The notes beneath the pieces were generated by a model that was given only the letters and a program-made list of their open reading frames with translations, was not told the origin of the DNA and made no database searches. A stretch of 64,000 nt of DNA from an uncultured Actinomycetes bacterium (GTDB lineage Bacteria; Actinomycetota; Thermoleophilia; RBG-16-64-13), in assembly GCA_963747275.1 (NCBI GenBank), contig CAVVEI010000012.1, positions 19,066 through 83,065 of the forward strand. The letters are read 5' to 3'. Positions 1 through 64,000 of this stretch are shown here, in pieces; within the stretch, counting starts at the first letter, position 1; each line of letters opens with the position of its first letter. A program made the position numbers and the translations under genes.

Positions 1-735
1 GCCGGCGATGGGGCGTGACGGCGCCGTCATGCTGTTGCGCCGGCGGCCGCAGCCCACAGCCGTGTCGAAGGCGCAGCGCGCGGCGTAGCGGGACGGGCTT
101 GTCTTTGCTCTGCAGGAGTACGGCAGTGGCCAGGGGCTCGGAGAGCACGGCGTTCTGCACCTGGCCGGCCAGCAGGAGTTGCGAGGCCTCGGTGGGGTCG
201 GCGGCGTAGCGCAGCTGGAAGTCGGTGGCAGGATCCAGGCCTTCCTGGGCGGCCAGGTACTGGAACATCACGTCGGGCACGCTGCCCTGGAACGAGACCA
301 CCAGCGACTGGCCCTTGATGTCGGTGAAGCTGGCCGCGTCGGGGTCGCTGGTGATGAGATAGGTGATGTTCCACACCGAGATGTCGAGCAGACGGAGCTT
401 GATGCCCTTGTTGTAGAAGGTGGCGGCGTTGTTGCTGGGCACGGTGACGAAGTCGCCGTCGCCCCCGCCCAGGATGGCCTTGAGCTGGTCGGCGTTCTCC
501 CAGATGACCACCTCGGTGGAGGCGGCCACGTCGGCCAGCTTGTCGTTGGCCGCAAGGTAGGCCATGGGGATGGCCATGGGCCCCGGGGGCGCCACCAGGG
601 TGAGCTTGTCCAGCTTGACGGGGCGGTCGAGGTGGTCTCGGTGGACGATCCGCATCCGGCCACCGCGAGCAGGGAGGCGATCACGGCGACGAGCGCGCTC
701 ATAACGGCCAGGGTCTTGATCAGCTTGTTAGACAT
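1..735 (-). pseudogene. ABC-transporter substrate-binding lipoprotein (NMT1/TauA-like); C-terminus runs off window; frame broken as assembled
   Basis: ATG at 735 is preceded by GGAG. Lipoprotein signal MSNKLIKTLAVMSALVAVIASLLAVAGCGSS. The mature domain (VKLDKLTLVAPPGPMAIPMAYLAANDKL..FYNKGIKLRLLDISVWN..AGQVQNAVLSEPLAT) continues in another frame after the G-run at 620-623. The frame of the last ~100 nt is unclear. Confidence 0.6.
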
Positions 736-787
736 CGCTCCATATACCTTTCCTTGGGCGCCTCGGCGAACGCGCGTCGCGTGAACG

Positions 788-1036
788 TCAGCCGGAGAAG
801 TCCATGCGCTGCACGACAACGCCATCGATAGCCTTGAGTTCTTTGAAGAAGTCTTCGGTCTCGGCGCCAAAGGCGTCGACGATCAGCAGCCCGCTGGGCG
901 AGCAGCTGGTGCTGTCGGCATCGTGGAGTCCCAGACGGGTGCGGATGTTGCAGCCGTACTTGCTGAGAACCGCCTGCACTGCCGGCACGTTGTCCACTCG
1001 CTTGGTGATGTGTACGCCGAAGATGGTGTGCTGCAT
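788..1036 (-). CDS. small ACT/NikR-C-like protein, candidate TM1266-family iron-only-hydrogenase system regulator
   Basis: 82-aa ORF with SD GGAGGAGG just upstream of ATG 1036, divergent from rex. The pattern TIFGVHITKRVDNVPAVQAVLSKYGCNIRTRLGL..GLLIVDAFG recalls the TM1266 family that co-occurs with [FeFe]-hydrogenase genes. This recognition is from memory only. Confidence 0.5.
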   Translation of the reverse strand: MQHTIFGVHITKRVDNVPAVQAVLSKYGCNIRTRLGLHDADSTSCSPSGLLIVDAFGAETEDFFKELKAIDGVVVQRMDFSG

Positions 1037-1092
1037 GATGCCTCCTCCACTTCTGAAGCGCGTTTGCTCACCTATCTACCCGCCATTCTACA

Positions 1093-1154
1093 TTGACCTT
1101 GCTACCCCAAAGTAGTAGATTGTGAAACGCGTAACGGTGTTACATCTGTAACAA
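1093..1154 (+). promoter_or_regulatory. candidate sigma70-type promoter plus Rex-box-like operator upstream of rex
   Basis: TTGACC (1093-1098), 17 nt, TAGATT (1116-1121). This is followed directly by TGTGAAACGCG, a half match to the actinobacterial ROP consensus TGTGAACGCGTTCACA. Overlapping palindromes GTAAC-ggt-GTTAC and GTTACA-tc-TGTAAC lie at 1131-1152. Confidence 0.35.
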
Positions 1155-1203
1155 CTAGTTATCCACCTAACCATTTCGTCCGAAGGGACGCGTGCGAACC
1201 TAG

Positions 1204-2319
1204 GTGACCCCGGCAAGTAGACCGGCTGTCTCGCGCAAGACGGTAGGCAGGCTCAGCCTCTACCGTCGGCTCTTGGACGACCTCAGGGCCTCGGGCACCG
1301 CCAACATCTACTCCCATCAAGTCGCCCACCTCGCCGGAGTCAGCGCCGCCCAGGTGCGCCGGGACTTCATGGTCATAGGCTACTCGGGCAGTCCCAACCG
1401 CGGCTACGAGGTCGACACTTGCCTGGCCAGCATCGAGAGCCTTCTCGATGGCAGCATGCGCCAAGACGTGGCTCTGGTGGGTATGGGCCGCTTGGGCCAG
1501 TCACTGCTGGCGCACTTCGCGGGCAAGCGCCCACAGCTTCGCATCGCGGTGAGCTTCGACACCGACCCTCACTTGATAGGCACCTCGTTCGAGGGCTGCC
1601 CCGTGCACAGCGTGGCCGACATGGAGAGAGTGGTGGCCAAGAAGGGCATCCGCATAGCCATCATCGCCGTGCCTGCCCAGATGGGGCAAGAGGTGGCCGA
1701 CGGCTTGGTGCGGGCCGGCGTGCGCAGCATCGTCGACTTCACCGGTATCCCCCTGCGCGTGCCTGACGACGTGTGGGTGGACCACATGGACATCACCTCG
1801 GCCTTGGAGTCGGCCGCCTTCTTCGCCCGGCCGGAACAGACGTACGGCGACGCCGACGAGAACGGCAACGGCGAGAACGGTGACGAAGCCAACAGCGCAC
1901 CGGCCATGTATCCCATCATCCAGACCATCGACTCACTCCTGGCGGCGGCCAACATGAAACTGCAAGAACTTGCCCAGAAGATCGGCGCGGTGGTGCTCAC
2001 CACCGGCGATGCGGGCGAGCGCATGGTGACCAAGATCTACGCGGGCGACCGGGTGAGCGATCTGCTCAACGAGGCCTCCGACCAGACCCTGCTGGTCACC
2101 AACCTGGTGAACCTGCAGATGGTCCGCATGGCCGAGCTCATGGAGGTACCCGGCATCTGCTTCGTCGACGGCATAGATCCGGGCAGCGAAGTGATAGAGC
2201 TCGCCAACAAGAACGGCACCCTGCTGATGGTGTCACCACTGGGGGTCTTCGAGACCTGCGGCCTCATCTACCACCTGCTCGCCCGCGAGAGCCAAGAGGC
2301 CAAGGAACAGGGAGCGTAG
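1204..2319 (+). CDS. rex: redox-sensing repressor Rex fused to a C-terminal DRTGG-type domain
   Basis: N-terminal ~215 aa are Rex-like: RLSLYRRLL, SHQVAHLAGVSAAQVRRDF, Rossmann VALVGMGRLGQSL, IAIIAVPA. After an acidic Gly/Asn linker, the C-terminal ~110 aa (IYAGDRVSDLLNEASDQTLLVTNLVNLQMVRMA..GTLLMVSPLGVFETCGLIYHLL) are paralogous to the stand-alone DRTGG protein at 4017-4420. Confidence 0.85.
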   Translation: MTPASRPAVSRKTVGRLSLYRRLLDDLRASGTANIYSHQVAHLAGVSAAQVRRDFMVIGYSGSPNRGYEVDTCLASIESLLDGSMRQDVALVGMGRLGQSLLAHFAGKRPQLRIAVSFDTDPHLIGTSFEGCPVHSVADMERVVAKKGIRIAIIAVPAQMGQEVADGLVRAGVRSIVDFTGIPLRVPDDVWVDHMDITSALESAAFFARPEQTYGDADENGNGENGDEANSAPAMYPIIQTIDSLLAAANMKLQELAQKIGAVVLTTGDAGERMVTKIYAGDRVSDLLNEASDQTLLVTNLVNLQMVRMAELMEVPGICFVDGIDPGSEVIELANKNGTLLMVSPLGVFETCGLIYHLLARESQEAKEQGA

Positions 2320-2326
2320 GCGGCTC

Positions 2327-4017
2327 ATGGAGTTCGTGTCGTACGACATAGCCAGCATGGACTTCCGCCAAGGCGGGGCTGCTTCGCGCGCGCTCAAGGA
2401 GCGGCTGAAGCTCATCGGCGCCGACGCCGAGGCCATCCGCCGCACCATGATCGCCGCGTATGAGGCCGAGATGAACGTGGTCATACACTCGCTGGGTGGC
2501 CGCTGGAGGCCTCGCTCAGCGACTCGCAGGTAGATGTGGATGTGGTCGACTCGGGCCCCGGCATACCCGACATCGAGCGGGCCATGGTGCAGGGCTTCTC
2601 CACCGCGGGCGCCGAGGCACGCGCCTTGGGGTTCGGCGCGGGGATGGGCCTGCCCAACATCAAGAAGAACAGCGACCGGCTGCGCGTGACCTCCCGGATG
2701 GGTGAGGGCACCAGGTTGAGCTTCACCGTCTACCTGAAGCCCGGTGCGAGCGACGGGACACACCCCATCTCACTGTATGCCTCCGCCGACCGCTGCCGCG
2801 AATGCCGCGCCTGTTTGGCCGCGTGTCCCACCAAGGCCATGCGGGTGCGTGACGGCCGCCCCAGCGTTCTCGAGCACCTTTGCGTGGACTGCGCCGAGTG
2901 CATCGCCGCCTGTCCCTTCGAGGCCCTGGGCGTGCGCCAAGAAGTCGCGTCGCTGGATGAACTCACAGGCAAGAGCGACATGGTGCTCATGGTGCCCCCC
3001 GCGCTCCTCGCGGGGTGCGGCCCCGACTATCCGCCCGCAGCTGTCTGGGCTGCCCTTGAGGATCTGGGTTTCGCCCAAGTGGTCACCTCTGAGCCCTACG
3101 AACAAGCGTTGCGCGCGGCTACGACGGCCTTCGCGGGCCACCCCGGCGACGCCGACCCCGCGTCGAGGCGCACGCCCGCGATCTCGCCCTCCTGCCCGGC
3201 CGCGGTCGAGCTGATGCAGCTCCGCTTCCCCTCGCTGGTGCACTACCTGGCGCCGTTCGACTCACCCTGGGAAGCCGCAGCAGCAGCCCACGACGGCCGC
3301 TCTCTGGCCTGCGTCGTCTCCTGCCCCAGCCAGCGTTCGGCGCTGCTGGCGGCCCGCGCGGCTCTGCGGACGGCACAGCCCATGCGGAGGGCGCGCAGAT
3401 CCGCGACGAGTACCTGGCGCCTGAGGTGGTCCGCCAAGCCGTCATGGCCAAGCTGACACGAGCCGGCGCACGGGGCGCGGGCGCCCGACCCACCGACGGC
3501 GCCGGCGCCACCCGCAAGGCCGACGTGCCCCTTGTCGCGACCGACGCCGGCACGCTGGTGGTCACCGGCGCCGCGCACGTGCTCGCCGTGCTTGAAGAAG
3601 TCGAGGATGGGCTACTCACCGACGTCGATGTGATCGAACTCTATTTGTGTGAGGGCGGATGCTTCGGTTCGCCCCTGCTCTCCGAGGACCACCATGTGGC
3701 GGCGCGCCGCTGGGCCCAGGGCCGCGCCGCTCTCGAAGCCGCCGCGGAGTACCGGGCGGCCGCGCGGCGCCGCTGACGCGGCGCCGCGGCGCCGGCCGTA
3801 CGCCGCGCGGCCCGGCATCCGGCTCGATGCCGACATGGGCCGCGCCATCGAGAAGCTCGGCCGTCTGCAGGCCGTGGTCGACTCACTGCCCGGCAAGGAC
3901 TGCGGCGCCTGCGGGGCGCCCACCTGCGCCGCCTTGGCCGAGGACGTCGTCATGCAACGGGGCACCACCGGCCTGTGCCCGTATCTGAAGCCCGGCAAGA
4001 AGGAGGGTCGCGCCTGA
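2327..4017 (+). pseudogene. HATPase (anti-sigma-kinase-like) / 2x[4Fe-4S] ferredoxin / [FeFe]-hydrogenase H-domain-like / C-terminal FeS-domain protein; at least 3 frameshifts as assembled
   Basis: Homology runs through the ORF pieces 2327-2533, 2536-3456, 3426-3776 and 3649-4017. Motifs in order: AAYEAEMNVVIHSLGG|LEASLSDSQVDVDVVDSGPGIPDIE..GFGAGMGLPN; CRECRACLAACP and CVDCAECIAACP; ISPSCPAAVELMQLRFPSL; VVSCPSQ; ELYLCEGGCFGSP; LPGKDCGACGAPTCAALAEDV. Frame changes lie near 2506, 3340-3400 and 3700-3790. Confidence 0.7.
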
Positions 4018-4420
4018 TGAGACTTCGTGAACTGGCCAGCGTACTAGGACTCACAGAGTTGACGCCCGGCGGCACCGACTCCGGGCCTGCCGCGGCTCCC
4101 GGGCCGCTGCAGGCTCCGACGCCGCAGCGGCAGGTGACCCCGACATCACCAAAGCCTACGCCTCCGACCTGCTCTCCGACGTGCTGGCCAACGCGCCCGC
4201 CGGTGGAGTGCTGGTCACCCTGCAGGTGCACCTCAACGTCATCGCCGTCGCCGGCCATGCCGGGCTGGCCGCGGTCGTCTTCTCTTCGGGCCGCAAGCCC
4301 GAGGACGACGTCATCGCCAGGGCGGCCGAGGAGGGCCTGGCCCTCTTCGGCTCGCCGGCCGACACCTTCGACCTGGCGGGTCGCCTGTATGAGTTGGGCA
4401 TCAGGGGGAGCGGCGCTTGA
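4017..4420 (+). pseudogene. DRTGG domain protein (one frameshift as assembled)
   Basis: ATG 4017 overlaps the upstream TGA (TGATG), with SD AAGGAGGG. The N-terminus MRLRELASVLGLTELTPGG is in one frame. DITKAYASDLLSDVLANAPAGGVLVTLQVHLNVIAVAGHAGLAAVVFSSGRKPEDDVIARAAEEGLALFGSP..GRLYELG is in another. The switch is near 4075-4110. Confidence 0.75.
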
Positions 4421-4450
4421 CCGCACCGGCCGAACACGCCTGACCGCCCC

Positions 4451-5200
4451 CTGCGGTCGTACCGGGCCGATCTGCACATCCACACGGCCCTCTCGCCCTG
4501 CGCGTCAGACGAGATGACGCCGCCCGCCATCGTGGCGGCGGCGGCCAAGGCCGGCCTGGACGTCATAGCCATCTCTGACCACAACACAGCGGGCAACGTG
4601 GCCGCGGTGCAGGAGGCGGCCAAGGCCGCGGGCAACGGGCTGACCGTGCTGCCGGGCATGGAGATAACCAGCGCCGAAGAGGCCCACGTGCTCGGGGTGT
4701 TCCCCGACCTGCAGGCCGCCGAGGGCGCCGCGGCCGAGTTGCGTACCATGCTGCCCCGGGCCGATTCCGACTACTACGCCTTCTTCGGCGAGCAGCCGCT
4801 GCTGACGGCGGCGGGGTGCCAGGCGGGGGCCGAGACTGCCGCGCTGGCGGGTGCCTCGCCCTTGGACCTCACCTCCACCGTGGAGTTCATCCACCGGCTG
4901 GGCGGGCTGGCCATAGCCGCCCATGTGGACCGCAAAGCGTTCAGCGTCTACTCGCAGTTGGGCTTCTTCCCCCAAGAGGCCGGCTTCGACGGCGTGGAGG
5001 TCTCGCGCCACGTGTCCACAGACTCCCCGCGCCTGGAGGAGTACTCGGCCTTGGGGCTGCCGCTCATAGGCTGCTCCGACAGCCACTACCTGGAAGAGAT
5101 AGGCACGGCGACCACCGAGCTTCACCTCGCCGGGCCGGAGTTCTCTGAGCTGGCCCTGGCCCTTGCCGGAGCCGAGGGTAGGAGCGTGGCCCGTGCATGA
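4451..5200 (+). CDS. PHP-domain (polymerase/histidinol-phosphatase-like) metal-dependent phosphoesterase; start codon unresolved
   Basis: The motif YRADLHIHTALSPCASDEM lies upstream of the first ATG (4514). It is followed by GLDVIAISDHNT, GMEITSAEEAHVLG, AHVDR and GCSDSH. The frame opens right after the DRTGG stop (4418-4420) and has no ATG/GTG/TTG before 4514, only CTG at 4451. Confidence 0.75.
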   Translation: MRSYRADLHIHTALSPCASDEMTPPAIVAAAAKAGLDVIAISDHNTAGNVAAVQEAAKAAGNGLTVLPGMEITSAEEAHVLGVFPDLQAAEGAAAELRTMLPRADSDYYAFFGEQPLLTAAGCQAGAETAALAGASPLDLTSTVEFIHRLGGLAIAAHVDRKAFSVYSQLGFFPQEAGFDGVEVSRHVSTDSPRLEEYSALGLPLIGCSDSHYLEEIGTATTELHLAGPEFSELALALAGAEGRSVARA

Positions 5201-5681
5201 CCTATCTCTATATCTTCTCGAGTTGCTCGAGAACTCCATCCGCGCCGGCGCGCAGCAGGTGGAGATAGGCCTGCTCATGGACGAACAGGCCAACGAACTG
5301 CGCCTCACGGTGGATGACGACGGACAGGGCCTGAGCGCCTCACCTGATCGCGTCCTGGACCCCTTCTTCACCACCAAGGCCGACAAGAAGACCGGCTTGG
5401 GCCTCAGCCTGCTGAAGGCCGACGCCCAAGCGGCCGGGGGCGATCTGCTGATAGGTGCGTCGCCGACCCTGGGCGGCACCCGGGTCGAGACCCACATGGA
5501 CTTAGACCATGTCGATCGGATACCGGTCGGCGACATGGGCAGCACCATCACCGTGACCGCCTTCACCAACCCCGAGGTCCAGTTCGTGGTGGACCTCACC
5601 GGAGACCAGTTCTCCCCGCCGCTGCTGCGGGCCTCGCCCGCCGCCGCAGCCGAGAGGCTGGCTAAGGAGGCGGCGGCGTGA
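5193..5681 (+). CDS. histidine-kinase-like ATPase-only protein (HATPase_c)
   Basis: GTG 5193 overlaps the PHP stop (GTGCATGA), with GGAG upstream. Motifs: LLELLENSIRAGA (N-box), DDDGQGL (G1), FFTTK..GLGLSLL (G2). No HisKA or sensor domain is present. Confidence 0.75.
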   Translation: MHDLSLYLLELLENSIRAGAQQVEIGLLMDEQANELRLTVDDDGQGLSASPDRVLDPFFTTKADKKTGLGLSLLKADAQAAGGDLLIGASPTLGGTRVETHMDLDHVDRIPVGDMGSTITVTAFTNPEVQFVVDLTGDQFSPPLLRASPAAAAERLAKEAAA

Positions 5682-5734
5682 GCGAGGGTATACGTGGAGC
5701 GCCGGGTATGGAACCAACCGACAAGGAGTCGTGA

Positions 5735-6283
5735 ATGACCGCGGATAGTAAGGCAAAGAGCAGTACCTGCCAGGGCTGCGAGGAGGCCTCAGAGCAGGAA
5801 CTCCTTGCGCGCCTCGATGAAGTGCTCGAGCGCTACAAGGTGAGTCCCGGAGGACTCATCCCGGTCCTGCAACAGGCCCAGGGCATCTTCGGTTATCTGC
5901 CCGAGGTTGCCCTCAAGCGCATCGCCAAGGGTCTCTCTAAGTCGTACAGCGAGGTGGCCGGAGTGGTGAGCTTCTACTCCTTCTTCTCCACCGTACCTCG
6001 CGGCAAGCACATCATAAGAGTCTGCCTGGGTACCGCCTGCTACGTGCGCGGCGGCCTCGCGGTGCTGGACGCCGTTCGCGAGAAGCTGGGCATCGACGTG
6101 GGCGAGACCACCGAAGACCGGCAGTTCTCGCTCGAGGTGGCGCGCTGCTTCGGAGCCTGCGGTCTCGCTCCGGCTGTCTCTATAGACGAAGACGTCCACC
6201 GGCGCGTGCGCGCATCCCAGGTGGGACAGATACTTGCCCGCTACTACGAACAGGAAGAGGTGGCCCAGAATGTCGCCAGTTGA
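5735..6283 (+). CDS. hydC: NuoE-like [2Fe-2S] subunit of NAD(P)H-linked [FeFe]-hydrogenase (HydC/gamma type)
   Basis: SD AAGGAG. Motifs: LIPVLQQAQGIFGYLP, SFYSFF, IIRVCLGTACYVRG, ARCFGACGLAPAV. The four Cys match the 24-kDa-subunit fold. Confidence 0.85.
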   Translation: MTADSKAKSSTCQGCEEASEQELLARLDEVLERYKVSPGGLIPVLQQAQGIFGYLPEVALKRIAKGLSKSYSEVAGVVSFYSFFSTVPRGKHIIRVCLGTACYVRGGLAVLDAVREKLGIDVGETTEDRQFSLEVARCFGACGLAPAVSIDEDVHRRVRASQVGQILARYYEQEEVAQNVAS

Positions 6284-6674
6284 GGGGTCCGGTGCCGGCA
6301 AGATAAAGAGCCCTGCCGACCTGCTTGCCATAAAGGAGCGGACGCAGCGTGAGAACGCCCTGCGCGAGGACGGCTATCACGTCCTGGCCACCGTGCACAT
6401 GGGCACTTGCGGCATCGCAAGTGGTTCGCGCGAGGTCCTCTCGACCATGATCGCCGAACTCTCGGCCTCTGGACGCCTGGACGTGCGGGTCGCGACTTCG
6501 GGCTGCATAGGAGCCTGCGAGCACGAACCGGTGATGACGGTCGAGACTCTGGAGAAGGCCAAGGTGGTCTACGGCGACTTGGACGCCGAGAAGGCCAGAG
6601 AGATCTGGCGAGAGCACATCATGGACGGCAGACACGTGCCCAAGTACGTGGTCAGCTACGGAAGCGAGGCCTGA
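6270..6674 (+). CDS. thioredoxin-like [2Fe-2S] ferredoxin (HydD-like)
   Basis: ATG 6270 follows GAAGAGGTGG. Motifs VHMGTCGIASGS and SGCIGACEHEPVMTV are typical of the small ferredoxin found in Thermoanaerobacter-type hyd clusters. Confidence 0.75.
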   Translation: MSPVEGSGAGKIKSPADLLAIKERTQRENALREDGYHVLATVHMGTCGIASGSREVLSTMIAELSASGRLDVRVATSGCIGACEHEPVMTVETLEKAKVVYGDLDAEKAREIWREHIMDGRHVPKYVVSYGSEA

Positions 6675-6678
6675 GTCG

Positions 6679-9600
6679 ATGAGCGACAACGGCAAGACAC
6701 CCCACATGCACATAATGATGTGCTTCGGCACCGCCTGCCTCTCCTCAGGTGCCGAGCACGTCAAGGCCGCCCTCGAGGAACAGCTTCACCTCCAGGACGC
6801 GGACGCCGAGGTCGGCGTGATCGAGACAGGCTGTAACGGCTTCTGCGCCGGTGGCCCGCTCATGGTCATCTACCCCGGCGGCGTGTTCTACAACAAGGTC
6901 ACACCCGAGGACACTGCCGAGATCGTGGCCGAGCACGTGCTCAAAGGCCGTCCGGTGGAGAGGCTCATGTACGAGCACCCCACCACCAAGGCCCGCATAC
7001 CCCTGTTCAAAGACATCCCCTTCTTCGCCCGCCAGAACCTGCGCGTGCTGCGCAACAAGGGACGCATAGCGGCTGAAGAGATCGACGAGTACATAGCCAA
7101 CGACGGCTATGCCGGGCTGGCCAAGGCCCTCACCGAGATGACGCCCGAGGACATAGTCGAAGAGATCATGATGAGCGGCCTGCGCGGCCGCGGGGGCGCG
7201 GGCTTTCCCACCGGCCTCAAGTGGGAGTTCGCCTCCAAGGCCAAGGGCGACCAGAAGTACATACTCTGCAACGCCGACGAGGGCGACCCCGGGGCGTTCA
7301 TGGACCGCAGCATCCTGGAGAGCGACCCGCACGCGGTGCTCGAGGGCATGATGATCGGTGCGCGGGCCATCGGGGCCACCAAGGGCTACATCTACTGCCG
7401 GGCCGAGTATCCGCTGGCGCTGGAGCGCCTGGGCGTGGCCATCGCCGCCCTGCGTGAGTACGGCCTTCTCGGCAAGGGCATCCTGGGCACCGACTTCGAC
7501 TTCGACATCGAGATAGCCCAAGGCTCGGGCGCCTTCGTCTGCGGCGAGGAGACGGCGCTCATGACCTCCATCGAGGGCAAGCGCGGCGAGCCGCGCCCGC
7601 GGCCCCCGTTCCCGGCGCAGAAGGGTCTGTGGGGTCAGCCCTCGGTGCTCAACAACGTCGAGACGTTGGCCACCGTGCCCTCCATCATCAGGCTGGGGGC
7701 CGCATGGTTCCGCACCGCCGGCACTGAGAAGAGCCCTGGCACCAAGATCTTCGCCCTCTCGGGCAAGGTCAACAACGTCGGTCTGGTCGAAGTCGACATG
7801 GGTATCCCCCTGGGCGACATAATCTACGAAATAGCCGGGGGCATCCCGGGCGGCAAGCAGTTCAAGGCCGTGCAGTTGGGTGGTCCGTCTGGTGGCTCCA
7901 TTCCCCGTCAGCACTTGAACGTGCCGGTGGACTACGAGTCGGTGCAAGAGCTGGGCGCCATCATGGGCTCCGGCGGACTCATCGTCATGGACGAGGACAG
8001 CTGCATGGTCGACATGTCCCGCTTCTTCTTGGAGTTCACCCAAGAGGAGAGCTGCGGCAAGTGCGTGCCCTGCCGCGTGGGCACCAAGCGCATGCTCGAG
8101 ATCGTCACCCGCATCTGCAACGGCCAGGGCGAAGAGGGCGACATAGAGAAGCTCGAGGAGCTGGGCAAGGTGATCAAAGACACCGCCCTCTGCGGCCTCG
8201 GCCAGACCGCCCCCAACCCGGTGCTGGCCAACATCCGCTACTTCCGCAAGGAGTTCGAGGCAGCACATCCGCGACCATCGCTGCGAGGCGGGCGTCTGCT
8301 CGAGCATGTTCGTGGCCAAGTGCACCAACGCCTGCCCGGCGTCGGTGAACGTGCCCGGCTTCGTCAGCCTCATCGGCGAGAAGCGCTTCGACGAGGCCCT
8401 CCGCCTGCACCGCGAGCGCAACCCGCTGGCCAGCATCTGCGGCCGCGTCTGCTTCCATCCGTGCGAAAGCAAGTGCCAGCGCGGCACCATGGACGACCCG
8501 GTGGCTATCCGCGGTCTCAAGCGCTTCATGACCGAGCAGGAGAAGAAGCTGCAGGTTCCTGAGGTCCGCAAGAGCGCCGCAAACGCCGAGAAGAAGATCG
8601 CCATCATCGGCGGCGGTCCGGCCGGCCTCTCCTGCGCCTACTTCCTGGCGCGGCTGGGTTACGAGCCCACCATCTTCGAGCGCGAAGACCACGCCGGCGG
8701 CATGTTGGTGCAGGCCATCCCCTCGTACCGCCTGCCGCGCGAAGAGCTGGACCGCGAGATCAAGATGATCCAGGACCTGGGCGTGACCATAGAGACCGGC
8801 AAGGCTCTGGGCCGCGACTTCACCCTGGCCAGCCTCCGCAACCAGGGCTATCACGCCGCCTTCTTGGGCGTCGGCGCCCCCAAGGGCGTCGGCCTGGGAC
8901 TCTCCAAAGAAGAGGGCTCTGAGGCCGGCGAAGGCGTGGTCGATGCGCTCACCTTCTTGCGTGAGTACAACGTCAGCGGCAATCCCGCCGTGGGTCAAGA
9001 GGTCGCCGTGGTCGGCGGGGGCAACTCCGCTATCGACGCCGCCCGTACCGCCCTCCGCTTGGGCGCCAAGCACGTGAACATCATCTACCGCCGCCAGCGC
9101 GAGCAGATGCCCGCCTGGACCGAAGAGATACTGGCTGCCGACGAGGAGGGCATCACCCTGCTCACCCTGACGGCTCCCGAGACCATCAGACGCGACTCTT
9201 CCGGCAAGGTGGCCGGCATACTGTGTCAGAAGATGGTGCTGGGTGACTACGACTCGAGCGGCCGGCGCCGTCCGGTGCCGGGCCGCGACCCTCACTTCAT
9301 AGTGCCGTGCGACCAGGTGATAGCCGCCATCGGCCAGGCCCCCGAGCCGCGGATGCTCACCGGCGACCTACCCGTCGAGATGGATAACGGCTGGCTCAAG
9401 GCCGACGAGCGCACCGGCTCCACCAACCTGGACTGGGTGTTTGCCGGCGGCGACGCCGTCACCGGCCCGGCCTCGGTGGTCGAGGCCGTGGGCGCCGGCG
9501 AGCGCGCCGCGGTCTCCATTGACAAGTACCTCACCGGCGAAGAGCACGCCTTCTGGCGACGCGACCTCGCTGTGGACACCTTCTTCGACCCCGATGCCGA

Positions 9601-9811
9601 CCCGACCGAAACCCCCCGTGCCGCGGTCGTCTGCTTGGACGCCGAAGCCCGCGCGTGCACCTTCGACGAGGTCGAGCTGTCGTGGGACCTGCAGACTGCC
9701 TGCGCCGAAGCCAAGCGCTGTCTGCGCTGCGACTACGGCAAGATCCCCGCCGAGCCTGAGCTGGTGGGCGTCGCGGCAGCCGACTCTGATACACAAGGAG
9801 ACGTGGAGTAA
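6679..9811 (+). pseudogene. NuoF-like flavoprotein (HydB/beta type) fused to a GltD/NfnB-like FAD/NAD(P)H oxidoreductase module; one frameshift as assembled
   Basis: N-terminal Trx-like 2Fe-2S (MMCFGTACLSSG, ETGCNGFCAGGP). NuoF core: GRGGAGFPTGLKW, ILCNADEGDPGAF, ESCGKCVPCRVG, LCGLGQ. After ...YFRKEFEA the frame slips near 8261-8266. It continues HIRDHRCEAGVCSSMFVAKCTNACPA..ICGRVCFHPCESKCQRG..KIAIIGGGPAGLSCAYFL..VAVVGGGNSAIDAART..VFAGGD. Confidence 0.8.
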
Positions 9812-11583
9812 TGCCAAGCCTGACTGTAGATGGAATGAAGGTGGAAGTGCCTGAGAGCGCCAGCGTCCTGCAGGCCTGCCGCCAAGCCGGCGCCAAGGTG
9901 CCCACCCTGTGTCACCTGGAGGGCCATCCGGCCATCGGCGCCTGCCGCCTCTGCCTGGTGGAGTTGGAGGGCGCCCGCTCCCTGGTCGCCTCTTGCACCC
10001 AACCAGCCACCGACGGCATGGTGGTGCACACCAACACCCCGCGCGCGCGCCGCGCGCGCCACGCCGTGCTGGAGCTCATACTCTCCGAGCACGATGGTGA
10101 CTGCTACGCGTGCGTGCGCAGCGGTGACTGCGAACTGCGACAGTTGGCCCTCGACCTACATGTGGTCGAGATCAGCTATGAGGGCGAACGCACCCGCAAG
10201 ATGATCGACGAATCCACGCCCGCGCTGGTGCGCGACACCGGCAAGTGCGTCAGCTGCCGCCGTTGCGTGACCGCCTGCAACGAGATCCAGGGCGTGGGTG
10301 CCCTGTTCGCGCAGGGGCGCGGCTTCACCACAGTCATAGGCCCGGCCTTCGCCAGCAACTTGAGCGACGTGGTCTGCGTTCAATGCGGCCAATGCGCCGC
10401 CGTGTGCCCGGTGGGAGCCATCACCGAGAACAACGCCGTCGACCTGGCCTGGGCAGCCCTGGACGACCCCGCCAAGCATGTCATAGTGCAGACCGCGCCC
10501 GCCATCCGCGGCGCGCTGGGAGAGGAGTTCGGCTACGAGCCCGGTACCCTGGTCACCGGCAAGATGGTCTCGGCCTTGCGGCGTCTCGGGTTCGACGCCG
10601 TGTTCGACACCAACTTCACCGCCGACCTAACCATCATGGAAGAGGGCACCGAGCTGCTCACCCGCCTCAAGAAGGCTCTGGTGGACGGCGAGCAGGTGGC
10701 CCTGCCCATGTTCACCAGCTGCTCCCCGGGTTGGGTCAACTACATGGAGCACTTCAACCCCGACATGCTCCCTAACCTCTCCACCTGCAAGTCGCCCCAA
10801 CAGATGTTAGGCGCGCTGGCCAAGACCTACTACGCCGAGAAGCTGGGCAAGAAGCCTGAGGACATCGTGGTGGTCTCGGTGATGCCCTGCACCGCCAAGA
10901 AGTACGAGTGCGCCCGAGTGGAGATGGGCCGGGGCGGCGTAGCCGACGTCGACATGGTGCTCACCACCCGAGAGCTGGCGCGCATGATCAAGATGGCCGG
11001 CATAGACTTCCAGAACCTGCCCCCGCAGAAGATGGACCGCCCGCTGGGCATGTCCACCGGCGCGGCAGACATCTTTGCCGTCACCGGTGGAGTGATGGAG
11101 GCGGCGCTCCGCACCGCCTACGAGATAGTCACCGGCGAGGCCTTCCCCTTCGTCAACCTTCACGTGGCCCCCATCGAGGGGCTGCAGGGCGTCAAAGAAG
11201 CTTCGGTCAAGATCGAGAAGACCCTACCCGAGTGGAGCTTTCTCAAGGGCGCCACGCTCAACGTGGCCGTGGCCCACGGGTTGGGCAACGCCCAGAAGGT
11301 CATCGACCGCATAAAGAGCGGTGAGGCCACCTACCATTTCGTCGAAGTCATGACCTGCCCCGGCGGATGCATCGGTGGCGGCGGCCAGCCGCGCCTGACC
11401 TCCGACGCGGTGCGCGAGGCGCGCATACGAGCCATCTATGCCGAGGACGAGGGGCGCGAGCTACGCAAGTCGCACGAGAACCCCGACGTCAAAGCCTTGT
11501 ACGAGGAGTTCTTGGGTGAGCCTTTGGGGCACAAGTCTCACGAACTCTTGCACACCAAGTACGTGGAGAAAGACCGGGTCTAG
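9811..11583 (+). CDS. hydA: [FeFe]-hydrogenase catalytic subunit, multi-cluster (M3-type) HydA
   Basis: ATG overlaps the upstream TAA (TAATG), with SD AAGGAG. N-terminal 2Fe-2S (CHLEGHPAIGACRLC), His-ligated cluster region, CVSCRRCVTAC and CVQCGQCAAVCP. H-cluster motifs: L1 FTSCSPGW (non-canonical), L2 VMPCTAKKYE, L3 EVMTCPGGCIGGGGQP. C-terminal small-subunit-like tail. Confidence 0.9.
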   Translation: MPSLTVDGMKVEVPESASVLQACRQAGAKVPTLCHLEGHPAIGACRLCLVELEGARSLVASCTQPATDGMVVHTNTPRARRARHAVLELILSEHDGDCYACVRSGDCELRQLALDLHVVEISYEGERTRKMIDESTPALVRDTGKCVSCRRCVTACNEIQGVGALFAQGRGFTTVIGPAFASNLSDVVCVQCGQCAAVCPVGAITENNAVDLAWAALDDPAKHVIVQTAPAIRGALGEEFGYEPGTLVTGKMVSALRRLGFDAVFDTNFTADLTIMEEGTELLTRLKKALVDGEQVALPMFTSCSPGWVNYMEHFNPDMLPNLSTCKSPQQMLGALAKTYYAEKLGKKPEDIVVVSVMPCTAKKYECARVEMGRGGVADVDMVLTTRELARMIKMAGIDFQNLPPQKMDRPLGMSTGAADIFAVTGGVMEAALRTAYEIVTGEAFPFVNLHVAPIEGLQGVKEASVKIEKTLPEWSFLKGATLNVAVAHGLGNAQKVIDRIKSGEATYHFVEVMTCPGGCIGGGGQPRLTSDAVREARIRAIYAEDEGRELRKSHENPDVKALYEEFLGEPLGHKSHELLHTKYVEKDRV

Positions 11584-11634
11584 TATTGTGAGAAGACCTA
11601 GGCGTAAACCGGGCACACCGACAGTGGGGGCGTC

Positions 11635-12126
11635 ATGACCGACGACATGTCCGCGCTGATCCTGATAGTCGACGACGACTACGACTTTCTGGAGCTCAAC
11701 CGTATGGTGCTCGAGCGGGCAGGCTATCGCGTCACTACGGCAGCCGAACCCAAGCAGGCCCTCCTGCTCATGCAGCAGGAGCGGCCCGACCTGGTGATCA
11801 CCGACCTCATGATGACCACCCTTGATTCGGGCTTCTTGTTCGCGCGCGCCATCAAGGAGGACGAGCGCTACGCCGGAATACCCGTGATCATAGCCACCTC
11901 GGTCTCCAGCGCGCTCGGCCTGGACTTCAGACCCCGCACCGACGAAGACCGCGCCAACATGTTCGTGGACGCTTACTTTGACAAGCCGCTGGACCGGGCG
12001 CGGCTGCTGGCCACGGTCGCGGAGTTGCTCACGGCCTCGGGGCGCGCGGCCGCGCCGGGCAGCTCCGAAGCCGCCGCGCCGCGCGAAGCGCCGGCCGGCC
12101 CCGGCCGAGAGGCGCCGGAGGACTGA
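11635..12126 (+). CDS. stand-alone response-regulator receiver domain (no output domain)
   Basis: LILIVDDDYD, phospho-acceptor context DLVITDLMM, IIATSVSS, YFDKP. Ala/Pro-rich tail. The stop overlaps the start of the sensor kinase. Confidence 0.85.
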   Translation: MTDDMSALILIVDDDYDFLELNRMVLERAGYRVTTAAEPKQALLLMQQERPDLVITDLMMTTLDSGFLFARAIKEDERYAGIPVIIATSVSSALGLDFRPRTDEDRANMFVDAYFDKPLDRARLLATVAELLTASGRAAAPGSSEAAAPREAPAGPGREAPED

Positions 12127-14147
12127 TGCCCACCTGGGACAACCCCCTCATCACCATAGTCACCGACAAATGCCGCATGTGCTACGCCTGCGTGCGTGAG
12201 TGCCCGGCCAAGGCGATACAGGTGCAAGACGGGCAGGCCCAGGTAGTACAACCCCGCTGCATAGGCTGCGGCAACTGTCTGCGAGTGTGCACCCAGAACG
12301 CCAAACAGGTGCGCGACGACTCCGAGCGCATGTTCAACATCCTGGAGTCGGGCGCCAAGGTGGCCGCGCTGGTGGCACCCAGCTTTCCGGCTGAGTTCGA
12401 CGACGTCCGCCCAGGCACCCTGGTGGCCATGATCCGGTCGCTGGGGTTCGATTCGGTGCACGAGATATCGCTGGGCGCCGACCTGGTGGCTCAGGCCTAC
12501 AAGAAGCTTCTGGACGAGGACCCCGACGGCCGTTACATCGCCACTCCCTGCCCGGCGGTGGTCTCTTACGTGCGCAAGTATCATCCGCGACTGATCCCTA
12601 ACCTCGCCCCGCTGGTGTCGCCCATGGTCGCCATGGCGCGCGTGTTGCGGAGCGAGGTGGGCGAAGACCTGCAGGTGGTCTTCATAGGCCCCTGCGTGGC
12701 CAAGAAGCGGGCGTCTGTGGACTTCATCCATCACGAGTTCGAGGCGGTCCTCACCTTCGCCGAGCTGCGCGAGGTCTTCGCCGCCCGCGGCATGAAGCCT
12801 GAGGACTTTGCCGGTGACGACGACTTCGACCCTCCGTACGGTGGGCTCGGCATGGTCTTTCCGATCTCCGGAGGCCTGCTGCAGGCCGCCGACCTGAAGC
12901 AGGACCACCTCAGCGGTGATCTGGTCATCGCCGAAGGCAGAGACGAGTTCGTCTCCTCCATAAACGAGTTCGACGACGTGCGCACCGGCATCAGGCTGCT
13001 TGACGTGCTCGCCTGCCAAGGCTGCTATGCGGGGGCAGGTATGACCAGCGACGCGTCCCTGTTACAGCGCCGAGCGCTGGTCAGCGGCTACGCCAAGGAT
13101 AGGCTGGCAGACTACAGCGAAGCCGAGCTGGCCGAGGTGAACGGGGCGAGAGACAAGTACCGCAATATCGACATGTCGCGCGAGCACGAGCCAGACGAGC
13201 AGACGCTGGGGGGCGAGCCCACGCCCGAAGAACTGGACGAGATCTTGCAGCGCATGGGCAAGTCCAGACGCGAACACCTGCTCAACTGCGGCGCCTGCGG
13301 CTATGAGGGCTGTTTAGAGCATGCCCGCGCGGTCTATGCCGGACTTGCCGACTCAGAGATGTGTCTGCCACACTCCATCGAGCAGCTCCGCCAGGCCTAC
13401 GGCGAACTCGCAATCTCGCACCGCTCGCTCGAAGAGGCCAAAGAAGCCCTCGAGCGCTCGGGCAAACTGGCCAGCATGGGCCAACTGGCGGCCGGCATAG
13501 CCCACGAGGTCAACAACCCGCTGGGCACGCTGCTCTTACACGCCAACCTGCTGCTGGAGGAGTGCGACGAAAGCTCCGCCGACAAAGAAGACCTGGCGAC
13601 CATCGTCGACCAGGCCAACCGCTGCAAACGCATAATCTCCGGCCTGCTCAACTTCTCCCGCCAGAGCCGGGTACTCCGCCAACCCACCGACGTAGCCGAG
13701 CTGGTGGAGCGTACCATCCGCACCACCCCCTTCGCCGACAACGTCAAGGTCGTACTCGACAACAAGCTCGCCGACCCAGTCGCCGACCTCGACCCCGACC
13801 AGATGGTGCAGGTGTTCACCAACCTCTTCACCAACGCTCAGCAGGCCATGCCCGACGGGGGCACGCTTGCCATAGACTTGAGCGACGACCCCGCCACGGT
13901 CACCATCAAGGTCACCGATACCGGCGTGGGCATAGCGCCCGAACACATGCCCAACCTGTTCGACCCGTTCTTCAGCACCAAACCGCTGGGCATGGGCACC
14001 GGGTTGGGTCTCGCCGTGACCCACGGCATCGTCAAGATGCACAAGGGACACATAGTCGCTGAGTCCAACCACGACCCCGCTGCCGGCCCCACCTGGACCG
14101 CCCTCACCGTGACACTGCCGCGGCGCGAAGAGAAGGAGGGCGTCTAG
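12126..14147 (+). CDS. sensory [FeFe]-hydrogenase-like domain fused to histidine kinase (HydS-type sensor::HisKA-HATPase)
   Basis: CRMCYACVRECP and CIGCGNCLRVC. H-domain-like core: ATPCPAVVSYVRKYHP (degenerate L1), FIGPCVAKKRA (L2), LDVLACQGCYAG (L3). C-terminal Cys motif NCGACGYEGCLEHA..MCLP. Then SMGQLAAGIAHEVNNPL (H-box) and N/G1/G2 boxes (FTNAQQAM, DTGVGI, GTGLGLAV). Confidence 0.85.
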   Translation: MPTWDNPLITIVTDKCRMCYACVRECPAKAIQVQDGQAQVVQPRCIGCGNCLRVCTQNAKQVRDDSERMFNILESGAKVAALVAPSFPAEFDDVRPGTLVAMIRSLGFDSVHEISLGADLVAQAYKKLLDEDPDGRYIATPCPAVVSYVRKYHPRLIPNLAPLVSPMVAMARVLRSEVGEDLQVVFIGPCVAKKRASVDFIHHEFEAVLTFAELREVFAARGMKPEDFAGDDDFDPPYGGLGMVFPISGGLLQAADLKQDHLSGDLVIAEGRDEFVSSINEFDDVRTGIRLLDVLACQGCYAGAGMTSDASLLQRRALVSGYAKDRLADYSEAELAEVNGARDKYRNIDMSREHEPDEQTLGGEPTPEELDEILQRMGKSRREHLLNCGACGYEGCLEHARAVYAGLADSEMCLPHSIEQLRQAYGELAISHRSLEEAKEALERSGKLASMGQLAAGIAHEVNNPLGTLLLHANLLLEECDESSADKEDLATIVDQANRCKRIISGLLNFSRQSRVLRQPTDVAELVERTIRTTPFADNVKVVLDNKLADPVADLDPDQMVQVFTNLFTNAQQAMPDGGTLAIDLSDDPATVTIKVTDTGVGIAPEHMPNLFDPFFSTKPLGMGTGLGLAVTHGIVKMHKGHIVAESNHDPAAGPTWTALTVTLPRREEKEGV

Positions 14148-15305
14148 ATGCCCGGCCCTGCCCAAGTGCTACACGTGGCCATGGTGGACGACGAGGTCCC
14201 TCTCAGCTCGGCCGTCAAGCGCATCCTGGCCAAGTACAAGGCGCATGTCGATGCCGTCGACATCGACGTCACCTACACCTCGACGCAATTCGGCACCGCC
14301 GAAGACTTCCTGGCTAGCCTCAGCGAAGGCGCCGAGTTCGACCTGCTGCTGCTGGACCTCAAGCTGCCCGGCATGAACGGCCTGGACGTCCTCACCGAGT
14401 TGGGCAAAGGGGACCGCGAGCTTGTCACCGTGATGATCACCGCCTACGCCACCTTTGAGACGGCCGTGCAGGCCACCAAGCTGGGCGCCTTCGACTTCTT
14501 GCCCAAGCCCTTCTCGCCCGAGGAGCTCCGCTACTCGCTGCGCAAGGCCACCAATCAGCTCATAATCAGTCGCGAAGCGCGTCGCTTGGCCGAAGAGGAG
14601 CGGCAGGTGCGCTTCAACTTCATCTCCGTCTTGTCTCACGAACTCAAGGCGCCGCTCAACGCCATCGAGGGCTATCTCAAGCTACTGCAGGAGGACGAGC
14701 CGCCCGAACGCCTGCAGATGATCGACCGTAGCCTCATCCGCCTGGACGGCATGCGCAAGCTCATCTTCGACCTCCTGGACCTCACCCGCATAGAGTCGGG
14801 ACAGAAGGCGCGCCAGTTCGCCCCGGTGGACGTAGCCGCCGTCGCCCGCAAGACCATAGACCTGTTCGCCACCGAGGCCGCCGACCGCGACATCACCATC
14901 TTGCTCGACACGCCCCAGCCGGTCACCATGACGGCCGACGCCGGCGAGCTTGAGATCGTGTTCAACAACCTGGTCTCTAACGCGGTGAAGTACAACCGCG
15001 ACGGCGGCACCGTGACGGTCTCCCTTGACCGTCAAGAGGACACCGCACGCATCCAGGTGACCGACACCGGCATAGGCATGACCCCCGAGGAGAGTGCCAA
15101 GCTCTTCAACGAGTTCGTCCGCATAAAGAACGAAGATACGTTCAAGATCTTGGGGAGTGGCTTGGGCCTTTCGACCGTACGCAAGCTGGCTCATCTCTAC
15201 GGGGGCGAGGCCTCGGTCAAGAGCGAAAAGGGCGTGGGTAGCACCTTCACGGTGACGCTCAAGGACGCCGTGCAGCCCTCCGCGGAGACCGCAACTACGG
15301 CCTAG
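14148..15305 (+). CDS. hybrid histidine kinase (N-terminal receiver + HisKA + HATPase)
   Basis: SD AAGGAGGG. REC: VAMVDDE, LLLLDLKLPGMNG, MITAY, FLPKP. H-box FISVLSHELKAPLN. ATPase: NLVSNAVKYN, DTGIGM, GSGLGLS. Confidence 0.85.
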   Translation: MPGPAQVLHVAMVDDEVPLSSAVKRILAKYKAHVDAVDIDVTYTSTQFGTAEDFLASLSEGAEFDLLLLDLKLPGMNGLDVLTELGKGDRELVTVMITAYATFETAVQATKLGAFDFLPKPFSPEELRYSLRKATNQLIISREARRLAEEERQVRFNFISVLSHELKAPLNAIEGYLKLLQEDEPPERLQMIDRSLIRLDGMRKLIFDLLDLTRIESGQKARQFAPVDVAAVARKTIDLFATEAADRDITILLDTPQPVTMTADAGELEIVFNNLVSNAVKYNRDGGTVTVSLDRQEDTARIQVTDTGIGMTPEESAKLFNEFVRIKNEDTFKILGSGLGLSTVRKLAHLYGGEASVKSEKGVGSTFTVTLKDAVQPSAETATTA

Positions 15306-15330
15306 CCCGAGGAATGCCCGTCCGGCTTCT

Positions 15331-17196
15331 TCACTGCCCCTCGGCTGCCGGGCGGAACTGGGTCTCGTAGAGCTCGGCGTACGGACCACCAGCCTCTACC
15401 AACTCTTCGTGCGTGCCGCGCTCGACTACGCGTCCGTCGTCGATCACCAAGATCTGATCGGCGTCGCGCACCGTCGAGAGGCGGTGGGCTATCACCAACG
15501 AAGTCCGGCCTTCGAGGGCGGTCTTGAGGGCGGTCTGCAGCGCGACCTCTGACTCTGAGTCCAGGTGCGCGGTGGCTTCATCGAGTACGACCACATCCGG
15601 TGCCTTCAGCAGCAATCGAGCTATGGCCATGCGCTGTTTCTCCCCGCCAGACAGCCTGTATCCGCGATCGCCCACCACCGTGTCCAGACCATCGGCCAGG
15701 TCATCGACGAACGACAGTATCTGTGCGGCCGCGAGTGCCTCCCGCATCTCGGCCTCAGTGGCGCCGGGCTTCGCGTAGAGCAGGTTGTGGCGGATGCTTT
15801 CGTGGAACATGTGGGCATCCTGCGTGACCACCCCCACTATGGCCCGCAGCGAGTCGAGGGTGGCGTCGCGCACATCCACGCCAGATATCTCCACCGAGCC
15901 TTTGTCGACGTCATAGAGGCGCGGCACCAACTGGCTGATGGTCGTCTTGCCCGCCCCCGACGGACCGACCAAAGCCACCAGCTGCCCTGGTTCGGCTCTG
16001 AACGATATGTCTGAGAGCACCTCCTTGGGGATGCTCGCCTGGTTCGAAACCGCGACCGCCCCGAGCGAGGCCAGCGACACCTGCTCGGCAGTGGGGTAAG
16101 TGAACGCCACATGCCGGAACTCTACGGACGCGGGACCGCGGGGGATGGGAGCGGCAGAGGGCTTCTCGGTCACCATGGGCTCGATGTCCAACACCTCGAA
16201 CACCCGTTCGAACGAGACCAGGGCCATCATGATGTCTACGTGCATGTTGGAAAGAGCCGTAAGGGGACCGTACAGGCGACCCAGGTAGGCCGCAAGCGCC
16301 ACCAGAGTGCCCACGTCGAGTGCCCCACGTATGGTGAGCACACCGCCCCAACCATAGACCAGCGCCGTGGCCAAGGCCGCGGTGAGCGACAGGGCGACGA
16401 ACAGCACGCGCGTGGATACAGCTTGGATCACCCCTATCTCGCGTACCCGGCCCGCTCTGCCGGAGAAAGCCGTGTCTTCGTCGACCGGACGCCCGAACAG
16501 CTTGACCAGAAGCGCCCCCGCCACGTTGAAGCGCTCTACCATCATGTTGTTCATCTCGGCGTTCAGCTTGTACTCCTCGCGCACGATCTTCTGCAGACGC
16601 CGACCCAGCCAGCGCGCCGGAAACAGGAAGAGGGGCAACAGCGCCAGGGAGAGCAGCGTGATCTGCCAAGACAGCACGAACATGGCCGCCAGAACCAAGG
16701 TCACGCCGATGAGGTTGCCGATGACCGTCGAGAGGACCTCGGTGAAGGCCTGCTTGGCTCCCCTCACATCGACATTGAGGCGGCTGACCAAGGCCCCTGT
16801 TTGTGTGCGGGTGAAGAAGGCCAGCGGCATACGTTGCACGTGCGAGAAGATGCGGGTGCGCAGATCACAGACCAGACTCTCCCCCACGCGGGCCGAAACG
16901 TAGCGCTCGGCCAACGACACGGCTGCGTCGATTATGGCAAGCCCGGCCACGACCAAGGCCAAGACCACCACCAACCCGGTCCGGCGGTCGATTATGCCGC
17001 GGTTGATGATCTCCCTGTATATGAGAGGGTTGGCAGCCCCGATGGCGCCGCTGACGACCACCAGCACCACGAAGGTCGACAACAGGCCCTTGTACTGCGA
17101 CGCGAACCCAAGGATCCGGCGCACGGTCCCCTTGGCCAGCTTGCGACCGGCTACGTCTTCCCTCATAGACCGCACTACCTGCGCATGGGGTCTCAA
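15331..17196 (-). CDS. ABC exporter, fused permease/ATPase (MsbA/ABCB-like)
   Basis: Six-TM N-terminal half, then Walker A GPSGAGKTT, signature LSGGEKQR, Walker B VVVLDEATAHLD and H-loop IAHRLST. Confidence 0.85.
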   Translation of the reverse strand: MRPHAQVVRSMREDVAGRKLAKGTVRRILGFASQYKGLLSTFVVLVVVSGAIGAANPLIYREIINRGIIDRRTGLVVVLALVVAGLAIIDAAVSLAERYVSARVGESLVCDLRTRIFSHVQRMPLAFFTRTQTGALVSRLNVDVRGAKQAFTEVLSTVIGNLIGVTLVLAAMFVLSWQITLLSLALLPLFLFPARWLGRRLQKIVREEYKLNAEMNNMMVERFNVAGALLVKLFGRPVDEDTAFSGRAGRVREIGVIQAVSTRVLFVALSLTAALATALVYGWGGVLTIRGALDVGTLVALAAYLGRLYGPLTALSNMHVDIMMALVSFERVFEVLDIEPMVTEKPSAAPIPRGPASVEFRHVAFTYPTAEQVSLASLGAVAVSNQASIPKEVLSDISFRAEPGQLVALVGPSGAGKTTISQLVPRLYDVDKGSVEISGVDVRDATLDSLRAIVGVVTQDAHMFHESIRHNLLYAKPGATEAEMREALAAAQILSFVDDLADGLDTVVGDRGYRLSGGEKQRMAIARLLLKAPDVVVLDEATAHLDSESEVALQTALKTALEGRTSLVIAHRLSTVRDADQILVIDDGRVVERGTHEELVEAGGPYAELYETQFRPAAEGQ

Positions 17197-17401
17197 AATG
17201 TGTCCTTCTCTTCTCTGTTCATAACGCGGACCTTCTGTGCGCTTACGATATATCGTATTAGATTGTACCGCACGGTGTCGCGGCCGCCAAGACGCCCGGG
17301 GCAGTCAGCTCTCCTGCCCTTGATCGCTATCCACCCAAAGATTGATATCTACCCAGCGCTCCCCACGTGACAATGCGTACGAAGACCGGCCCGGAGGTAT
17401 A

Positions 17402-17704
17402 ATGAGCTCACCTAACGCACTACATGCAGTCGAGGTGCCCGCTATGCCCAGCATCGGTCTTCGCCATCTGAAAACCCATGCGTCCGAGATTCTGCGCGAC
17501 GTCGAAGAGAACGAGGCGAGGTACGTGGTCACCAGCAGAAACAAGCCTTTGGCCATCATCATCCCCTATTCCTCCCGCGAGGTGACGAAGCCCCTGAGCA
17601 AGGACGAGGCGTGGGAAACGTTCTTCGCAGCAGGGGAGCAGGTGAGGCAGGCGTGGCAGAGCCCCCTCACAGCCGTAGAGATCCTGCGCGATATGAGGCG
17701 GTAG
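17402..17704 (+). CDS. Phd/YefM-family antitoxin
   Basis: ATG 17402 with SD GGAGG. The pattern IGLRHLKTHASEILRDVEENEARYVVTSRNKPLAIIIP is typical of Phd/YefM. It ends 3 nt upstream of a PIN toxin gene. Confidence 0.7.
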   Translation: MSSPNALHAVEVPAMPSIGLRHLKTHASEILRDVEENEARYVVTSRNKPLAIIIPYSSREVTKPLSKDEAWETFFAAGEQVRQAWQSPLTAVEILRDMRR

Positions 17705-17707
17705 ACC

Positions 17708-18142
17708 ATGCTCGGCCGCGTCACGCTTGACGCGAGCGTAGCGGTTAGTGCCTTCAGTCCGACCGAGGCCAGCTCTGAGGACTGCTGTCGTCTCTTGGAG
17801 TTGTTGCGGCGCAACCAGACTGTGATCGTCGTACCCACCCTGATACGCCCCGAGTTAGCGGCAGCCATCCGCAGATCTACCGGAGACGCAAGCAAGGCCG
17901 AGGCTCTTGAGGAGGCCTTCGCCAAACTGCCCGGCGTGATCTTCCAGGACCTAGACGAGCGGATGGCAGCCGCAGCCGTCGAGATAGCCGCGGCTGCCGG
18001 GTTGAGAGGCGCCGATGCCGTGTACGCGGCCACCGCGCGCCACTTTGACGCGACACTAGTCACCCTCGATGAAGAGCAGAGAACGAGACTCCCTGCTGAC
18101 ATTGCCACCCTCTACCCTTCTGAGGTCCTAGAGGCCATGTAG
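17708..18142 (+). CDS. vapC: PIN-domain toxin VapC
   Basis: LDASVAV (first acidic residue), RPELAAAI, GADAVYAATA and LVTLDEE match the PIN acidic quartet layout. Paired with the upstream antitoxin. Confidence 0.7.
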   Translation: MLGRVTLDASVAVSAFSPTEASSEDCCRLLELLRRNQTVIVVPTLIRPELAAAIRRSTGDASKAEALEEAFAKLPGVIFQDLDERMAAAAVEIAAAAGLRGADAVYAATARHFDATLVTLDEEQRTRLPADIATLYPSEVLEAM

Positions 18143-18290
18143 CCGCGAATGGTGTTCGGGGCGGGACCTCTTGTACGCCCCACCCCCGGCCTCCACCTGA
18201 GATACTATTCGAATTGTCCGGTGGCCTCGCCCCGCACGAACGCGCGGGTCCGCCCCGGGATGAGCGCTGTTCTACCGAGGGAGTGCCACA

Positions 18291-18677
18291 GTGGTAAAGA
18301 TCCTTATCGTCGATGATGACCCGGACATGGTAGAAGCCAGCCGAATAGTCCTCGAGAGAGACGGCTACTCGGTGGAACACGCCTCCAACGTCGAAGAGGG
18401 CCTGCAGAAGCTCGCAGAGGCCAAGCCCGACCTGCTGATCCTGGACGTGATGATGGAAGAGCCCGACGACGGCCTGCGCTTCGCCAGGCAGGCGAGGCGT
18501 TTGGGCAACGATCTGCCGATACTCATGCTCACCAGCGTCAACCGCGCCCTTGGCATCCAGATAGGCAAAGACGAAGAGATGGTCCCGGTGGACGAGTTCG
18601 TGGAGAAGCCGGTCGACCCCGCCACCCTCTCAGCCAAAGTCAAGGAGTTGCTCGCCATGAGAGGAGCTGCCTCATGA
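18291..18677 (+). CDS. stand-alone response-regulator receiver domain, first gene of second hydrogenase operon
   Basis: GTG start after GAGGGAG. KILIVDDDPD, DLLILDVMM, LMLTSVNRALG, FVEKP. Paralogous to the receiver at 11635. The stop overlaps the next ATG (ATGA). Confidence 0.85.
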   Translation: MVKILIVDDDPDMVEASRIVLERDGYSVEHASNVEEGLQKLAEAKPDLLILDVMMEEPDDGLRFARQARRLGNDLPILMLTSVNRALGIQIGKDEEMVPVDEFVEKPVDPATLSAKVKELLAMRGAAS

Positions 18678-20374
18678 CTACCGCAGAACTGAAGCAGCTC
18701 CGTGGCGAGATAGTCGGCATCGCGGAGCACACCAACTTCAGCCGCGCCTCTCTGGTGCCCATCCTGCGCTTTATCAAGGAGAAGTACCGAGGCATCGACT
18801 CTGAGGCCATGCAGATCGCCGCCGACGTCTTGCGCATCGCCCCCGTAGAGGTCGACGCAGTCTCCACCTTCTACTCCTTCCTGAGCCCTGAAGTGCAAGG
18901 TCAGTTCGTGTTCCGGCTCTGCCAGACCTACTCCTGCGAGCTCGCGGGCAAGCAAGAGGTCGTGGCTCAGCTGGAGAAAGACTTGGGCATCAAGGTCGGC
19001 GAGACCTCGGCCGACGGAGCCTTCAGCCTGGAGTTCGCGAACTGTATGGGCATGTGCGACCAAGGGCCGGCTATGCTGGTGAACGACGAGCTCTACGCCA
19101 AACTGACGCCCAACAAGGTGCACGAGATAGTGGCCCACTACCGCAAGCGCCTTACCGACGACAAAGGCGCCACCCAGGCCGGCGCCACGCTCACCGCGGC
19201 GCTGCCCGAGGCCGCCAACCAGCTCACTTTTGCGGGGATCACCCCCGACGACGGGCTCAAGAAGGCGCTCGCCATGGGCCGCGGCGACTTGGTCGACCTG
19301 GTGCGCGACTCCAAACTCAAGGGGCGTGGCGGCGCGGGCTTTCCCACCGGCATCAAGTGGGACCTGGCGGCCGCCGAGAAGCGGCGCCCCAAGTACATCA
19401 TGTGTAACGCCGACGAGGGCGAGCCCGGCACCTTCAAAGACCGGCTGATACTCAGCCAGTACGCCGACCTGGTGATGGAGGGCATGACCATCGGCGCGCG
19501 GGCCATCGGCGCAGCGCTCGGGCTCATATACCTCCGCGCCGAGTACGCCTACCTGCGGCCACACCTGCTGGAGGTCATCGCGCGGCGCCGCGAGGCCGGC
19601 CTTCTGGGTCAGAACATCGGCGGCATCGAGGACTTCAACTTCAACATAATGGTGGCCATGGGCGCCGGCGCGTACGTGTGCGGCGAAGAGACGGCCCTTA
19701 TCGAATCCCTTGAGGGCTTCCGCGGCGAGCCGCGCAACCGCCCGCCCTTCCCGGTGGTCTCGGGCTTTCTCAACCGGCCCTCGGTGGTCAACAATGTCGA
19801 GACCCTGGCCTGGGTGCCCTGCATCCTCTCCAAGGGCGTGGACTGGTTCAAGAGCGTGGGCACCGACGCCTCCAAGGGCCACAAGCTGTTCAGCATCTCC
19901 GGCGATTGCGAGCGCCCCGGCGTGTATGAGTTCCCCTTCGGCATCACGGTAGCCGAGTTGCTGAAGACCGTAGGCGGCGAGAACGCCAAGGCCGTGCAGA
20001 TAGGCGGCGCCTCCGGGCGCTGCGTACCGCGTAAGGACTTCGAACGCCGCTTGGCCTTCGAAGACATCGCCACCGGCGGCTCGCTGATAGTCATCGGCCC
20101 TGCCCGCGACATGCTCGATCTGGCCCGCAACCTGATGGAGTTCTTCGTCGACGAGTCGTGCGGCCAGTGCACACCCTGCCGGGTGGGCAACCATAAGCTG
20201 CTGGAAGGGGTAGAGATGCTCCAAGCCGGCACCTGCACCGACGAGTACCTAGATGAATTGAGGGGTCTCGCCAACACCATGCAGGTCGCCTCCAAGTGCG
20301 GCCTGGGACAGGCCAGTTCGGTGGCGCTACTTTCTATACTCGAGCACTTCGGAGATGAGATCCATGCCCGATAA
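18674..20374 (+). CDS. NuoE-NuoF fusion flavoprotein (diaphorase subunit of second [FeFe]-hydrogenase)
   Basis: NuoE part: SLVPILRFIKEKY, STFYSF, FRLCQTYSCEL, ANCMGMCDQGPA. NuoF part: GRGGAGFPTGIKW, IMCNADEGEPGTF, ESCGQCTPCRVG, KCGLGQ. No C-terminal ferredoxin or GltD module. Confidence 0.85.
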   Translation: MTTAELKQLRGEIVGIAEHTNFSRASLVPILRFIKEKYRGIDSEAMQIAADVLRIAPVEVDAVSTFYSFLSPEVQGQFVFRLCQTYSCELAGKQEVVAQLEKDLGIKVGETSADGAFSLEFANCMGMCDQGPAMLVNDELYAKLTPNKVHEIVAHYRKRLTDDKGATQAGATLTAALPEAANQLTFAGITPDDGLKKALAMGRGDLVDLVRDSKLKGRGGAGFPTGIKWDLAAAEKRRPKYIMCNADEGEPGTFKDRLILSQYADLVMEGMTIGARAIGAALGLIYLRAEYAYLRPHLLEVIARRREAGLLGQNIGGIEDFNFNIMVAMGAGAYVCGEETALIESLEGFRGEPRNRPPFPVVSGFLNRPSVVNNVETLAWVPCILSKGVDWFKSVGTDASKGHKLFSISGDCERPGVYEFPFGITVAELLKTVGGENAKAVQIGGASGRCVPRKDFERRLAFEDIATGGSLIVIGPARDMLDLARNLMEFFVDESCGQCTPCRVGNHKLLEGVEMLQAGTCTDEYLDELRGLANTMQVASKCGLGQASSVALLSILEHFGDEIHAR

Positions 20375-22292
20375 GTCGACCCTCCCAACCAGACGAGCTC
20401 CGCTCAGCCAGCTCTTTCAGCCCGACCTGGAGCCCGAGGCTCCGGCGGCGGACGCAATCGGGGCCACTATCCCGGTCACCATAGACGGCATCGAGACCAA
20501 GGTGCCTATGGGCACCACCATCCTCGAGGCAGCCAAGGCCCTGGGCGTGCGCATACCCACTCTCTGCTACCACCCGGACCTCGAAGTGGCCGGCATCTGC
20601 CGCATCTGCGTGGTCGAGGTGGAGGGGCAGCGGAACCTGCAGGCCGCGTGCGCCTACCCGATCACGGCACCGCTCAAGGTGAACACCTACTCCAAGGCGG
20701 TGCGCATCGCCCGCCGGCATGTTCTCGACCTGCTGCTCAGTGAGCACTGCGGCGACTGCTACGCCTGCATCCGCAACGGTCACTGCGAACTCCAGGCCCT
20801 GGCCGAAGAATACGGAGTGGACAAGTTCCGGTTCGGGCACGAGGAGGTCCCCGTTCCGGTGGACGAATCGAGCTACTCGGTCGTCCGCGACATGAACAAG
20901 TGCATCCGCTGCCGCCGTTGCGTACGCACCTGCATCGACATGCAGGAGGTGGGCGTGCTGGAGGCCACCAACCGCTCCAACCGGGTGGACGTCTCTACCT
21001 TCAAGCACATCCCCTTGGCCGAGGCCGTCTGCATCAACTGCGGACAGTGCATAAACCGCTGCCCCACCGCTGCGCTCTACGCGCATCCGGCATTGGCACC
21101 CGTCTGGCAGGCCTTGGACGATCCGACCAAGCATGTGGTGGTACAGACTGCCCCGTCGCCGCGGGCAGCCATGGGCGAGATGTTCGGCCTAGAGCCAGGC
21201 ACCACCGTCACCTACCAGATGAACACGGCCCTCAGGCGCATGGGCTTCGACCACGTGTTCGACACCAACTTCACCGCCGACCTCACCATAATCGAGGAGG
21301 GTACCGAGCTCCTGCTGAGGCTGCACAAGGCCTTGGTCGAAGGTGACACGAAGGCGGCCCTGCCCCAGTTCACCAGCTGCTCACCGGGTTGGGTGAAGTA
21401 TTGCGAGCACTTCTATCCCGAGTACATCCCCAACCTCTCCACGGCCAAGTCGCCACAACAGATGTTCGGGGCGCTCATCAAGACCTTCTACGCGCAGAAG
21501 ATGGGTGTAGACCCCAAGGACATAGTCAGCGTGGCCATCATGCCCTGCTCGGCCAAGAAGTTCGAGTGCAACCGCCCCGAGATGAACGCCTCGGGCTATC
21601 AGGACGTCGACTTCGGCCTGACCACCCGCGAGCTGGGCGCCATGTTCCGGCAGGCCGGCCTCGATGTGCCGTCGCTGCCCCGCTCTGACTTCGACGACCC
21701 GTTCGGCGGAGCCACCGGCTCCGGCCTCATCTTCGGAGCAACGGGCGGGGTCATGGAGTCGGCTCTGCGCACGGTCATCGAGTTGGTGACCGGCCAGAAG
21801 GTGGAGAACCTCTATGAACACGGCGACATCTTGCCCGTCCGCGGTTTCGACGGCGTCCGTTACGCGGAGCTCAAGATCCAAGAGGTCGGTCCGGTACCCG
21901 AGCTACTCGCGCACCTGGTGCCCAACTGGAACTGGCTCAAGGGAGCCACCCTCAAGGTGGCCGTGGCCCACGGCACCGCCAACGCCCACAAGGTGATGGA
22001 AGACATCAAGGCCGGCGGCAAGTTCGCGGAGTGCCACTTCATAGAGTTCATGGCCTGCCCGGGCGGATGCCTGGGCGGTGGCGGCCAGCCCATGCCCACC
22101 AATGCAGAGATCCGGGCGGCGAGGGCCAAGGCCATCTACGGCGAAGACCGGCAGATGACCGTGCGCAAGTCGTACGAGAACCCGGCGGTGCTGCGCGTCT
22201 ACAAGGAGTTCCTCACCGACGGACCCTGCGGGCACAAGAGCCACCAACTGCTGCACACGCACTACACCAACCGCGGCAAACACATCTCGTAG
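20355..22292 (+). CDS. hydA: [FeFe]-hydrogenase catalytic subunit, second paralogue
   Basis: Alternative start at ATG 20364 (GGAG upstream). CYHPDLEVAGICRIC, CIRCRRCVRTC, CINCGQCINRCP. L1 FTSCSPGW (non-canonical), L2 IMPCSAKKFE, L3 EFMACPGGCLGGGGQP. C-terminal small-subunit-like tail. Confidence 0.9.
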   Translation: MRSMPDKSTLPTRRAPLSQLFQPDLEPEAPAADAIGATIPVTIDGIETKVPMGTTILEAAKALGVRIPTLCYHPDLEVAGICRICVVEVEGQRNLQAACAYPITAPLKVNTYSKAVRIARRHVLDLLLSEHCGDCYACIRNGHCELQALAEEYGVDKFRFGHEEVPVPVDESSYSVVRDMNKCIRCRRCVRTCIDMQEVGVLEATNRSNRVDVSTFKHIPLAEAVCINCGQCINRCPTAALYAHPALAPVWQALDDPTKHVVVQTAPSPRAAMGEMFGLEPGTTVTYQMNTALRRMGFDHVFDTNFTADLTIIEEGTELLLRLHKALVEGDTKAALPQFTSCSPGWVKYCEHFYPEYIPNLSTAKSPQQMFGALIKTFYAQKMGVDPKDIVSVAIMPCSAKKFECNRPEMNASGYQDVDFGLTTRELGAMFRQAGLDVPSLPRSDFDDPFGGATGSGLIFGATGGVMESALRTVIELVTGQKVENLYEHGDILPVRGFDGVRYAELKIQEVGPVPELLAHLVPNWNWLKGATLKVAVAHGTANAHKVMEDIKAGGKFAECHFIEFMACPGGCLGGGGQPMPTNAEIRAARAKAIYGEDRQMTVRKSYENPAVLRVYKEFLTDGPCGHKSHQLLHTHYTNRGKHIS

Positions 22293-22295
22293 TGT

Positions 22296-22443
22296 AAGGG
22301 GGCAGGCTGCCCGCTCGAAACCGCGTTCGAGTGGGTCAGCCCACCCTCTGCGCTCGAAACCGCGTTCGAGTACTCGCGACCATCCGAGCCCAGAGGGTGG
22401 GCTGACACTTTCTAGGGGCAATCTCGCAAGTTGCCTGCCCCCT
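22296..22443. repeat. nested inverted/direct repeat element between convergent genes (possible bidirectional terminator or miniature repeat element)
   Basis: Outer arms aGGGGGCAGGC (22297-22307) and GCCTGCCCCCt (22433-22443). Perfect 16-bp arms GTCAGCCCACCCTCTG (22335-22350) and CAGAGGGTGGGCTGAC (22391-22406). A 21-nt direct repeat CGCTCGAAACCGCGTTCGAGT occurs at 22312 and 22351. Each copy is itself a hairpin (CTCGAA-accgcg-TTCGAG). Confidence 0.6.
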
Positions 22444-22492
22444 CACCACTCTTCGCAATCGCCATGCTCCGCGCAGCTGCTCGGCGAAGCCC

Positions 22493-23074
22493 CTATTCCT
22501 TGGCCGGGGCCTCGTCCGCCGCCTGGGCTTGCTCTGTGAGTTGAGGCTGGTCAGTCGTCGCAGCCTCGGGCTTCGCGCTCTCTTTGGCTTCGGAGACCCG
22601 CGGTGCGTCAGCGATTCTAACCTCGGGCGCAGGCTGCGCGGGCTTCACTTCCATCGCGGGAGTCCCGATAGTCGGCACCTGCCTCAAGGCCCTTAGCTTG
22701 CGGTCGCTGGTGATCGCCCGGCCCGCCAGGGTGGCTATCAGGAAGAAGCCCACCACACCTATCGATATCCAGAGGTAGTCAGACTGAAAGGGGGTCAAGA
22801 GCGGCGTCCTCAGACTGGAAAGGCCGGGGTCCGCCGCAAAGAGCCCCCTGACCACGCCCAGACCGATGAGCAAGAGCAGTGACTGCCAATAGCGCCTGAT
22901 CAGCGGCCAGACGAAGCCCAGTAGACCTGCGCCTATGACCGTCACCAGGTTGAGCACCGGCTTCGCGCTGTCCATATCCGTGCCCACATCGTGGGTCATA
23001 TAGAAGACCGTGGCCACGAAGGCCCCGACCACCACAAAGAGAATCACTCTGCATAGCCAGACAAGAAGACGCAT
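22493..23074 (-). CDS. hypothetical integral membrane protein (about 4 TM) with acidic/Ala-Pro-rich tail
   Basis: Strong SD GGAGGGAG. Hydrophobic segments VILFVVVGAFVATVFY, LVTVIGAGLLGFVW, SLLLLIGLGVV and ISIGVVGFFLIATLAG. No recognisable family. Confidence 0.6.
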   Translation of the reverse strand: MRLLVWLCRVILFVVVGAFVATVFYMTHDVGTDMDSAKPVLNLVTVIGAGLLGFVWPLIRRYWQSLLLLIGLGVVRGLFAADPGLSSLRTPLLTPFQSDYLWISIGVVGFFLIATLAGRAITSDRKLRALRQVPTIGTPAMEVKPAQPAPEVRIADAPRVSEAKESAKPEAATTDQPQLTEQAQAADEAPAKE

Positions 23075-23258
23075 ATAGCTCCCTCCTCAGAGAGTGTCGC
23101 GCTTACCCACTCCGGACGCCGGCCGCCGATAACGGACCGGCCACCAAGGGTTGTTCCCGAGTTGAGTCTCTCACAATCGCCCCCTCTGGGCTCAAGTCCG
23201 CTGTTAACAGGGCCGATACTCTCGCTATCGACAAAGTACGCGCGTCTGGGCAAGGGGT

Positions 23259-24836
23259 ATGGCTGACAAGATCGTTCTACTAGATGGGGGCCGCACCCAC
23301 GACATCGTGCTCTTGGAGGGTACCGACCCTTTCTTGGTGCGCCTCCTTGGGTCGGCTCCTTCACGTCCGGCCGTGACGTTTCTTCGCACCATGCAGAACG
23401 CCGAGGGCAGGCAATGCGTGGGGGTCTTCATAGGCGACCAACATGTCGGCTACCTCTCCGAGGAAACCGCCCACGGGGTGTCGGCCACTATCCAGGCCTG
23501 TGAGCTCGATGGCGCGGTTGCGAGGGCACGAGGCGACCTGATAGCCGCCTGGGACCGACCGGGCAAGGTGAACCTCAGAGTGAACCTGGCCGATCCTCAG
23601 AATCTGCTCTGCGTACCTGAATCCGAGTCGGAGAACCGGCCGATCGATCTGCTGCAGGCGGATTCAACAGAGAGACGGGGCCCTGCCCCCGGAGCAGCGG
23701 CCCTGCTCTTTGCCTCGTTGGATGACGTGCCAGACACCTGGGTCCCGTCCCTGGGCGCCCTCCCTTCTGACTCATCGCAGGACGCCTCGGTGCTTATGAG
23801 GGCCCCGACGACTCTCGAGGCGGCCTCCGAACCCGGAGTGCATTCTGGTTGGACCGAAGAATATCCGGAGTGGCCTTCTCCCAAGCCCAAGTCCATGACG
23901 GATGCGGAGCCGGCGACTTCACCGTCCCCACAGTCGCTCTTGGCCACCCGCGGGGTATGGTTGGGAGCTACTCCCACCCCTGCCCAAGCGCAGGGCACGG
24001 GTTGGCTGAGCTCGGCAGGAGAGGCATCGTCGGGCTCGAGCCTGGGCTCGACCGCCGCGGCGCCCCCAACGCCGGCCAATGGAGCCGCCCCATCTTGGCA
24101 AGACATGGCGGAGCGGACCCGCGCAGACCAGGGCGGCAGGGTCGACCCAGAAGGGGAGATAGTCGCCGCCTGGACTTCTTCGCCCCCCGCGCCGCAGTCG
24201 ACGCCATCGGTGCAGCCAAACGCGCGACCGAAGACGGCCAGGGCGTGGATGCTACCGGTGCTGGCCGTGCTGGGGGTCGTGGCGATCGCACTGGTGGTCT
24301 GGAAGTTCGAGTTTGCGCCCAAGACCTACACCAACGATACTTACGGCTACTCTTTCTCATATCCGGGGCGCTGGGAGATGGCAGACGAGACCGGCGTTTT
24401 CGCGGGCTTCACCGACCAGGCGTCGGGGGTCTCGCTACTCTCGATGTCGGCGGCCGGATATGGGATAGGCGATTCCAGGAAGCCCGACGAATTGGCAGCG
24501 GTGGGCGTGTTCATGTTCACACCCGGGGCGTTGGGTGATGAGTCGCAGTTGGGGACGACGATGCAGACCAACTACAGCCAAGCAGAACTCGCGGGCTCCG
24601 GAGTCACGATTATCGAGCCCGTAACCGCCGTCACTATCGGCGGCCTCCCTGGGTATCAGACGAGCCTCTCCATGGTCGCCGGCACTCTCTCTCTCAGTGC
24701 CACGCTTTGCATGTTGGTCGGCTCGGACTCAACCTACATGCTAATCGCTATGTCGACCTCCGACGAGTGGGCTGGAGCCCAGAAGGGCTTCGACCGCTTC
24801 TTCGACAGCTTCGAGCCTGGCGACGCAAGCGGTTAG
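23259..24836 (+). CDS. hypothetical single-pass membrane protein: N-terminal HIRAN-like region, Pro/Ser/Ala-rich linker, TM, extracytoplasmic PsbP/DcrB-like domain
   Basis: SD AAGGGG. N-terminus: VGVFIGDQHVGYLSEETAHGVSATIQ. TM: WMLPVLAVLGVVAIALVVW. C-terminus: YTNDTYGYSFSYPGRWEM. Domain calls are tentative. Confidence 0.55.
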   Translation: MADKIVLLDGGRTHDIVLLEGTDPFLVRLLGSAPSRPAVTFLRTMQNAEGRQCVGVFIGDQHVGYLSEETAHGVSATIQACELDGAVARARGDLIAAWDRPGKVNLRVNLADPQNLLCVPESESENRPIDLLQADSTERRGPAPGAAALLFASLDDVPDTWVPSLGALPSDSSQDASVLMRAPTTLEAASEPGVHSGWTEEYPEWPSPKPKSMTDAEPATSPSPQSLLATRGVWLGATPTPAQAQGTGWLSSAGEASSGSSLGSTAAAPPTPANGAAPSWQDMAERTRADQGGRVDPEGEIVAAWTSSPPAPQSTPSVQPNARPKTARAWMLPVLAVLGVVAIALVVWKFEFAPKTYTNDTYGYSFSYPGRWEMADETGVFAGFTDQASGVSLLSMSAAGYGIGDSRKPDELAAVGVFMFTPGALGDESQLGTTMQTNYSQAELAGSGVTIIEPVTAVTIGGLPGYQTSLSMVAGTLSLSATLCMLVGSDSTYMLIAMSTSDEWAGAQKGFDRFFDSFEPGDASG

Positions 24837-24938
24837 ACCGCGCCGCCCCACGCGACGCTTCCCACAGTAGAGCAATGGGTATAAGCTGTCGGCATGTACC
24901 CGGCCTCTCGGCATCAGATCTACGGGAAAGGATCTGCC

Positions 24939-25340
24939 ATGGGACTTCTCAAAGACCTCAAAGACATGAAGAACGTTGTCGCAGCCGCGCCTAGCATGGT
25001 CGAAGAAGCACAGAAGATGGCGGCCAACGCACAGACGATGGCTGCTCAACAGCAACAAGCCGCGGCAGCCATGATGGCTCAGCAGCAGCAGGCCGCGGCT
25101 GCACCCGCAGTGGGACCTGACTTCGATCCAGTCGCTGGGGTCAGCCTCGAGCAGTACGCCGAGGTGGCCAAGGGTCTGGCCGAGTACAACTACGACCAAG
25201 CCATGGCCGTCCAGATCGCAGGCATGAAGGGCATCGCCGCCGACGCCTGGCAGACCGCCTCCGATACTTGGACCGCGCGGATGAAGGCCAACCCTGCCGT
25301 CGCGCAACGCTTCAACGCCCTCTACACTGGTCGTGCGTGA
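24939..25340 (+). CDS. hypothetical protein (Gln/Ala-rich)
   Basis: ATG 24939 after GGAAAGGA. MGLLKDLKDMKNV..QQQQAAAAMMAQQQQAAAA. The stop overlaps the next start. The N-terminus resembles that of the next gene. Confidence 0.5.
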   Translation: MGLLKDLKDMKNVVAAAPSMVEEAQKMAANAQTMAAQQQQAAAAMMAQQQQAAAAPAVGPDFDPVAGVSLEQYAEVAKGLAEYNYDQAMAVQIAGMKGIAADAWQTASDTWTARMKANPAVAQRFNALYTGRA

Positions 25341-25738
25341 TGGGCTTTCTGGGTGACATAAACAAGCTGAACCAGCAGGCCAAGGAGATGAGCAAGGGCT
25401 GGGACCCCGGCGCACAGATGCAGGATGCGATGGCCAAGATGAAAGCGCTCAACGAGTCGATGAGTGACGCCAACCAGGCCATGACAGACGGGGTGCCAGG
25501 CACCGCGCAGGTCGTCGCTGTCGGGCCGAGCACCGGCATGGTGAACATGAACCCTCTGATGCAGGTGGAACTCCTTGTGACTCCGCAGGGCGGCATGCCC
25601 CGTCCCGTCTCCAGGCAGCTGCTCGTTCCGATGCAACACCTGGCGCGGCTGCAGGTCGGAGCCACACTCCCCGTCATGGTAAGCCAGTCTGACCCTGATG
25701 GTGTCGCGATTATGTGGGATCAGCCCGCGGCGATTTGA
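25340..25738 (+). CDS. hypothetical protein
   Basis: ATG 25340 overlaps the upstream TGA by 1 nt (GTGATG). MGFLGDINKLNQQAKEM.. The codon usage is GC3-rich like the neighbouring genes. Confidence 0.5.
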   Translation: MGFLGDINKLNQQAKEMSKGWDPGAQMQDAMAKMKALNESMSDANQAMTDGVPGTAQVVAVGPSTGMVNMNPLMQVELLVTPQGGMPRPVSRQLLVPMQHLARLQVGATLPVMVSQSDPDGVAIMWDQPAAI

Positions 25739-27180
25739 GCGAGAAGAAGCCACCGGCGAAGCGGAGCACGGGACGCATAGTCCTCTGGGTGAGCTTGAGC
25801 CTGGTGGTCGCGCTGCTGGTCGCGGCTGGTGGCTTCTATCTCTGGTATCAGAGCTTGGTACGATCTTCCAACGCCCGGGTGGGGCCGGAAGTGATTGCCG
25901 CACTGGGCGAACAGCCGACCTCCACGACGCTCGCAGGATCGCCCACCGGTGCGATGACTTTCGCAGACCCGGACAGCATGAACCTCGTGCTCCTGGGTTC
26001 GGACACGCGCTCGACCACCGGCAAGGGCGGCCGCTCTGACACCATCATCCTGGTGCACATCGACAGCAAGAACGACTTTCTCTCCCTGCTGTCCATACCC
26101 CGCGACCTGAGAGTCAAGATCCCCGGGAGAGGCTACAACAAGATCAACGCGGCCTATGCATACGGGGGTCCCGCGCTGGTTATTCGCACGGTCCAATCGG
26201 CCCTGGGCGTCGACCTCAACCACTTCGCCGAGACCGACTTCGGGGGTTTTAAGGCTATCGCCGACGCTCTCGGTGGAGTCTATGTGGACGTGGACCGCAC
26301 CTACGACGACGGCAAGATCCAACTGCGACCCGGATACCAGCTGCTTGACGGACAGAACGCCCTACGCTTCTGTAGAACAAGGCATGACCGCAACATCGAT
26401 TTCGGGCGTATGCAGAGGCAGCAACGCTTCCTGTCGGCCGTCCGCGAGCAGGCCATGGGCTGGAACCTCGCCTTCAAGCTGCCCTCGCTCATCCGCTCCA
26501 CCTTTGACAGCGTCGACACCGACCTCACCGCCAACGAGATACTCAGGCTGGCTTGGTGGGCGGTCAAGTTGGATGGCAGCCGCATGAAGATGACCACCCT
26601 CATCACCTCCACCGGTACCCTCGATGGCATTTCTTTCGTGCTCGCAACCGACAAACAGATCGCCTCCGCAGTCAATGACTTTCTCACCCCGCCGCGAGCC
26701 GTCGAGGCCGACGCCCAGACCGAGCCGCAGCTACTCCTTGCCGCTCAAAAGCTCGTGCCCGAGCCCCCCCGAGCTCCTCCGGCAGGCGATGCTTGGCGAA
26801 AACTTGAGGCCAAAGCGGGGTTCCCCCTGATGGCCCCCACCTACCTCCCACCCAAGTGCGCCTACTCATATCAGCGCAGCTACTCCCTCGGTTCCGGCGA
26901 ACACGCACGGCCCGCCGTCAGGGTAGGGTACCGGCTGGCCAAGAAAGACCAGTATCTGGGAGTGGGAGCTACCACTTGGCTGAAGGCACCTTTGGCCAGC
27001 GCCGGCAGAGAGGTAAGACTGGGCGGCACTGTGTTCACTATCGTCGGCACCGCCACCAAAGCGGACCACATATGGTGGATCAAGGACGACGTGCTCTACT
27101 GGGTCGCCAACACTCTAATGTACGAAGTCTCACGCGAACAATTGCTCGCTGTGGCCATCTCGGCCGTGAACGTCCGCTAG
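25714..27180 (+). CDS. LytR-CpsA-Psr (LCP) family cell-envelope phosphotransferase with C-terminal extension
   Basis: N-terminal TM (IVLWVSLSLVVALLVAAGGF). LCP core: NLVLLGSDTR..GRSDTIILVHID, LLSIPRDL, INAAYAYGG, GVDLNHFAETDFGGF, RFCRTRH..DFGRMQRQQ. The start is GTG 25714 or TTG 25735. Confidence 0.8.
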   Translation: MGSARGDLSEKKPPAKRSTGRIVLWVSLSLVVALLVAAGGFYLWYQSLVRSSNARVGPEVIAALGEQPTSTTLAGSPTGAMTFADPDSMNLVLLGSDTRSTTGKGGRSDTIILVHIDSKNDFLSLLSIPRDLRVKIPGRGYNKINAAYAYGGPALVIRTVQSALGVDLNHFAETDFGGFKAIADALGGVYVDVDRTYDDGKIQLRPGYQLLDGQNALRFCRTRHDRNIDFGRMQRQQRFLSAVREQAMGWNLAFKLPSLIRSTFDSVDTDLTANEILRLAWWAVKLDGSRMKMTTLITSTGTLDGISFVLATDKQIASAVNDFLTPPRAVEADAQTEPQLLLAAQKLVPEPPRAPPAGDAWRKLEAKAGFPLMAPTYLPPKCAYSYQRSYSLGSGEHARPAVRVGYRLAKKDQYLGVGATTWLKAPLASAGREVRLGGTVFTIVGTATKADHIWWIKDDVLYWVANTLMYEVSREQLLAVAISAVNVR

Positions 27181-28034
27181 GCCTTCCGCTTCACGAAAGT
27201 GCCCGCTTCGAGGTCTCCCCAGGCCTCTTCCAACTGCTCACGCGTGTTCATGACTATCGGGCCCGCCCAGGCGATCGGCTCACCCAGGGGCTTGCCCGAG
27301 ACCAACATGAAGCGCGCGCCCGACTCTCCCGCAGTCACGGTAACCTGATCGCCATCGCCGAACAGAATCAGCGTCCCGTGCCCGGCGGTGACTCGTTGCC
27401 CGGCGGCGCCAAAACTCCCCTCCCCCTCGAACAGATAGGCGAACACCGTGTGCCCCACCACCGTGGGATGGGTCCAGGTCACAGTTCGGTCGATCGTGAC
27501 ATCCAAGTACTCCGGGTCCACAGTGATGTCAGAGACCGGGCCCACCGTGTCGCCCACCCTTCCGGCTATTGCACGCACCCAGGCACCCTCCGCCTCCACC
27601 TCCGGTATCTCTGCAGCCTCGATGCCCCGGTAGCGTGGATCCCGCATCTTATGCGCAGCCGGCAGGTTGGCCCACAACTGAAAGCCGCCCATGCGGCCGC
27701 TCTCGAGCCCGCGGGGCATCTCCTGGTGGATGATGCCGCTACCGGCCGTCATCCATTGCACGTCCCCGGCACAGATGGTCCCTTTGTTGCCCATGGAGTC
27801 GCCATGGTCGACCTCGCCCTCGAGCATGTAAGTGATGGTCTCGATGCCCCGATGCGGATGCCACGGAAAGCCCAACTCGTAGTCGGTCGGCCGTTCACCC
27901 CGAAAATCGTCGAGCATCAGAAAGGGGTCGAAGAGAGTGTCGTCACCGTGCCCGAAAGCCCTCCGTAGGTGAACGCCGGCCCCCTCGATGGTGGGCACCG
28001 ACTCCCGCAGCAGTCTGATGTCGCGTGTGGCCAT
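27177..28034 (-). CDS. pirin-family protein
   Basis: ATG 28034 after GAAGGGG. FDPFLMLDDF, GFPWHPHRGIETITYMLEG, VQWMTAGSGIIHQEMP. Confidence 0.85.
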   Translation of the reverse strand: MATRDIRLLRESVPTIEGAGVHLRRAFGHGDDTLFDPFLMLDDFRGERPTDYELGFPWHPHRGIETITYMLEGEVDHGDSMGNKGTICAGDVQWMTAGSGIIHQEMPRGLESGRMGGFQLWANLPAAHKMRDPRYRGIEAAEIPEVEAEGAWVRAIAGRVGDTVGPVSDITVDPEYLDVTIDRTVTWTHPTVVGHTVFAYLFEGEGSFGAAGQRVTAGHGTLILFGDGDQVTVTAGESGARFMLVSGKPLGEPIAWAGPIVMNTREQLEEAWGDLEAGTFVKRKA

Positions 28035-28117
28035 GACATACCCCTTCACGATCACCTGTCCGGACGCCCAGGTAGCATTCCCGGTCGGCAGGGACAGCGA
28101 AACCTGGAGGTGTACAA

Positions 28118-29107
28118 ATGGACACGCCGACTGTGGTGCTTGTGGCTCTCGCCGTGTTGGTCGCGGTGCTGAGCGTCTTCATTGTCATCGCGGTGCTCGG
28201 CACGACGCGTCTGCGCGCGCAGGTAGACACCGTCGCCGAGCGGCTGCCCGACTCAGAGGACTTCGCGGTGCTCTCCCAACGTCTCTGGGACGTGGAACAG
28301 AGCAGCCGGTCATCATACGCGCAGATCTCTCACACGCTGGGCGGACTGGCTGTAGCCGCGCAACAGATGGTCGATGTGGGCCACAAGGTGTCGAGTCTGG
28401 AGGACCTGTTGCGTCCTCCGAAGTTGCGGGGCGGCATGGGTGAGACGCTTCTGGCCGAGCTCTTGGCCCAGATACTCCCCGACAAGGCCTACCGCCTGCA
28501 GCATCGCTTCGCCTCCGGTGAGCGGGTGGACGCGGTCATCTGCCTAGGCGACGCGCTCGTGCCGGTGGACGCCAAATTCCCATTGGAGTCTTTCCGCAGG
28601 TTGGTGGCCATCAAAGATGAGGCCGAGGCAGCGCGAGAGCGCAGGGCCTTCATGCGAGTGGTCAAGGGCCACATCGACCAGGTGGCCTGGAAGTACATAC
28701 TCCCCGACGAGCACACTTACGACTTCGCCCTCATGTACATCCCCGCCGAGAACGTCTACTACGAAACCATCCTCAAGGATGACTCAGAGGACGGGCTCTT
28801 CCCCTTCGCGCTCGAGAAGCGGGTGATACCGGTCAGCCCAAACTCGTTTTATGCCTACCTGCAGGTGATAATCCACGGGCTCAAGGGGCTGCAGATAGAG
28901 GAGCGAGCCCGCGAGATCATGGACCACTTGAACAGGCTCACTGTGGACGAGTGCCGGTTTCGCGAGGAGTTCGACGTGCTGGGCACCCACCTGCAGAACG
29001 CGCGTAAGAAGTACGAGGACGCGCAGCGCAGGCTGGATCGCTTCGAGGACAAACTGCTCACCACTGCCGATATAGGAGCGACGTCGGCGCTAGAGGCCGA
29101 GAACTAG
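28118..29107 (+). CDS. rmuC: DNA recombination protein RmuC
   Basis: SD GGAGGTG. N-terminal TM. RGGMGETLLAELL, VDAVICLGDALVPVDAKFPLE, FALMYIPAENVYYE, VIPVSPNSFYAYLQ. Confidence 0.85.
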   Translation: MDTPTVVLVALAVLVAVLSVFIVIAVLGTTRLRAQVDTVAERLPDSEDFAVLSQRLWDVEQSSRSSYAQISHTLGGLAVAAQQMVDVGHKVSSLEDLLRPPKLRGGMGETLLAELLAQILPDKAYRLQHRFASGERVDAVICLGDALVPVDAKFPLESFRRLVAIKDEAEAARERRAFMRVVKGHIDQVAWKYILPDEHTYDFALMYIPAENVYYETILKDDSEDGLFPFALEKRVIPVSPNSFYAYLQVIIHGLKGLQIEERAREIMDHLNRLTVDECRFREEFDVLGTHLQNARKKYEDAQRRLDRFEDKLLTTADIGATSALEAEN

Positions 29108-29164
29108 CTCTGGGGGTCTGGGGGCGAGGTCCTCACCCAAGCGGGCCGCGACGTTGTTGTGGCC

Positions 29165-30034
29165 TCAGTGGCCCGGGCCGCTACCGCCACTACCGCCGCT
29201 CGTCCCCGTGCCGTTGCCACCGGTGGTGTCGGTGTTTCCAGGCCCCTGGCCATCGCCGCTGGGGTCGTTTCCCGTCGGAAGTCCTGGCCCAGAGCCGCCG
29301 TCTGTCTGGCCTTGAGCGTCGAACGTGCCACCCAGATCGTCGAGAGCCTGCCCAAAGTCCTTGGACCCAGGCTCGGTGGACCCCATCTGCCGGAGTCGCT
29401 CGGCCACGAGCGCCCTGCCCTCTGGTGTCTGCGGTCCCTCGCCCTCGCCAGCAGCATCCGCGGCAGCCCAGAGAGCTTCAGCGGCTGCGCGCAGACCTTG
29501 GTCATCGGCGGCCATGTTGGCGATCGCATCACCGGCATGAGTCAGCCCCGCCTCCACCCGGCCTCGCTCCACCAGCAGCCCCGCCTCATTCAGACGCTCC
29601 TTGAGCCCGCCGTCACCAAGCCCGACCTTCTCCAGCGCCCGATCGAGATCGTAGAGAGCGTCGCCTGGGGCAGCTCCGTTGGCCGCGTATGCCACCCCGG
29701 CCGAAGCAGAGACCATCAAGACCAGGGCCGCAAGGGTACCGGCCATTGCCGGCCGAAGACGTGACCGGCTGCGCCTGCGGACATCCGTGGGCATAGCGCC
29801 CGGCGCTCTCTGGCCCTCAGTATCGGGCACCAGTTTGGCAGCCTGCGTGGCAAAAGCCTGGGCTTCGCTCTCTGTAGGAGGGAACTCGCCCAGATGCTGC
29901 AGGGCACGGACCGTGGCGGCCAGCTCGGCGGTATCTTCCGGCCCAGAGCCCAGGCCGGATAGCAGGCGCTCCACGTCACCGCGGCTAACACCGCGACCAA
30001 GAGCCCCACCGGTTTTTGTCCTGCTGCTCACCAC
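29165..30034 (-). CDS. anti-sigma-factor-like membrane protein with DUF5667-type domain and Gly-rich tail
   Basis: Lies immediately downstream of the ECF sigma gene. TM: MAGTLAALVLMVSASAGVAYA. PGDALYDLDRALEKVGLGDGG is paralogous to 30783-31322. The tail is GNGTGTSGGSGGSGPGH. Confidence 0.6.
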   Translation of the reverse strand: MVSSRTKTGGALGRGVSRGDVERLLSGLGSGPEDTAELAATVRALQHLGEFPPTESEAQAFATQAAKLVPDTEGQRAPGAMPTDVRRRSRSRLRPAMAGTLAALVLMVSASAGVAYAANGAAPGDALYDLDRALEKVGLGDGGLKERLNEAGLLVERGRVEAGLTHAGDAIANMAADDQGLRAAAEALWAAADAAGEGEGPQTPEGRALVAERLRQMGSTEPGSKDFGQALDDLGGTFDAQGQTDGGSGPGLPTGNDPSGDGQGPGNTDTTGGNGTGTSGGSGGSGPGH

Positions 30035-30097
30035 ACCACCTCCGAGATGGCTGTCGGCCGTCTCACATACCTATAAGCGTAAGATGCGCTCATTGCG

Positions 30098-30643
30098 TTA
30101 CTCTGACTCGCCCAGTATCTGCTGGAGGGCAAGCAACGCTCGATGCTGAAGCGCCCTTACTGCACCGGCCCTACGACCAAGCACCTCCGCTGTCTGCTCG
30201 GCGCTCAGGCCACCGATGACTCGCAGGGCGAGCACGGCTCGTTGGTCATCGGTCAGGTGGCTGAGAGCTTAGACTACCTGCACTGTGGCCATACGGTCCA
30301 AGGCCTCGTCCTCAGTATTGCCGCCTTCGACGTCCGGCATCGACTCGACCAGCGCGATTGACTGGGGGCGTTTGCCGGCAGCCCTCCAAGAATCCACCAA
30401 CCTCCGGTGAGCGATCACGAAGACCCAGGCCCGGAAGCCCTTCTCGTCGCCCTTGAACGACTGGACGTCTCGAGCGACTTGTAGAAAGGTCTCGCTGGCG
30501 AGATCCTCCGGTTCCAGAGCACCGCGCACGATGAAGTAGCCCTTGACCGATCCGGCCAGATCCCTATAGACGGCGACCCAGGCCCATTCAGCGCCGGCCT
30601 TGGCCGCCATCAGCACCCGCTCGAAGTCAGGGCCTAGAACCAT
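30098..30643 (-). pseudogene. ECF (group 4) sigma-70 factor interrupted by an in-frame TAA
   Basis: Region 2: FLQVARDVQSFKGDEKGFRAWVFVIAHRRLVDSWR. An in-frame TAA lies at 30269-30271. Region 4 follows in the same frame: ALSHLTDDQRAVLALRVIGGLSAEQTAEVLGRRAGAVRALQHRALLAL. The final stop is at 30098-30100. Confidence 0.75.
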
Positions 30644-30782
30644 GCGCCCCCGTGATCGTAGTCGTGTCTCGCTGGACGCCTAGTATGCACCATGTGAGTA
30701 GAGTGCCACAGTCGCCGCGGCGACTGTGGCACTCGTACCTGCATCTGAGGGTCGTTGTGAGACCCTCATCCACGGCGGGCTG

Positions 30783-31322
30783 CTACTTGCCGCCCTTGCT
30801 ACCCTCACCGTTCTGGTTCTGCACCGCGGTACCGCTCTGATCCTGGGTCTGCGTCTGAGTCTGGCTTTGAGTCTGCGTCTGCGTCTGCGTCTGATCCTGC
30901 GTCTGGGTCTGGGCCTGGGTGCAGGTCTGCAGCATCTCTCTCACTCGCGCCTGTATCTGGTCGGACTCACCTTGATTGGCGGTCTGGAGAGCTGTCTGCA
31001 ACGCGTTGGCAGCGGACACGAGAGCACCGTTGGCCTGCCCGTTCTCGTCCAGACCGGCCCGATTCTGAAGAGCCTGCTCCGCGTGGGCGAGTCCCCGGTC
31101 GATCTCACCGCGCTGGACCAACTTGGCGGCCTCTTGCACACGCTCCTGCACCCCGCCGTCACCAAGACCGACGCGTTCCATAGCGCAGTCGAGCTTGTAG
31201 AGAGCGTCGCCCGGGGCAGCGCCGTCGGCGGCAAACCCGACACCAGTAAGGCTCCCCGCTGCCACGACCGCCGACGCCACGACCGCCGCCAGCTTCGTGC
31301 TCAAAATCGCTGTCAAGAACAT
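30783..31322 (-). CDS. secreted/anchored DUF5667-type protein with Thr-Gln repeat tail
   Basis: N-terminal hydrophobic segment. PGDALYKLDCAMERVGLGDGG is paralogous to the anti-sigma-like protein. The C-terminus is QAQTQTQDQTQTQTQTQSQTQTQTQDQ. Confidence 0.6.
   Translation of the reverse strand: MFLTAILSTKLAAVVASAVVAAGSLTGVGFAADGAAPGDALYKLDCAMERVGLGDGGVQERVQEAAKLVQRGEIDRGLAHAEQALQNRAGLDENGQANGALVSAANALQTALQTANQGESDQIQARVREMLQTCTQAQTQTQDQTQTQTQTQSQTQTQTQDQSGTAVQNQNGEGSKGGK
30838..30920. repeat. imperfect hexanucleotide tandem repeat (GTCTGN)n encoding (TQ)n
   Basis: gtctgcgtctgagtctgg..gtctgcgtctgcgtctgcgtctgatcctgcgtctgggtctggg, inside CDS 30783-31322. Confidence 0.7.
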
Positions 31323-31485
31323 CTCGTAACCCTCCTCTGTAATGCGTTCCTTGCATCCGCGTAATCGTGAGTGGCCTGAGAAGTGTTACGCCCGCTTCGT
31401 GATGTGGGCACTTGGCGCGAAGCAGCCAGACACATCCCCGATTCGCTATAATGCAAGTGTGTGCAAAACCCAAGAGAGGACAGTT

Positions 31486-32205
31486 GTGGCCCGACCCGCC
31501 AAATGGAGATGTCTAGAGGGCACACCGGGTACGAGGGCCTTTGGCCCTGCGGGCGTGCCCTTGAGAGGATTGAAGAAGGTCCGGCTGGCGTTCGATGAGC
31601 TCGAAAGCCTCCGACTGCTCCATCTGGAGGGGCTCACTCAGGCCGAAGCAGGGCAGAGGCTGGGAGTGTCAGCCTCCACGGTTAGTCGCATGGCGGACCG
31701 AGCCCATCGGGCAGTCACCGAAGCGCTGGTGTCAGGCAAAGCGGTGTGCATCGAGGGTGGCCCGGTCACGGTAGTACGTACTCAGGACTCCTCGGCCTTG
31801 GTGGCCCGCGAGGGCGCCCTGGCTACAGAAACCACAGGCAAAGGAGATAACATGATCGTAGCAGTGCCCTATCTGGATGGAACGGTCAATGCCCACTTCG
31901 GCAGCACGCAGGCCTTTCTGGTAGCAGAGACGTCTGATGGCGAGATCACCCGTACCTCGGTCTTCGAGGTTCAGGGCATGCAACATAACCACGCCGGCAT
32001 CGCGGGCTTCTTGAAGGAACAAGGTGTACAAGTCATCTTGGCTGGTGGCATGGGTGCACCCATGCAACAGGCGCTCAAACTCCAGGGCTTCGAGCTGTAC
32101 TGCGGAGTCGGTGGTCCGGCCCTTGAAGCGATCGAGGCCTTGCTGCGCGGAGAGATCGTGCACTCTGAGGCGACCTGCGGGCACCATCACGGAGACGACC
32201 ACTAG
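31486..32205 (+). CDS. DUF134 (UPF0251) DNA-binding-like domain fused in frame to a NifX/NifB-C-like (dinitrogenase FeMo-cofactor-binding family) domain
   Basis: GTG 31486 after AGAGAGGA. ARPAKWRC..FGPAG..LAFDELESLRLLHLEGLTQAEAGQRLGVSASTVSRM..GKAVCIEGGP. With no intervening stop it continues MIVAVPYLDGTVNAHFGSTQAFLV..VILAGGMGAPMQQAL. An SD (AAAGGAG) precedes the internal ATG 31851. Confidence 0.65.
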   Translation: MARPAKWRCLEGTPGTRAFGPAGVPLRGLKKVRLAFDELESLRLLHLEGLTQAEAGQRLGVSASTVSRMADRAHRAVTEALVSGKAVCIEGGPVTVVRTQDSSALVAREGALATETTGKGDNMIVAVPYLDGTVNAHFGSTQAFLVAETSDGEITRTSVFEVQGMQHNHAGIAGFLKEQGVQVILAGGMGAPMQQALKLQGFELYCGVGGPALEAIEALLRGEIVHSEATCGHHHGDDH

Positions 32206-32241
32206 GATTCACGGAACTACGAGCCAAGGGGGCGCATCCGC

Positions 32242-33513
32242 ATGAAGCGCAAAGGGCCGGGAGCACTTCAGTGGACACGCTACGCGGTACAGACCGTGAT
32301 AGCGCTGTTCGTGTTGATGATAGCCATCGCCAGTACCACCGGCGAACGCTGGGCGGCCAACCTGCACACCATCTGCCCCTTCGGGGGAGTGGTGAACCTC
32401 TACACGTACTTCTCCGACGGAGGGTACGTGGCCAAGCTGCACTCGGCGGTGTTCATAATGCTGATAGCCCTCCTGGTTGGTCTAGTGCTCACCGGCAAGT
32501 CCTTCTGCGGTTGGATCTGCCCCTTGGGTTCGGTTCAACAAGGTCTGGGTTGGGTGGGCGCTCGTCTGTGGCGACGCGCGTACAACCGTGTCCCGCGCTG
32601 GCTGGAAAGAGTGCTCCAACTTCTGAAGTGGGCCGTGCTCATCTGGGTGCTTGTCCAGACAGCGCGCAGCGCCAAGCTGGTTTTTCAGGAGTGGGACCCC
32701 TACTACAACCTCTACCACATCTGGACAGACGAGATAGCCCTGAGCGGCTACATCGTCACCGGCGTGACTCTGATCCTGGCGCTCTTCATACCTCGACCAT
32801 TTTGCCGCTACGCCTGCCCTCTGGGTGCCTTCAACGGTATCTTCAACTCTTTCTCGTTCATAAGCATCAAGCGAGAGGCCGCGACCTGCACCGACTGCGG
32901 TCGCTGCTCAAAGGTCTGTCCGGTGAACATAGACCTCTGCGCGAGCACGAACATACGCCACATCGAGTGCACCCGCTGCCTCAAGTGTATTGACGTGTGC
33001 CCCCAGAACGGCAAGGCAGGTGACACGCTCAAGCTGCACACGTGGTTCAGCGAACTAGCGAGACTTCGCGCCAAGACGGCCGGTGACGCAGCTGAGACGG
33101 GCGCCGCCGCTCCTGATACTGCTGGTGGCACGCCGAGGCGGGCGGTACCGAAGTGGCTGTTCGCTCTGCTCGCGGTGGCAGCCTTCGCCCTCCCCATACT
33201 GCTGACCGTCCTCACCGACGACTTCCGTATCACCGGCGGACGCGGTGGTGGCGGTGGCAGGGGTGGGGGTGGGGGACAAGGGCAGGAGTCGGTCGAGCCG
33301 GTCACCGAGGCCACGGCCGGCGGGACGGTGGTAGTGCGGGGGAGTACGACGCTCGCCGACATCGAGGCCCAAGGGGCTGATGTCGGCGCGCTGCTGCAGG
33401 CGTTCGGCATGCCTACGGACACCCCGCTCGACACGCGGCTCCGGGAACTCACCGAGGTCTATGGCTTCACAATAGAGGACCTTCGCGCCTACCTGGCAGA
33501 TGCCGGCCAGTAG
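32242..33513 (+). CDS. polytopic 4Fe-4S-binding membrane protein (NapH/MauN-like) with Gly-rich linker and C-terminal soluble domain
   Basis: CGWICPLGSVQQ, CRYACPLGAF, CTDCGRCSKVCP, CTRCLKCIDVCP, several TM helices, and GGRGGGGGRGGGGGQGQE. Confidence 0.7.
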   Translation: MKRKGPGALQWTRYAVQTVIALFVLMIAIASTTGERWAANLHTICPFGGVVNLYTYFSDGGYVAKLHSAVFIMLIALLVGLVLTGKSFCGWICPLGSVQQGLGWVGARLWRRAYNRVPRWLERVLQLLKWAVLIWVLVQTARSAKLVFQEWDPYYNLYHIWTDEIALSGYIVTGVTLILALFIPRPFCRYACPLGAFNGIFNSFSFISIKREAATCTDCGRCSKVCPVNIDLCASTNIRHIECTRCLKCIDVCPQNGKAGDTLKLHTWFSELARLRAKTAGDAAETGAAAPDTAGGTPRRAVPKWLFALLAVAAFALPILLTVLTDDFRITGGRGGGGGRGGGGGQGQESVEPVTEATAGGTVVVRGSTTLADIEAQGADVGALLQAFGMPTDTPLDTRLRELTEVYGFTIEDLRAYLADAGQ

Positions 33514-33554
33514 GCACATCTGCCCTCCTCTCTGAGAAGCCTTTGCAGAAACAG

Positions 33555-33580
33555 AAACGCCGGCCCGAAGGCCGGCGTTT
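33555..33580. terminator. bidirectional rho-independent terminator
   Basis: AAACGCCGGCC-cgaa-GGCCGGCGTTT is a perfect 11-bp stem flanked by A/T runs on both sides. It lies between convergent genes. Confidence 0.75.
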
Positions 33581-33605
33581 CGTCATTTCGCGTTGGGCGC
33601 GAGAA

Positions 33606-33974
33606 CTACCAGCGACTGCCGCCGCTGCGACCGCCGCCGCCGCCGTAGCCGCCGCCACCGCCGCCACCGCCGTAGCCGCCGCCACCGCCGTAGCCGCCGC
33701 CGCCGGACCTAGGCGCACGAGGCACCATTTCCTTGGCCACGTCGACCTTTATGGCCCTGCCGTCGAGCTGAGTGCCGTCGAGGGCGCTCTTGGCCTTCTC
33801 GGCCTCTTCGGGCGAAGCCATCTCGACGAAACCGAAGCCCTTGGGGCGGCCCGTGTCGCGGTCGGTGATCAGGTTTACCGAGGTTACTTCGCCGTGGGCC
33901 CCGAACGCGGTCCTGATGGACGCCTCGGACGTGTCGTAGCTTAGATTGCCCACGTACAGTTTTGATGAACTCAC
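33606..33974 (-). CDS. RRM-type RNA-binding protein with Gly-rich (GGY) tail
   Basis: RNP2 KLYVGNLSY, RNP1 KGFGFVEM, and C-terminal GGGGYGGGGGYGGGGGGGGYGGGGG. Confidence 0.85.
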   Translation of the reverse strand: MSSSKLYVGNLSYDTSEASIRTAFGAHGEVTSVNLITDRDTGRPKGFGFVEMASPEEAEKAKSALDGTQLDGRAIKVDVAKEMVPRAPRSGGGGYGGGGGYGGGGGGGGYGGGGGRSGGSRW

Positions 33975-34093
33975 TTTCAGCCTCCAAATACGGAGTGATA
34001 TTGCGACATACGAGAGAAAAGACTGGAGACTGAGCGGAGAGAACTGAAAGGCTCGTCGCTGCGCCTAGAGCTTCCTAACGGATGCTGGGCGGC

Positions 34094-34102
34094 AGTATAG
34101 CA
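34094..34102 (-). promoter_or_regulatory. candidate extended -10 promoter element for the RRM-protein gene
   Basis: The minus strand reads TGcTATACT about 120 nt upstream of ATG 33974. A TTGACA lies only 13 nt upstream, which is non-canonical spacing. Confidence 0.3.
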
Positions 34103-34461
34103 CGCCCGGAGTTGTCAAGCTCCCCGCGTGCGGGTCCGCCGGGCCGGAGATGATACACTCAGGTCCACGAAGCTTCTCCTCACTTACCTCCCCCCAGCAC
34201 CCGCACAGCAGTAGCACGAGAGGATATCCGTCATGAGGATCGAGATCCGCGAGGCACAAACGTCGACTTCTGAGCGGCCTCTGTGGCTTTGGCGGCTATG
34301 GTGCAACGGCCGTATGTCCCAAGGCTTCAGCTCTTCGCAGAAAGAGGCCGACGACCAAGCCAAGCTCGAACAGTCACGTTTAGGCCACCACTGGGGAGCA
34401 GCCTCAAGGTTCAGGCCCTAGGCGCCGCTGCTCGGCGACCCGAGCGGGCAGACCCCGGGAG

Positions 34462-36147
34462 CTAGACCTCCACCACTATTGGGATGACCATCGGTCGGCT
34501 GCGGGTTCGCTCCCAAAGCACTTGCGAAAGCGAGTCGTGCACGGCCTTCTTGATGACAGCCTGGTCGGTGGCCCCTTCTTTGTGAGTCCTGGCCAGCCGC
34601 TGCCGGATGCGAGCCTGAGCCTCGGCAACGACCCTGTCTCCTTCAGGGCCCAAAGTCAGACCGCGCGTGATCAACTCCGGATCGGACATCAAACGACCGG
34701 TCTGGCTGTCTATGGTGATCACCACGGTCGCTATGCCATCCTTGGCCAAGACCTGCCGGTCGCGCAGTATCACTTGGCCCACGTCGCCCACCCCCAGACC
34801 GTCGACATAGACCACCCCGTGCTCCACGCTCTCGGTGACCCTCGCCGTCGACTTACTGAGCTCCAAGACATCGCCATTGCCAAGCACGAAAACGTTCTTC
34901 TTCGGTATGCCTACCTCCTGTGCCAGCGCGGCGTGAGCGACCAGATGCCGGGTCTCACCGTGCACGGGCATGAAGAAACGGGGGCGGACCAGGTTCAGCA
35001 TCAGCTTGAGCTCCTCAGCAGCGGCATGGCCCGACACGTGCACGTGTAGGGTGCCCTTGTGCGCCACGGTGGCACCGGCTTTGGCCAGCCGGTTGATTAC
35101 CCTGTTGACCGCTTTCTCGTTGCCCGGCACCGGCGTGGCCGCGATGACCACTGTGTCGTCGGGCTCGACATTCACGGTCTTGTGGTCGCCGTTGGCCATG
35201 CGCGCCAACGCCGAGAGGGGCTCGCCCTGACTGCCCGTGCACATCACAAGCACCTTGCGTGGCGGCATCTTGGCCGCCTGCTCGGGCTCTATGATGTCGC
35301 GATCGTCGATGGACAGATAGCCCAGGTCGCGGGCTATCTGCGAGTTGGTGATCATCGACCGCCCGATGAAGGCCACTTTGCGCCCTGATCCGACGGCCGC
35401 GTCGCAGATCTGTTGAACGCGGTGCACGTGACTCGCGAAAGAGGCCGCCAACACCCGGCCCGCGGCCCTCTCGATGACTTCGCGCAACACCGGGCCAACA
35501 GAGGCCTCCGACATGGTCACGCCAGGTGTCTCGGCGTTGGTCGAGTCAGACAAGAGCAGGTCGACCCCCACCTTGGCGAACTTGGTGAGCGCAGCGTAAT
35601 CCACCAGACGTCCGTCGATGGGAGTCTGGTCCAGCTTGAAGTCGCCTGTGTGCACTACGTTGGCCACCGGCGTGCGTATGAAGACCCCCACTCCGTCGGG
35701 TATGGAGTGGTTCACGGCGAAGAAGTCGAACGCGAACGATCCGACCGAGACGTGACTCCCCCCATGCACCTCCTGCAGCTTGACCGCCTTCGGCTTGATG
35801 CCGTGCTCTTCGAACTTGCCCTGGATCAGACCGAGAGTCAGCTTGGTGCCCATCACCGGCACCCGCCGGTCAAGTGCTTTGAGCAGATAGGGGAGAGCCC
35901 CGGTGTGGTCCTCGTGTCCATGGGTGATGACTATGGCGCGCAGCTTGGCCTGGCGCTTCACCACATAGGAGTAATCGGGCAGGATAAGGTCGACCCCCGG
36001 ATGATCGTCGTCGGGGAACATCAGGCCGGCGTCAATGACCACCATCTCATCCGCATACTCGAAGACGGTCATGTTCTTGCCTATGCCGTCAAGCCCCCCC
36101 AGGGGGATGATGCGCAGGTTGCGTTCAGGATTAGATGCTTGATTCAT
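34462..36147 (-). CDS. rnj: ribonuclease J
   Basis: IIPLGGLDGIGKNMTVFEY, VIDAGLMFP, metallo-beta-lactamase motif ITHGHEDHTGALPYLL, the beta-CASP region and a C-terminal domain. 561 aa, intact. Confidence 0.9.
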   Translation of the reverse strand: MNQASNPERNLRIIPLGGLDGIGKNMTVFEYADEMVVIDAGLMFPDDDHPGVDLILPDYSYVVKRQAKLRAIVITHGHEDHTGALPYLLKALDRRVPVMGTKLTLGLIQGKFEEHGIKPKAVKLQEVHGGSHVSVGSFAFDFFAVNHSIPDGVGVFIRTPVANVVHTGDFKLDQTPIDGRLVDYAALTKFAKVGVDLLLSDSTNAETPGVTMSEASVGPVLREVIERAAGRVLAASFASHVHRVQQICDAAVGSGRKVAFIGRSMITNSQIARDLGYLSIDDRDIIEPEQAAKMPPRKVLVMCTGSQGEPLSALARMANGDHKTVNVEPDDTVVIAATPVPGNEKAVNRVINRLAKAGATVAHKGTLHVHVSGHAAAEELKLMLNLVRPRFFMPVHGETRHLVAHAALAQEVGIPKKNVFVLGNGDVLELSKSTARVTESVEHGVVYVDGLGVGDVGQVILRDRQVLAKDGIATVVITIDSQTGRLMSDPELITRGLTLGPEGDRVVAEAQARIRQRLARTHKEGATDQAVIKKAVHDSLSQVLWERTRSRPMVIPIVVEV

Positions 36148-36212
36148 GGGCTCCTATTATCGCCCAGAACACTACGTAGCGTCTGCTTCGCTCTTGCCCC
36201 TCGGCCCTCCGC

Positions 36213-36767
36213 CTACGCCAGGTGGTCCACCAAGATCTTGACCCCTATGCCGACCAGCACCAGCCCGCCGAAGCGCTCCGCCCACACCCCGAACCGCCTG
36301 CCCAGTCTGCAGCCGAACATGGCGCCCAGGGCGCTCAGCACGGCCGCTACCAGGCCGATCACCAGGCTGGGTATCCACACAGAGACATCGAGAAACGCCA
36401 GGCTCAACCCCACCGCCAGCGCGTCGATGCTGGTAGCCACCGCCAGCAGGAGCAGGGTCCAGCCCCGGGTCGGGTCCTTGCACGATTCTTCGCTGGAGCG
36501 AAACGACTCCCAGAGCATCTTGCCGCCGATGAGGGCCAAAAGTCCGAAGGCCACCCAGTGATCGAAAGCCTGCACCCACTTCGACAGACTGCGCCCGGCC
36601 AACCAGCCGGCCACCGGCATGAGGAACTGAAAGAGACCGAAGCTCAGAGCCAATCGGGCCACGTGACGATAGTCGAGGGCTTTCACCTGCACGCCCGCGG
36701 CTACAGATACCGCGAATGCGTCCATGGCCAGACCGAAAGCAATGCCCAATGTGTACCAGAAGCTCAA
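36213..36767 (-). CDS. mntP: manganese efflux pump MntP
   Basis: GIAFGLAMDAFAVSV and SIDALAVGLSLAF are the duplicated DUF204 motifs. TTG 36767 gives an N-terminus of family-typical length. The alternative ATG 36836 would overlap the upstream gene. Confidence 0.8.
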   Translation of the reverse strand: MSFWYTLGIAFGLAMDAFAVSVAAGVQVKALDYRHVARLALSFGLFQFLMPVAGWLAGRSLSKWVQAFDHWVAFGLLALIGGKMLWESFRSSEESCKDPTRGWTLLLLAVATSIDALAVGLSLAFLDVSVWIPSLVIGLVAAVLSALGAMFGCRLGRRFGVWAERFGGLVLVGIGVKILVDHLA

Positions 36768-36774
36768 GCGAGGC

Positions 36775-37425
36775 TCACCGTGGCCGAGCCACCAGCATGC
36801 CTCGGCACGAGCGGACGACGTACACTCCTGAACCATAAACGGCCAACTCCGCCTGCAGCCCCTCGGGGGTAGACACCACCAGCGAGTCATTACCTACGCG
36901 GTCGACGCGCAGCTCGTATGTGCCGTCTGCAAGCCTCACCAGTGAGTCGGCGCTTGCGGCATTCGAGACAGCTAGCTGGAGCTGCTCAAGGGCTTCGGAG
37001 AGCGCAGCGTTCTGCACCTTGAGGGCCTCCGTCTTGAGTCTCATGGTCGGGAGGTCAAGCGTCGCAGCCGCTGCGAAGTACTCCTCCGCCAGTTGGAGAA
37101 AAGCCTCGGTGGTCTCCACCACTTCGACATGCTCGGTCGTCACTTCTGCCGGAGGTTTCATCTGCTTGAGCTCGGCAAGAAGCTCGTCAGCACGATCAAG
37201 GTATGCGCGAGTCGCCGGCTCGTCCCATGAAGGCGCACCCGACGAGCTGACTTGATACTCGGGAAAAGGTACCGCGAAGAGCTGGTCGACCCACTCATCC
37301 ATGGCGGTGTTGTATTCGTCGATCCGGAGGGGGGAATCCCCCGCCGAGCCCTCCCCACAGCCTCCGGCCGGCGCGACCAGTGAGCAGAGAACTAGCAGCG
37401 TCAAGAGCGAAAGAGCCTTCCTCAC
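36775..37425 (-). CDS. hypothetical lipoprotein
   Basis: GTG 37425. Signal VRKALSLLTLLVLCSLVAPAGGCGEG with lipobox. The mature part is helical and acidic, with no recognised family. Confidence 0.55.
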   Translation of the reverse strand: MRKALSLLTLLVLCSLVAPAGGCGEGSAGDSPLRIDEYNTAMDEWVDQLFAVPFPEYQVSSSGAPSWDEPATRAYLDRADELLAELKQMKPPAEVTTEHVEVVETTEAFLQLAEEYFAAAATLDLPTMRLKTEALKVQNAALSEALEQLQLAVSNAASADSLVRLADGTYELRVDRVGNDSLVVSTPEGLQAELAVYGSGVYVVRSCRGMLVARPR

Positions 37426-37472
37426 CGTGCCCCCCGGTATGGCGTGATATCGGTTCTCAATTTGCCGCCACC

Positions 37473-37853
37473 TCAGCCGGAAGTATCGACATAGCCACAC
37501 AAGGAGCAAGGGCGGCCGTCAGCCACAATAGGAGGTGGCTTCAGTCTCCGAGTGACGATCACTCCGGCGACGATCAGCCCGACGGCCAAACCTAGTACGC
37601 CGTATGTCCAGTGGGACACTTGGGACCAACTGGGGTATCGCCCCCGCGCATCCGCTATCGTCGCCGCAAGCACGACGACGCCAAGCACGACCAGTAGCTG
37701 GGGGGAGTGAGACCGCCACGACTCAGGCCTCGAATCCAGGGGCTCAAACGTAAGGTGGCCGCATTGTGGGCATTTCACAGGTCCCACCAGATCTACCGCC
37801 CTCTTCCACCTTGGAGTGAATAGTAGTGGTGCGCACCGAAAGCACCTGCGCAT
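37473..37853 (-). CDS. hypothetical zinc-ribbon membrane protein
   Basis: CFRC..CPQCG at the N-terminus, two hydrophobic helices (LLVVLGVVVLAATIA, GVLGLAVGLIVAGVIV) and a C-terminal CSLCG. Confidence 0.45.
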   Translation of the reverse strand: MRRCFRCAPLLFTPRWKRAVDLVGPVKCPQCGHLTFEPLDSRPESWRSHSPQLLVVLGVVVLAATIADARGRYPSWSQVSHWTYGVLGLAVGLIVAGVIVTRRLKPPPIVADGRPCSLCGYVDTSG

Positions 37854-37921
37854 ACGCTAGCACGCCGCAGGGGACTCCGGCTGGTGGGCGATACTGGACA
37901 GCCTTCGAACGCTCGAGGGTG

Positions 37922-38080
37922 TCAGCTGTCGTGCTCCGCACGGCTATTGACCACCGACTTGCGGGACCGATGGCCCCGCCAACGGTTCTTGATATCCGGC
38001 CACTTCACCAGGAGGACAAGCTCGATCGCGTATACCACGAGAATCCCGGACACGATCAGCGCCTTGGTGCCGACTTCCAC
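37922..38080 (-). CDS. small single-pass membrane protein (52 aa), paralogue of 38186-38332
   Basis: My own translation, since the ORF is below the track cutoff: VEVGTKALIVSGILVVYAIELVLLVKWPDIKNRWRGHRSRKSVVNSRAEHDS. It shares the TM + KW..I..W....SRK architecture with its neighbour. Confidence 0.4.
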   Translation of the reverse strand: MEVGTKALIVSGILVVYAIELVLLVKWPDIKNRWRGHRSRKSVVNSRAEHDS

Positions 38081-38185
38081 GACTAGCCGCTGGCCCTTTT
38101 GTCAGGGAGTTGAGCGTGTGCCGAGGCGCAGCGACAGGTGTCTCGCTCCGAGAATGGTCGGGCTGTGGAAGGGCCCGACTTGAAG

Positions 38186-38332
38186 CTAGGCGCCACTCTT
38201 CGCTGAGTTCTTGCGGGACTGCGTAGCTCTGAGCCACTTCATAATCTCGCGCCACTTGCCCACTACCACCATGATGAGCACCCATACCGCCAAATCAGCA
38301 ATCACAATCCCCACTTGTGCGCCAGGTCCCAT
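38186..38332 (-). CDS. small single-pass membrane protein (48 aa)
   Basis: ATG 38332 after GAAAGGAA. MGPGAQVGIVIADLAVWVLIMVVVGKWREIMKWLRATQSRKNSAKSGA. Confidence 0.45.
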   Translation of the reverse strand: MGPGAQVGIVIADLAVWVLIMVVVGKWREIMKWLRATQSRKNSAKSGA

Positions 38333-38635
38333 AGCTCGTGACCATTCCTTTCTACCTACGTCGTTCCACCCTCTGGAAGATATCCACTTCGGCGAAGTAG
38401 TACTAGCGTACTACTTGCGTAAGATGCAGCATAGCTGTTTTGTGCCTGAATACAAGCTCTTTTGTCACCAACCGTAATACGATGCTGAGCATATCTCTCA
38501 TACCGTGGCGGTTGCGATAGGGCCTGATCCGTATTGATCTGGCCATGCATTCCTCGAACGAATGAGGCGATTGCGTCTGGTACACTCGTACGGCGTGTGA
38601 TCAGAAGCGCGCACACCCAGAGCTGGAGGACAGGC

Positions 38636-38884
38636 GTGGCAAGACGCGAATTCGAGATCCAGCGCCTATCGATCACTCTTCCGCGAGAAGACGTCGAGAC
38701 GCTTCGTGAACTGGCAACCCTGACCGGGCGTCCGATCTCTCACATCGTCAGCCAGTTCTGCAAACCGGAACTGGCGATTGCTCGGCAGATACTCTCCCTG
38801 GGTCGAGCGCACGATCCGCTCCTGTGGGATACCGTCGGCCGGCTGATGTCCGAGCCTGACGTGACCGACCCGGAGGTGTCCTGA
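38636..38884 (+). CDS. ribbon-helix-helix (CopG/Arc-like) protein
   Basis: GTG 38636 after GGAGGA. The N-terminal beta-strand plus helices (RLSITLPREDVETLRELATLTGRPISHIVSQF) are typical of RHH. Confidence 0.6.
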   Translation: MARREFEIQRLSITLPREDVETLRELATLTGRPISHIVSQFCKPELAIARQILSLGRAHDPLLWDTVGRLMSEPDVTDPEVS

Positions 38885-38915
38885 GATACATGCGGATGCG
38901 TCGACGAGCGATCGG

Positions 38916-39939
38916 CTACTCCCCTTGCCAGATCACCCTGCCGGTCTTGTCTACGTAGTCAGACCTGATTGAGTCATCGTCCTTGACCTGCACGGCGGCC
39001 AAACCCTCGGAGAAGTCCCAGGCGTAGTCGAACTGCGGTTGGATGACCCAGGCGCCAGTCTTGTCGATATAGCCCCACTTCATGGCGTCTGTAGTGCCCA
39101 CCGCCACCGCCGCGAGACCTTCGGAGAACTCGTAGGCCCCGACAAACTGCGGTTGGATGACCCAGACGCCGGTCTTGTCGACGTAACCCAAACTGGCGGA
39201 CTCTTTCGACGTCGACTGTAGTGGCATGAGACCCTCAGAGAAGCCTGTGGCCGGTATGTAGGAGTTGGAGGCCCATGTGTCATGAGTGGCCGCTTCCAGT
39301 TCAGTGACCCACGCGCCCGTCCGGTCGATGAACCCCCGTTTGCCTCCCCTTTCTACGTAGGCCAAGCCTTCGGAGAAGTCGTAGGCAAGGTCGAAAGGCC
39401 CGAGTACCGTCGCCCCAGTCTTGTCGATGAAACTCTGGGAGGAGTAGTCCTCGCTTACAGTCACTACGGCCAGACCCTCATGAAAGGCCGGGACACTGAT
39501 GTAGTACTGCATCGGTATCACCAGGGAGCCGGCGGTGTCGATGAAGCCGAACTCCATATAGCGGTACCCGTCCAGGCCCGTCCTTCTCCCCACCGCGGCC
39601 AGACCATCGGAGAAGTCGAAGGCCGTGTCGAACTGCGGCTCGATTACCCAGGCACCGGATCTTGTCGATTTAGCCGAACTTAGGCTCGCCGCTCACCACG
39701 ACCCCCACCGCCGCCAAACCCTCCGAGAAGCCGGGAGAGCCGACCCGCATGTCGAACTGCGGTTGGATCTTGACGGTGCCGGTGTTGTCGATGAAGCCCC
39801 ACTTCCCGTCGACCATGACAGGGTAGAGCTGGGCGGCCTCGGCGGTGATGGCGGTATCTGCCGAGCCGCATCCCGGAAGCACCAGAGCACAAGCCAGGAC
39901 AAGAGCGGCAACAAGTACCACCAGCCTATGCACGGTCAT
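38916..39939 (-). pseudogene. WG-repeat (KWG-type) lipoprotein, interrupted by in-frame TAA plus adjacent frameshift
   Basis: ATG 39939. Signal MTVHRLVVLVAALVLACALVLPGCGS. Repeats: KWGFIDNTG..FSEGLAAV, then FG-TAA(39670-39672)-IDK with a 1-nt slip near 39657-39662, then AWVIEPQFD..FSDGLAAV, WGYIDKTGAWVIQPQF and others. Confidence 0.75.
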
Positions 39940-40049
39940 GGATCCCCCCATGGTTCGCGCGCGCACATCAGCGACGCCTACACTATAGGGCATCCACCGC
40001 GAACAGAGACTTCGAACAACGCGAGCTTGTGATGGGTGACTACCGGCGT

Positions 40050-40394
40050 CTATCGAGGCTCGCGGAAGAGTCGGGCGTGAAGCGGGGTGCCTATCACCAT
40101 GCGAGAAGCGCCCAAGTCGATGACTATGTTGCGGCATCGGCAGGTGGCTGCATCTGTCTGGCGTGGCAAGGACGGCACGACTACGCCGCACCTCAGACAC
40201 TCGTACAGTAGGTCGGGCGCAGCCGGGTATCCCTCGCTCGGGTCGAAGGGAATGTACGTCCTGTGGGCGGCACGGGTGTCCGTGTCTTGGATAGGGTATG
40301 AGGGGTATGCGATTGGCTGGCTCTTCGCCTTCGAGTCACGGCGCGCAGCTACATATTCGAGTATCGCGGTGGCGACTATCTCGATCGGGTTCAT
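40050..40394 (-). CDS. hypothetical protein (114 aa, Cys-containing)
   Basis: ATG 40394 after GGAGGG. MNPIEIVATAILEYVAARRD..LYECLRCGVVVPS..ATCRCRN. No family recognised. Confidence 0.45.
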   Translation of the reverse strand: MNPIEIVATAILEYVAARRDSKAKSQPIAYPSYPIQDTDTRAAHRTYIPFDPSEGYPAAPDLLYECLRCGVVVPSLPRQTDAATCRCRNIVIDLGASRMVIGTPLHARLFREPR

Positions 40395-40461
40395 GCGGAG
40401 GGCCCTCCTAGGTGCTCTTCGAGCATCGTCGACATAAGCCGGTAGAACAACCTGAGTTCTA

Positions 40462-41004
40462 CTATCTGAAGATGAGTGTCGCCGTAAGTGAGTTGTCACC
40501 CACATACATTTCGTCCGGCACCGGCCCTGCCCATATCTCAAGCGTGGCTTTCTCGCCGGGGCTGGTGGGCCCGAGGGCAGAGACCGCAATCACAGCCGTG
40601 GCTCCGGCCTTGACCACCGGCACGACGATTCGTTGCGACTGCGGCGCTGACGAGTCCGACACAAGGGTCGCAACGATCGACATTTGCTGTTCGTCTACAT
40701 TGCCAGAGTTCTCGACGGTCACTGTGATGGTCAGGTCCCCGTCGGCCTCCAGATAGTAGACCTCACCCGATACGATCTCCGCATTGTCCGACAGAAACGC
40801 CGCGCGCTCCAGCGCTACGCCGTGTGTCGCCTCAAGCCCAACGGCAGCCTGAGTCATGGTGGTGCGGGCAACTGGGGTGATGGTGGTCGACTTGCCGTCG
40901 GTCGAGCCTCCGCAGGCCACGATGGTGAGAACAAGCAGTGTCAAGATAGGACCGATTAGCGGGAGCGTCGAGGTCTTTGTGGGTACGCTGCCACAAGCTC
41001 GCAT
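40462..41004 (-). CDS. lipoprotein with CARDB-like beta-sandwich domain
   Basis: ATG 41004 after GGGGGGAGAG. Signal with lipobox LTIVACGGS. GDLTITVTVENSGNVDEQQMSIVATL is CARDB-like. Confidence 0.55.
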   Translation of the reverse strand: MRACGSVPTKTSTLPLIGPILTLLVLTIVACGGSTDGKSTTITPVARTTMTQAAVGLEATHGVALERAAFLSDNAEIVSGEVYYLEADGDLTITVTVENSGNVDEQQMSIVATLVSDSSAPQSQRIVVPVVKAGATAVIAVSALGPTSPGEKATLEIWAGPVPDEMYVGDNSLTATLIFR

Positions 41005-41068
41005 AGCTGTCTCTCCCCCCGATTTTAGTGCGCACGCTATTTGACAATACACGGAGTCTACGACACCG

Positions 41069-41165
41069 CTACTCCCCTTGCCAGACAACCTTGCCGGTCT
41101 TGTCTACGCAGCCAGACCTTCGAACATGCCGGCTTGACACCGGGTGAGAAGTCGCCCGGACGGCG
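41069..41165 (-). pseudogene. 3' remnant of a second WG-repeat gene
   Basis: 41069-41119 is about 90% identical to the 3' end of the WG gene (38916-38966) and encodes ..VDKTGKVVWQGE* versus ..VDKTGRVIWQGE*. Upstream, DFSPGV resembles DFSEGL but is out of frame, and no N-terminal part exists. Confidence 0.6.
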
Positions 41166-41256
41166 CTAGACTGTGGCAAGAGCCAACTCCAGATGGCCGT
41201 GGCTGTGCCAGACCCGATATTTTGATGGGTCAAGCGAGTGCGAATGAAAGGGGCCC

Positions 41257-41970
41257 GTGGTGAAAGCTGAACATGCGCGCCAATCTGCCACTCTGCGTCT
41301 GCTTGCCTGCGCTGTTGCCATTATGGTCATCCTGGGTACTGGGAGGGCCGTGAGCGTGGCCTTGGCGGCGACGGTCGCTCCGACCATCCCAGCAGCTGCC
41401 CAGAACCTGCAGGCTAGACCTCCTGCGCCCCCCACCGTCACCGACGTCACTCCCAGCAAGGGCTCGACTGCTGGGGGCACCAAAGTCGTGATCACCGGCA
41501 CTGGGTTCACCGATGCGGATGCGGTCACCTTCGGCGGCACTGTGGCCACGATCATCGGTATCGATTCAGACACCCAGATTACCGTCACAGCCCCAGCCCA
41601 TGCTTCCGGCACCGTCCACGTACAGGTCACGGCGGCGTCGAAGCTCGTGAGCGCGACCACGCGCGCCGACGTATTCACCTACATAGCCCTTCCGCCCGCT
41701 AGGGCCACGACCACCGTGGCCCCGATCACCGTGACCCCGATCACCAATACCCAGATCACCGTGGCCCCGATCACCGTGGCCACGACCGCGGTGCCCCCGA
41801 CCACCGTCATGGTGACTACCACGCTTGTCGCGACCGGGACAGAAGACAACGGTCTCTCGAGCGGCTGGATCGCCTTCATCGTGGCAATAGGGCTGATAGC
41901 TTTGATCGGTCTGGGTGCGATGGGCTACGCGCTACTCAAAGGCGGCAGGAAGGGCGGACCGGCAGCGTAG
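41257..41970 (+). CDS. cell-surface IPT/TIG-domain protein with Thr/Val/Pro-rich stalk and C-terminal TM anchor
   Basis: Signal LRLLACAVAIMVILG. IPT/TIG: PTVTDVTPSKGSTAGGTKVVITGTGFTDADAVTFGG..ITVTAPAHASGTVHVQVT. Stalk with the repeated APITV unit. Anchor: WIAFIVAIGLIALIGLGAMGYALL. Confidence 0.7.
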   Translation: MVKAEHARQSATLRLLACAVAIMVILGTGRAVSVALAATVAPTIPAAAQNLQARPPAPPTVTDVTPSKGSTAGGTKVVITGTGFTDADAVTFGGTVATIIGIDSDTQITVTAPAHASGTVHVQVTAASKLVSATTRADVFTYIALPPARATTTVAPITVTPITNTQITVAPITVATTAVPPTTVMVTTTLVATGTEDNGLSSGWIAFIVAIGLIALIGLGAMGYALLKGGRKGGPAA

Positions 41971-42077
41971 GCTGCGCTTGCAGCTGGCGCAGGGCACACA
42001 TCGTCACCATACCGAAGATTCATAGCGAGCGGGCCGCCAGCAAGACTTGGTGGGCGCCGGTCGGGGGCTCGGGGTCA

Positions 42078-42149
42078 TGGGCGATACTGGATTTGAACCA
42101 GTGACTTCTGCAGTGTGAATGCAGCGCTCTCCCACTGAGCTAATCGCCC
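42078..42149 (-). tRNA. tRNA-Val (anticodon CAC)
   Basis: Minus strand: GGGCGAT-TA-GCTCAGTGGGAGAGC-G-CTGCA-TTCACAC-TGCAG-AAGTC-ACTGG-TTCAAAT-CCAGT-ATCGCCC-A. Full cloverleaf with the conserved GG and TTC loops. CCA is not encoded. Confidence 0.9.
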
Positions 42150-42283
42150 GCAGTAGGGGCTCGAATAATAGCAGCAGCGCGCGCAGGCCGCCAAGACCGG
42201 GCCGCCCCGAGCGGGCTTACCGAAAGGCAGAACGGGGAACAAAGACAACCGAGACGGTGAAGATTTCCTCGGGAGGAATCCTG

Positions 42284-42526
42284 ATGCACGATGACCAGCC
42301 GGTCGCCAAGACTCTAGATTGTGTGGGTCTGTTCTGCCCAGAGCCCCTGTTCCAGACCCGCGAGGCCATGGACGGCCTGGCCGATGGCGACATCCTCGAG
42401 GTGTTCGCGGACGATCCCGCCGCCGAAGAAGACCTGACCCGGTTTGCCAAGCGGGCTGGCCACGAGGTGCTCTTGGTCGAGGATCAGGCCGATAGCAAGA
42501 GATTCCTTCTGCGCAAAGCTAGCTAG
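42284..42526 (+). CDS. TusA/SirA-family sulfur-carrier protein
   Basis: ATG 42284 after GGGAGGA. Active-site context LDCVGLFCPEPLFQTREAM (CPxP). Confidence 0.8.
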   Translation: MHDDQPVAKTLDCVGLFCPEPLFQTREAMDGLADGDILEVFADDPAAEEDLTRFAKRAGHEVLLVEDQADSKRFLLRKAS

Positions 42527-42538
42527 GAGGCGAGAGCC

Positions 42539-42901
42539 GTGAAAGACGAAAAGACCATCCTCTACGTGCAGACCAGCGACCAGCCCGAGCGCCAGTACTC
42601 CCCGCTCGTCTTGGCCCTAGCGGCCAAGGCCATGGACCTCAAGCCCATGGTCTACTACTTGGGCATGGGCCTCAAGGTGCTGCGGCCGGGCGAGGCCGAC
42701 AAGCTCCAGTTGGGCTCGTTCCCCAGTGTCAAAGACATGCTCGACAAGACTCTGAGCATGAACATACCCATATACGTGTGCGAGGCCTCCAAGCAGATGC
42801 TGGGCTGGGAGACTGCGGAACTGATCCCGGGAGTCAAGATAGTGGGCGCGGCCACTCTGAACGACCTTGCCCTGGACGCCGGCGCCACCATGTGGTTCTA
42901 G
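42539..42901 (+). CDS. DsrE/DsrF-family protein
   Basis: GTG start. ILYVQTSDQPERQYSPLVLALAAKAMDLKPMVYYLGMGL..IPIYVCEASKQMLG fits the DsrE fold with the conserved Cys. Confidence 0.7.
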   Translation: MKDEKTILYVQTSDQPERQYSPLVLALAAKAMDLKPMVYYLGMGLKVLRPGEADKLQLGSFPSVKDMLDKTLSMNIPIYVCEASKQMLGWETAELIPGVKIVGAATLNDLALDAGATMWF

Positions 42902-42911
42902 GCCGCGCCGC

Positions 42912-44105
42912 ATGCCCGCGCCCCTACCCGCACCCCTACGCCAAGACGAAGTCTATCTGGACTACCAGTCGGCCCGGCCCGTGGACCCGCGGGTGGTCGA
43001 GGCCATGCTGCCGTACTTCGGTGAGCGCTTCGGTAACCCCGCGTCGCTGCACGCGGTGGGCGACCGGGCCACCGATGCCTTGGAGTCCAGCCGCGCTGAA
43101 GTAGCCCGCTTCTTGTCGGCAAGCCCTGACGAGATCGTGTTCACGTCAGGCGCTACGGAGTCCAACAACCTGGCCCTGCTGGGCTACGCCAGGCGCAACC
43201 GGCGCTCGGGCGACCACGTGGTCATCTCTGAGGTGGAGCACATCTCGCTGCACAACATCGGCAAGCAGTTGGAGAAGGAGGGTTTCGCGGTCAGCAAGGT
43301 GCCCCCCGACCAGTTCGGCCGCATAGACCCCGACAAACTCCGCTCGCGCATCAAAGACGAGACCATCCTGGTGTCGGTGTGCTGGGCCAGCAACGAGATA
43401 GGCACCGTGCAGCCCATTCCCGCGATCGCGCAGATGCTCAAGGGCACCGGAGTGGCGCTGCACGTGGACGCAGTGGCAGCCGAGGGTCAGCTACCCCTGG
43501 ACATGTCTGCGGTGCCGGTGGACCTGCTGACCCTCTCCAGCAACGACATCTACGGGCCGCCCGGCCTGGGGGCGCTCTTTGTCCGCGAGGAAGTGAAGCT
43601 CGCGCCCGTATCCATAGGCGGCGGCCAGGAGCGAGGGCTGCGTTCGGGCACCGAGAACCTGCCGGCCATAGTCGGCATGGCCGCCGCGGCCCGCATCGCG
43701 GCAGAGGAGCTGCCCACCGAGGCGCCCCGGCTGGCCGCCCTGCGCGACCGGCTTATCCGCGAGGTTATGGCCGCCATCCCCGACGTGCACCTCAACGGCC
43801 ATCCGGTCGAACGCCTGCCCAACAACGCCCACCTCCGCTTCGCAGGCATCGAGGGCGAGTCACTGGTGTTGTCTCTCAGAGACGCCGGCGTAGCGGCCTC
43901 CACCGGCTCGGCCTGCTCCTCCAAGACGCTCGAGCCCTCGCACACCCTCATCTCCTGCGGGCTGCTGCACGAAGAAGCCCACGGTTCGCTGGAGTTCACC
44001 TTCGGACGGTTCAGCCAAGACTCCGATATCGACCGCGTGCTGGCCGTCCTGCCCGGCATTGTCAAACGGTTGCGGGACATGTCCCCGCTATACAAGAAGT
44101 CCTAG
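42912..44105 (+). CDS. class-V aminotransferase-fold cysteine-desulfurase homologue (IscS/NifS-like) lacking the canonical PLP-binding His-Lys
   Basis: YLDYQSARP, FTSGATESNN, ISEVEHISL, HVDA, GGGQERGLRSGTEN and the active-site loop GSACSS are present. Where IscS has SGHKIYGPKG this protein reads SSNDIYGPPG (N-D codons at 43542-43547). Confidence 0.75.
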   Translation: MPAPLPAPLRQDEVYLDYQSARPVDPRVVEAMLPYFGERFGNPASLHAVGDRATDALESSRAEVARFLSASPDEIVFTSGATESNNLALLGYARRNRRSGDHVVISEVEHISLHNIGKQLEKEGFAVSKVPPDQFGRIDPDKLRSRIKDETILVSVCWASNEIGTVQPIPAIAQMLKGTGVALHVDAVAAEGQLPLDMSAVPVDLLTLSSNDIYGPPGLGALFVREEVKLAPVSIGGGQERGLRSGTENLPAIVGMAAAARIAAEELPTEAPRLAALRDRLIREVMAAIPDVHLNGHPVERLPNNAHLRFAGIEGESLVLSLRDAGVAASTGSACSSKTLEPSHTLISCGLLHEEAHGSLEFTFGRFSQDSDIDRVLAVLPGIVKRLRDMSPLYKKS

Positions 44106-44116
44106 GGGGTACCCAG

Positions 44117-44920
44117 ATGAAATCCACACAGTACTCAGAGAAGACTCTCGACCACTTCCGCAACCCCCGCAACGTGGGCACCTTGGAGGGCGACGACGTC
44201 GCCATCGGCCGCGTGGGCAACCCGGTCTGCGGAGACCTCATGGAGATGTACGTGCGGGTCAAGGACGACCGCATAGCCGACATCAAGTTCCAGACCTTCG
44301 GCTGCGGCTCGGCCGTGGCCACCTCCAGCATGACCACCGAGTTGGTCATGGGCAAGACGCTGGACGAAGCCCTGGAGGTCACCCGCGCCGACGTGGCCGA
44401 CGCGCTCGACGGGCTGCCCCCCATCAAGATGCACTGCAGCAACTTGGCGGCCGACGCCCTGCACGACGCCATCAAGAACTGGCGCTCGGGCACGCGCCTC
44501 GCTCCCCTGGGCGAGGAGGCCATAGCCGCCGCCGGCAAGGGCTGCGGCGCCCGCGAGGTGACGGCGGTTCAGGGCCTGGACGAGTTCGCGGGCAAGGGCG
44601 TCTACACCTCGGTCGACGACCCGGCGACCCTCACCGACAAGCGGGTGCTGGTGCTCGACAAGGGGGTTGCTTCAGCGCAGTTGGCCCTGGAGCTGACCAA
44701 GGTCACCCCGCGCGTGGTCTTCGTCACCGAGCTCGACGCTCTGGGCCTCCCCGCCGAACTGGCGGCCTAGGTCAAGCGCTCAGACATCAAGACCCTGTAC
44801 CAGTCGCGGCTGCTGGCCGTGCGCGGCGAGGGCGAGGTGGAGAGGGTACTCATACACGATCTGGACGAAGACGACGAGTACGAACTCTTCGTCGATGCAG
44901 TGGTGCTGTTGGAGGCTTGA
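44117..44920 (+). pseudogene. IscU/NifU-type scaffold domain fused to a degenerate thioredoxin-reductase-like NAD(P)H-domain; in-frame TAG
   Basis: IscU part: GNPVCGDLM, FQTFGCGSAVATSS, IKMHCSNLAADAL. Extension: GKGVYTSVDDPATLTDKRVLVLDKGVASAQLALELTKVTPRVVFV..AA-TAG(44768-44770)-VKRSDIKTLYQSRLLAVRGEGEVERVLIHDLDEDDEYELFVDAVVLLE. The whole is one continuous frame. Confidence 0.65.
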
Positions 44921-44953
44921 CGGCCGAGGACGGTCCCTCCTCCGGCGCGGAGC

Positions 44954-47532
44954 TCACACCCTGAAGCGCCGCAGCCTCAGCGAGTTGGAGAGCACGCTCA
45001 CCGAGGAGAGCGCCATGGCCACCGCCGCGTACACCGGGTCGAGCAAGATGCCGAAGGCCGGGTAGAGCACTCCCGCCGCCACCGGGATGAGGGCGACGTT
45101 GTAGCCGAAGGCCCAGCCCAAATTCTGCTTGATTATTCGCATAGTCGCCCGGCTGAGACGGATGGCGGTACCGATGGGAGTGAGATCACCGCGCATGAGG
45201 GTCACATCGGCCGTCTCCATGGCCACGTCGGTACCGGTGCCTATGGCCAGGCCGATATCGGCTTGAGCCAGGGCCGGCGCGTCGTTTATGCCGTCGCCCA
45301 CCATGCCCACCACCTTGCCGGCAGCCTGCAGGTCTTTGATCGCCTGGGCCTTGCTCTCCGGCAAGACCTCAGCGAGCACGTTGGTGATTCCGGCCAGCTT
45401 GGCCACAGCTTCGGCCGTCTGCCGGTTGTCACCGGTGAGCATGAAGACCTCCAGCCCCAGACCCTGCAGCTCACGCACCGCCGCCACCGAGTCAGACTTG
45501 AGCACGTCGGCCACGCCTATCACGCCCGCCACCTTGCCCTCCACTACCACGAACATGGGGGTCTTGCCGTCGACAGCCATCTTGTCCGCGGCCGCTCCGA
45601 GCTCTCCGGGGGAGTGACCCCGTTCGTCCAGGAACCGCCGGTTGCCAAGCAACACCCGGACCGCCTTCTCTCCGGCTGAGCGTCGCCTCGATGCCCATGC
45701 CGGGCACGGCGGAGAACTCCTTGACCTCGAGCAACTCCAACCCCTGCGCCCGAGCAGCCTCCACGATAGCCTCGCCCAACGGATGCTCCGAACCCCGCTC
45801 GGCAGACGCGGCCAGTAGGAGCACCTCCCGCGCGGCGGCTTCGCGCGCCACCACCACATCGGTGACCTGAGGCTTGCCCTGGGTGAGGGTCCCGGTCTTG
45901 TCGAGCACCACCACGTCCAACTTGTGCGCCCGCTCCAGGGCTTCGCCGGAGCGGATGAGTATCCCGTTCTCGGCCCCCTTGCCCGTGCCCACCACGATGG
46001 CGGTGGGCGTAGCCAGGCCCATGGCGCAAGGGCAGGCGATGATCAGAACCGAGACGAAGGCCAGCATGGCCAGTGTGAAGACGGGGTCGGGTCCCAAGAA
46101 GTACCACAACAAGAAGGTGGCGATGGCGATCACCAGCACCACGGGCACGAAGATGCTGGCCACATAGTCGGCCAGTCTCTGGATAGGAGCCTTCGAGCCC
46201 TGAGCCTCCTCGACCAGCCGCACGATCTGGGCGAGGGCGGTGTCGCGCCCCACCTTGGTGGCGCGAAAACGGAACGACCCCGTGCGGTTGAGGGTCGCCC
46301 CGATGACTTCGTCACCAGGTCCTTTCTCCACCGGCAGCGACTCACCGGTGAGCATCGATTCGTCCACCGCCGAGCGGCCCTCGAGCACCTCGCCGTCCAC
46401 TGGTATCTTCTCGCCCGGCCGCACCACCACCACATCGCCCACCAGCACTTCGTCGACCGGGATGTCCATCTCCAGCGCAGCGCGCCAGCCGCCGCCGGAC
46501 GCAGCACCCGCGCCGTCTTGGGCTGCAGGCCTATGAGCCGCCGCATGGCCGCCGAAGTCTTGCCTTTGGCCCGCGCCTCCAGATAGCGTCCCAGCAGGAT
46601 CAGCCCGATGATGAGCACCGCCGAGTCGTAGTACACCGCGGCCTCGAAGCCCGCGCCCGCGGCGCCTTCGAACGCGCCTGGGAAGAACGTGACCGCCGCC
46701 GAGTATAGGTAGGCAGCCGAGGTGCCGACCGCGATCAGCGTGTTCATGTCGCTGGTCTTGTGTCGCAAGGCAGCCCACGCTCCGCGATAGAACTGCCAGC
46801 CTGCCCAGAACTGCACCGGCGTGGCCAGGATGAACTGTATGCGCCACTGCCACTCCATGTGCAGCCAGGAGTGGGGTATGAGCATCATGAGCATGAGCAC
46901 TGCCCCCACCACGAGGGCCAGCACGAACTTGACCATCAGCATGCGCACGCGCTTCCGCCGAGCCGCCTCGGCGACGGCCGTGGGGTCTGCGGCGGCCTCA
47001 CCGCCGGCGCCCGCGCCGTCCGCGCCGGCGGCCCCCAACACCAGCGTGTATCCGGCGCCCTTCACCACTTTGGCTATCTCAGCCGGGCTCACGGCGCCGG
47101 GCAGGTAGCTGACCGTGAGCTTCTCCGTGGCCAGGTTGACCGTGGCCTCGGTCACTCCCGGCACCCGCTGGACCACGCGGCCCACCCGCACCGCGCAGTT
47201 GGCGCAATCCATACCCAGCACCGGGAAGGTGGCCGTAGTGGCCGGCACGTTGTACCCGGCCTGCCGCGATGGCCGTCTACCACTTCGCCGGTGGAGGTGC
47301 GATGGGGGTTGTAGGTGACGGTCGCCCGCTCGACCGCCAAGGTTGACGGCCGACTGTCACACCCTGGGCACTCCCGCGATGGCCTTCTCCACCCGCGCCA
47401 CGCAGGCTGCGCAGTTCATGCCCTCCACGGGCAACTGCACCGTGTAGCTACCCGGCAGGCGGTGGTCCTCGTGGCCGACGCCTCGTGGCCCTCGTGCTCA
47501 GACACGTGATTGCGGTGTTCCTTCTCGTCCAT
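44954..47532 (-). pseudogene. copA: copper-translocating P1B-type ATPase CopA, many frameshifts as assembled
   Basis: His-rich N-terminus and two HMA domains (GMNCAACVARV, GMDCANCAVRV). CPC ([13 protein letters not shown]), DKTGTLT, MLTGDN and VGDGINDAPALA. Homology jumps between the three frames near 47478, 47270-47370 (several), 46500 and 45680. Confidence 0.85.
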
Positions 47533-47657
47533 CGGGGTTGAGTGTGCCCCGGTGGAGTGGCGGTCAAACGCCCTCGCGCGCCTCACGCCCGTTTGCCCCG
47601 GCAGCGCGGTGCGACTCCTCTCAGAGTGAAGTGATCACTCTCACCCCATAGAGCCAT

Positions 47658-47729
47658 GATCGCTGAGGTATGCCCGCGGAGTGGTCGAGAGCCTGCGAAC
47701 GCGGTCGGAGCGGGCATGCCTCAGCGATC
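47658..47729. terminator. long hairpin abutting the sigA stop codon (candidate terminator / repeat element)
   Basis: GATCGCTGAGGtATGCCCGC (47658-47677) pairs with GCGGGCATgCCTCAGCGATC (47710-47729). That is 19/20 bp with a 32-nt loop. A second small hairpin AGAGTGA-agtga-TCACTCT lies at about 47621-47641. Confidence 0.5.
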
Positions 47730-48857
<1,128 letters not shown>

Positions 48858-48858
48858 C

Positions 48859-49278
48859 TTATGGGGTCCGCGGCTTCGGGCAGCCGTCGCCGAGCCATCT
48901 GGTCCCGTAGTCACGCATGTGTTCTATGAGGGGGATCAGGTCGTGGCCCATCTCGGTGAGCGAGTATTCCACCCTGGGAGGGACCTCGGCGTAGCTCTTG
49001 CGCGTGACTATGCCGGCCTTCTCCAAGCTCTTGAGCCGCTCAGAGAGCGTCTTGGGACTGATGCCGGTGAGCGACCGTTCAAGAATGCTGAAGCGGTTGA
49101 TGCCGGCGGCGAGGTCGCGCAGAATGAGCAGGGTCCACTTGCCTGAGATGATGTCCGCGGTCTTAAGGACAGGGCACGACTCTGAGTGCGCAACTGGGGA
49201 GTGCACTTCGCCGGCACCTCTCAAGTGACTGGTATTGCCTGACCACCCCTTGGCACTGGCTTGCCTACCGGGTCCCAA
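48859..49278 (-). CDS. HxlR-family winged-helix transcriptional regulator
   Basis: [68 protein letters not shown]. The true start may be GTG 49206. Confidence 0.8.
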
Positions 49279-49403
49279 AGGTAAGGCAAGGTACCAGACA
49301 ACACTTCAGTTTTCAACCTCGCAAGGACGCATTTCTGGCAGTTTTGCGGGGTTTTCGCGAAGTCGGGCCCGGCGCCCAGCGGACCTGCGAGGTAGTGCCG
49401 GCC

Positions 49404-50861
49404 CTATCCGGCGAGGTGCTTGCGCAAGAGTTCGCCCGTCATCTGCGGATTGGCCTGCCCGCGGGTCTCCTTCATGATCTGACCCACGAAGAAGCCCAAG
49501 GCCTTCTCCTTGCCCTGTCGGAACTCCTCGGCCGGACCAGGGTTGCCGGCTACCACGCGGATGACTATGGCCTCCAGTTCGCCCGCATCAGAGATCTGGC
49601 CCAGCCCCTTCTCGGCCACTATCTCGGCCGCGCTCTGGCCGGTGGCAGCCATGGCCTCGAAGACCTCCTTGGCCATCTTGCCCGACAACGTGCCGTCGCT
49701 CACCAACCCCAGCATCTCAGAGAGCTCGGTGACGCTCACCGGACAGCGGTCGGCCGCCAAGCCGGCCGCATTGAGACAGGCCAGCACTTCGCCCAGCACC
49801 CAGTTGGCCGAGAGACGGGCATCGCCTGTGGCAGCGGCCAGGGCCTCGAAGTAGTCACCCAACGGCTTGTCGGTGGAGAGCAGCGCGGCATCCTTGGCCG
49901 TAAGGCCGTAGTCACGCGCCAGCCTCTCCTTGCGCGCGGCCGGCAGCTCGGGCAGCGCTGGCGCGCACCCGGTCCACATAGGCCTGGTCGAGCTCCAGGG
50001 GGGTCAGATCGGGTTCGGGGAAGTAGCGATAGTCGTGAGCCTCTTCTTTGCTGCGCAGGGTATGTACGGCTCCGGTGGCCGGGTCGAAGTGCACCGTCTC
50101 TTGGACTATGCGCTCGCCCGACTCGAGCGCGTCCAATTGTCGCTCTATCTCGGCCTCGACTCCGCGCTGCAAGAAGCGGAACGAGTTCATGTTCTTGAGC
50201 TCGGTCTTGGTACCCAGAGGGTCCCCGGGTCTGCGGAGCGAGACGTTCGCGTCGCAACGCATGGAGCCCTCTTCCATGTTGACGTCGGACACGCCCAGTT
50301 GTTGGACGATGTCCCGCAGTTGCGTGGCGTAGGCGCGCGCCTGCTCGGGAGTGCGCATGTCGGGCTCGCTGACTATCTCTATGAGCGGAGTACCGCAACG
50401 GTTGAAGTCGGCCAGCGAGTAGTCGGCCCCGTCTATGCGGCCCGAGGCACCGCCGGCGTGCACCAGCTTGCCGGCGTCCTCTTCCATGTGCACGCGGGTT
50501 ATGCCCACCCGGTAGGTGCTGCCGTCCTCCAACTCCACGTCCAGGTGGCCGCCGACACCCAGGGGCAGGTCGTACTGCGAGATCTGATAGGCCTTGGGCA
50601 TATCCGGATAGAAGTAGTTCTTGCGGTGGAAGATGGTGCGCGGCGCTATCTCGCAGTCCAGCGCCAAGGCGATGCGTGTGGCGTACTCGACCGCCGTCTG
50701 GTTGACCACCGGCAGCACGCCCGGATGCCCCAGGCAGAGCGGACAGACCTTGGTGTTGGGTGCTCGCCGAACGTCACCTCGCAACCGCAGAACATCTTGG
50801 TGCGGGTGTTCAGCTGCACGTGCATCTCCAGGCCTATGACAGCTTCGTAGCCATCTCTCAT
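49404..50861 (-). pseudogene. gatB: Asp/Glu-tRNA amidotransferase subunit B, two frameshifts as assembled
   Basis: [33 protein letters not shown] | [44 protein letters not shown] | [34 protein letters not shown]. The breaks lie near 50762 and 49960. Confidence 0.9.
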
Positions 50862-52368
50862 GACGAGGCCCCGCTACCGGCGCCGGGCCGGCCGCGCCGA
50901 GCGGCGCCGCCACGTCCACCTTGAGCGCCTGCTCGACGGCGTGAGCCGCGTCGAACAGTCCGCGCTCGCTGAAGTGCGGAGCTATGATCTGCAGACCTAC
51001 GGGCAGACCGTCGGAGAATCCGGCCGGCACGCTGATGCCCGGCAGCGCCGCCAGGTTGACCGGGATAGTGCAGAGGTCGGAGAGATACATGGCCAGCGGG
51101 TCGGCCGTGCGCTCGCCTATCTTGAAGGCCACCGTGGGGGAGGTGGGCGAGATCAAGAAGTCGAAACGCTCGAAGGCTTTGGCAAAGTCTTGGATTATGA
51201 GGGTGCGGGTCCGCTGCGCCTGAGCGTAGTAGGCGTCGTAGTAGCCGGCGGAGAGGGCATAGGTGCCTATCATGATGCGGCGCTTGACCTCGGGGCCGAA
51301 GCCCTCGCTGCGGGTGCGCACGTACATTTCGTAGAGGTCCGAGGCGTCGGCGGCGCGATGGCCGTAACGCACCCCGTCGAAACGGGCCAGGTTGGAGCTG
51401 GCCTCGGACGGCGCGATGAGGTAGTAGGCGGCCACGCCGCGCTCGACGCTGGGCAGGCTCACCTCTTCGCAGGTGCCGCCCAAAGCCTCGATGTCGGCGA
51501 CCGCCGCGGCGAAGACGTCGCGCACACCGGGCTCGGCAGCGTCGCCGATGTACTCCTTGATGATGCCGAACCGCAGACCTTTGAGGTCGGTGCGCTCGGG
51601 CACGCCGGCCGGCTCGGTCAGACCGGTGCTGGTGGAGTCGCGAGGGTCTTTGCCGGCGACCAAGTCCAGGAGCGCCGCGGCGTCCTTGGTGTCACGCGTG
51701 AGCGGACCTATCTGGTCCAGCGAGCTGGCGAAGGCGATGAGGCCATAACGGCTGACCGCGCCGTACGTGGGCTTCATGCCCACCACACCACACAGCGAGG
51801 CTGGTTGGCGGATGGAGCCGCCGGTGTCGCTGCCCAGGGCCCAGGGGGCCTCGGAGGCGGCGACACAGGCGGCGGAGCCGCCACTGGAGCCGCCCGGCAC
51901 CCGGTCGAGGTCCCAGGGGTTGTGTGTGACCTGATAGGCGGAGTTCTCGGTGGAGCTGCCCATGGCGAACTCGTCCATGTTGAGCTTGCCCAAGAAGATG
52001 AGTCCGGCCTGCCGCAGCTTGGCGACCACGGTGGCGTCGTACGGAGGCACGTAGCCTTTGAGGATGCGGGAGGCACAGGTCGTCTCCATGCCCTTGACGC
52101 AGAGGACGTCCTTGAGACCTATAGGTACGCCTTCCCAGGGAAGCCGCTCACCCTTCGGCTTGGCGTCCACCGAGCGGGCGGCGCTGAGCGCGCCCGCCTC
52201 ATCCACCAGCAGATAGGCCTTGACCTCACCGTCCACGGCCACGATGCGGTCCAGGTACGCCTGCGTCAGCTCGACTGCCGAGACCTGCCCGGCAGCGAGC
52301 AGCGCCCGGCACTCATGGGCTGTGAGCCCCGTGACGTCTATCGCCGTCCCACTGCTCGTCGAACCCAC
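50858..52368 (-). pseudogene. gatA: Asp/Glu-tRNA amidotransferase subunit A; 3' end lacks its stop as assembled
   Basis: Amidase signature [22 protein letters not shown]. As assembled the frame reads through into gatB, giving the 818-aa ORF. A -1 shift in the last ~30 nt would end it ..GSGASS-TGA at 50858-50860, overlapping the gatB ATG (ATGA). Confidence 0.85.
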
Positions 52369-52374
52369 CGCGGC

Positions 52375-52656
52375 CTAGCCTATCCGGGGCACCACGAACT
52401 GCCCCCGCTCCACCTGCGGACCGTTGCCCACCGCCTCTTCGTGAGTCAGCCCAGGCACCGGCTCGTCCGCGCGCAGGACGTTCTTGAGCGGTACCGCGTG
52501 CGAGGTGGGTTCCAAACCCGAGAGATCCAGCTCAGAGAGCTGCTCCACGTACTCGATGATCTTGCTCAGCTCAGGCTGCAGACGGGCGAGCTCGTCTTCG
52601 TCGAAGCGCAGACGCGCGAGGCGCGCGACATGTTCGACTTGTTCGCGGGAGATCAT
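52375..52656 (-). CDS. gatC: Asp/Glu-tRNA amidotransferase subunit C
   Basis: MISREQVEHVARLARLRFDEDEL..IIEYVEQLSELD..VLRADE. ATG 52677 is the alternative upstream start. Confidence 0.85.
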   Translation of the reverse strand: MISREQVEHVARLARLRFDEDELARLQPELSKIIEYVEQLSELDLSGLEPTSHAVPLKNVLRADEPVPGLTHEEAVGNGPQVERGQFVVPRIG

Positions 52657-52796
52657 GATGGCCTGGATTATAGCCAAATGAATGGGCGCCCTGGCAAGGC
52701 GCCCGAGAGGAGAAAGGAGAGCCTTGTGTGGAGGGCTCTCGCCCCTACTATCGGCGCCGAGGCCTATTGCTTTAGCAGAAGCCTGCCTGGCAAAAG

Positions 52797-52822
52797 AAAA
52801 GCCCCGCCGAAGCGGGGCTTTT
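52797..52822 (-). terminator. rho-independent terminator of the cold-shock gene
   Basis: AAAAGCCCCGC-cgaa-GCGGGGCTTTT is an 11-bp stem. On the minus strand it is followed by TTTTCTTTTG. Confidence 0.8.
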
Positions 52823-52852
52823 GTCTCAGCTAGAGATCTCTCTCTAAGTGGG

Positions 52853-53068
52853 TCAAACGGGCGCGACGTTCGCCGCCTGAAGGCCTTTCGGACCTTGGAC
52901 TACGTCGAAAGTAACAGCCTGTCCCTCCGCAAGCGTCCTGAAACCCTCTACTTGGACTTCACTGAAGTGTACGAAGAGATCTTCACCCTCCGGCTGCTCA
53001 ATGAATCCGTAGCCCTTTTCGGGACTAAACCACTTGACAGTCCCCTCAGCCAACCCTACAACCTCCAT
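52853..53068 (-). CDS. cold-shock protein (CspA family)
   Basis: [15 protein letters not shown] (RNP1) and DLFVHFS (RNP2). 71 aa. Confidence 0.9.
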
Positions 53069-53199
53069 GTACTCGGGGCGACGTTATTCGGCCCACCCCA
53101 CTCAAAACACGCGGTCCGGCAATTCCGGGCACGCGGCGCCACAATAGCTGAACCTGAGGGCTGGGTCAAGGCTCAAAAAGGCGGAATCTGGAAAACTTG

Positions 53200-54313
53200 C
53201 TAACTGTCGATATCGCGCAGCGCCTGGGCGTCTCGATAGTGCTTCAGACGATTGAGGGTCTTGGCTTCCACTTGACGGATCCGCTCTCTGGTGACGCCAA
53301 AACGCTCACCCACCTCCTCCAGGGTGCGAGGCCGTTCTCCCTTGAGCCCGAAGCGCAGTTCGAGCACCTTGCGGTCTCGCGCGGGTAGGCTGTCCAACAC
53401 CTTGAAGAGCTCCTCCCGGCGCATCTGGCGAAACACGACCTCCAGCGGCTGGTCGGCGTCGCTGCCGGCTATGAAGTCGCCCAGCTCAGAGTCGTCCTCG
53501 TCGCCCACGGGCGTCTCCAGCGACACGGGCTCTTGAGCCGCCTTCTGTATGTCTCTCACCTTGTTGGCTGTGCCCTAGCGCGTCGGCCATCTCTTTGACG
53601 GTAGGCTCGTGGCCGCTCTTCTGCAGGAGCTCGCGCTGGATGCGGTTCAGCTTGTTCATGGTCTCCACCGCGTGCACGGGCACCCGTATGGTGCGGGCCT
53701 GGTCGGCTATGGCCCGAGTGACGGCCTGCCGTATCCACCAGGTAGCGTAGGTGGAGAACTTGTATCCCAGCGTGTAGTCGAACTTCTCCACTGCCCGGAT
53801 CAGACCCAGGTTGCCCTCCTGGATGAGGTCCAAGAACAGGAGCCCCCGACCCATGTAACGCTTGGCGATCGAGACCACCAGCCGCAGGTTGGCCTCGGTC
53901 AGCCTGCGCTTGGCCTCCATGTCCTGCTGCTCCACCCGCTTGGCCAGCTCTATCTCCTGCTTCGACGTGAGCAGAGGCACCTTGCCGATCTCGCGCAGGT
54001 ACATGCGCACCGGGTCGTCGACGGTGTGGTCTATGGTCACGTCCAGAAGGCTCAAGAACTCCTCTTGCTCGGAGAAGTCATCAGGCTCCTCGGCCTCTTC
54101 TTCGACCACCTCGACGCCCAGGTCGCCCAACAGCGAGTAGATGAACTCCACGTCGTCCGGGGGCAGGTCGGCCTCATGGACTAGGGCGTTCACGTCGTCG
54201 AGCGTCAGAGAGCCCTGCTCCTTGGCCCTCTCCAAGGCGCCTTGCAGTACCTCGACGGTGACGTCGCGGGCGCCGTCGCTGTCGTCTGCGGCTATGTCAG
54301 AGTCGCTCAGCAT
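53200..54313 (-). pseudogene. second RpoD-like sigma-70 factor (in the dnaG operon position), one frameshift as assembled
   Basis: [65 protein letters not shown]. Break at the CCC/GGG run 53573-53575 (..EMADALG|[23 protein letters not shown]). Region 4: [32 protein letters not shown]. Confidence 0.85.
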
Positions 54314-54431
54314 CTGGGTCCAACTTGTTTATGCTTGCCGGTCAGGTGTGGTGCGCATTCTGCAGCAGTCGCTCGCGCGCTTCGAGTGGCGACCATCGTC
54401 GCCCTCTTTTTAGGGTCGCACGGAGACGCGT

Positions 54432-56134
54432 TCATCTGCCGTCGTAGTGCTGCTCCTGCAGGCGCAGATGCAGCTCTTCCAGGGCCGCGGCGGAAAGACT
54501 GCGCGATCGGCCTCCATCACCAGGCGGACGAACAAGGGCCCAGCTTCTGAGTCCCCCTTGCGGGCCTGTATCTCAGCGCCGCCAGCACCGCGTCTCGGTC
54601 ACCTCGGGCCCGACCGCTGATGGCCTCCTTCAGCCCCGCGAAGACCTCGCGCTTGCTTGGGTCGGCAAAGTGCTCGGGCGTGAGCACCTCCATGACCGTG
54701 CCCAGCCCGGTCCAGGTTGCATACTGCCGCCATCAGGAAGTCCCGCTCGTGGAGGACTCTTTGCCCAATACCCTCCGGGCGAGAGGGGTCTCCGCACCGC
54801 TCTCCCCTCTGGAGGCTCCCGAACGCCCTCGAGTGGGTGGTCCTGACTGCAGCAGCAGGGTCACGCTCTCCGGAGTGAGTCGCAGGGGGTCGGCCAAGAG
54901 AGGTATCTCTTCTTCGCGCTCCTTGACCGAGGTGGCGCCTGCCATGATCTCGCGCACCTCCTCGAACACGCGCACGCGGCCGTCCGCCGTGGAGGTGTCC
55001 CCCTTGGCCAGGGCCTGACGAAGCTCGAAGCCGAGCAGCGAGATCTTGCTCCTTGACGAGCTCGTCGACCGCTCTTGCCCCCCGGCGACCGCCACGTCGG
55101 CCGGGTCTTTGCCGGCGGGCAGCACCGCGCACATGGGGCGCAGGGAGTGACCGCGGGCCAGTTGCCCCGAGCGGAGCATGGCCTCGGTACCCGCCCTGTC
55201 GGCGTCGAACATGAAGGTCACGTTCTTGGCGAAGCGCATCATCAGAGCCTATCTGGGCGTCGGTGAGCGCGGTGCCCATGGAGGCCACCACGTTGCCGGT
55301 GCCCGCCTGAGCGAGAGCCAGACACTCTGTGTAACCCTCGACCACGATCACCTCGTCCGAGTCGGCCACAGCCTTTCTCGCCTGATACAGCCCATAAAGC
55401 AGACGCCCTTTCTGATACAAAGGCCCCTCGGGGGAGTTCAGATACTTGGGCAGTCTCGTCGGTGAGCGTCCTCCCCCCAAAGCCCACTACCCTGCCCCGG
55501 TGATCCACCAGGGGGAACATCAGCCGCCCGCGAAAACGGTCGTACGTCTTGCCGTTCTGGCGCACTAAGAGACCCGCGTCCTCCAGCTCGCGCTCGGTGA
55601 ACCCCTCCTTGGTGGCCCGGGCGTGCAGCCCTCTCCATCCGGAGGCGAGTAAGCCCACCCGGTAGGTCTCGCAGATGGCCTTGCCGAGCCCGCGCTTCTC
55701 CAGGTAGTCCCTGCCCCTTGGCCCTCCTTCGATTCCCAAAGGAGGTGCTGATAAAACTTGGCGGTTCGGTCTAGCAGTTGCAGCAGTCGTGAGTCCCGCT
55801 CTTTGCGGCCTGCATCCGGTCCGCTGCCCTCCTCGTACTTGACGGGCACCCCGAAGCGCTCACCCAGCTGCTCGATGGCCTCAGAGAAGGTCAGGTTCTC
55901 GATCTTCTCCAGGAACCGGACGATATCGCCGCCCTCGCCACAACCGAAGCAGTAGTAGAGCCCCTTGTCGGCGCTGACGGTGAACGAGGGGGTCTTCTCC
56001 TGATGGAACGGGCAGAGACCCAGATGAGTGGCCCCGCGTTTGCGCAGGCTGGTGTAGCCAGCCACGACCTCCACGATGATTGGCGGCCGAGAGGACCTGC
56101 CTGCACGCTCTCGTCCTTGATGAACGGGGCTCAC
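54432..56134 (-). pseudogene. dnaG: DNA primase DnaG, at least 6 frameshifts as assembled
   Basis: GTG 56134 overlaps the dgt stop (GTGA). Zinc ribbon GLCPFHQEKTPSFTVSADKGLYYCFGCGEGGD. RNA-polymerase domain FRGRLMFPLVDHRGRVVGFGGR. Toprim VIVVEGYTECLALAQAG..FMFDADRAG. The C-terminus ..LVMEADRA..LEELHLRLQEQHYDGR is spread over all three frames. Confidence 0.85.
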
Positions 56135-57289
56135 AGGTCGCCCCAGCATCTGGGCATGAAGAGCTCCAGATAGAGCCTCTGCGCGTAGCGATCGGTCATG
56201 CCGGCCACGTGGTCGGCGACTGCGCGCACCAATCAGTGCGGTCGCCCCCCGCGCCGCCGGCCTGCGGCGGCGGCGACGGCAGCGCACTCGGGGTGCTCCA
56301 AGTAGTAGCGCATGAGCTGAGTCAGCAACCGCCGGACCCGCTCACCGCCGGCCTGCTCGAGCGCCCGCGGATAGACAGTGGCGAAGAGGAACTCGCGCAA
56401 TTCGGCCATGGCAGCTCCGACTGCCGGCGTCTGGACGATGCCCGGCGGCGCGGTGCCCGGCGAGACCGCGGCCGACGCCGGGGCGCGGCGCCGCGGCATC
56501 GCCGCGGCCGCGCCTGGCCGGCCGGTGGCGCGAGGCGCTCTCCTCGGCCTCGGCGCTGGCGTCCACCAGGTCGTGCACCAAGCGGTCTATGCGCTCGCTG
56601 CCCGTCTCACCCAGCAGGGCGACCGGTCCGGCGGGCAGATCGTCCATGGTGATCGAGTCCCGGCGCGCAGCGCGTCGTCGATGTCGTGGTTGACGTAGGC
56701 GATACGGTCGGCCAGGTGGACTATCTCGGCTTCCAGCGTGGCGGGGCTGGCGTTGTCGCCGGAGTGGTGCCGGATGCCGTCGACCACCTCCCAGGTGAGG
56801 TTGAGCCCCTGGCCGTCGTTCTCCAAGATCTCGACCACCCGGGCGCTCTGCTCGTTGTGCTGGAAGCCGCCCAGCCCCATCTCCGCGCAGCACGTCGTCG
56901 AGCACGCTCTCGCCGGCGTGACCGAAGGGAGTGTGGCCCAGATCGTGGCCGAGCGCGATAGCCTCGGCCAGGTCTTCGTTGAGGCGTAGCGCCCGGGCAG
57001 CAGTGCGGGCGATGCCGGACACCTCGAGGGTGTGCGTGAGCCGGGTGCGATAGTGGTCGCCCTCGGGCGAGATGAAGACTTGGGTCTTGTGCTTGAGCCG
57101 GCGGAACGACTTGCTGTGGACTATGCGGTCGCGGTCGCGCTGATAGGGGGTGCGCAGCCCGCAGGGCTCCTCAGGTCGCTCCGCTCCTCTAGAGGCCGCG
57201 GAGCGCTGCGCGCGTGGCGACAGACCCGCCTCGTACAGGTCGGCGGACAACCGGACTCGTCCTGCACACTCCCGCTTCAATCGGCACAC
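56131..57289 (-). pseudogene. dgt: dGTPase-like HD-domain triphosphohydrolase (Dgt family), several frameshifts as assembled
   Basis: [73 protein letters not shown] and C-terminal AGMTDRYAQRLYLELF. The pieces lie in different frames. Confidence 0.8.
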
Positions 57290-57401
57290 CCTCCCGGCGT
57301 CCGCGCAGGCTCAAGGCTCGCACGCATTCCGCTGGTCAGTCTACAACTTCCGGAGGACGGTGGAGCCGCGCGCTGTGACAGCCCGCGGGCGAGAATGTCA
57401 C

Positions 57402-57432
57402 GGGGCGCGCCGCGCAACGCGCGGCGCGCCCC
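57402..57432. terminator. GC-rich hairpin downstream of ppdK
   Basis: GGGGCGCGCCGCG-caacg-CGCGGCGCGCCCC is a perfect 13-bp stem 12 nt past the ppdK stop. There is no clear U-tract. Confidence 0.45.
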
Positions 57433-57443
57433 GAAAGGTCTCG

Positions 57444-60123
<2,680 letters not shown>

Positions 60124-60365
60124 CAGCCAGGCTCCCTTCGAGTCTGCTCCATTTGCTGCGATTTCTTGCCCTCCCCCAAAGACCTCGTATGATACCAAGC
60201 CGGGCCTCGTTTGCACGGCCAAGACGGCGCAGGCCTCGCTCAACACCGGGAGTGGCATCTTCCTGCCGCGCCTAGGCGGCGTCAGTCGTGCGCGTTGGTC
60301 GACGCGTCGCTTCGTCTCTGATAGCGTAGTCTTCAGCGAGGACCTCCGCGCACCGAGGACGGTCG

Positions 60366-61774
60366 ATGAAGATCCGCAAGTACGACGCCGTGATCATAGG
60401 GGCCGGACAGGCCGGCGTGCCTCTGGCAAAGGAACTGGCAGAGTTCGGATGGCACACTGCGCTCGTTGAAAGCGTCCACGTGGGCGGAACGTGTGTGAAC
60501 GAGGGCTGCACCCCGAGTAAGACGCTGGTAGCCTCGGCGCGGGTCGGCTACCTCGCCCGCCGGGCCGGCGAATATGGCATCGTCACGGGCGACGTGTCTG
60601 TGGACATGGCTGCCGTATATCGCCGCAAGCAGGCCATCGTCGACAGCTGGCGTGACGGTAGCCAGAAGCAGCTGGAGTCCACCCCGAACCTGGACCTCCT
60701 CCTGGGCGAGGCGGCTTTCACGGGTCCGCATCAGCTCGGTGTGCACATGAACGACGGCGCGACGATAGACGTCGAGTCCGCCCGCATCTTCATCAACACG
60801 GGCTGCCGCCCCGCGGTGCCCGCGCTGCCTGGTCTCGCGAGCGTGCCCCATCTGGACTCCACGACTGTCATGGACCTCCAATCTGTCCCCGACCACCTGC
60901 TCATCCTCGGTGGTGGGTATGTTGCAGTGGAGTTCGCCCAGATGTTCCGGCGCTTCGGGAGCCGGGTCACCTTGATTCAGAAACCGCGATAGGCTGCTGC
61001 CCCACGAAGACGCCGATGTGGCTGAGGCCCTGGCCGGCATCCTGCGGGAGGACGGCATTGCCCTGCTACCTGTCGGCCAGCGCGCTCTCGGTCGCCCGCG
61101 GCCAAGGCAACAGCGTGGTTGCGGAAGTGAAGCAGGCCTCGGGCACGACGCGATTGGATTGTTCGCACTTGCTGATCGCCACCGGGCGAGTCCCCGACAC
61201 CGAAAGGCTCGACCTTGCCGCGGCGGGGCTCGACGTCGACGAGGGAGGCTTCATACCGGTGAACGATCGGCTGGAGACCGCGGCAGAGGGCGTGTACGCG
61301 TTGGGGGACGTCAAGGGCGGACCGGCCTTCACACACATCTCTTACGACGACTTCCGCATCGTGCGAGACAACCTCCTTCGAGGCGGATCAAGGAGCACCC
61401 GCGACCGCCTGGTGCCATACACGGTCTTCACCGACCCGGAACTAGGGAGGGTCGGCCTCTCCGAGCGAGAGGCAGTGGAGCAAGGTGTCAAGGCTCTTGT
61501 CTACAGCATGCCCATGGGGTACGTAGGCAGAGCTCTCGAGACCGGCGAAGCGCGCGGTCTGCTCAAGGTGATCGTCGATGCCGACGAAGACCGTATACTC
61601 GGTTGCGCGGTACTGGGCATCGCCGGAGGCGAGGTCATGTCGGTGCTGCAGATGGCCATGATGGGCGGGGTGACGGCCTCTCAGCTTCACGATGCCGTGT
61701 TCGCTCACCCTGTCGTCGCTGAAGCGCTCAACAACCTGCTGATGCCTGGACGGGGCCGGCCGCCAGTCGGGTAG
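60366..61774 (+). pseudogene. class-I FAD-dependent pyridine nucleotide-disulfide oxidoreductase (mercuric-reductase/RclA-like), two frameshifts as assembled
   Basis: YDAVIIGAGQAG, redox disulfide GGTCVNEGCTPSK, ILGGGYVAVEFAQMF, breaks near 60985 and 61065, YALGDVKGGPAFTH, dimerisation domain FTDPELGRVGLSE..HAHP-like FAHPVVAE. Confidence 0.8.
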
Positions 61775-61836
61775 CTTCAACCTGCGTACCCGCGGATCTA
61801 GTGACCAACGGGACAACCCTTCGAGAAGGAGCTCCA

Positions 61837-62808
61837 ATGAGAAGAGCACTGATACTCATCGTCTGCATCGGCGCCGCCGTCCTGGCCGTGGCTCTGTCCG
61901 GTTGCGGCGACGAACCGTCAACGGGAACGACTCCCACAGTAGCGTCTGTGCAGGGTCCGGTCGTGCGCGTCGGCTCCCTCCTCGATTCCGAAGGCACGCT
62001 CCTCGGCTCGATGGTGATCCAGATGCTCGAGGCCAACGGCATCAGGACGCAGGACAAGACCAAGCTCGGCACTCCAGAAGTCGTGCGGGCAGCGTTGCTG
62101 GCCGGTGAGATCGACGCGACCATCGACTATACGGGCTCGGGACAGTACTACCACGCGGGCGAGGAGGGGGACCCCAAGTGGAAGAACGCGACGCAGGCCT
62201 ACGAAGCCACGAAGCAGCTCGACAAGGAGGCCAACGATCTTGTGTGGCTCGTTCCCGCGCCGGCCAACAACAGCGAGTTCATAGCCACTACCGAGAGCTT
62301 GGCCGAGGCTGAGGGCATAGCCACTATGTCTGACTTCGCCGACTATGTGAACCGGGGCGCCGCCGTCAAGCTCATCGCCGCTCAGAGCTGGATCGATAAC
62401 CCGCTGGGCCTCAAGGGCTACGAGACGGCCTATGGATTCACTCTGAAGAACGACCAGCTCGTCTCCCTCTCCACCGGCAACACGGCCGAGATGCTTCTGG
62501 CGCTCGCCAAAGGTACCGACGGTGTCAACTTTTCGCTGGCGTACGGCACTGACGGGCAGCTCAACGAACTCGACCTGTTGATCATCACCGATACCAAGGG
62601 CATCCCCCCGGTCTATGAGCCTGCGCCCGTCTTCAGAGGGCAAGTCATTGCCGCATACCCCCAGATCGCGGCGATACTATCGCCGGTGTTCCTAAGCCTC
62701 GACCAGGCCAAGCTACAGGGGCTGAACGCCCGCATCGCCTTCGGCGGCGAGGATCCCCGGGCCGTGGCCACCTCGTACTTGGAGGCAAATGGGTTCCTCC
62801 CCAAGTAG
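61837..62808 (+). CDS. glycine-betaine/choline-type ABC transporter substrate-binding lipoprotein (OpuBC/OsmF-like)
   Basis: ATG 61837 after AAGGAG. Signal MRRALILIVCIGAAVLAVALSGCG. VRVGSLLDSEGTLLGSMVIQMLEANG, IDATIDYTGSG, and the C-terminus ..ATSYLEANGFLPK. Confidence 0.8.
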   Translation: MRRALILIVCIGAAVLAVALSGCGDEPSTGTTPTVASVQGPVVRVGSLLDSEGTLLGSMVIQMLEANGIRTQDKTKLGTPEVVRAALLAGEIDATIDYTGSGQYYHAGEEGDPKWKNATQAYEATKQLDKEANDLVWLVPAPANNSEFIATTESLAEAEGIATMSDFADYVNRGAAVKLIAAQSWIDNPLGLKGYETAYGFTLKNDQLVSLSTGNTAEMLLALAKGTDGVNFSLAYGTDGQLNELDLLIITDTKGIPPVYEPAPVFRGQVIAAYPQIAAILSPVFLSLDQAKLQGLNARIAFGGEDPRAVATSYLEANGFLPK

Positions 62809-62829
62809 CTCGCGCACCACTTCGCGGCC

Positions 62830-64000
62830 CAACGGCCGGTAGTCTTTGGGCGGATCGGGCCCCCTCGCTGGCGGTCGGCCTGGCCGGCAGCCTGATCGGC
62901 ACGGCTACTCTGTTGGCGGGTCCCTTCGTGTGGTTCCGGCCCAACCGCATCTTGGAGGGCGAAGTCGGAGGAGGCAGTCGTTGCTCTGGGGACGCTCGGA
63001 TGGGTGGTGTTCACCCTCTGGCTGCTCGCAGGGCTGGCCCTCTTCGTTTCGAGCCGGAGTAGAGCTCGGGGACCGTCCGCTGCGGCCCGTGTGGTATTGG
63101 TCACCGCGGCCCTGCTGTTGATCCTCGCTCAGACCAGCCGAGCCGGCGCCGCTTTCGCGCTCAGCGAGGGGCAGGCGGCCCGCACTTCCTTCGGATGGGC
63201 CTTCTACGTCTTCCTATTCGCCGTCTACTTGGTACTCCACGCGGCCACGAGCGACATCCGCAGTCACCCGGCGCGGCTGGCTCTCGATAGCCCTCCCCCT
63301 CGCCGGCGTGGTGCTCCTCGCTGCCTTGGGAGGAATGAGCGACTTGGGCATCGTCCGCGAGTGGGCCCTCACTCGGTCCACCTTCACTCGGGAGTTGGTG
63401 CGCCATCTCTTCTACGCTTCGGGGGCCACCATCGGTGCAATAGTCATCGGGGTGCCGTTGGGCATCTTGTCCGCACGCCATACTCGGGTGCGTTCGGTCG
63501 TCATGGGTGCGCTCAATCTGGGGCAGGTACTGCCCGTGCTGGCTTTCATCGGCATCATGATGCCCATAATCGGGGCCATCACCTCCCGTTGGACCGGACT
63601 CAGGTCGCTTGGTATCGCCGGCATCGGCTGGGCGCCGGTGATGGTGGTGCTGCTCGTCTATGCGATCTTCCCAGTCACCCGCAATACTCTCGTGGCCATC
63701 CGCCAACTCGATCCGGCTCTTCTCGACGCCGCGAGAGGCATGGGCATGGGACGCAGCCGGTCGCTCATAGAGGTGGAGTTGCCGCTGGCCTTTCCGGTGG
63801 TGCTGGCCGGCATTCGGATCGCCCTGGTGCAGAGCACGGGAGGAGCGATCATCGCAGCCTTCGTCGGTGGTGGCGGTCTTGGCACCTTTCTGTTCCTCGG
63901 CCTGGAGCAGACCAGCATGGACCTGGTATTGGTGGGCGTCTTACCCATCGCGGCTATGGCCCTGCTCTTCGACGCCCTGCTGAGAGTCGTGGAGCGAGTC
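62830..64000 (+). pseudogene. ABC transporter permease (OpuBB/ProW-like), start unresolved, N-terminal part frameshifted, continues past window end
   Basis: From about 63290 an open frame reads ..GATIGAIVIGVPLGILSARH..LPVLAFIGIMMP..GWAPVMVVLLVYAIFPVTRNTLVAIRQLDPALLDAARGMGMGRSRSLIEVELPLAFPVVLAGIRIALVQSTGGAII (EAA-type loop). Upstream TM segments (LAVGLAGSLIGTATLLAGPFVWF..) sit in other frames. Confidence 0.75.

What the first reader, a model, noticed from the sequence alone, without database searches (positions are those of the whole stretch)
18291..20374. Output-less receiver domain translationally coupled (ATGA) to the diaphorase subunit of the second hydrogenase
The 128-aa receiver at 18291-18677 is the first cistron of the NuoE/F-HydA operon, and its stop overlaps the next ATG. 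It is a clear paralogue of the receiver that precedes the sensor kinase at 11635. Both share DDD, the D-acceptor context, an unusual TSV(S/N)xALG insertion and a (F/V)xKPxD ending.

A single-domain receiver co-expressed stoichiometrically with enzyme subunits suggests post-translational control of the hydrogenase through protein-protein contact. This would replace transcriptional control and could link the H2 sensor to enzyme activity.
Basis: inference. Interest (0 to 1): 0.6.

Follow-up and report, generated by a model that had tools for sequence, protein, structure and literature searches.

The report
Receiver protein heading NADH-hydrogenase operon
A small phosphorylation-switch protein with no output domain is always encoded directly in front of the NADH-handling subunit of a hydrogen- or formate-producing enzyme, here next to a candidate hydrogen-sensor kinase, so the enzyme may be controlled directly rather than through gene expression; direct contact is not yet shown.

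Summary
A 128-aa stand-alone receiver (REC2, 18291-18677, GTG start, GAGGGAG ribosome site) overlaps the NuoE/F fusion gene by ATGA, and HydA2 follows. REC2 is 41% identical to the receiver at 11635.

The adjacency is strongly conserved:
- REC2 is followed by NuoE/F in 80 of 80 fetched Thermoleophilia loci and after 86 of 94 REC2 hits in 401 genomes of the class.
- The junction is -7 to +15 nt in 79 of 81 cases.
- The upstream gap is always at least 52 nt and has taken insertions repeatedly.
- The pair stays together when detached from the sensor-kinase cluster, when HydA2 is absent and a formate dehydrogenase gene lies nearby, and in low-GC metagenome contigs with only 45-58% identical receivers.

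The phospho-acceptor residues are invariant. Helix 4 is replaced by a highly conserved, low-confidence loop.

The partner enzyme matches the non-bifurcating NADH-dependent HydAB type.

My best reading (about 0.45) is a phosphorylation-switched regulatory partner of the NuoEF module. It is probably fed by the adjacent HydS-kinase relay.

Direct contact is unproven. A read-through REC2-NuoE fold gave pTM 0.43. Apparent fusion proteins were frameshift artefacts. I found no description in the literature I could search.

The parts
18201..18208 (+). Promoter-like GATACTAT (-10-type) element, 90 nt upstream of the REC2 start
   Evidence: Found 88-105 nt upstream of the start in 11 genus-level loci, including formate-dehydrogenase-type and detached ones. 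This is a consensus-type inference only. The sigma-70 scan found nothing here.
18277..18283 (+). Ribosome-binding site GAGGGAG, 7 nt before the GTG
   Evidence: Read from the sequence. The AGGGAG core is invariant in the upstream alignment.
18291..18677 (+). REC2: 128-aa single-domain response-regulator receiver. D8/D9/D10, D52, T81, F103 and K106 are intact. Helix 4 is replaced by a conserved loop (residues 82-101).
18674..18677 (+). ATGA overlap between the REC2 stop and the NuoE/F start
   Evidence: The junction is -7 to +15 nt in 79 of 81 loci.
18674..20374 (+). NuoE-NuoF fusion, a HydB-type diaphorase subunit. It has GGASG rather than GGPSG and no extra Fe-S domains.
   Evidence: Criteria taken from PMC7311640.
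20355..22292 (+). HydA2, catalytic [FeFe]-hydrogenase subunit with a NuoG-like N-terminus
11635..12126 (+). REC1, the paralogous stand-alone receiver. Its stop overlaps the start of the HydS-kinase gene.
12126..14147 (+). HydS-type sensory [FeFe]-hydrogenase domain fused to HisKA-HATPase. This is the candidate upstream kinase.
   Evidence: It co-occurs with REC2 across the class.
14148..15305 (+). REC-HisKA-HATPase hybrid kinase. In 61 of 80 related loci it lies directly upstream of REC2.
15331..18142 (.). Lineage-specific insertion between the kinase operon and REC2: an ABC transporter (-, 15331-17196), a Phd antitoxin (17342-17704) and a PIN toxin (17708-18142).
   Evidence: Absent in most relatives.

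Best explanation
REC2 is a phosphorylatable single-domain response regulator. It is a dedicated accessory component of a NuoE/NuoF-based, NADH-linked enzyme module.

In this genome the module is a non-bifurcating HydAB-type [FeFe] hydrogenase. In some relatives it is probably an NAD-linked formate dehydrogenase.

REC2 is made from the same transcript as the enzyme, and its translation is coupled to that of the diaphorase subunit.

I propose these steps:
- REC2 is phosphorylated on D52 by the neighbouring relay (HydS-kinase, REC-kinase, or both).
- Phosphorylation changes how the conserved loop that replaces helix 4 binds the NuoEF-HydA2 complex.
- This gates NADH-to-H2 electron flow according to ambient H2.

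The control makes physiological sense. An NADH-only hydrogenase can make H2 only at very low H2 pressure (below about 60 Pa). Above that it would run backwards.

Shown here:
- gene structure;
- conserved synteny;
- intact phospho-acceptor chemistry;
- the remodelled helix-4 region (in a predicted model);
- co-occurrence with HydS-kinase.

Inferred:
- who phosphorylates REC2;
- that REC2 binds the enzyme;
- the effect on activity.
For: **Synteny**
- REC2 is followed by NuoE/F in 17 of 17 and 80 of 80 fetched loci.
- In 401 genomes of the class, 86 of 94 REC2 hits are followed by NuoE/F, and 87 of 97 NuoEF2-type hits are preceded by REC2. Most exceptions lie at contig ends.

**Operon structure**
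- The junction is -7 to +15 nt in 79 of 81 loci, and 45 of them overlap.
- The gap from the REC-kinase gene to REC2 is 52-550 nt. Six loci have insertions of 1.2-2.8 kb there.
- No insertion was seen between REC2 and NuoE.

**The pair outlasts its surroundings**
- It survives in 12 loci with no kinase cluster upstream. In four of these the cluster lies inverted downstream.
- It survives in 6 loci with no HydA2, where a selenocysteine FdhA gene lies nearby. In the one locus I annotated, a FocA gene is there too.
- It survives in metagenome contigs whose receivers are 45-58% identical. Some have GC 0.44-0.49 against 0.65 here, and two have no HydS-kinase within the contig.

**Sequence and model**
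- D8/D9/D10, D52, T81, F103 and K106 are invariant. REC2-specific invariant residues cluster in the beta3-alpha3 loop and the helix-4 segment.
- That segment is predicted as low-confidence coil in an otherwise confident receiver fold (pLDDT 86.6, pTM 0.83).
- REC2 is about as conserved as NuoEF2 and more conserved than REC1 or HydS-kinase.

**Regulatory rather than structural**
- G043 and G024 have NuoE-NuoF-HydA2 with neither REC2 nor a HydS-kinase orthologue.
- Recombinant S. aciditrophicus HydAB is active when only hydAB, the maturases and a ferredoxin are supplied (PMC7311640).

**Enzyme type and rationale**
- NuoE-NuoF fusion, no extra Fe-S domains, GGASG instead of GGPSG.
- The limit of about 60 Pa H2 for non-bifurcating enzymes comes from PMC7311640.

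**Precedent**
- A single-domain regulator that activates an enzyme by direct contact is described in PMC12802240 (title and abstract only).
Against: - No interaction is shown.
- AlphaFold2 on a natural read-through REC2-NuoE chain folded both domains but gave pTM 0.43, so there was no confident docking. This is a weak negative. NuoF and HydA were absent, only 7 rows were paired, the linker was short, and no contact map is returned.
- All apparent REC-NuoE or REC-NuoEF fusion proteins in the protein database were frameshift artefacts.
- Conserved synteny and translational coupling would also fit a sink or feedback role.
- The phospho-donor is unknown. In one related family a GAF histidine kinase follows HydA2. 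Two distant contigs show no HydS-kinase near the module.
Confidence: 0.45

Rival explanations
1. Phosphate sink or feedback buffer. REC2 does not touch the enzyme. Because it is co-expressed with the enzyme, its amount tracks operon expression. It drains phosphoryl groups from the HydS-kinase/REC-kinase relay and so damps or times a signal whose real output is another, unidentified regulator.
For: - REC2 and REC1 are close paralogues with similar helix-1 sequences, so they could share a kinase.
- The relay has no visible output domain.
- Sink receivers are an established kind, for example in the Sinorhizobium chemotaxis system (my own knowledge).
- The co-fold showed no docking on NuoE.
Against: - A sink needs only the kinase-facing surface. 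Yet the most distinctive invariant part of REC2 is the remodelled helix-4 segment on the usual output face.
- REC2 stays attached to NuoE when the kinase cluster is elsewhere or not on the contig.
- REC1, which sits inside the kinase operon, is the more natural sink.
- No transcriptional output regulator that the sink would modulate was found in the cluster.
Confidence: 0.2
2. Kinase modulator or phospho-shuttle. Like DivK or MrrA, REC2 acts back on histidine kinases (the REC-kinase, or the GAF kinase of related genomes) or passes phosphate on to a distant output. Its place in the enzyme operon only ensures co-expression.
For: - Single-domain regulators that work on kinases or as hubs are described (PMC5964349).
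- Several kinases lie nearby: HydS-kinase and REC-kinase here, and a GAF kinase after HydA2 in family f3.
- A second, parallel HydS-kinase/REC/REC-PAS-kinase set lies on contig C7 of this genome.
Against: - The partner that never changes is NuoE/F, not any kinase.
- No Hpt domain or further acceptor is in the cluster.
Confidence: 0.15
3. Role independent of phosphorylation. REC2 is an assembly or stability factor, or a structural subunit of the NuoEF module, built on the flavodoxin-like fold. The Asp pocket is kept for metal binding or for fold reasons.
For: Translational coupling to NuoE and module-wide conservation. No cognate kinase is proven.
Against: - All five phosphorylation-chemistry residues, plus the aromatic switch residue, are invariant across receivers down to about 45% identity.
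- REC2 co-occurs with the HydS-kinase orthologue in the class.
- Homologous enzymes exist and work without it (PMC7311640).
Confidence: 0.07

Closest known systems
Single-domain response regulators that act by protein contact: CheY-FliM, CpdR-ClpXP, DivK-DivL (my own knowledge), and the regulator that activates a phosphoglycosyl transferase (PMC12802240)
   Same: Stand-alone receiver with an intact phospho-acceptor pocket and no output domain. The proposed output is phosphorylation-dependent binding to a target protein. In the 2025 case the target is an enzyme.
   Different: The target proposed here is the NADH-oxidising NuoEF module of a hydrogenase or formate dehydrogenase, and no binding is shown. 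REC2 is encoded as the first, translationally coupled cistron of the target operon. Helix 4 is replaced by a conserved loop.
[quoted passage not shown]
   Same: The beta subunit is a NuoE-like + NuoF-like fusion of about 570-585 aa without extra Fe-S domains and without GGPSG. The alpha subunit is a NuoG-like-N-terminus HydA.
   Different: That paper does not mention a receiver protein with those enzymes ('receiver' 0 occurrences and 'regulator' 1). I could not inspect their gene neighbourhoods. Activity of the enzyme here is untested.
Putative sensory [FeFe] hydrogenases, HydDB group C1 'histidine kinase-linked' and TmHydS (PMC5037454, PMC10055695)
   Same: The neighbouring gene at 12126-14147 is an H-cluster domain fused to HisKA-HATPase. 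REC2 co-occurs with its orthologues.
   Different: The output of this class is unknown. REC2 as a terminal acceptor acting on an enzyme is a proposal, not a described feature.
'FAT GUY' receivers (SdrG, Sma0114) with a degenerate helix 4 (my own knowledge)
   Same: Single-domain receivers in which helix 4 is disordered or missing.
   Different: The defining PFxFATGY motif is absent. REC2 reads VPVDEFVEKP at that place. The kinase partners are HisKA-type, not HWE/HisKA2.

Membership tests
Response-regulator receiver domain (CheY-like, PF00072) | Profile match above the curated threshold | tested here: met
   78.3 bits against a cut-off of 30.2, residues 4-117.
Response-regulator receiver domain (CheY-like, PF00072) | Acidic pocket, phospho-acceptor Asp, and conserved Thr/Ser, Lys and aromatic switch residue | tested here: met
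   D8/D9/D10, D52, T81, K106 and F103 are invariant or nearly so in 81 orthologues and in distant members.
Response-regulator receiver domain (CheY-like, PF00072) | Complete (beta-alpha)5 fold | tested here: inconclusive
   AlphaFold2 gives pLDDT 86.6 and pTM 0.83. Foldseek TM-scores are 0.8-0.87 against PhoP, MicA and VicR receivers. Residues 82-101, where helix 4 should be, are coil with pLDDT 54-61. An orthologue model shows one short turn at 83-87. These are predictions only.
Single-domain (stand-alone) response regulator | No output domain on the polypeptide | tested here: met
   128 aa, with only PF00072. Orthologues are 123-134 aa.
OmpR/PhoB-family DNA-binding regulator (the name JGI gives orthologues) | C-terminal winged-helix Trans_reg_C domain | tested here: not met
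   The protein ends 6 residues after helix 5. There is no PF00486 match, and the NCBIfam hits cover the receiver part only and fall far below their cut-offs.
'FAT GUY' receivers (SdrG/Sma0114) | PFxFATGY motif at beta5 | tested here: not met
   The sequence there is VPVDEFVEKPVDP.
Non-bifurcating NADH-dependent [FeFe] hydrogenase, HydAB type (the partner enzyme) | Beta subunit is a NuoE-like + NuoF-like fusion without additional Fe-S domains | tested here: met
   2Fe-2S_thioredx 17-156, Complex1_51K 210-382, SLBB, NADH_4Fe-4S 482-565 of 566, and nothing further. Compared with PMC7311640.
Non-bifurcating NADH-dependent [FeFe] hydrogenase, HydAB type (the partner enzyme) | GGPSG of bifurcating beta subunits absent from the SLBB region | tested here: met
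   NuoEF2 has GGASG at 444. The other NuoF in the window has GGPSG at 401.
Non-bifurcating NADH-dependent [FeFe] hydrogenase, HydAB type (the partner enzyme) | Thr/Ser and Lys/Ser/Ala at T. maritima HydB positions 232 and 234, and Tyr at 367 | not tested
   I did not align NuoEF2 to the T. maritima HydB sequence.
Non-bifurcating NADH-dependent [FeFe] hydrogenase, HydAB type (the partner enzyme) | Ferredoxin-independent H2 production from NADH | not testable with these tools
   Needs an enzyme assay.
Two-component pathway of a group C1 sensory hydrogenase | REC2 receives phosphate from the HydS-kinase or the REC-kinase | not testable with these tools
   Only co-occurrence (83 of 91 REC2-positive genomes score a HydS-kinase orthologue, and the search scored just 2 candidates per genome) and adjacency in 61 of 80 loci.

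The most novel reading that the evidence does not exclude
REC2 belongs to a receiver clade with DDDPD at the start, a remodelled helix 4 and PV(D/E)xF..KPV.P near the end. Members of this clade would be phosphorylation-operated regulatory subunits of NuoEF-type diaphorase modules.

In this organism an [FeFe]-hydrogenase-like H2 sensor kinase would switch a thermodynamically fragile NADH-dependent hydrogenase, or a formate dehydrogenase in relatives, on or off within seconds by His-Asp phosphotransfer. No transcription would be involved.

If true, this would be:
- the first defined output of a sensory [FeFe] hydrogenase;
- the first two-component system known to gate a redox enzyme complex directly.
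Probability: 0.35. Interest if true: 0.85.

Novelty: new variant of a known kind. Interest (0 to 1): 0.62.

Why it matters
Sensory [FeFe] hydrogenases have been catalogued for years, but nobody knows what they control. Here the last protein of such a relay is welded genetically to the NADH-input subunit of an enzyme whose direction depends on H2 pressure.

That gives a concrete, cheap experiment. Take three or four soluble proteins and follow the E. coli expression route already published for the homologous HydAB.

If the contact is real, two-component signalling would extend to direct control of redox enzymes. It would also show how fermenters and syntrophs avoid running NADH-linked hydrogenases and formate dehydrogenases backwards.

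If the contact is not real, the module is still a robust genomic marker: a receiver gene followed by nuoE, nuoF and hydA or fdhA. Annotation pipelines currently mislabel that receiver as an 'OmpR family DNA-binding regulator'.

Tried and rejected
1. **Search for fusion proteins.** I ran two database searches with REC2 joined to NuoEF2 or to NuoE. The only proteins carrying both PF00072 and PF01257 or PF01512 were P0125, P0171, P0186 and P0437. P0126 joins a kinase to REC2. All are singletons with out-of-frame, Arg/Pro-rich stretches, so they are frameshift artefacts of noisy assemblies. G398, which showed a 710-aa open frame, is likewise riddled with frame shifts. I rejected all of them as evidence.

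2. **Co-fold.** I used loci where the stop and the nuoE start are in frame (L067 and six others, with the stop read as Gly). Unpaired REC2 and NuoE rows were added to the alignment. The result was pTM 0.43, so no confident docking. This is not decisive.

3. **Leader RNA structure.** RNAalifold found no consensus structure between the promoter-like motif and the start codon.

4. **Rex operator.** No match to TTGTGAAN6TTCACAA, with up to 3 mismatches, occurs anywhere in the window.

5. **Promoter and terminator scan.** The sigma-70/terminator scan of 17200-23400 found nothing above chance.

7. **Literature.** Six full-text searches found no paper that describes a receiver gene in front of nuoE/nuoF-hydA.

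8. **GAF kinase.** The GAF histidine kinase that follows HydA2 in family f3 has no orthologue in this 80%-complete genome.
Full report
**1. What is in the window**

ORF 18291-18677 on the + strand begins with GTG, the first possible start after a stop. GAGGGAG lies 7 nt upstream.

The ORF encodes 128 residues that match only the receiver profile PF00072 (78.3 bits, cut-off 30.2).

Its TGA shares the bases ATGA with the start of a 566-aa protein. That protein is a NuoE-like [2Fe-2S] domain (17-156) fused to a NuoF-like FMN/NADH/[4Fe-4S] module (210-565).

The HydA2 gene (20355-22292) overlaps the end of that gene. It has a NuoG-like N-terminus.

Upstream on the same strand lie:
- a first hydrogenase operon: NuoE 5735, ferredoxin 6234, NuoF 6679, GltD-like 8306, HydA1 9811;
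- REC1 (11635-12126);
- a HydS-type H-cluster domain fused to HisKA-HATPase (12126-14147);
- a REC-HisKA-HATPase protein (14148-15305).

An ABC transporter on the opposite strand and a Phd/PIN pair follow (15331-18142).

REC2 and REC1 are 41% identical (E 3e-27). Each is the other's closest relative in the genome.

**2. Organism**

The window lies in a 2.08-Mb, 80%-complete metagenome-assembled genome.

Close relatives are uncultured Thermoleophilia (Actinomycetota) from soils, sediments, peat and anaerobic digesters (record titles).

**3. Is the adjacency conserved?**

Yes, to an unusual degree.

*Fetched loci*
- In 17 loci from the genus and from other genera of the family, REC2 is always followed by NuoE/F.
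- The same holds in all 80 loci returned by a search of one genome per species.

*Survey of 401 genomes of the class*
- 86 of 94 REC2-type hits have a NuoEF2-type gene directly downstream.
- 87 of 97 NuoEF2-type hits have REC2 upstream.
- Most exceptions sit at contig ends or in frameshifted assemblies.

*The two sides of REC2 differ*
- The distance from the REC2 stop to the nuoE start is -7 to +15 nt in 79 of 81 loci, and 45 of these overlap.
- The gap between the REC-kinase gene and REC2 is never below 52 nt and is typically 130-550 nt.
- That gap has taken insertions in six of the 80 loci (1.2-2.8 kb; a VapBC pair in L051), and in the window itself.
- A GATACTAT element lies 88-105 nt before the start codon in 11 genus-level loci, including the window (18201-18208).

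REC2 therefore behaves as the first cistron of the enzyme operon, not as the last gene of the kinase operon.

**4. The pair outlasts its surroundings**

- Twelve of the 80 loci have no kinase cluster upstream. In four of them it lies inverted downstream of HydA2. REC2-NuoE/F is intact in all twelve.
- Six loci lack HydA2. A formate dehydrogenase gene lies nearby in each. In the locus I annotated (L028), a selenocysteine-type formate dehydrogenase with a NuoG-like N-terminus and a FocA channel lie divergently upstream.
- Representatives of more distant receiver clusters (45-58% identity) again precede NuoE, NuoF and HydA. They have 4-nt overlaps or gaps of a few bases.
- Some of these contigs have GC 0.44-0.49 against 0.65 here. 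Two have no HydS-kinase within the contig.
- An Anaerolineae locus carries three receivers of the same clade (40-47% identity) around NuoE-ferredoxin-NuoF-FdhA-FocA.

The constant partner is the NuoE/F diaphorase module, not the hydrogenase as such.

**5. Link to the H2-sensor kinase**

- Of the 91 REC2-positive genomes, 83 also score a HydS-kinase orthologue. The search scored only two candidates per genome, so apparent absences are soft.
- The three genomes with a HydS-kinase orthologue but no REC2 hit are fragmented at the relevant place.
- Two genomes of the same family (G043, G024) have NuoE-NuoF-HydA2 at 62% identity. They have neither REC2 nor a HydS-kinase orthologue.

So the enzyme can exist without the receiver. 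In this class, the receiver comes with the sensor kinase.

Family f3 adds a GAF-HisKA-HATPase kinase about 170 nt after HydA2. It has no orthologue in this genome. HydS-kinase may therefore not be the only input.

**6. The protein**

- D8, D9, D10, D52, T81, F103 and K106 are invariant across 81 orthologues. They are kept in the distant members.
- Residues invariant in REC2 but different in REC1 cluster in two places. One is the loop after the phospho-Asp (E56 E57 P58 D59 D60 G61). The other is S82-V100 (N84, A86, I91, D94, E96, V98, P99, V100).
- AlphaFold2 gives a confident receiver fold (pLDDT 86.6, pTM 0.83). Residues 82-101, where helix 4 should be, are coil with pLDDT 54-61. An orthologue model shows one short turn there.
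- Foldseek finds ordinary OmpR/PhoB-type receiver domains as the nearest structures (TM 0.8-0.87).

The segment is both highly conserved and poorly predicted, and it lies on the usual output face. That is what one expects of a partner-binding element. This is an inference.

It is not an insertion in length.

**7. The enzyme**

NuoEF2 is a NuoE-NuoF fusion with no extra Fe-S domains. It has GGASG where bifurcating beta subunits have GGPSG. The other NuoF of the window has GGPSG.

These are criteria of Losey et al. [quoted passage not shown] Their S. aciditrophicus HydB is the same kind of fusion (PMC7311640).

That paper reports two further points:
- Such enzymes make H2 from NADH only at H2 pressures below about 60 Pa.
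- The recombinant enzyme is active without any receiver protein.

The window thus holds a bifurcating-type and a non-bifurcating-type hydrogenase operon with a candidate H2 sensor between them.

**8. Tests of direct contact**

Database searches for natural REC-NuoE or REC-NuoEF fusions returned only frameshift artefacts.

I folded a single chain made from loci where the REC2 stop and the nuoE start are in frame. Both domains folded, but pTM was 0.43.

This does not support a REC2-NuoE contact. It cannot exclude one with NuoF, HydA or a phosphorylated form.

**9. Reading**

The most economical explanation is a phosphorylation-switched accessory partner of the NuoEF module. In this organism it would be fed by the adjacent HydS-kinase/REC-kinase relay. 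I put this at about 0.45.

The rivals:
- a phosphate sink or feedback buffer (0.2);
- a modulator of kinases or a phospho-shuttle (0.15);
- a structural role independent of phosphorylation (0.07).

Chance adjacency is excluded by the comparative data.

**10. Literature and earlier notes**

Six full-text searches found no description of this module. A single-domain regulator that activates an enzyme by contact was described in 2025 (PMC12802240).

Earlier AI notes of this scan report three things:
- the same REC-first operon in related genomes;
- a similar receiver clade around NuoEF in Anaerolineae;
- receiver domains fused to NuoE/HydC in Omnitrophota.

I reproduced the first two in part. I could not check the fusions and did not count them as evidence.

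Noticed in passing
window 15331-18142: An ABC transporter (opposite strand) and a Phd/PIN (VapBC-type) toxin-antitoxin pair sit between the REC-kinase gene and REC2. Most relatives have only a 52-550 nt gap here. One relative (L051/L022) has the VapBC pair alone. This gap looks like a recurrent insertion site.
   Followed up: partly
window 18201-18208: GATACTAT lies about 90 nt upstream of the REC2 start, at the same distance in 11 genus-level loci. In several loci a CTCTATCC-like element precedes it. It is a candidate promoter. The roughly 80-nt leader has local inverted repeats, but RNAalifold found no consensus structure.
   Followed up: partly
window 6679-8562 compared with 18674-20374: The two NuoF-type subunits differ at the Losey 2020 diagnostic site: GGPSG in operon 1 (bifurcating type) and GGASG in operon 2 (non-bifurcating type). 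One organism therefore carries both enzyme types with the sensor kinase between them.
   Followed up: partly
own genome, contig C7 (L132:818-8289, minus strand): A second, parallel system: a 447-aa HydA, a HydS-kinase paralogue (670 aa, 42% identical), a small receiver, a REC-PAS-HisKA-HATPase protein, a 128-aa ORF with no Pfam match, and an MCP-signalling-domain protein.
   Followed up: partly
L126:10203-11567 (and about 35 other family f3 loci): A cytoplasmic GAF-HisKA-HATPase kinase (454 aa) follows HydA2 by about 170 nt, then a radical-SAM gene. It may be a second phospho-donor for the receiver in that family. No orthologue was found in the window's genome.
   Followed up: partly
L028:1761-4499 (minus strand), also L056, L057, L059, L063, L066, L068: In six related loci the REC1-HydS-kinase-REC-kinase-REC2-NuoEF string, or REC2-NuoEF alone, lacks HydA2 and has an FdhA gene nearby. 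In L028 the FdhA gene is split by an in-frame TGA (probable selenocysteine). A Crp-like cNMP-binding protein and FocA lie next to it.
   Followed up: partly
L130:6252-16927 (Anaerolineae MAG): Three receivers of the REC1/REC2 clade surround NuoE-ferredoxin-NuoF-FdhA-FocA. AsnC-type and DRTGG genes are also present. One receiver is the C-terminus of an odd 381-aa protein with FAD_binding_6 and HycI fragments, which may be a gene-decay product.
   Followed up: partly
protein database entries P0125, P0126, P0171, P0186, P0437; genomes G398, G003: Many public assemblies of these Thermoleophilia carry frameshifts that create false fusion proteins (REC-NuoE, kinase-REC). Domain-architecture surveys of this module need care.
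   Followed up: yes

What the first reader, a model, noticed from the sequence alone, without database searches (positions are those of the whole stretch)
42912..44105. Cysteine-desulfurase homologue in a TusA-DsrE-IscS-IscU cluster lacks the PLP Schiff-base lysine
The protein aligns along its whole length with IscS/NifS. It has ATESNN, EHxS, HVDA, GGGQERGLRSGTEN and the catalytic loop GSACSS. At the invariant S-x-H-K-(I/F)-(Y/H)-G-P-K-G segment, however, it reads S-S-N-D-I-Y-G-P-P-G (AAC GAC at 43542-43547). The downstream HVDAxQ Gln is Ala (HVDAVAAEG).

Two nucleotide changes would be needed to obtain Lys, so this is not a single indel or substitution artefact.

A desulfurase fold without the PLP lysine, encoded next to TusA, DsrE and an IscU scaffold, could be a non-catalytic sulfur-relay or adaptor protein. 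It could also use a different chemistry.
Basis: partly seen in the sequence, partly recalled or inferred. Interest (0 to 1): 0.6.

Follow-up and report, generated by a model that had tools for sequence, protein, structure and literature searches.

The report
Lysine-less IscS with sulfur-carrier genes
This gene is a bacterial copy of the already known "dead" cysteine desulfurase of Archaeoglobus fulgidus, which partners the IscU scaffold without making sulfur from cysteine; its near-constant linkage to the sulfur-carrier genes tusA and dsrE suggests where such systems get their sulfur.

Summary
ORF 42912-44105 (+) is a full-length class-V aminotransferase (IscS/NifS) fold. It reads S-S-N-D-I-Y-G-P-P-G, with Asp212 (GAC, 43545-43547) in the column of the PLP Schiff-base lysine.

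This is not an error. All 120 closest homologues, and 117 loci from other species' genomes, carry the same N-D.

It is not new as a kind. The best solved-structure match (E 2e-141, 55% identity) is A. fulgidus IscS2 (PDB 4EB5/4HVK), which has the identical SSNDIYGP. According to a 2022 review, that protein has no desulfurase activity, binds PMP, and gives its loop cysteine as a ligand to the [2Fe-2S] cluster on IscU.

Two further catalytic residues are lost here: the PLP-O3' Gln becomes Ala189 and the substrate-carboxylate Arg becomes Glu361. The loop Cys335 is kept.

What I add:
- tusA lies directly upstream of this IscS type in 85 of 91 loci with enough flank, across Archaea and Bacteria. 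dsrE lies between them in 57 of those 91.
- Neither gene lies beside any of 11 other IscS-type paralogues (10 of them lysine-bearing) from the same genomes.
- Among 41 related genomes the cassette is present or absent as a unit.
- This genome also has a canonical NifS(K)-IscU pair and no detectable SufB/D.

The most likely reading is a second, PLP-independent IscS*-IscU assembly complex fed by a TusA/DsrE persulfide relay. The relay step is inferred.

The parts
42284..42526 (+). tusA: 80-aa sulfur carrier with the CPxP cysteine (CVGLFCPEP) and an ADDPAAEED motif
   Evidence: Pfam TusA E 1.2e-22 over the full profile. NCBIfam TusA E 1.4e-15, below cut-off. GL.CP, including the CPxP cysteine, and ADDPAA are at least 90% conserved in 92 TusA sequences from the scanned loci. 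An adjacent orthologue occurs in 17 of 17 related genomes that have the lysine-less IscS.
42539..42901 (+). dsrE-like gene: 120-aa single-domain DsrE-family protein with a conserved cysteine (IYVCEASKQMLGW)
   Evidence: Pfam DsrE E 1.2e-12 and DrsE_2 E 1.8e-13. Only a faint, sub-threshold NCBIfam DsrE2 match. The Cys is at least 90% conserved in 60 cassette copies. The gene lies between tusA and iscS in 57 of 91 loci.
42912..44105 (+). Lysine-less IscS (IscS*), 397 aa, class-V aminotransferase fold
   Evidence: Aminotran_5 full length. Best PDB hit is A. fulgidus IscS2 4EB5/4HVK, E 2.2e-141, 55% identity. It scores below every NCBIfam equivalog cut-off (NifS 449.8 against 530.75 bits).
43542..43547 (+). 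Codons Asn211-Asp212 (AAC GAC) in place of the His-Lys of the PLP Schiff-base motif
   Evidence: Identical SSNDIYGP in A. fulgidus IscS2.
43476..43478 (+). Codon Ala189 (GCA) in place of the Gln of HxDAxQ, which contacts PLP O3'
   Evidence: The canonical set has Q in 96% of sequences; the lysine-less clade has A in 93%.
43914..43916 (+). Codon Cys335 (TGC), the retained cysteine of the mobile loop GSACSS
   Evidence: Conserved in 99% of the clade. It is equivalent to the A. fulgidus IscS cysteine that ligates the [2Fe-2S] cluster in 4EB5 (literature).
43992..43994 (+). Codon Glu361 (GAG) in place of the Arg that is invariant in canonical enzymes (substrate alpha-carboxylate site)
   Evidence: The canonical set has R in 98%; the lysine-less clade has E, L, V or Q. 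The role of this Arg is from my own knowledge of E. coli IscS Arg354.
44117..44920 (+). iscU scaffold (all cluster ligands present) fused to a degenerate thioredoxin-reductase NADPH-type domain; the frame is interrupted by TAG at 44768-44770
   Evidence: NifU_N E 7.8e-46. GNPVCGD, FGCG and MHCSNLA are conserved. Relatives encode 257-278 aa without a stop. The extension matches TRX_reduct profile positions 109-231, E 4.9e-10. An AlphaFold model of the orthologue in L011 (pLDDT 90) matches IscU structures with its N-terminal half and TrxR NADPH domains (3F8D, rmsd 1.8 A over 120 columns) with its C-terminal half.

Best explanation
The gene encodes a bacterial (Actinomycetota-type) orthologue of the Archaeoglobus-type lysine-less IscS, written IscS* here.

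It keeps the desulfurase fold and the mobile-loop cysteine (Cys335). It has lost the Schiff-base lysine (Asp212), the neighbouring His (Asn211), the PLP-O3' Gln (Ala189) and the substrate-binding Arg (Glu361). It therefore cannot abstract sulfur from cysteine.

It works as the partner of the IscU encoded 11 bp downstream. By homology with the solved A. fulgidus complex, an (IscS*-IscU)2 complex assembles a [2Fe-2S] cluster, with the IscS* loop cysteine as fourth ligand and/or persulfide shuttle.

Inferred step: the sulfur comes as a protein-bound persulfide from the two carriers encoded directly upstream, DsrE-like then TusA (CPxP Cys) then IscS* Cys335 or IscU. The relay would be loaded either from an inorganic or low-molecular-weight sulfur source, or from the canonical NifS that the genome also has.

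The four genes form one operon-like cassette with gaps of 12, 10 and 11 bp. It is a second Fe-S assembly module, paralogous to the genome's canonical NifS(K)-IscU pair.
For: Identity:
- Best PDB match is A. fulgidus IscS2 (4EB5/4EB7/4HVK), E 2.2e-141, 55% identity, with identical SSNDIYGP. The second hit is its D199K mutant 4R5F.
- That protein is reported to be inactive, to bind PMP, and to ligate the IscU cluster through its Cys (PMC8918507; PMC13066941; PMC7585200).

Signature:
- Lost: K to D, Q to A (93% of the clade), R to E/L/V/Q.
- Retained: Thr78, His110, Asp186 and Cys335 (99%).

Purifying selection: N-D is present in 120 of 120 close homologues and in 117 IscS-like loci of other species.

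Cassette:
- tusA is directly upstream in 56 of 60 archaeal and 29 of 31 bacterial loci with enough flank.
- dsrE lies between in 31 of 60 and 26 of 31.
- iscU lies downstream in 58 of 63 and 28 of 32.
- Control: 0 of 11 other IscS-type paralogue loci from the same genomes (10 lysine-bearing, 1 with a different substitution) have tusA or dsrE within about 1.4 kb. Fisher p = 7e-11.

Phyletic pattern in 41 relatives:
- 17 genomes have IscS*, and all 17 have an adjacent TusA orthologue of at least 61% identity. Fifteen of the 17 have the DsrE orthologue.
- The 24 genomes without IscS* have neither.
- The carrier cysteines are at least 90% conserved.

Own genome: a canonical NifS (SAHKLYGPKG, HCDAVQ) with its own IscU lies at C17:115131-116678. 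No SUFBD_core match was found.
Against: Nothing was measured for this protein. Inactivity, cofactor state and complex formation all rest on a relative at 55% identity.

Gene adjacency does not show that sulfur flows from TusA/DsrE into IscS*-IscU. In E. coli the flow is from IscS to TusA.

dsrE is missing from about half of the archaeal cassettes, and tusA from 6 of 91 loci, so neither carrier is strictly required.

Eleven of 12 sampled genomes that carry IscS* also carry a lysine-bearing class-V enzyme. A cysteine-independent route is therefore not forced.

The A. fulgidus authors proposed free sulfide as the source (as cited). That would need no relay.

The cassette might be decaying here. 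Reads could not be checked.
Confidence: 0.62

Rival explanations
1. IscS* is only a structural and ligand partner of IscU, and the cluster sulfur is free sulfide. TusA and DsrE are export carriers or regulators: they take sulfur or a signal away from the complex (for example towards tRNA thiolation or molybdenum cofactor), or they tune the complex by competing with IscU for a binding site, as E. coli TusA does on IscS.
For: Free sulfide was the source proposed for A. fulgidus. MIS and SMS systems are said to be able to use sulfide. E. coli TusA is an acceptor of IscS sulfur and competes with IscU (titles and abstracts: PMC2854127, PMC11302665). dsrE is absent from about half of the archaeal cassettes. 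Carriers of this cassette are mostly anaerobes from sulfidic settings, judging by the record titles.
Against: An IscS that cannot generate a persulfide has nothing obvious to hand to an acceptor TusA. The linkage to tusA is specific to the dead paralogue and absent from the live one in the same genomes (0 of 11). That is the opposite of what an acceptor role predicts.
Confidence: 0.25
2. The lysine-less protein is still an enzyme. It would use non-covalently bound PMP or PLP for a chemistry other than cysteine desulfuration, as the lysine-less PMP-dependent sugar dehydratases do.
For: A. fulgidus IscS2 crystallised with PMP bound. Several cofactor-contacting residues (Thr78, His110, Asp186) stay conserved in the clade. 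ND-specific conserved residues exist and have no assigned role: Lys118 (98%), Arg309 (99%), Ser112 and Asn115. The dehydratase precedent is from my own knowledge.
Against: The substrate-carboxylate Arg and the O3' Gln are both lost and replaced by variable residues. No activity was reported for the A. fulgidus protein. The strict pairing with IscU, and the retained loop Cys, point to scaffold work.
Confidence: 0.05
3. Assembly artefact or pseudogene: the N-D is a sequencing error, or decay in an error-rich metagenome assembly.
For: The neighbouring iscU has an in-frame TAG.
Against: The ORF is intact over 397 codons. The same N-D, Ala189 and loop Cys occur in 120 of 120 close homologues and in 117 loci from other species, including the crystallised A. 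fulgidus protein. Restoring Lys needs two substitutions.
Confidence: 0.01

Closest known systems
Archaeoglobus fulgidus IscS2 with IscU (PDB 4EB5, 4EB7, 4HVK; D199K variant 4R5F)
   Same: Same fold and length, 55% identity, and an identical SSNDIYGP with Asp in the lysine column. It also lacks the HxDAxQ Gln (HIDATASVG) and the substrate Arg (GTLLLTLG). It has the same GSACSSKTL(E/Q)PSH loop and an IscU encoded next door. In Archaeoglobus sp. JdFR-27 and Archaeoglobi JdFR-42 the orthologous gene is also preceded by tusA, and in JdFR-42 by dsrE as well (L076, L113).
   Different: Here the host is a bacterium: the nearest sequences are from Actinomycetota, Thermoleophilia and Coriobacteriia MAGs. 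Here IscU carries a roughly 130-aa TrxR-NADPH-like extension, which the Archaeoglobi copies lack. The window protein also lacks the GPKG lysine (GPPG). No biochemistry exists for this protein.
Canonical type I cysteine desulfurases IscS/NifS/NFS1 (EC 2.8.1.7), for example E. coli IscS 1P3W/3LVL
   Same: Class-V aminotransferase fold, a mobile Cys loop, and pairing with an IscU-type scaffold. HMMER E values of 1e-98 to 1e-100. About 45% identity to the genome's own NifS.
   Different: The Schiff-base Lys, the preceding His, the O3' Gln and the substrate Arg are all replaced. The protein falls below all NCBIfam equivalog cut-offs. In E. coli, TusA accepts sulfur from IscS; here the partner IscS cannot produce it.
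MIS (minimal ISC system, MisS-MisU) of Archaea and anaerobic Bacteria, including M. acetivorans IscS1, which also lacks the lysine
   Same: A two-gene IscS-like and IscU-like core without HscBA, ferredoxin, IscA or IscR. It occurs in anaerobes and sometimes in several copies per genome. This genome has two such pairs.
   Different: MIS is described as having an active cysteine desulfurase and no further components. This subtype has a dead one plus one or two dedicated sulfur-carrier genes.
TusA/DsrE sulfur-relay cascades of sulfur oxidisers (Rhd-DsrE3-TusA feeding sHdr or rDsr)
   Same: A CPxP TusA and a single-domain DsrE-family protein with a conserved Cys are encoded side by side. In those systems sulfur passes between them as persulfide or thiosulfonate.
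   Different: There are no shdr, dsr or rhodanese genes here. The DsrE-like protein matches no curated DsrE subgroup above threshold. The likely recipient is an Fe-S scaffold complex, not a dissimilatory enzyme.

Membership tests
Archaeoglobus-type lysine-less IscS (inactive desulfurase paralogue) | Full-length class-V aminotransferase (IscS/NifS) fold | tested here: met
   Aminotran_5 profile positions 1-371 of 371, E 1.3e-70. End-to-end alignment to 4EB5 chain A.
Archaeoglobus-type lysine-less IscS (inactive desulfurase paralogue) | Asp in the column of the PLP Schiff-base lysine (A. fulgidus Asp199), within S-S-N-D-I-Y-G-P | tested here: met
   Asp212 aligns with Asp199 of 4EB5 and with Lys199 of the D199K mutant 4R5F. 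The column is K in 45 of 45 canonical sequences.
Archaeoglobus-type lysine-less IscS (inactive desulfurase paralogue) | Retained mobile-loop cysteine that can ligate the IscU cluster | tested here: met
   GSACSS with Cys335, conserved in 99% of the clade.
Archaeoglobus-type lysine-less IscS (inactive desulfurase paralogue) | Adjacent IscU with the three Cys, Asp and His cluster-site residues | tested here: met
   iscU starts 11 bp downstream. GNPVCGD, FGCG and MHCS are present.
Archaeoglobus-type lysine-less IscS (inactive desulfurase paralogue) | Groups with the A. fulgidus-type sequences rather than with canonical IscS/NifS in a tree | tested here: met
   In a FastTree, 98 of 99 N-D sequences, including three Archaeoglobi/Methanophagales copies and the window, lie on one side of a branch with weak support (79). 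The A. fulgidus type-strain sequence itself was not in the tree.
Archaeoglobus-type lysine-less IscS (inactive desulfurase paralogue) | No cysteine desulfurase activity; non-covalent PMP/PLP; (IscS-IscU)2 complex | not testable with these tools
   Known only for the A. fulgidus protein.
Canonical cysteine desulfurase IscS/NifS (EC 2.8.1.7) | Schiff-base lysine in S-x-H-K | tested here: not met
   N-D at positions 211-212.
Canonical cysteine desulfurase IscS/NifS (EC 2.8.1.7) | HxDAxQ glutamine and the substrate-binding arginine | tested here: not met
   Ala189 and Glu361. The canonical set has Q in 96% and R in 98%.
Canonical cysteine desulfurase IscS/NifS (EC 2.8.1.7) | Score above the curated NCBIfam equivalog cut-off | tested here: not met
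   NifS 449.8 against 530.75 bits; IscS 393.2 against 548 and 381.8 against 643.2.
MIS (minimal ISC system, MisS-MisU) | IscS-like and IscU-like pair without chaperones, ferredoxin or A-type carrier in the locus | tested here: met
   The cassette is tusA-dsrE-iscS*-iscU only, flanked by tRNA-Val and a convergent copA.
MIS (minimal ISC system, MisS-MisU) | MisS is an active cysteine desulfurase, as MIS is described in the literature | tested here: not met
   The catalytic Lys, Gln and Arg are absent. This judgement is from sequence only; no assay was done.
TusA sulfur carrier | TusA fold with the CPxP cysteine | tested here: met
   Pfam TusA 1-70 of 70, E 1.2e-22; CVGLFCPEP.
DsrE family sulfur carrier | DsrE fold with the conserved active-site cysteine | tested here: met
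   Pfam DsrE 3-116 of 116, E 1.2e-12; VCEAS Cys at least 90% conserved. The subgroup (DsrE2 to DsrE5) is unassigned: the NCBIfam DsrE2 match is only 24.8 against 210 bits.

The most novel reading that the evidence does not exclude
The lysine-less IscS clade, together with its almost obligatory TusA and frequent DsrE-like partner, defines a distinct, cysteine-desulfurase-independent branch of ISC/MIS-type Fe-S assembly. In it, sulfur reaches the IscS* loop cysteine and IscU as a carrier-bound persulfide instead of being made by PLP chemistry. The module is widespread in anaerobic Archaea (Asgard groups, Bathyarchaeota, Archaeoglobi, Methanotrichaceae, Methanocellales, Thermoplasmatota, Hadarchaeota). 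The tree suggests it has spread to several bacterial phyla, including the Actinomycetota lineage of this window.
Probability: 0.4. Interest if true: 0.7.

Novelty: new member of a known kind. Interest (0 to 1): 0.42.

Why it matters
The lysine-less IscS itself has been known since the A. fulgidus structures of 2012-2015, so the headline observation is not a discovery.

A 2022 review of cysteine desulfurases still lists one question as open: how does the A. fulgidus IscS-IscU complex obtain sulfur without desulfurase chemistry?

The comparative result here gives that question a concrete candidate answer. TusA is found next to the dead paralogue in 85 of 91 loci of both domains. It is never found next to the live paralogues of the same genomes (10 lysine-bearing loci and one with a different substitution). 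In the window's relatives it is gained and lost together with the dead paralogue. I found no paper describing this in the held library. The answer can be tested with four small proteins.

The result also shows that this module is not an archaeal curiosity. It is common in Asgard archaea and occurs in several bacterial phyla, often as a second system beside a canonical NifS-IscU pair.

Tried and rejected
1. Two regular-expression tallies of the motif (and part) failed or misplaced the column. I replaced them with MAFFT column extraction.

The accepted pattern fixes Ile after N-D, so N-D-[LV] variants were not sampled.

There is no read-level check of codons 211-212 or of the TAG in iscU.

4. 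Pagnier et al. 2015 is not held. Statements on A. fulgidus IscS come from reviews and a discussion section.

5. Four literature searches for a described TusA/DsrE-IscS*-IscU cassette found none. The library lacks most subscription journals, so absence is weak evidence.

6. I looked for an alternative lysine. None is gained in the clade near the active site. Lys118, which is ND-specific and 98% conserved, lies far from the motif in sequence and has no assigned role.

7. I considered whether IscS* is the genome's only desulfurase-like gene. It is not: a canonical NifS and a further SGHK class-V enzyme exist.

8. tblastn found only one TusA in the genome. The more sensitive search found a second, distant TusA-like ORF (36% identity) at C12:128316-128519, outside the window.

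9. I did not model the IscS* structure, because a crystal structure of a 55%-identical orthologue exists.

10. I did not test TusA docking. Only single chains can be folded with these tools.
Full report
OBSERVATION

The ORF 42912-44105 (+) translates without interruption to 397 residues. Codons 211 and 212 are AAC GAC (43542-43547), inside L-S-S-N-D-I-Y-G-P-P-G. Pfam Aminotran_5 matches from profile position 1 to 371 of 371 (E 1.3e-70).

Three independent alignments place Asp212 in the column of the Schiff-base lysine:
- HMMER against solved structures.
- MAFFT with 150 representatives at 50% clustering, where the column is K in 129 of 151 aligned sequences.
- MAFFT with 45 canonical sequences, where it is K in 45 of 45.

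No local shift supplies a lysine, and the lysine of the following G-P-K-G is itself Pro here.

It is not an assembly error. All 120 closest database homologues (79-96% identity) read S-S-N-D, H-V-D-A-V-A and G-S-A-C-S-S.

WHAT IT IS

The best match among all PDB sequences is A. fulgidus 'probable cysteine desulfurase 2' (4EB5, 4EB7, 4HVK; E 2.2e-141). It is 55% identical over 383 columns and has the identical S-S-N-D-I-Y-G-P. The second hit is the engineered D199K variant 4R5F. Canonical IscS, NifS and NFS1 follow at E about 1e-100.

According to a 2022 review (PMC8918507), A. fulgidus IscS:
- has Asp199 and PMP in place of the conserved Lys-PLP,
- has no desulfurase activity,
- is proposed to act as a scaffold partner that gives one Cys ligand to the [2Fe-2S] cluster of the IscS-IscU complex.

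The same review calls the sulfur source an open question. M. acetivorans IscS1 also lacks the lysine (PMC7585200). The variant is therefore already described, and the window holds a bacterial member.

BEYOND THE LYSINE

I compared 99 N-D sequences with 45 lysine-bearing relatives. Positions that are nearly invariant in the canonical set but changed in the clade:
- Gln to Ala189 (93% Ala in the clade).
- Arg to Glu361 (E, L, V or Q in the clade). This is the substrate-carboxylate arginine, Arg354 of E. coli IscS by my own knowledge.
- The N-terminal A-T-T motif (positions 20-22).
- Partly the Asn of the A-N-N-E motif (position 160).

Positions kept: Thr78, His110, Asp186 and the loop Cys335 (99%).

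The N-D column itself is 100% by construction, because these loci were found by that motif. The pattern is that of a protein that has given up cysteine binding and aldimine chemistry. It keeps a cofactor-shaped pocket and the mobile cysteine. NCBIfam places it below every equivalog cut-off (NifS 449.8 against 530.75 bits).

The clade also has conserved residues of its own with no assigned role: Lys118, Arg309, Ser112 and Asn115.

DISTRIBUTION

Of these, 117 are IscS-like.

- Most are archaeal: Promethearchaeota and other Asgard groups, Thorarchaeota, Bathyarchaeota, Archaeoglobi, Methanotrichaceae, Methanocellales, Methanophagales, Syntrophoarchaeum, Hadarchaeum and Thermoplasmatota.
- About a third are bacterial: Actinomycetota including Thermoleophilia and Coriobacteriia, Deltaproteobacteria/Thermodesulfobacteriota, Aminicenantes, Cloacimonadota, Stahlbacteria, Spirochaetota, Rokubacteria and Syntrophomonas.

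In a FastTree, 98 of 99 N-D sequences fall on one side of a weakly supported branch (79), together with a few other lysine-less representatives (S-D, G-P, N-S, S-A). The window sits in an Actinomycetota subclade, inside a bacterial group that is itself nested among Asgard sequences. One Rokubacteria lineage is a separate lysine-less origin inside canonical sequences. The root is not inferred, so the direction of transfer is only suggested.

THE CASSETTE

In the window four genes follow one another on the + strand with gaps of 12, 10 and 11 bp:
- tusA (42284-42526; CPxP cysteine).
- A 120-aa dsrE-like gene (42539-42901; conserved Cys).
- iscS* (42912-44105).
- iscU (44117-44920).

The cassette lies between a divergent tRNA-Val and a convergent copA.

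Counts over the 117 foreign loci, using only loci with enough flank:

| Feature | Archaea | Bacteria |
|---|---|---|
| tusA directly upstream, same strand | 56 of 60 | 29 of 31 |
| dsrE between tusA and iscS* | 31 of 60 | 26 of 31 |
| iscU downstream | 58 of 63 | 28 of 32 |
| C-terminal extension on IscU | 31 of 57 | 22 of 27 |

Archaeoglobus sp. JdFR-27 and Archaeoglobi JdFR-42 show the same arrangement (L076, L113).

As a control I took 11 other IscS-type paralogue loci from the same genomes, each with about 1.4 kb on either side. Ten are lysine-bearing; one (L142) carries Thr at that position. None has tusA or dsrE nearby, while about half have an iscU. Fisher p = 7e-11.

Among the 41 nearest genomes:
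- 17 carry IscS*, and all 17 have a TusA orthologue of at least 61% identity a few hundred bases upstream.
- 15 of those 17 also have the DsrE orthologue.
- The other 24 have neither, only distant TusA paralogues of 41% identity or less.

The cassette is thus inherited and lost as a unit. The carrier cysteines and the IscU ligands are at least 90% conserved across the cassettes.

THE REST OF THE GENOME

The assembly is 2.08 Mb, about 81% complete, and has many frame disruptions. It has no SUFBD_core match. It has exactly two NifU_N scaffolds:
- the one in the cassette,
- a 125-aa IscU immediately downstream of a canonical NifS/IscS (S-A-H-K-L-Y-G-P-K-G, H-C-D-A-V-Q, G-S-A-C-T-T) at C17:115131-116678.

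A further class-V enzyme with S-G-H-K lies on C14. IscS* is therefore a second, paralogous module, not the cell's only route to Fe-S clusters. Eleven of 12 sampled IscS*-bearing genomes from other phyla likewise hold a lysine-bearing class-V enzyme.

THE IscU EXTENSION

The window's iscU frame runs on for about 130 codons beyond the scaffold domain. It is broken by TAG at 44768-44770. Relatives encode 257-278 residues with a sense codon there.

The extension matches positions 109-231 of the thioredoxin-reductase model (E 4.9e-10). An AlphaFold model of the orthologue in L011 (pLDDT 90.3) has two parts. The first is an IscU domain, with top hits Methanothrix-type IscU 7C8M and A. fulgidus IscU 4EB5_C. 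The second is a TrxR NADPH-type Rossmann domain (S. solfataricus TrxR 3F8D, rmsd 1.8 A over 120 columns, 25% identity).

The CxxC and the GGGxxA motifs are not conserved, so a redox or NADPH role is doubtful.

MECHANISM

Shown by others for a 55%-identical orthologue: no desulfurase activity, and an (IscS-IscU)2 complex in which the IscS loop cysteine ligates the [2Fe-2S] cluster.

Shown here: the same active-site losses plus two more, the retained cysteine, the operon, the specificity of the tusA/dsrE linkage, and its phyletic coupling.

Inferred: sulfur reaches IscS* Cys335 or IscU as a persulfide carried by TusA. TusA would be loaded through the DsrE-like protein or by the canonical NifS. 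The relay would replace the missing PLP step.

The main rival is that free sulfide feeds the scaffold and TusA/DsrE do something else. Sequence alone cannot exclude this. It fits poorly with tusA being attached to the dead paralogue and never to the live one.

A PMP-dependent new chemistry is unlikely, given the loss of the substrate site. An artefact is excluded by the orthologues.

NOVELTY

The lysine-less IscS is a known kind, and this is a new bacterial member. I found no paper in the held library describing the tusA/dsrE linkage, but the library is incomplete. Other agents of this scan have noted the same cassette in other genomes. I re-derived the counts independently here, so those notes are not used as evidence.

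Noticed in passing
window 44768-44770: There is an in-frame TAG inside the iscU-TrxR-like gene. The frame continues to a TGA at 44918-44920, and relatives encode 257-278 aa with a sense codon here (His in L009). This is either an assembly error in an error-rich contig or a real truncation that removes the last 50 residues.
   Followed up: partly
window 44954-47248 (-): The copper-transporting P-type ATPase (copA) is split over three overlapping minus-strand ORFs (44954-45859, 45492-46853, 46130-47248).
   Followed up: no
window 42078-42149 (-): A tRNA-Val (anticodon CAC) lies divergent from the cassette, with a sigma-70-like promoter match at 42194-42165 (-). The cassette's own promoter must lie in the roughly 130 bp between them. 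No + strand promoter match was found.
   Followed up: partly
G000:C17:115131-116678 (-) (L001, L129): A canonical NifS/IscS (SAHKLYGPKG, HCDAVQ) sits with its own 125-aa IscU. The genome thus has two IscS-IscU pairs and no SufB/D match in an assembly about 81% complete.
   Followed up: yes
P0001 residues 112, 115, 118, 309, 339 (window 43245-43247, 43254-43256, 43263-43265, 43836-43838, 43926-43928): Ser112, Asn115, Lys118, Arg309 and Thr339 are 95-99% conserved in the lysine-less clade but variable in canonical IscS/NifS. They may mark a clade-specific site (partner binding?).
   Followed up: no
L019 (Rokubacteria MAG) and representatives P0165, P0138, P0170, P0196, P0213, P0230, P0238, P0252, P0258, P0268: A second group of lysine-less IscS-like proteins (N-D, Q-G, H-T, Q-Q, H-R, R-S, N-T, Q-S, N-Q) branches inside canonical sequences, apart from the main N-D clade. 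Loss of the lysine seems to have happened more than once. L019 has tusA upstream but no iscU downstream.
   Followed up: partly
L142 (Promethearchaeota PPR_0005, G045:C1:2026952-2028040): The same genome that has the N-D cassette has another IscS-like gene reading A-A-P-T-F-Y-G-P-K-G (Thr in the lysine column, Leu for the substrate Arg, Gln kept). It has an iscU downstream and no tusA.
   Followed up: no
G000:C12:128316-128519 (-), outside the window: A second, distant TusA-like ORF (36% identity to the cassette TusA, E 1.5e-8) was found by the HMMER-based search but missed by tblastn.
   Followed up: no
L039 and L111: In two archaeal loci iscU is not adjacent to iscS* but 2.4-3 kb further downstream on the same strand, so other genes can be inserted into the cassette.
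   Followed up: no
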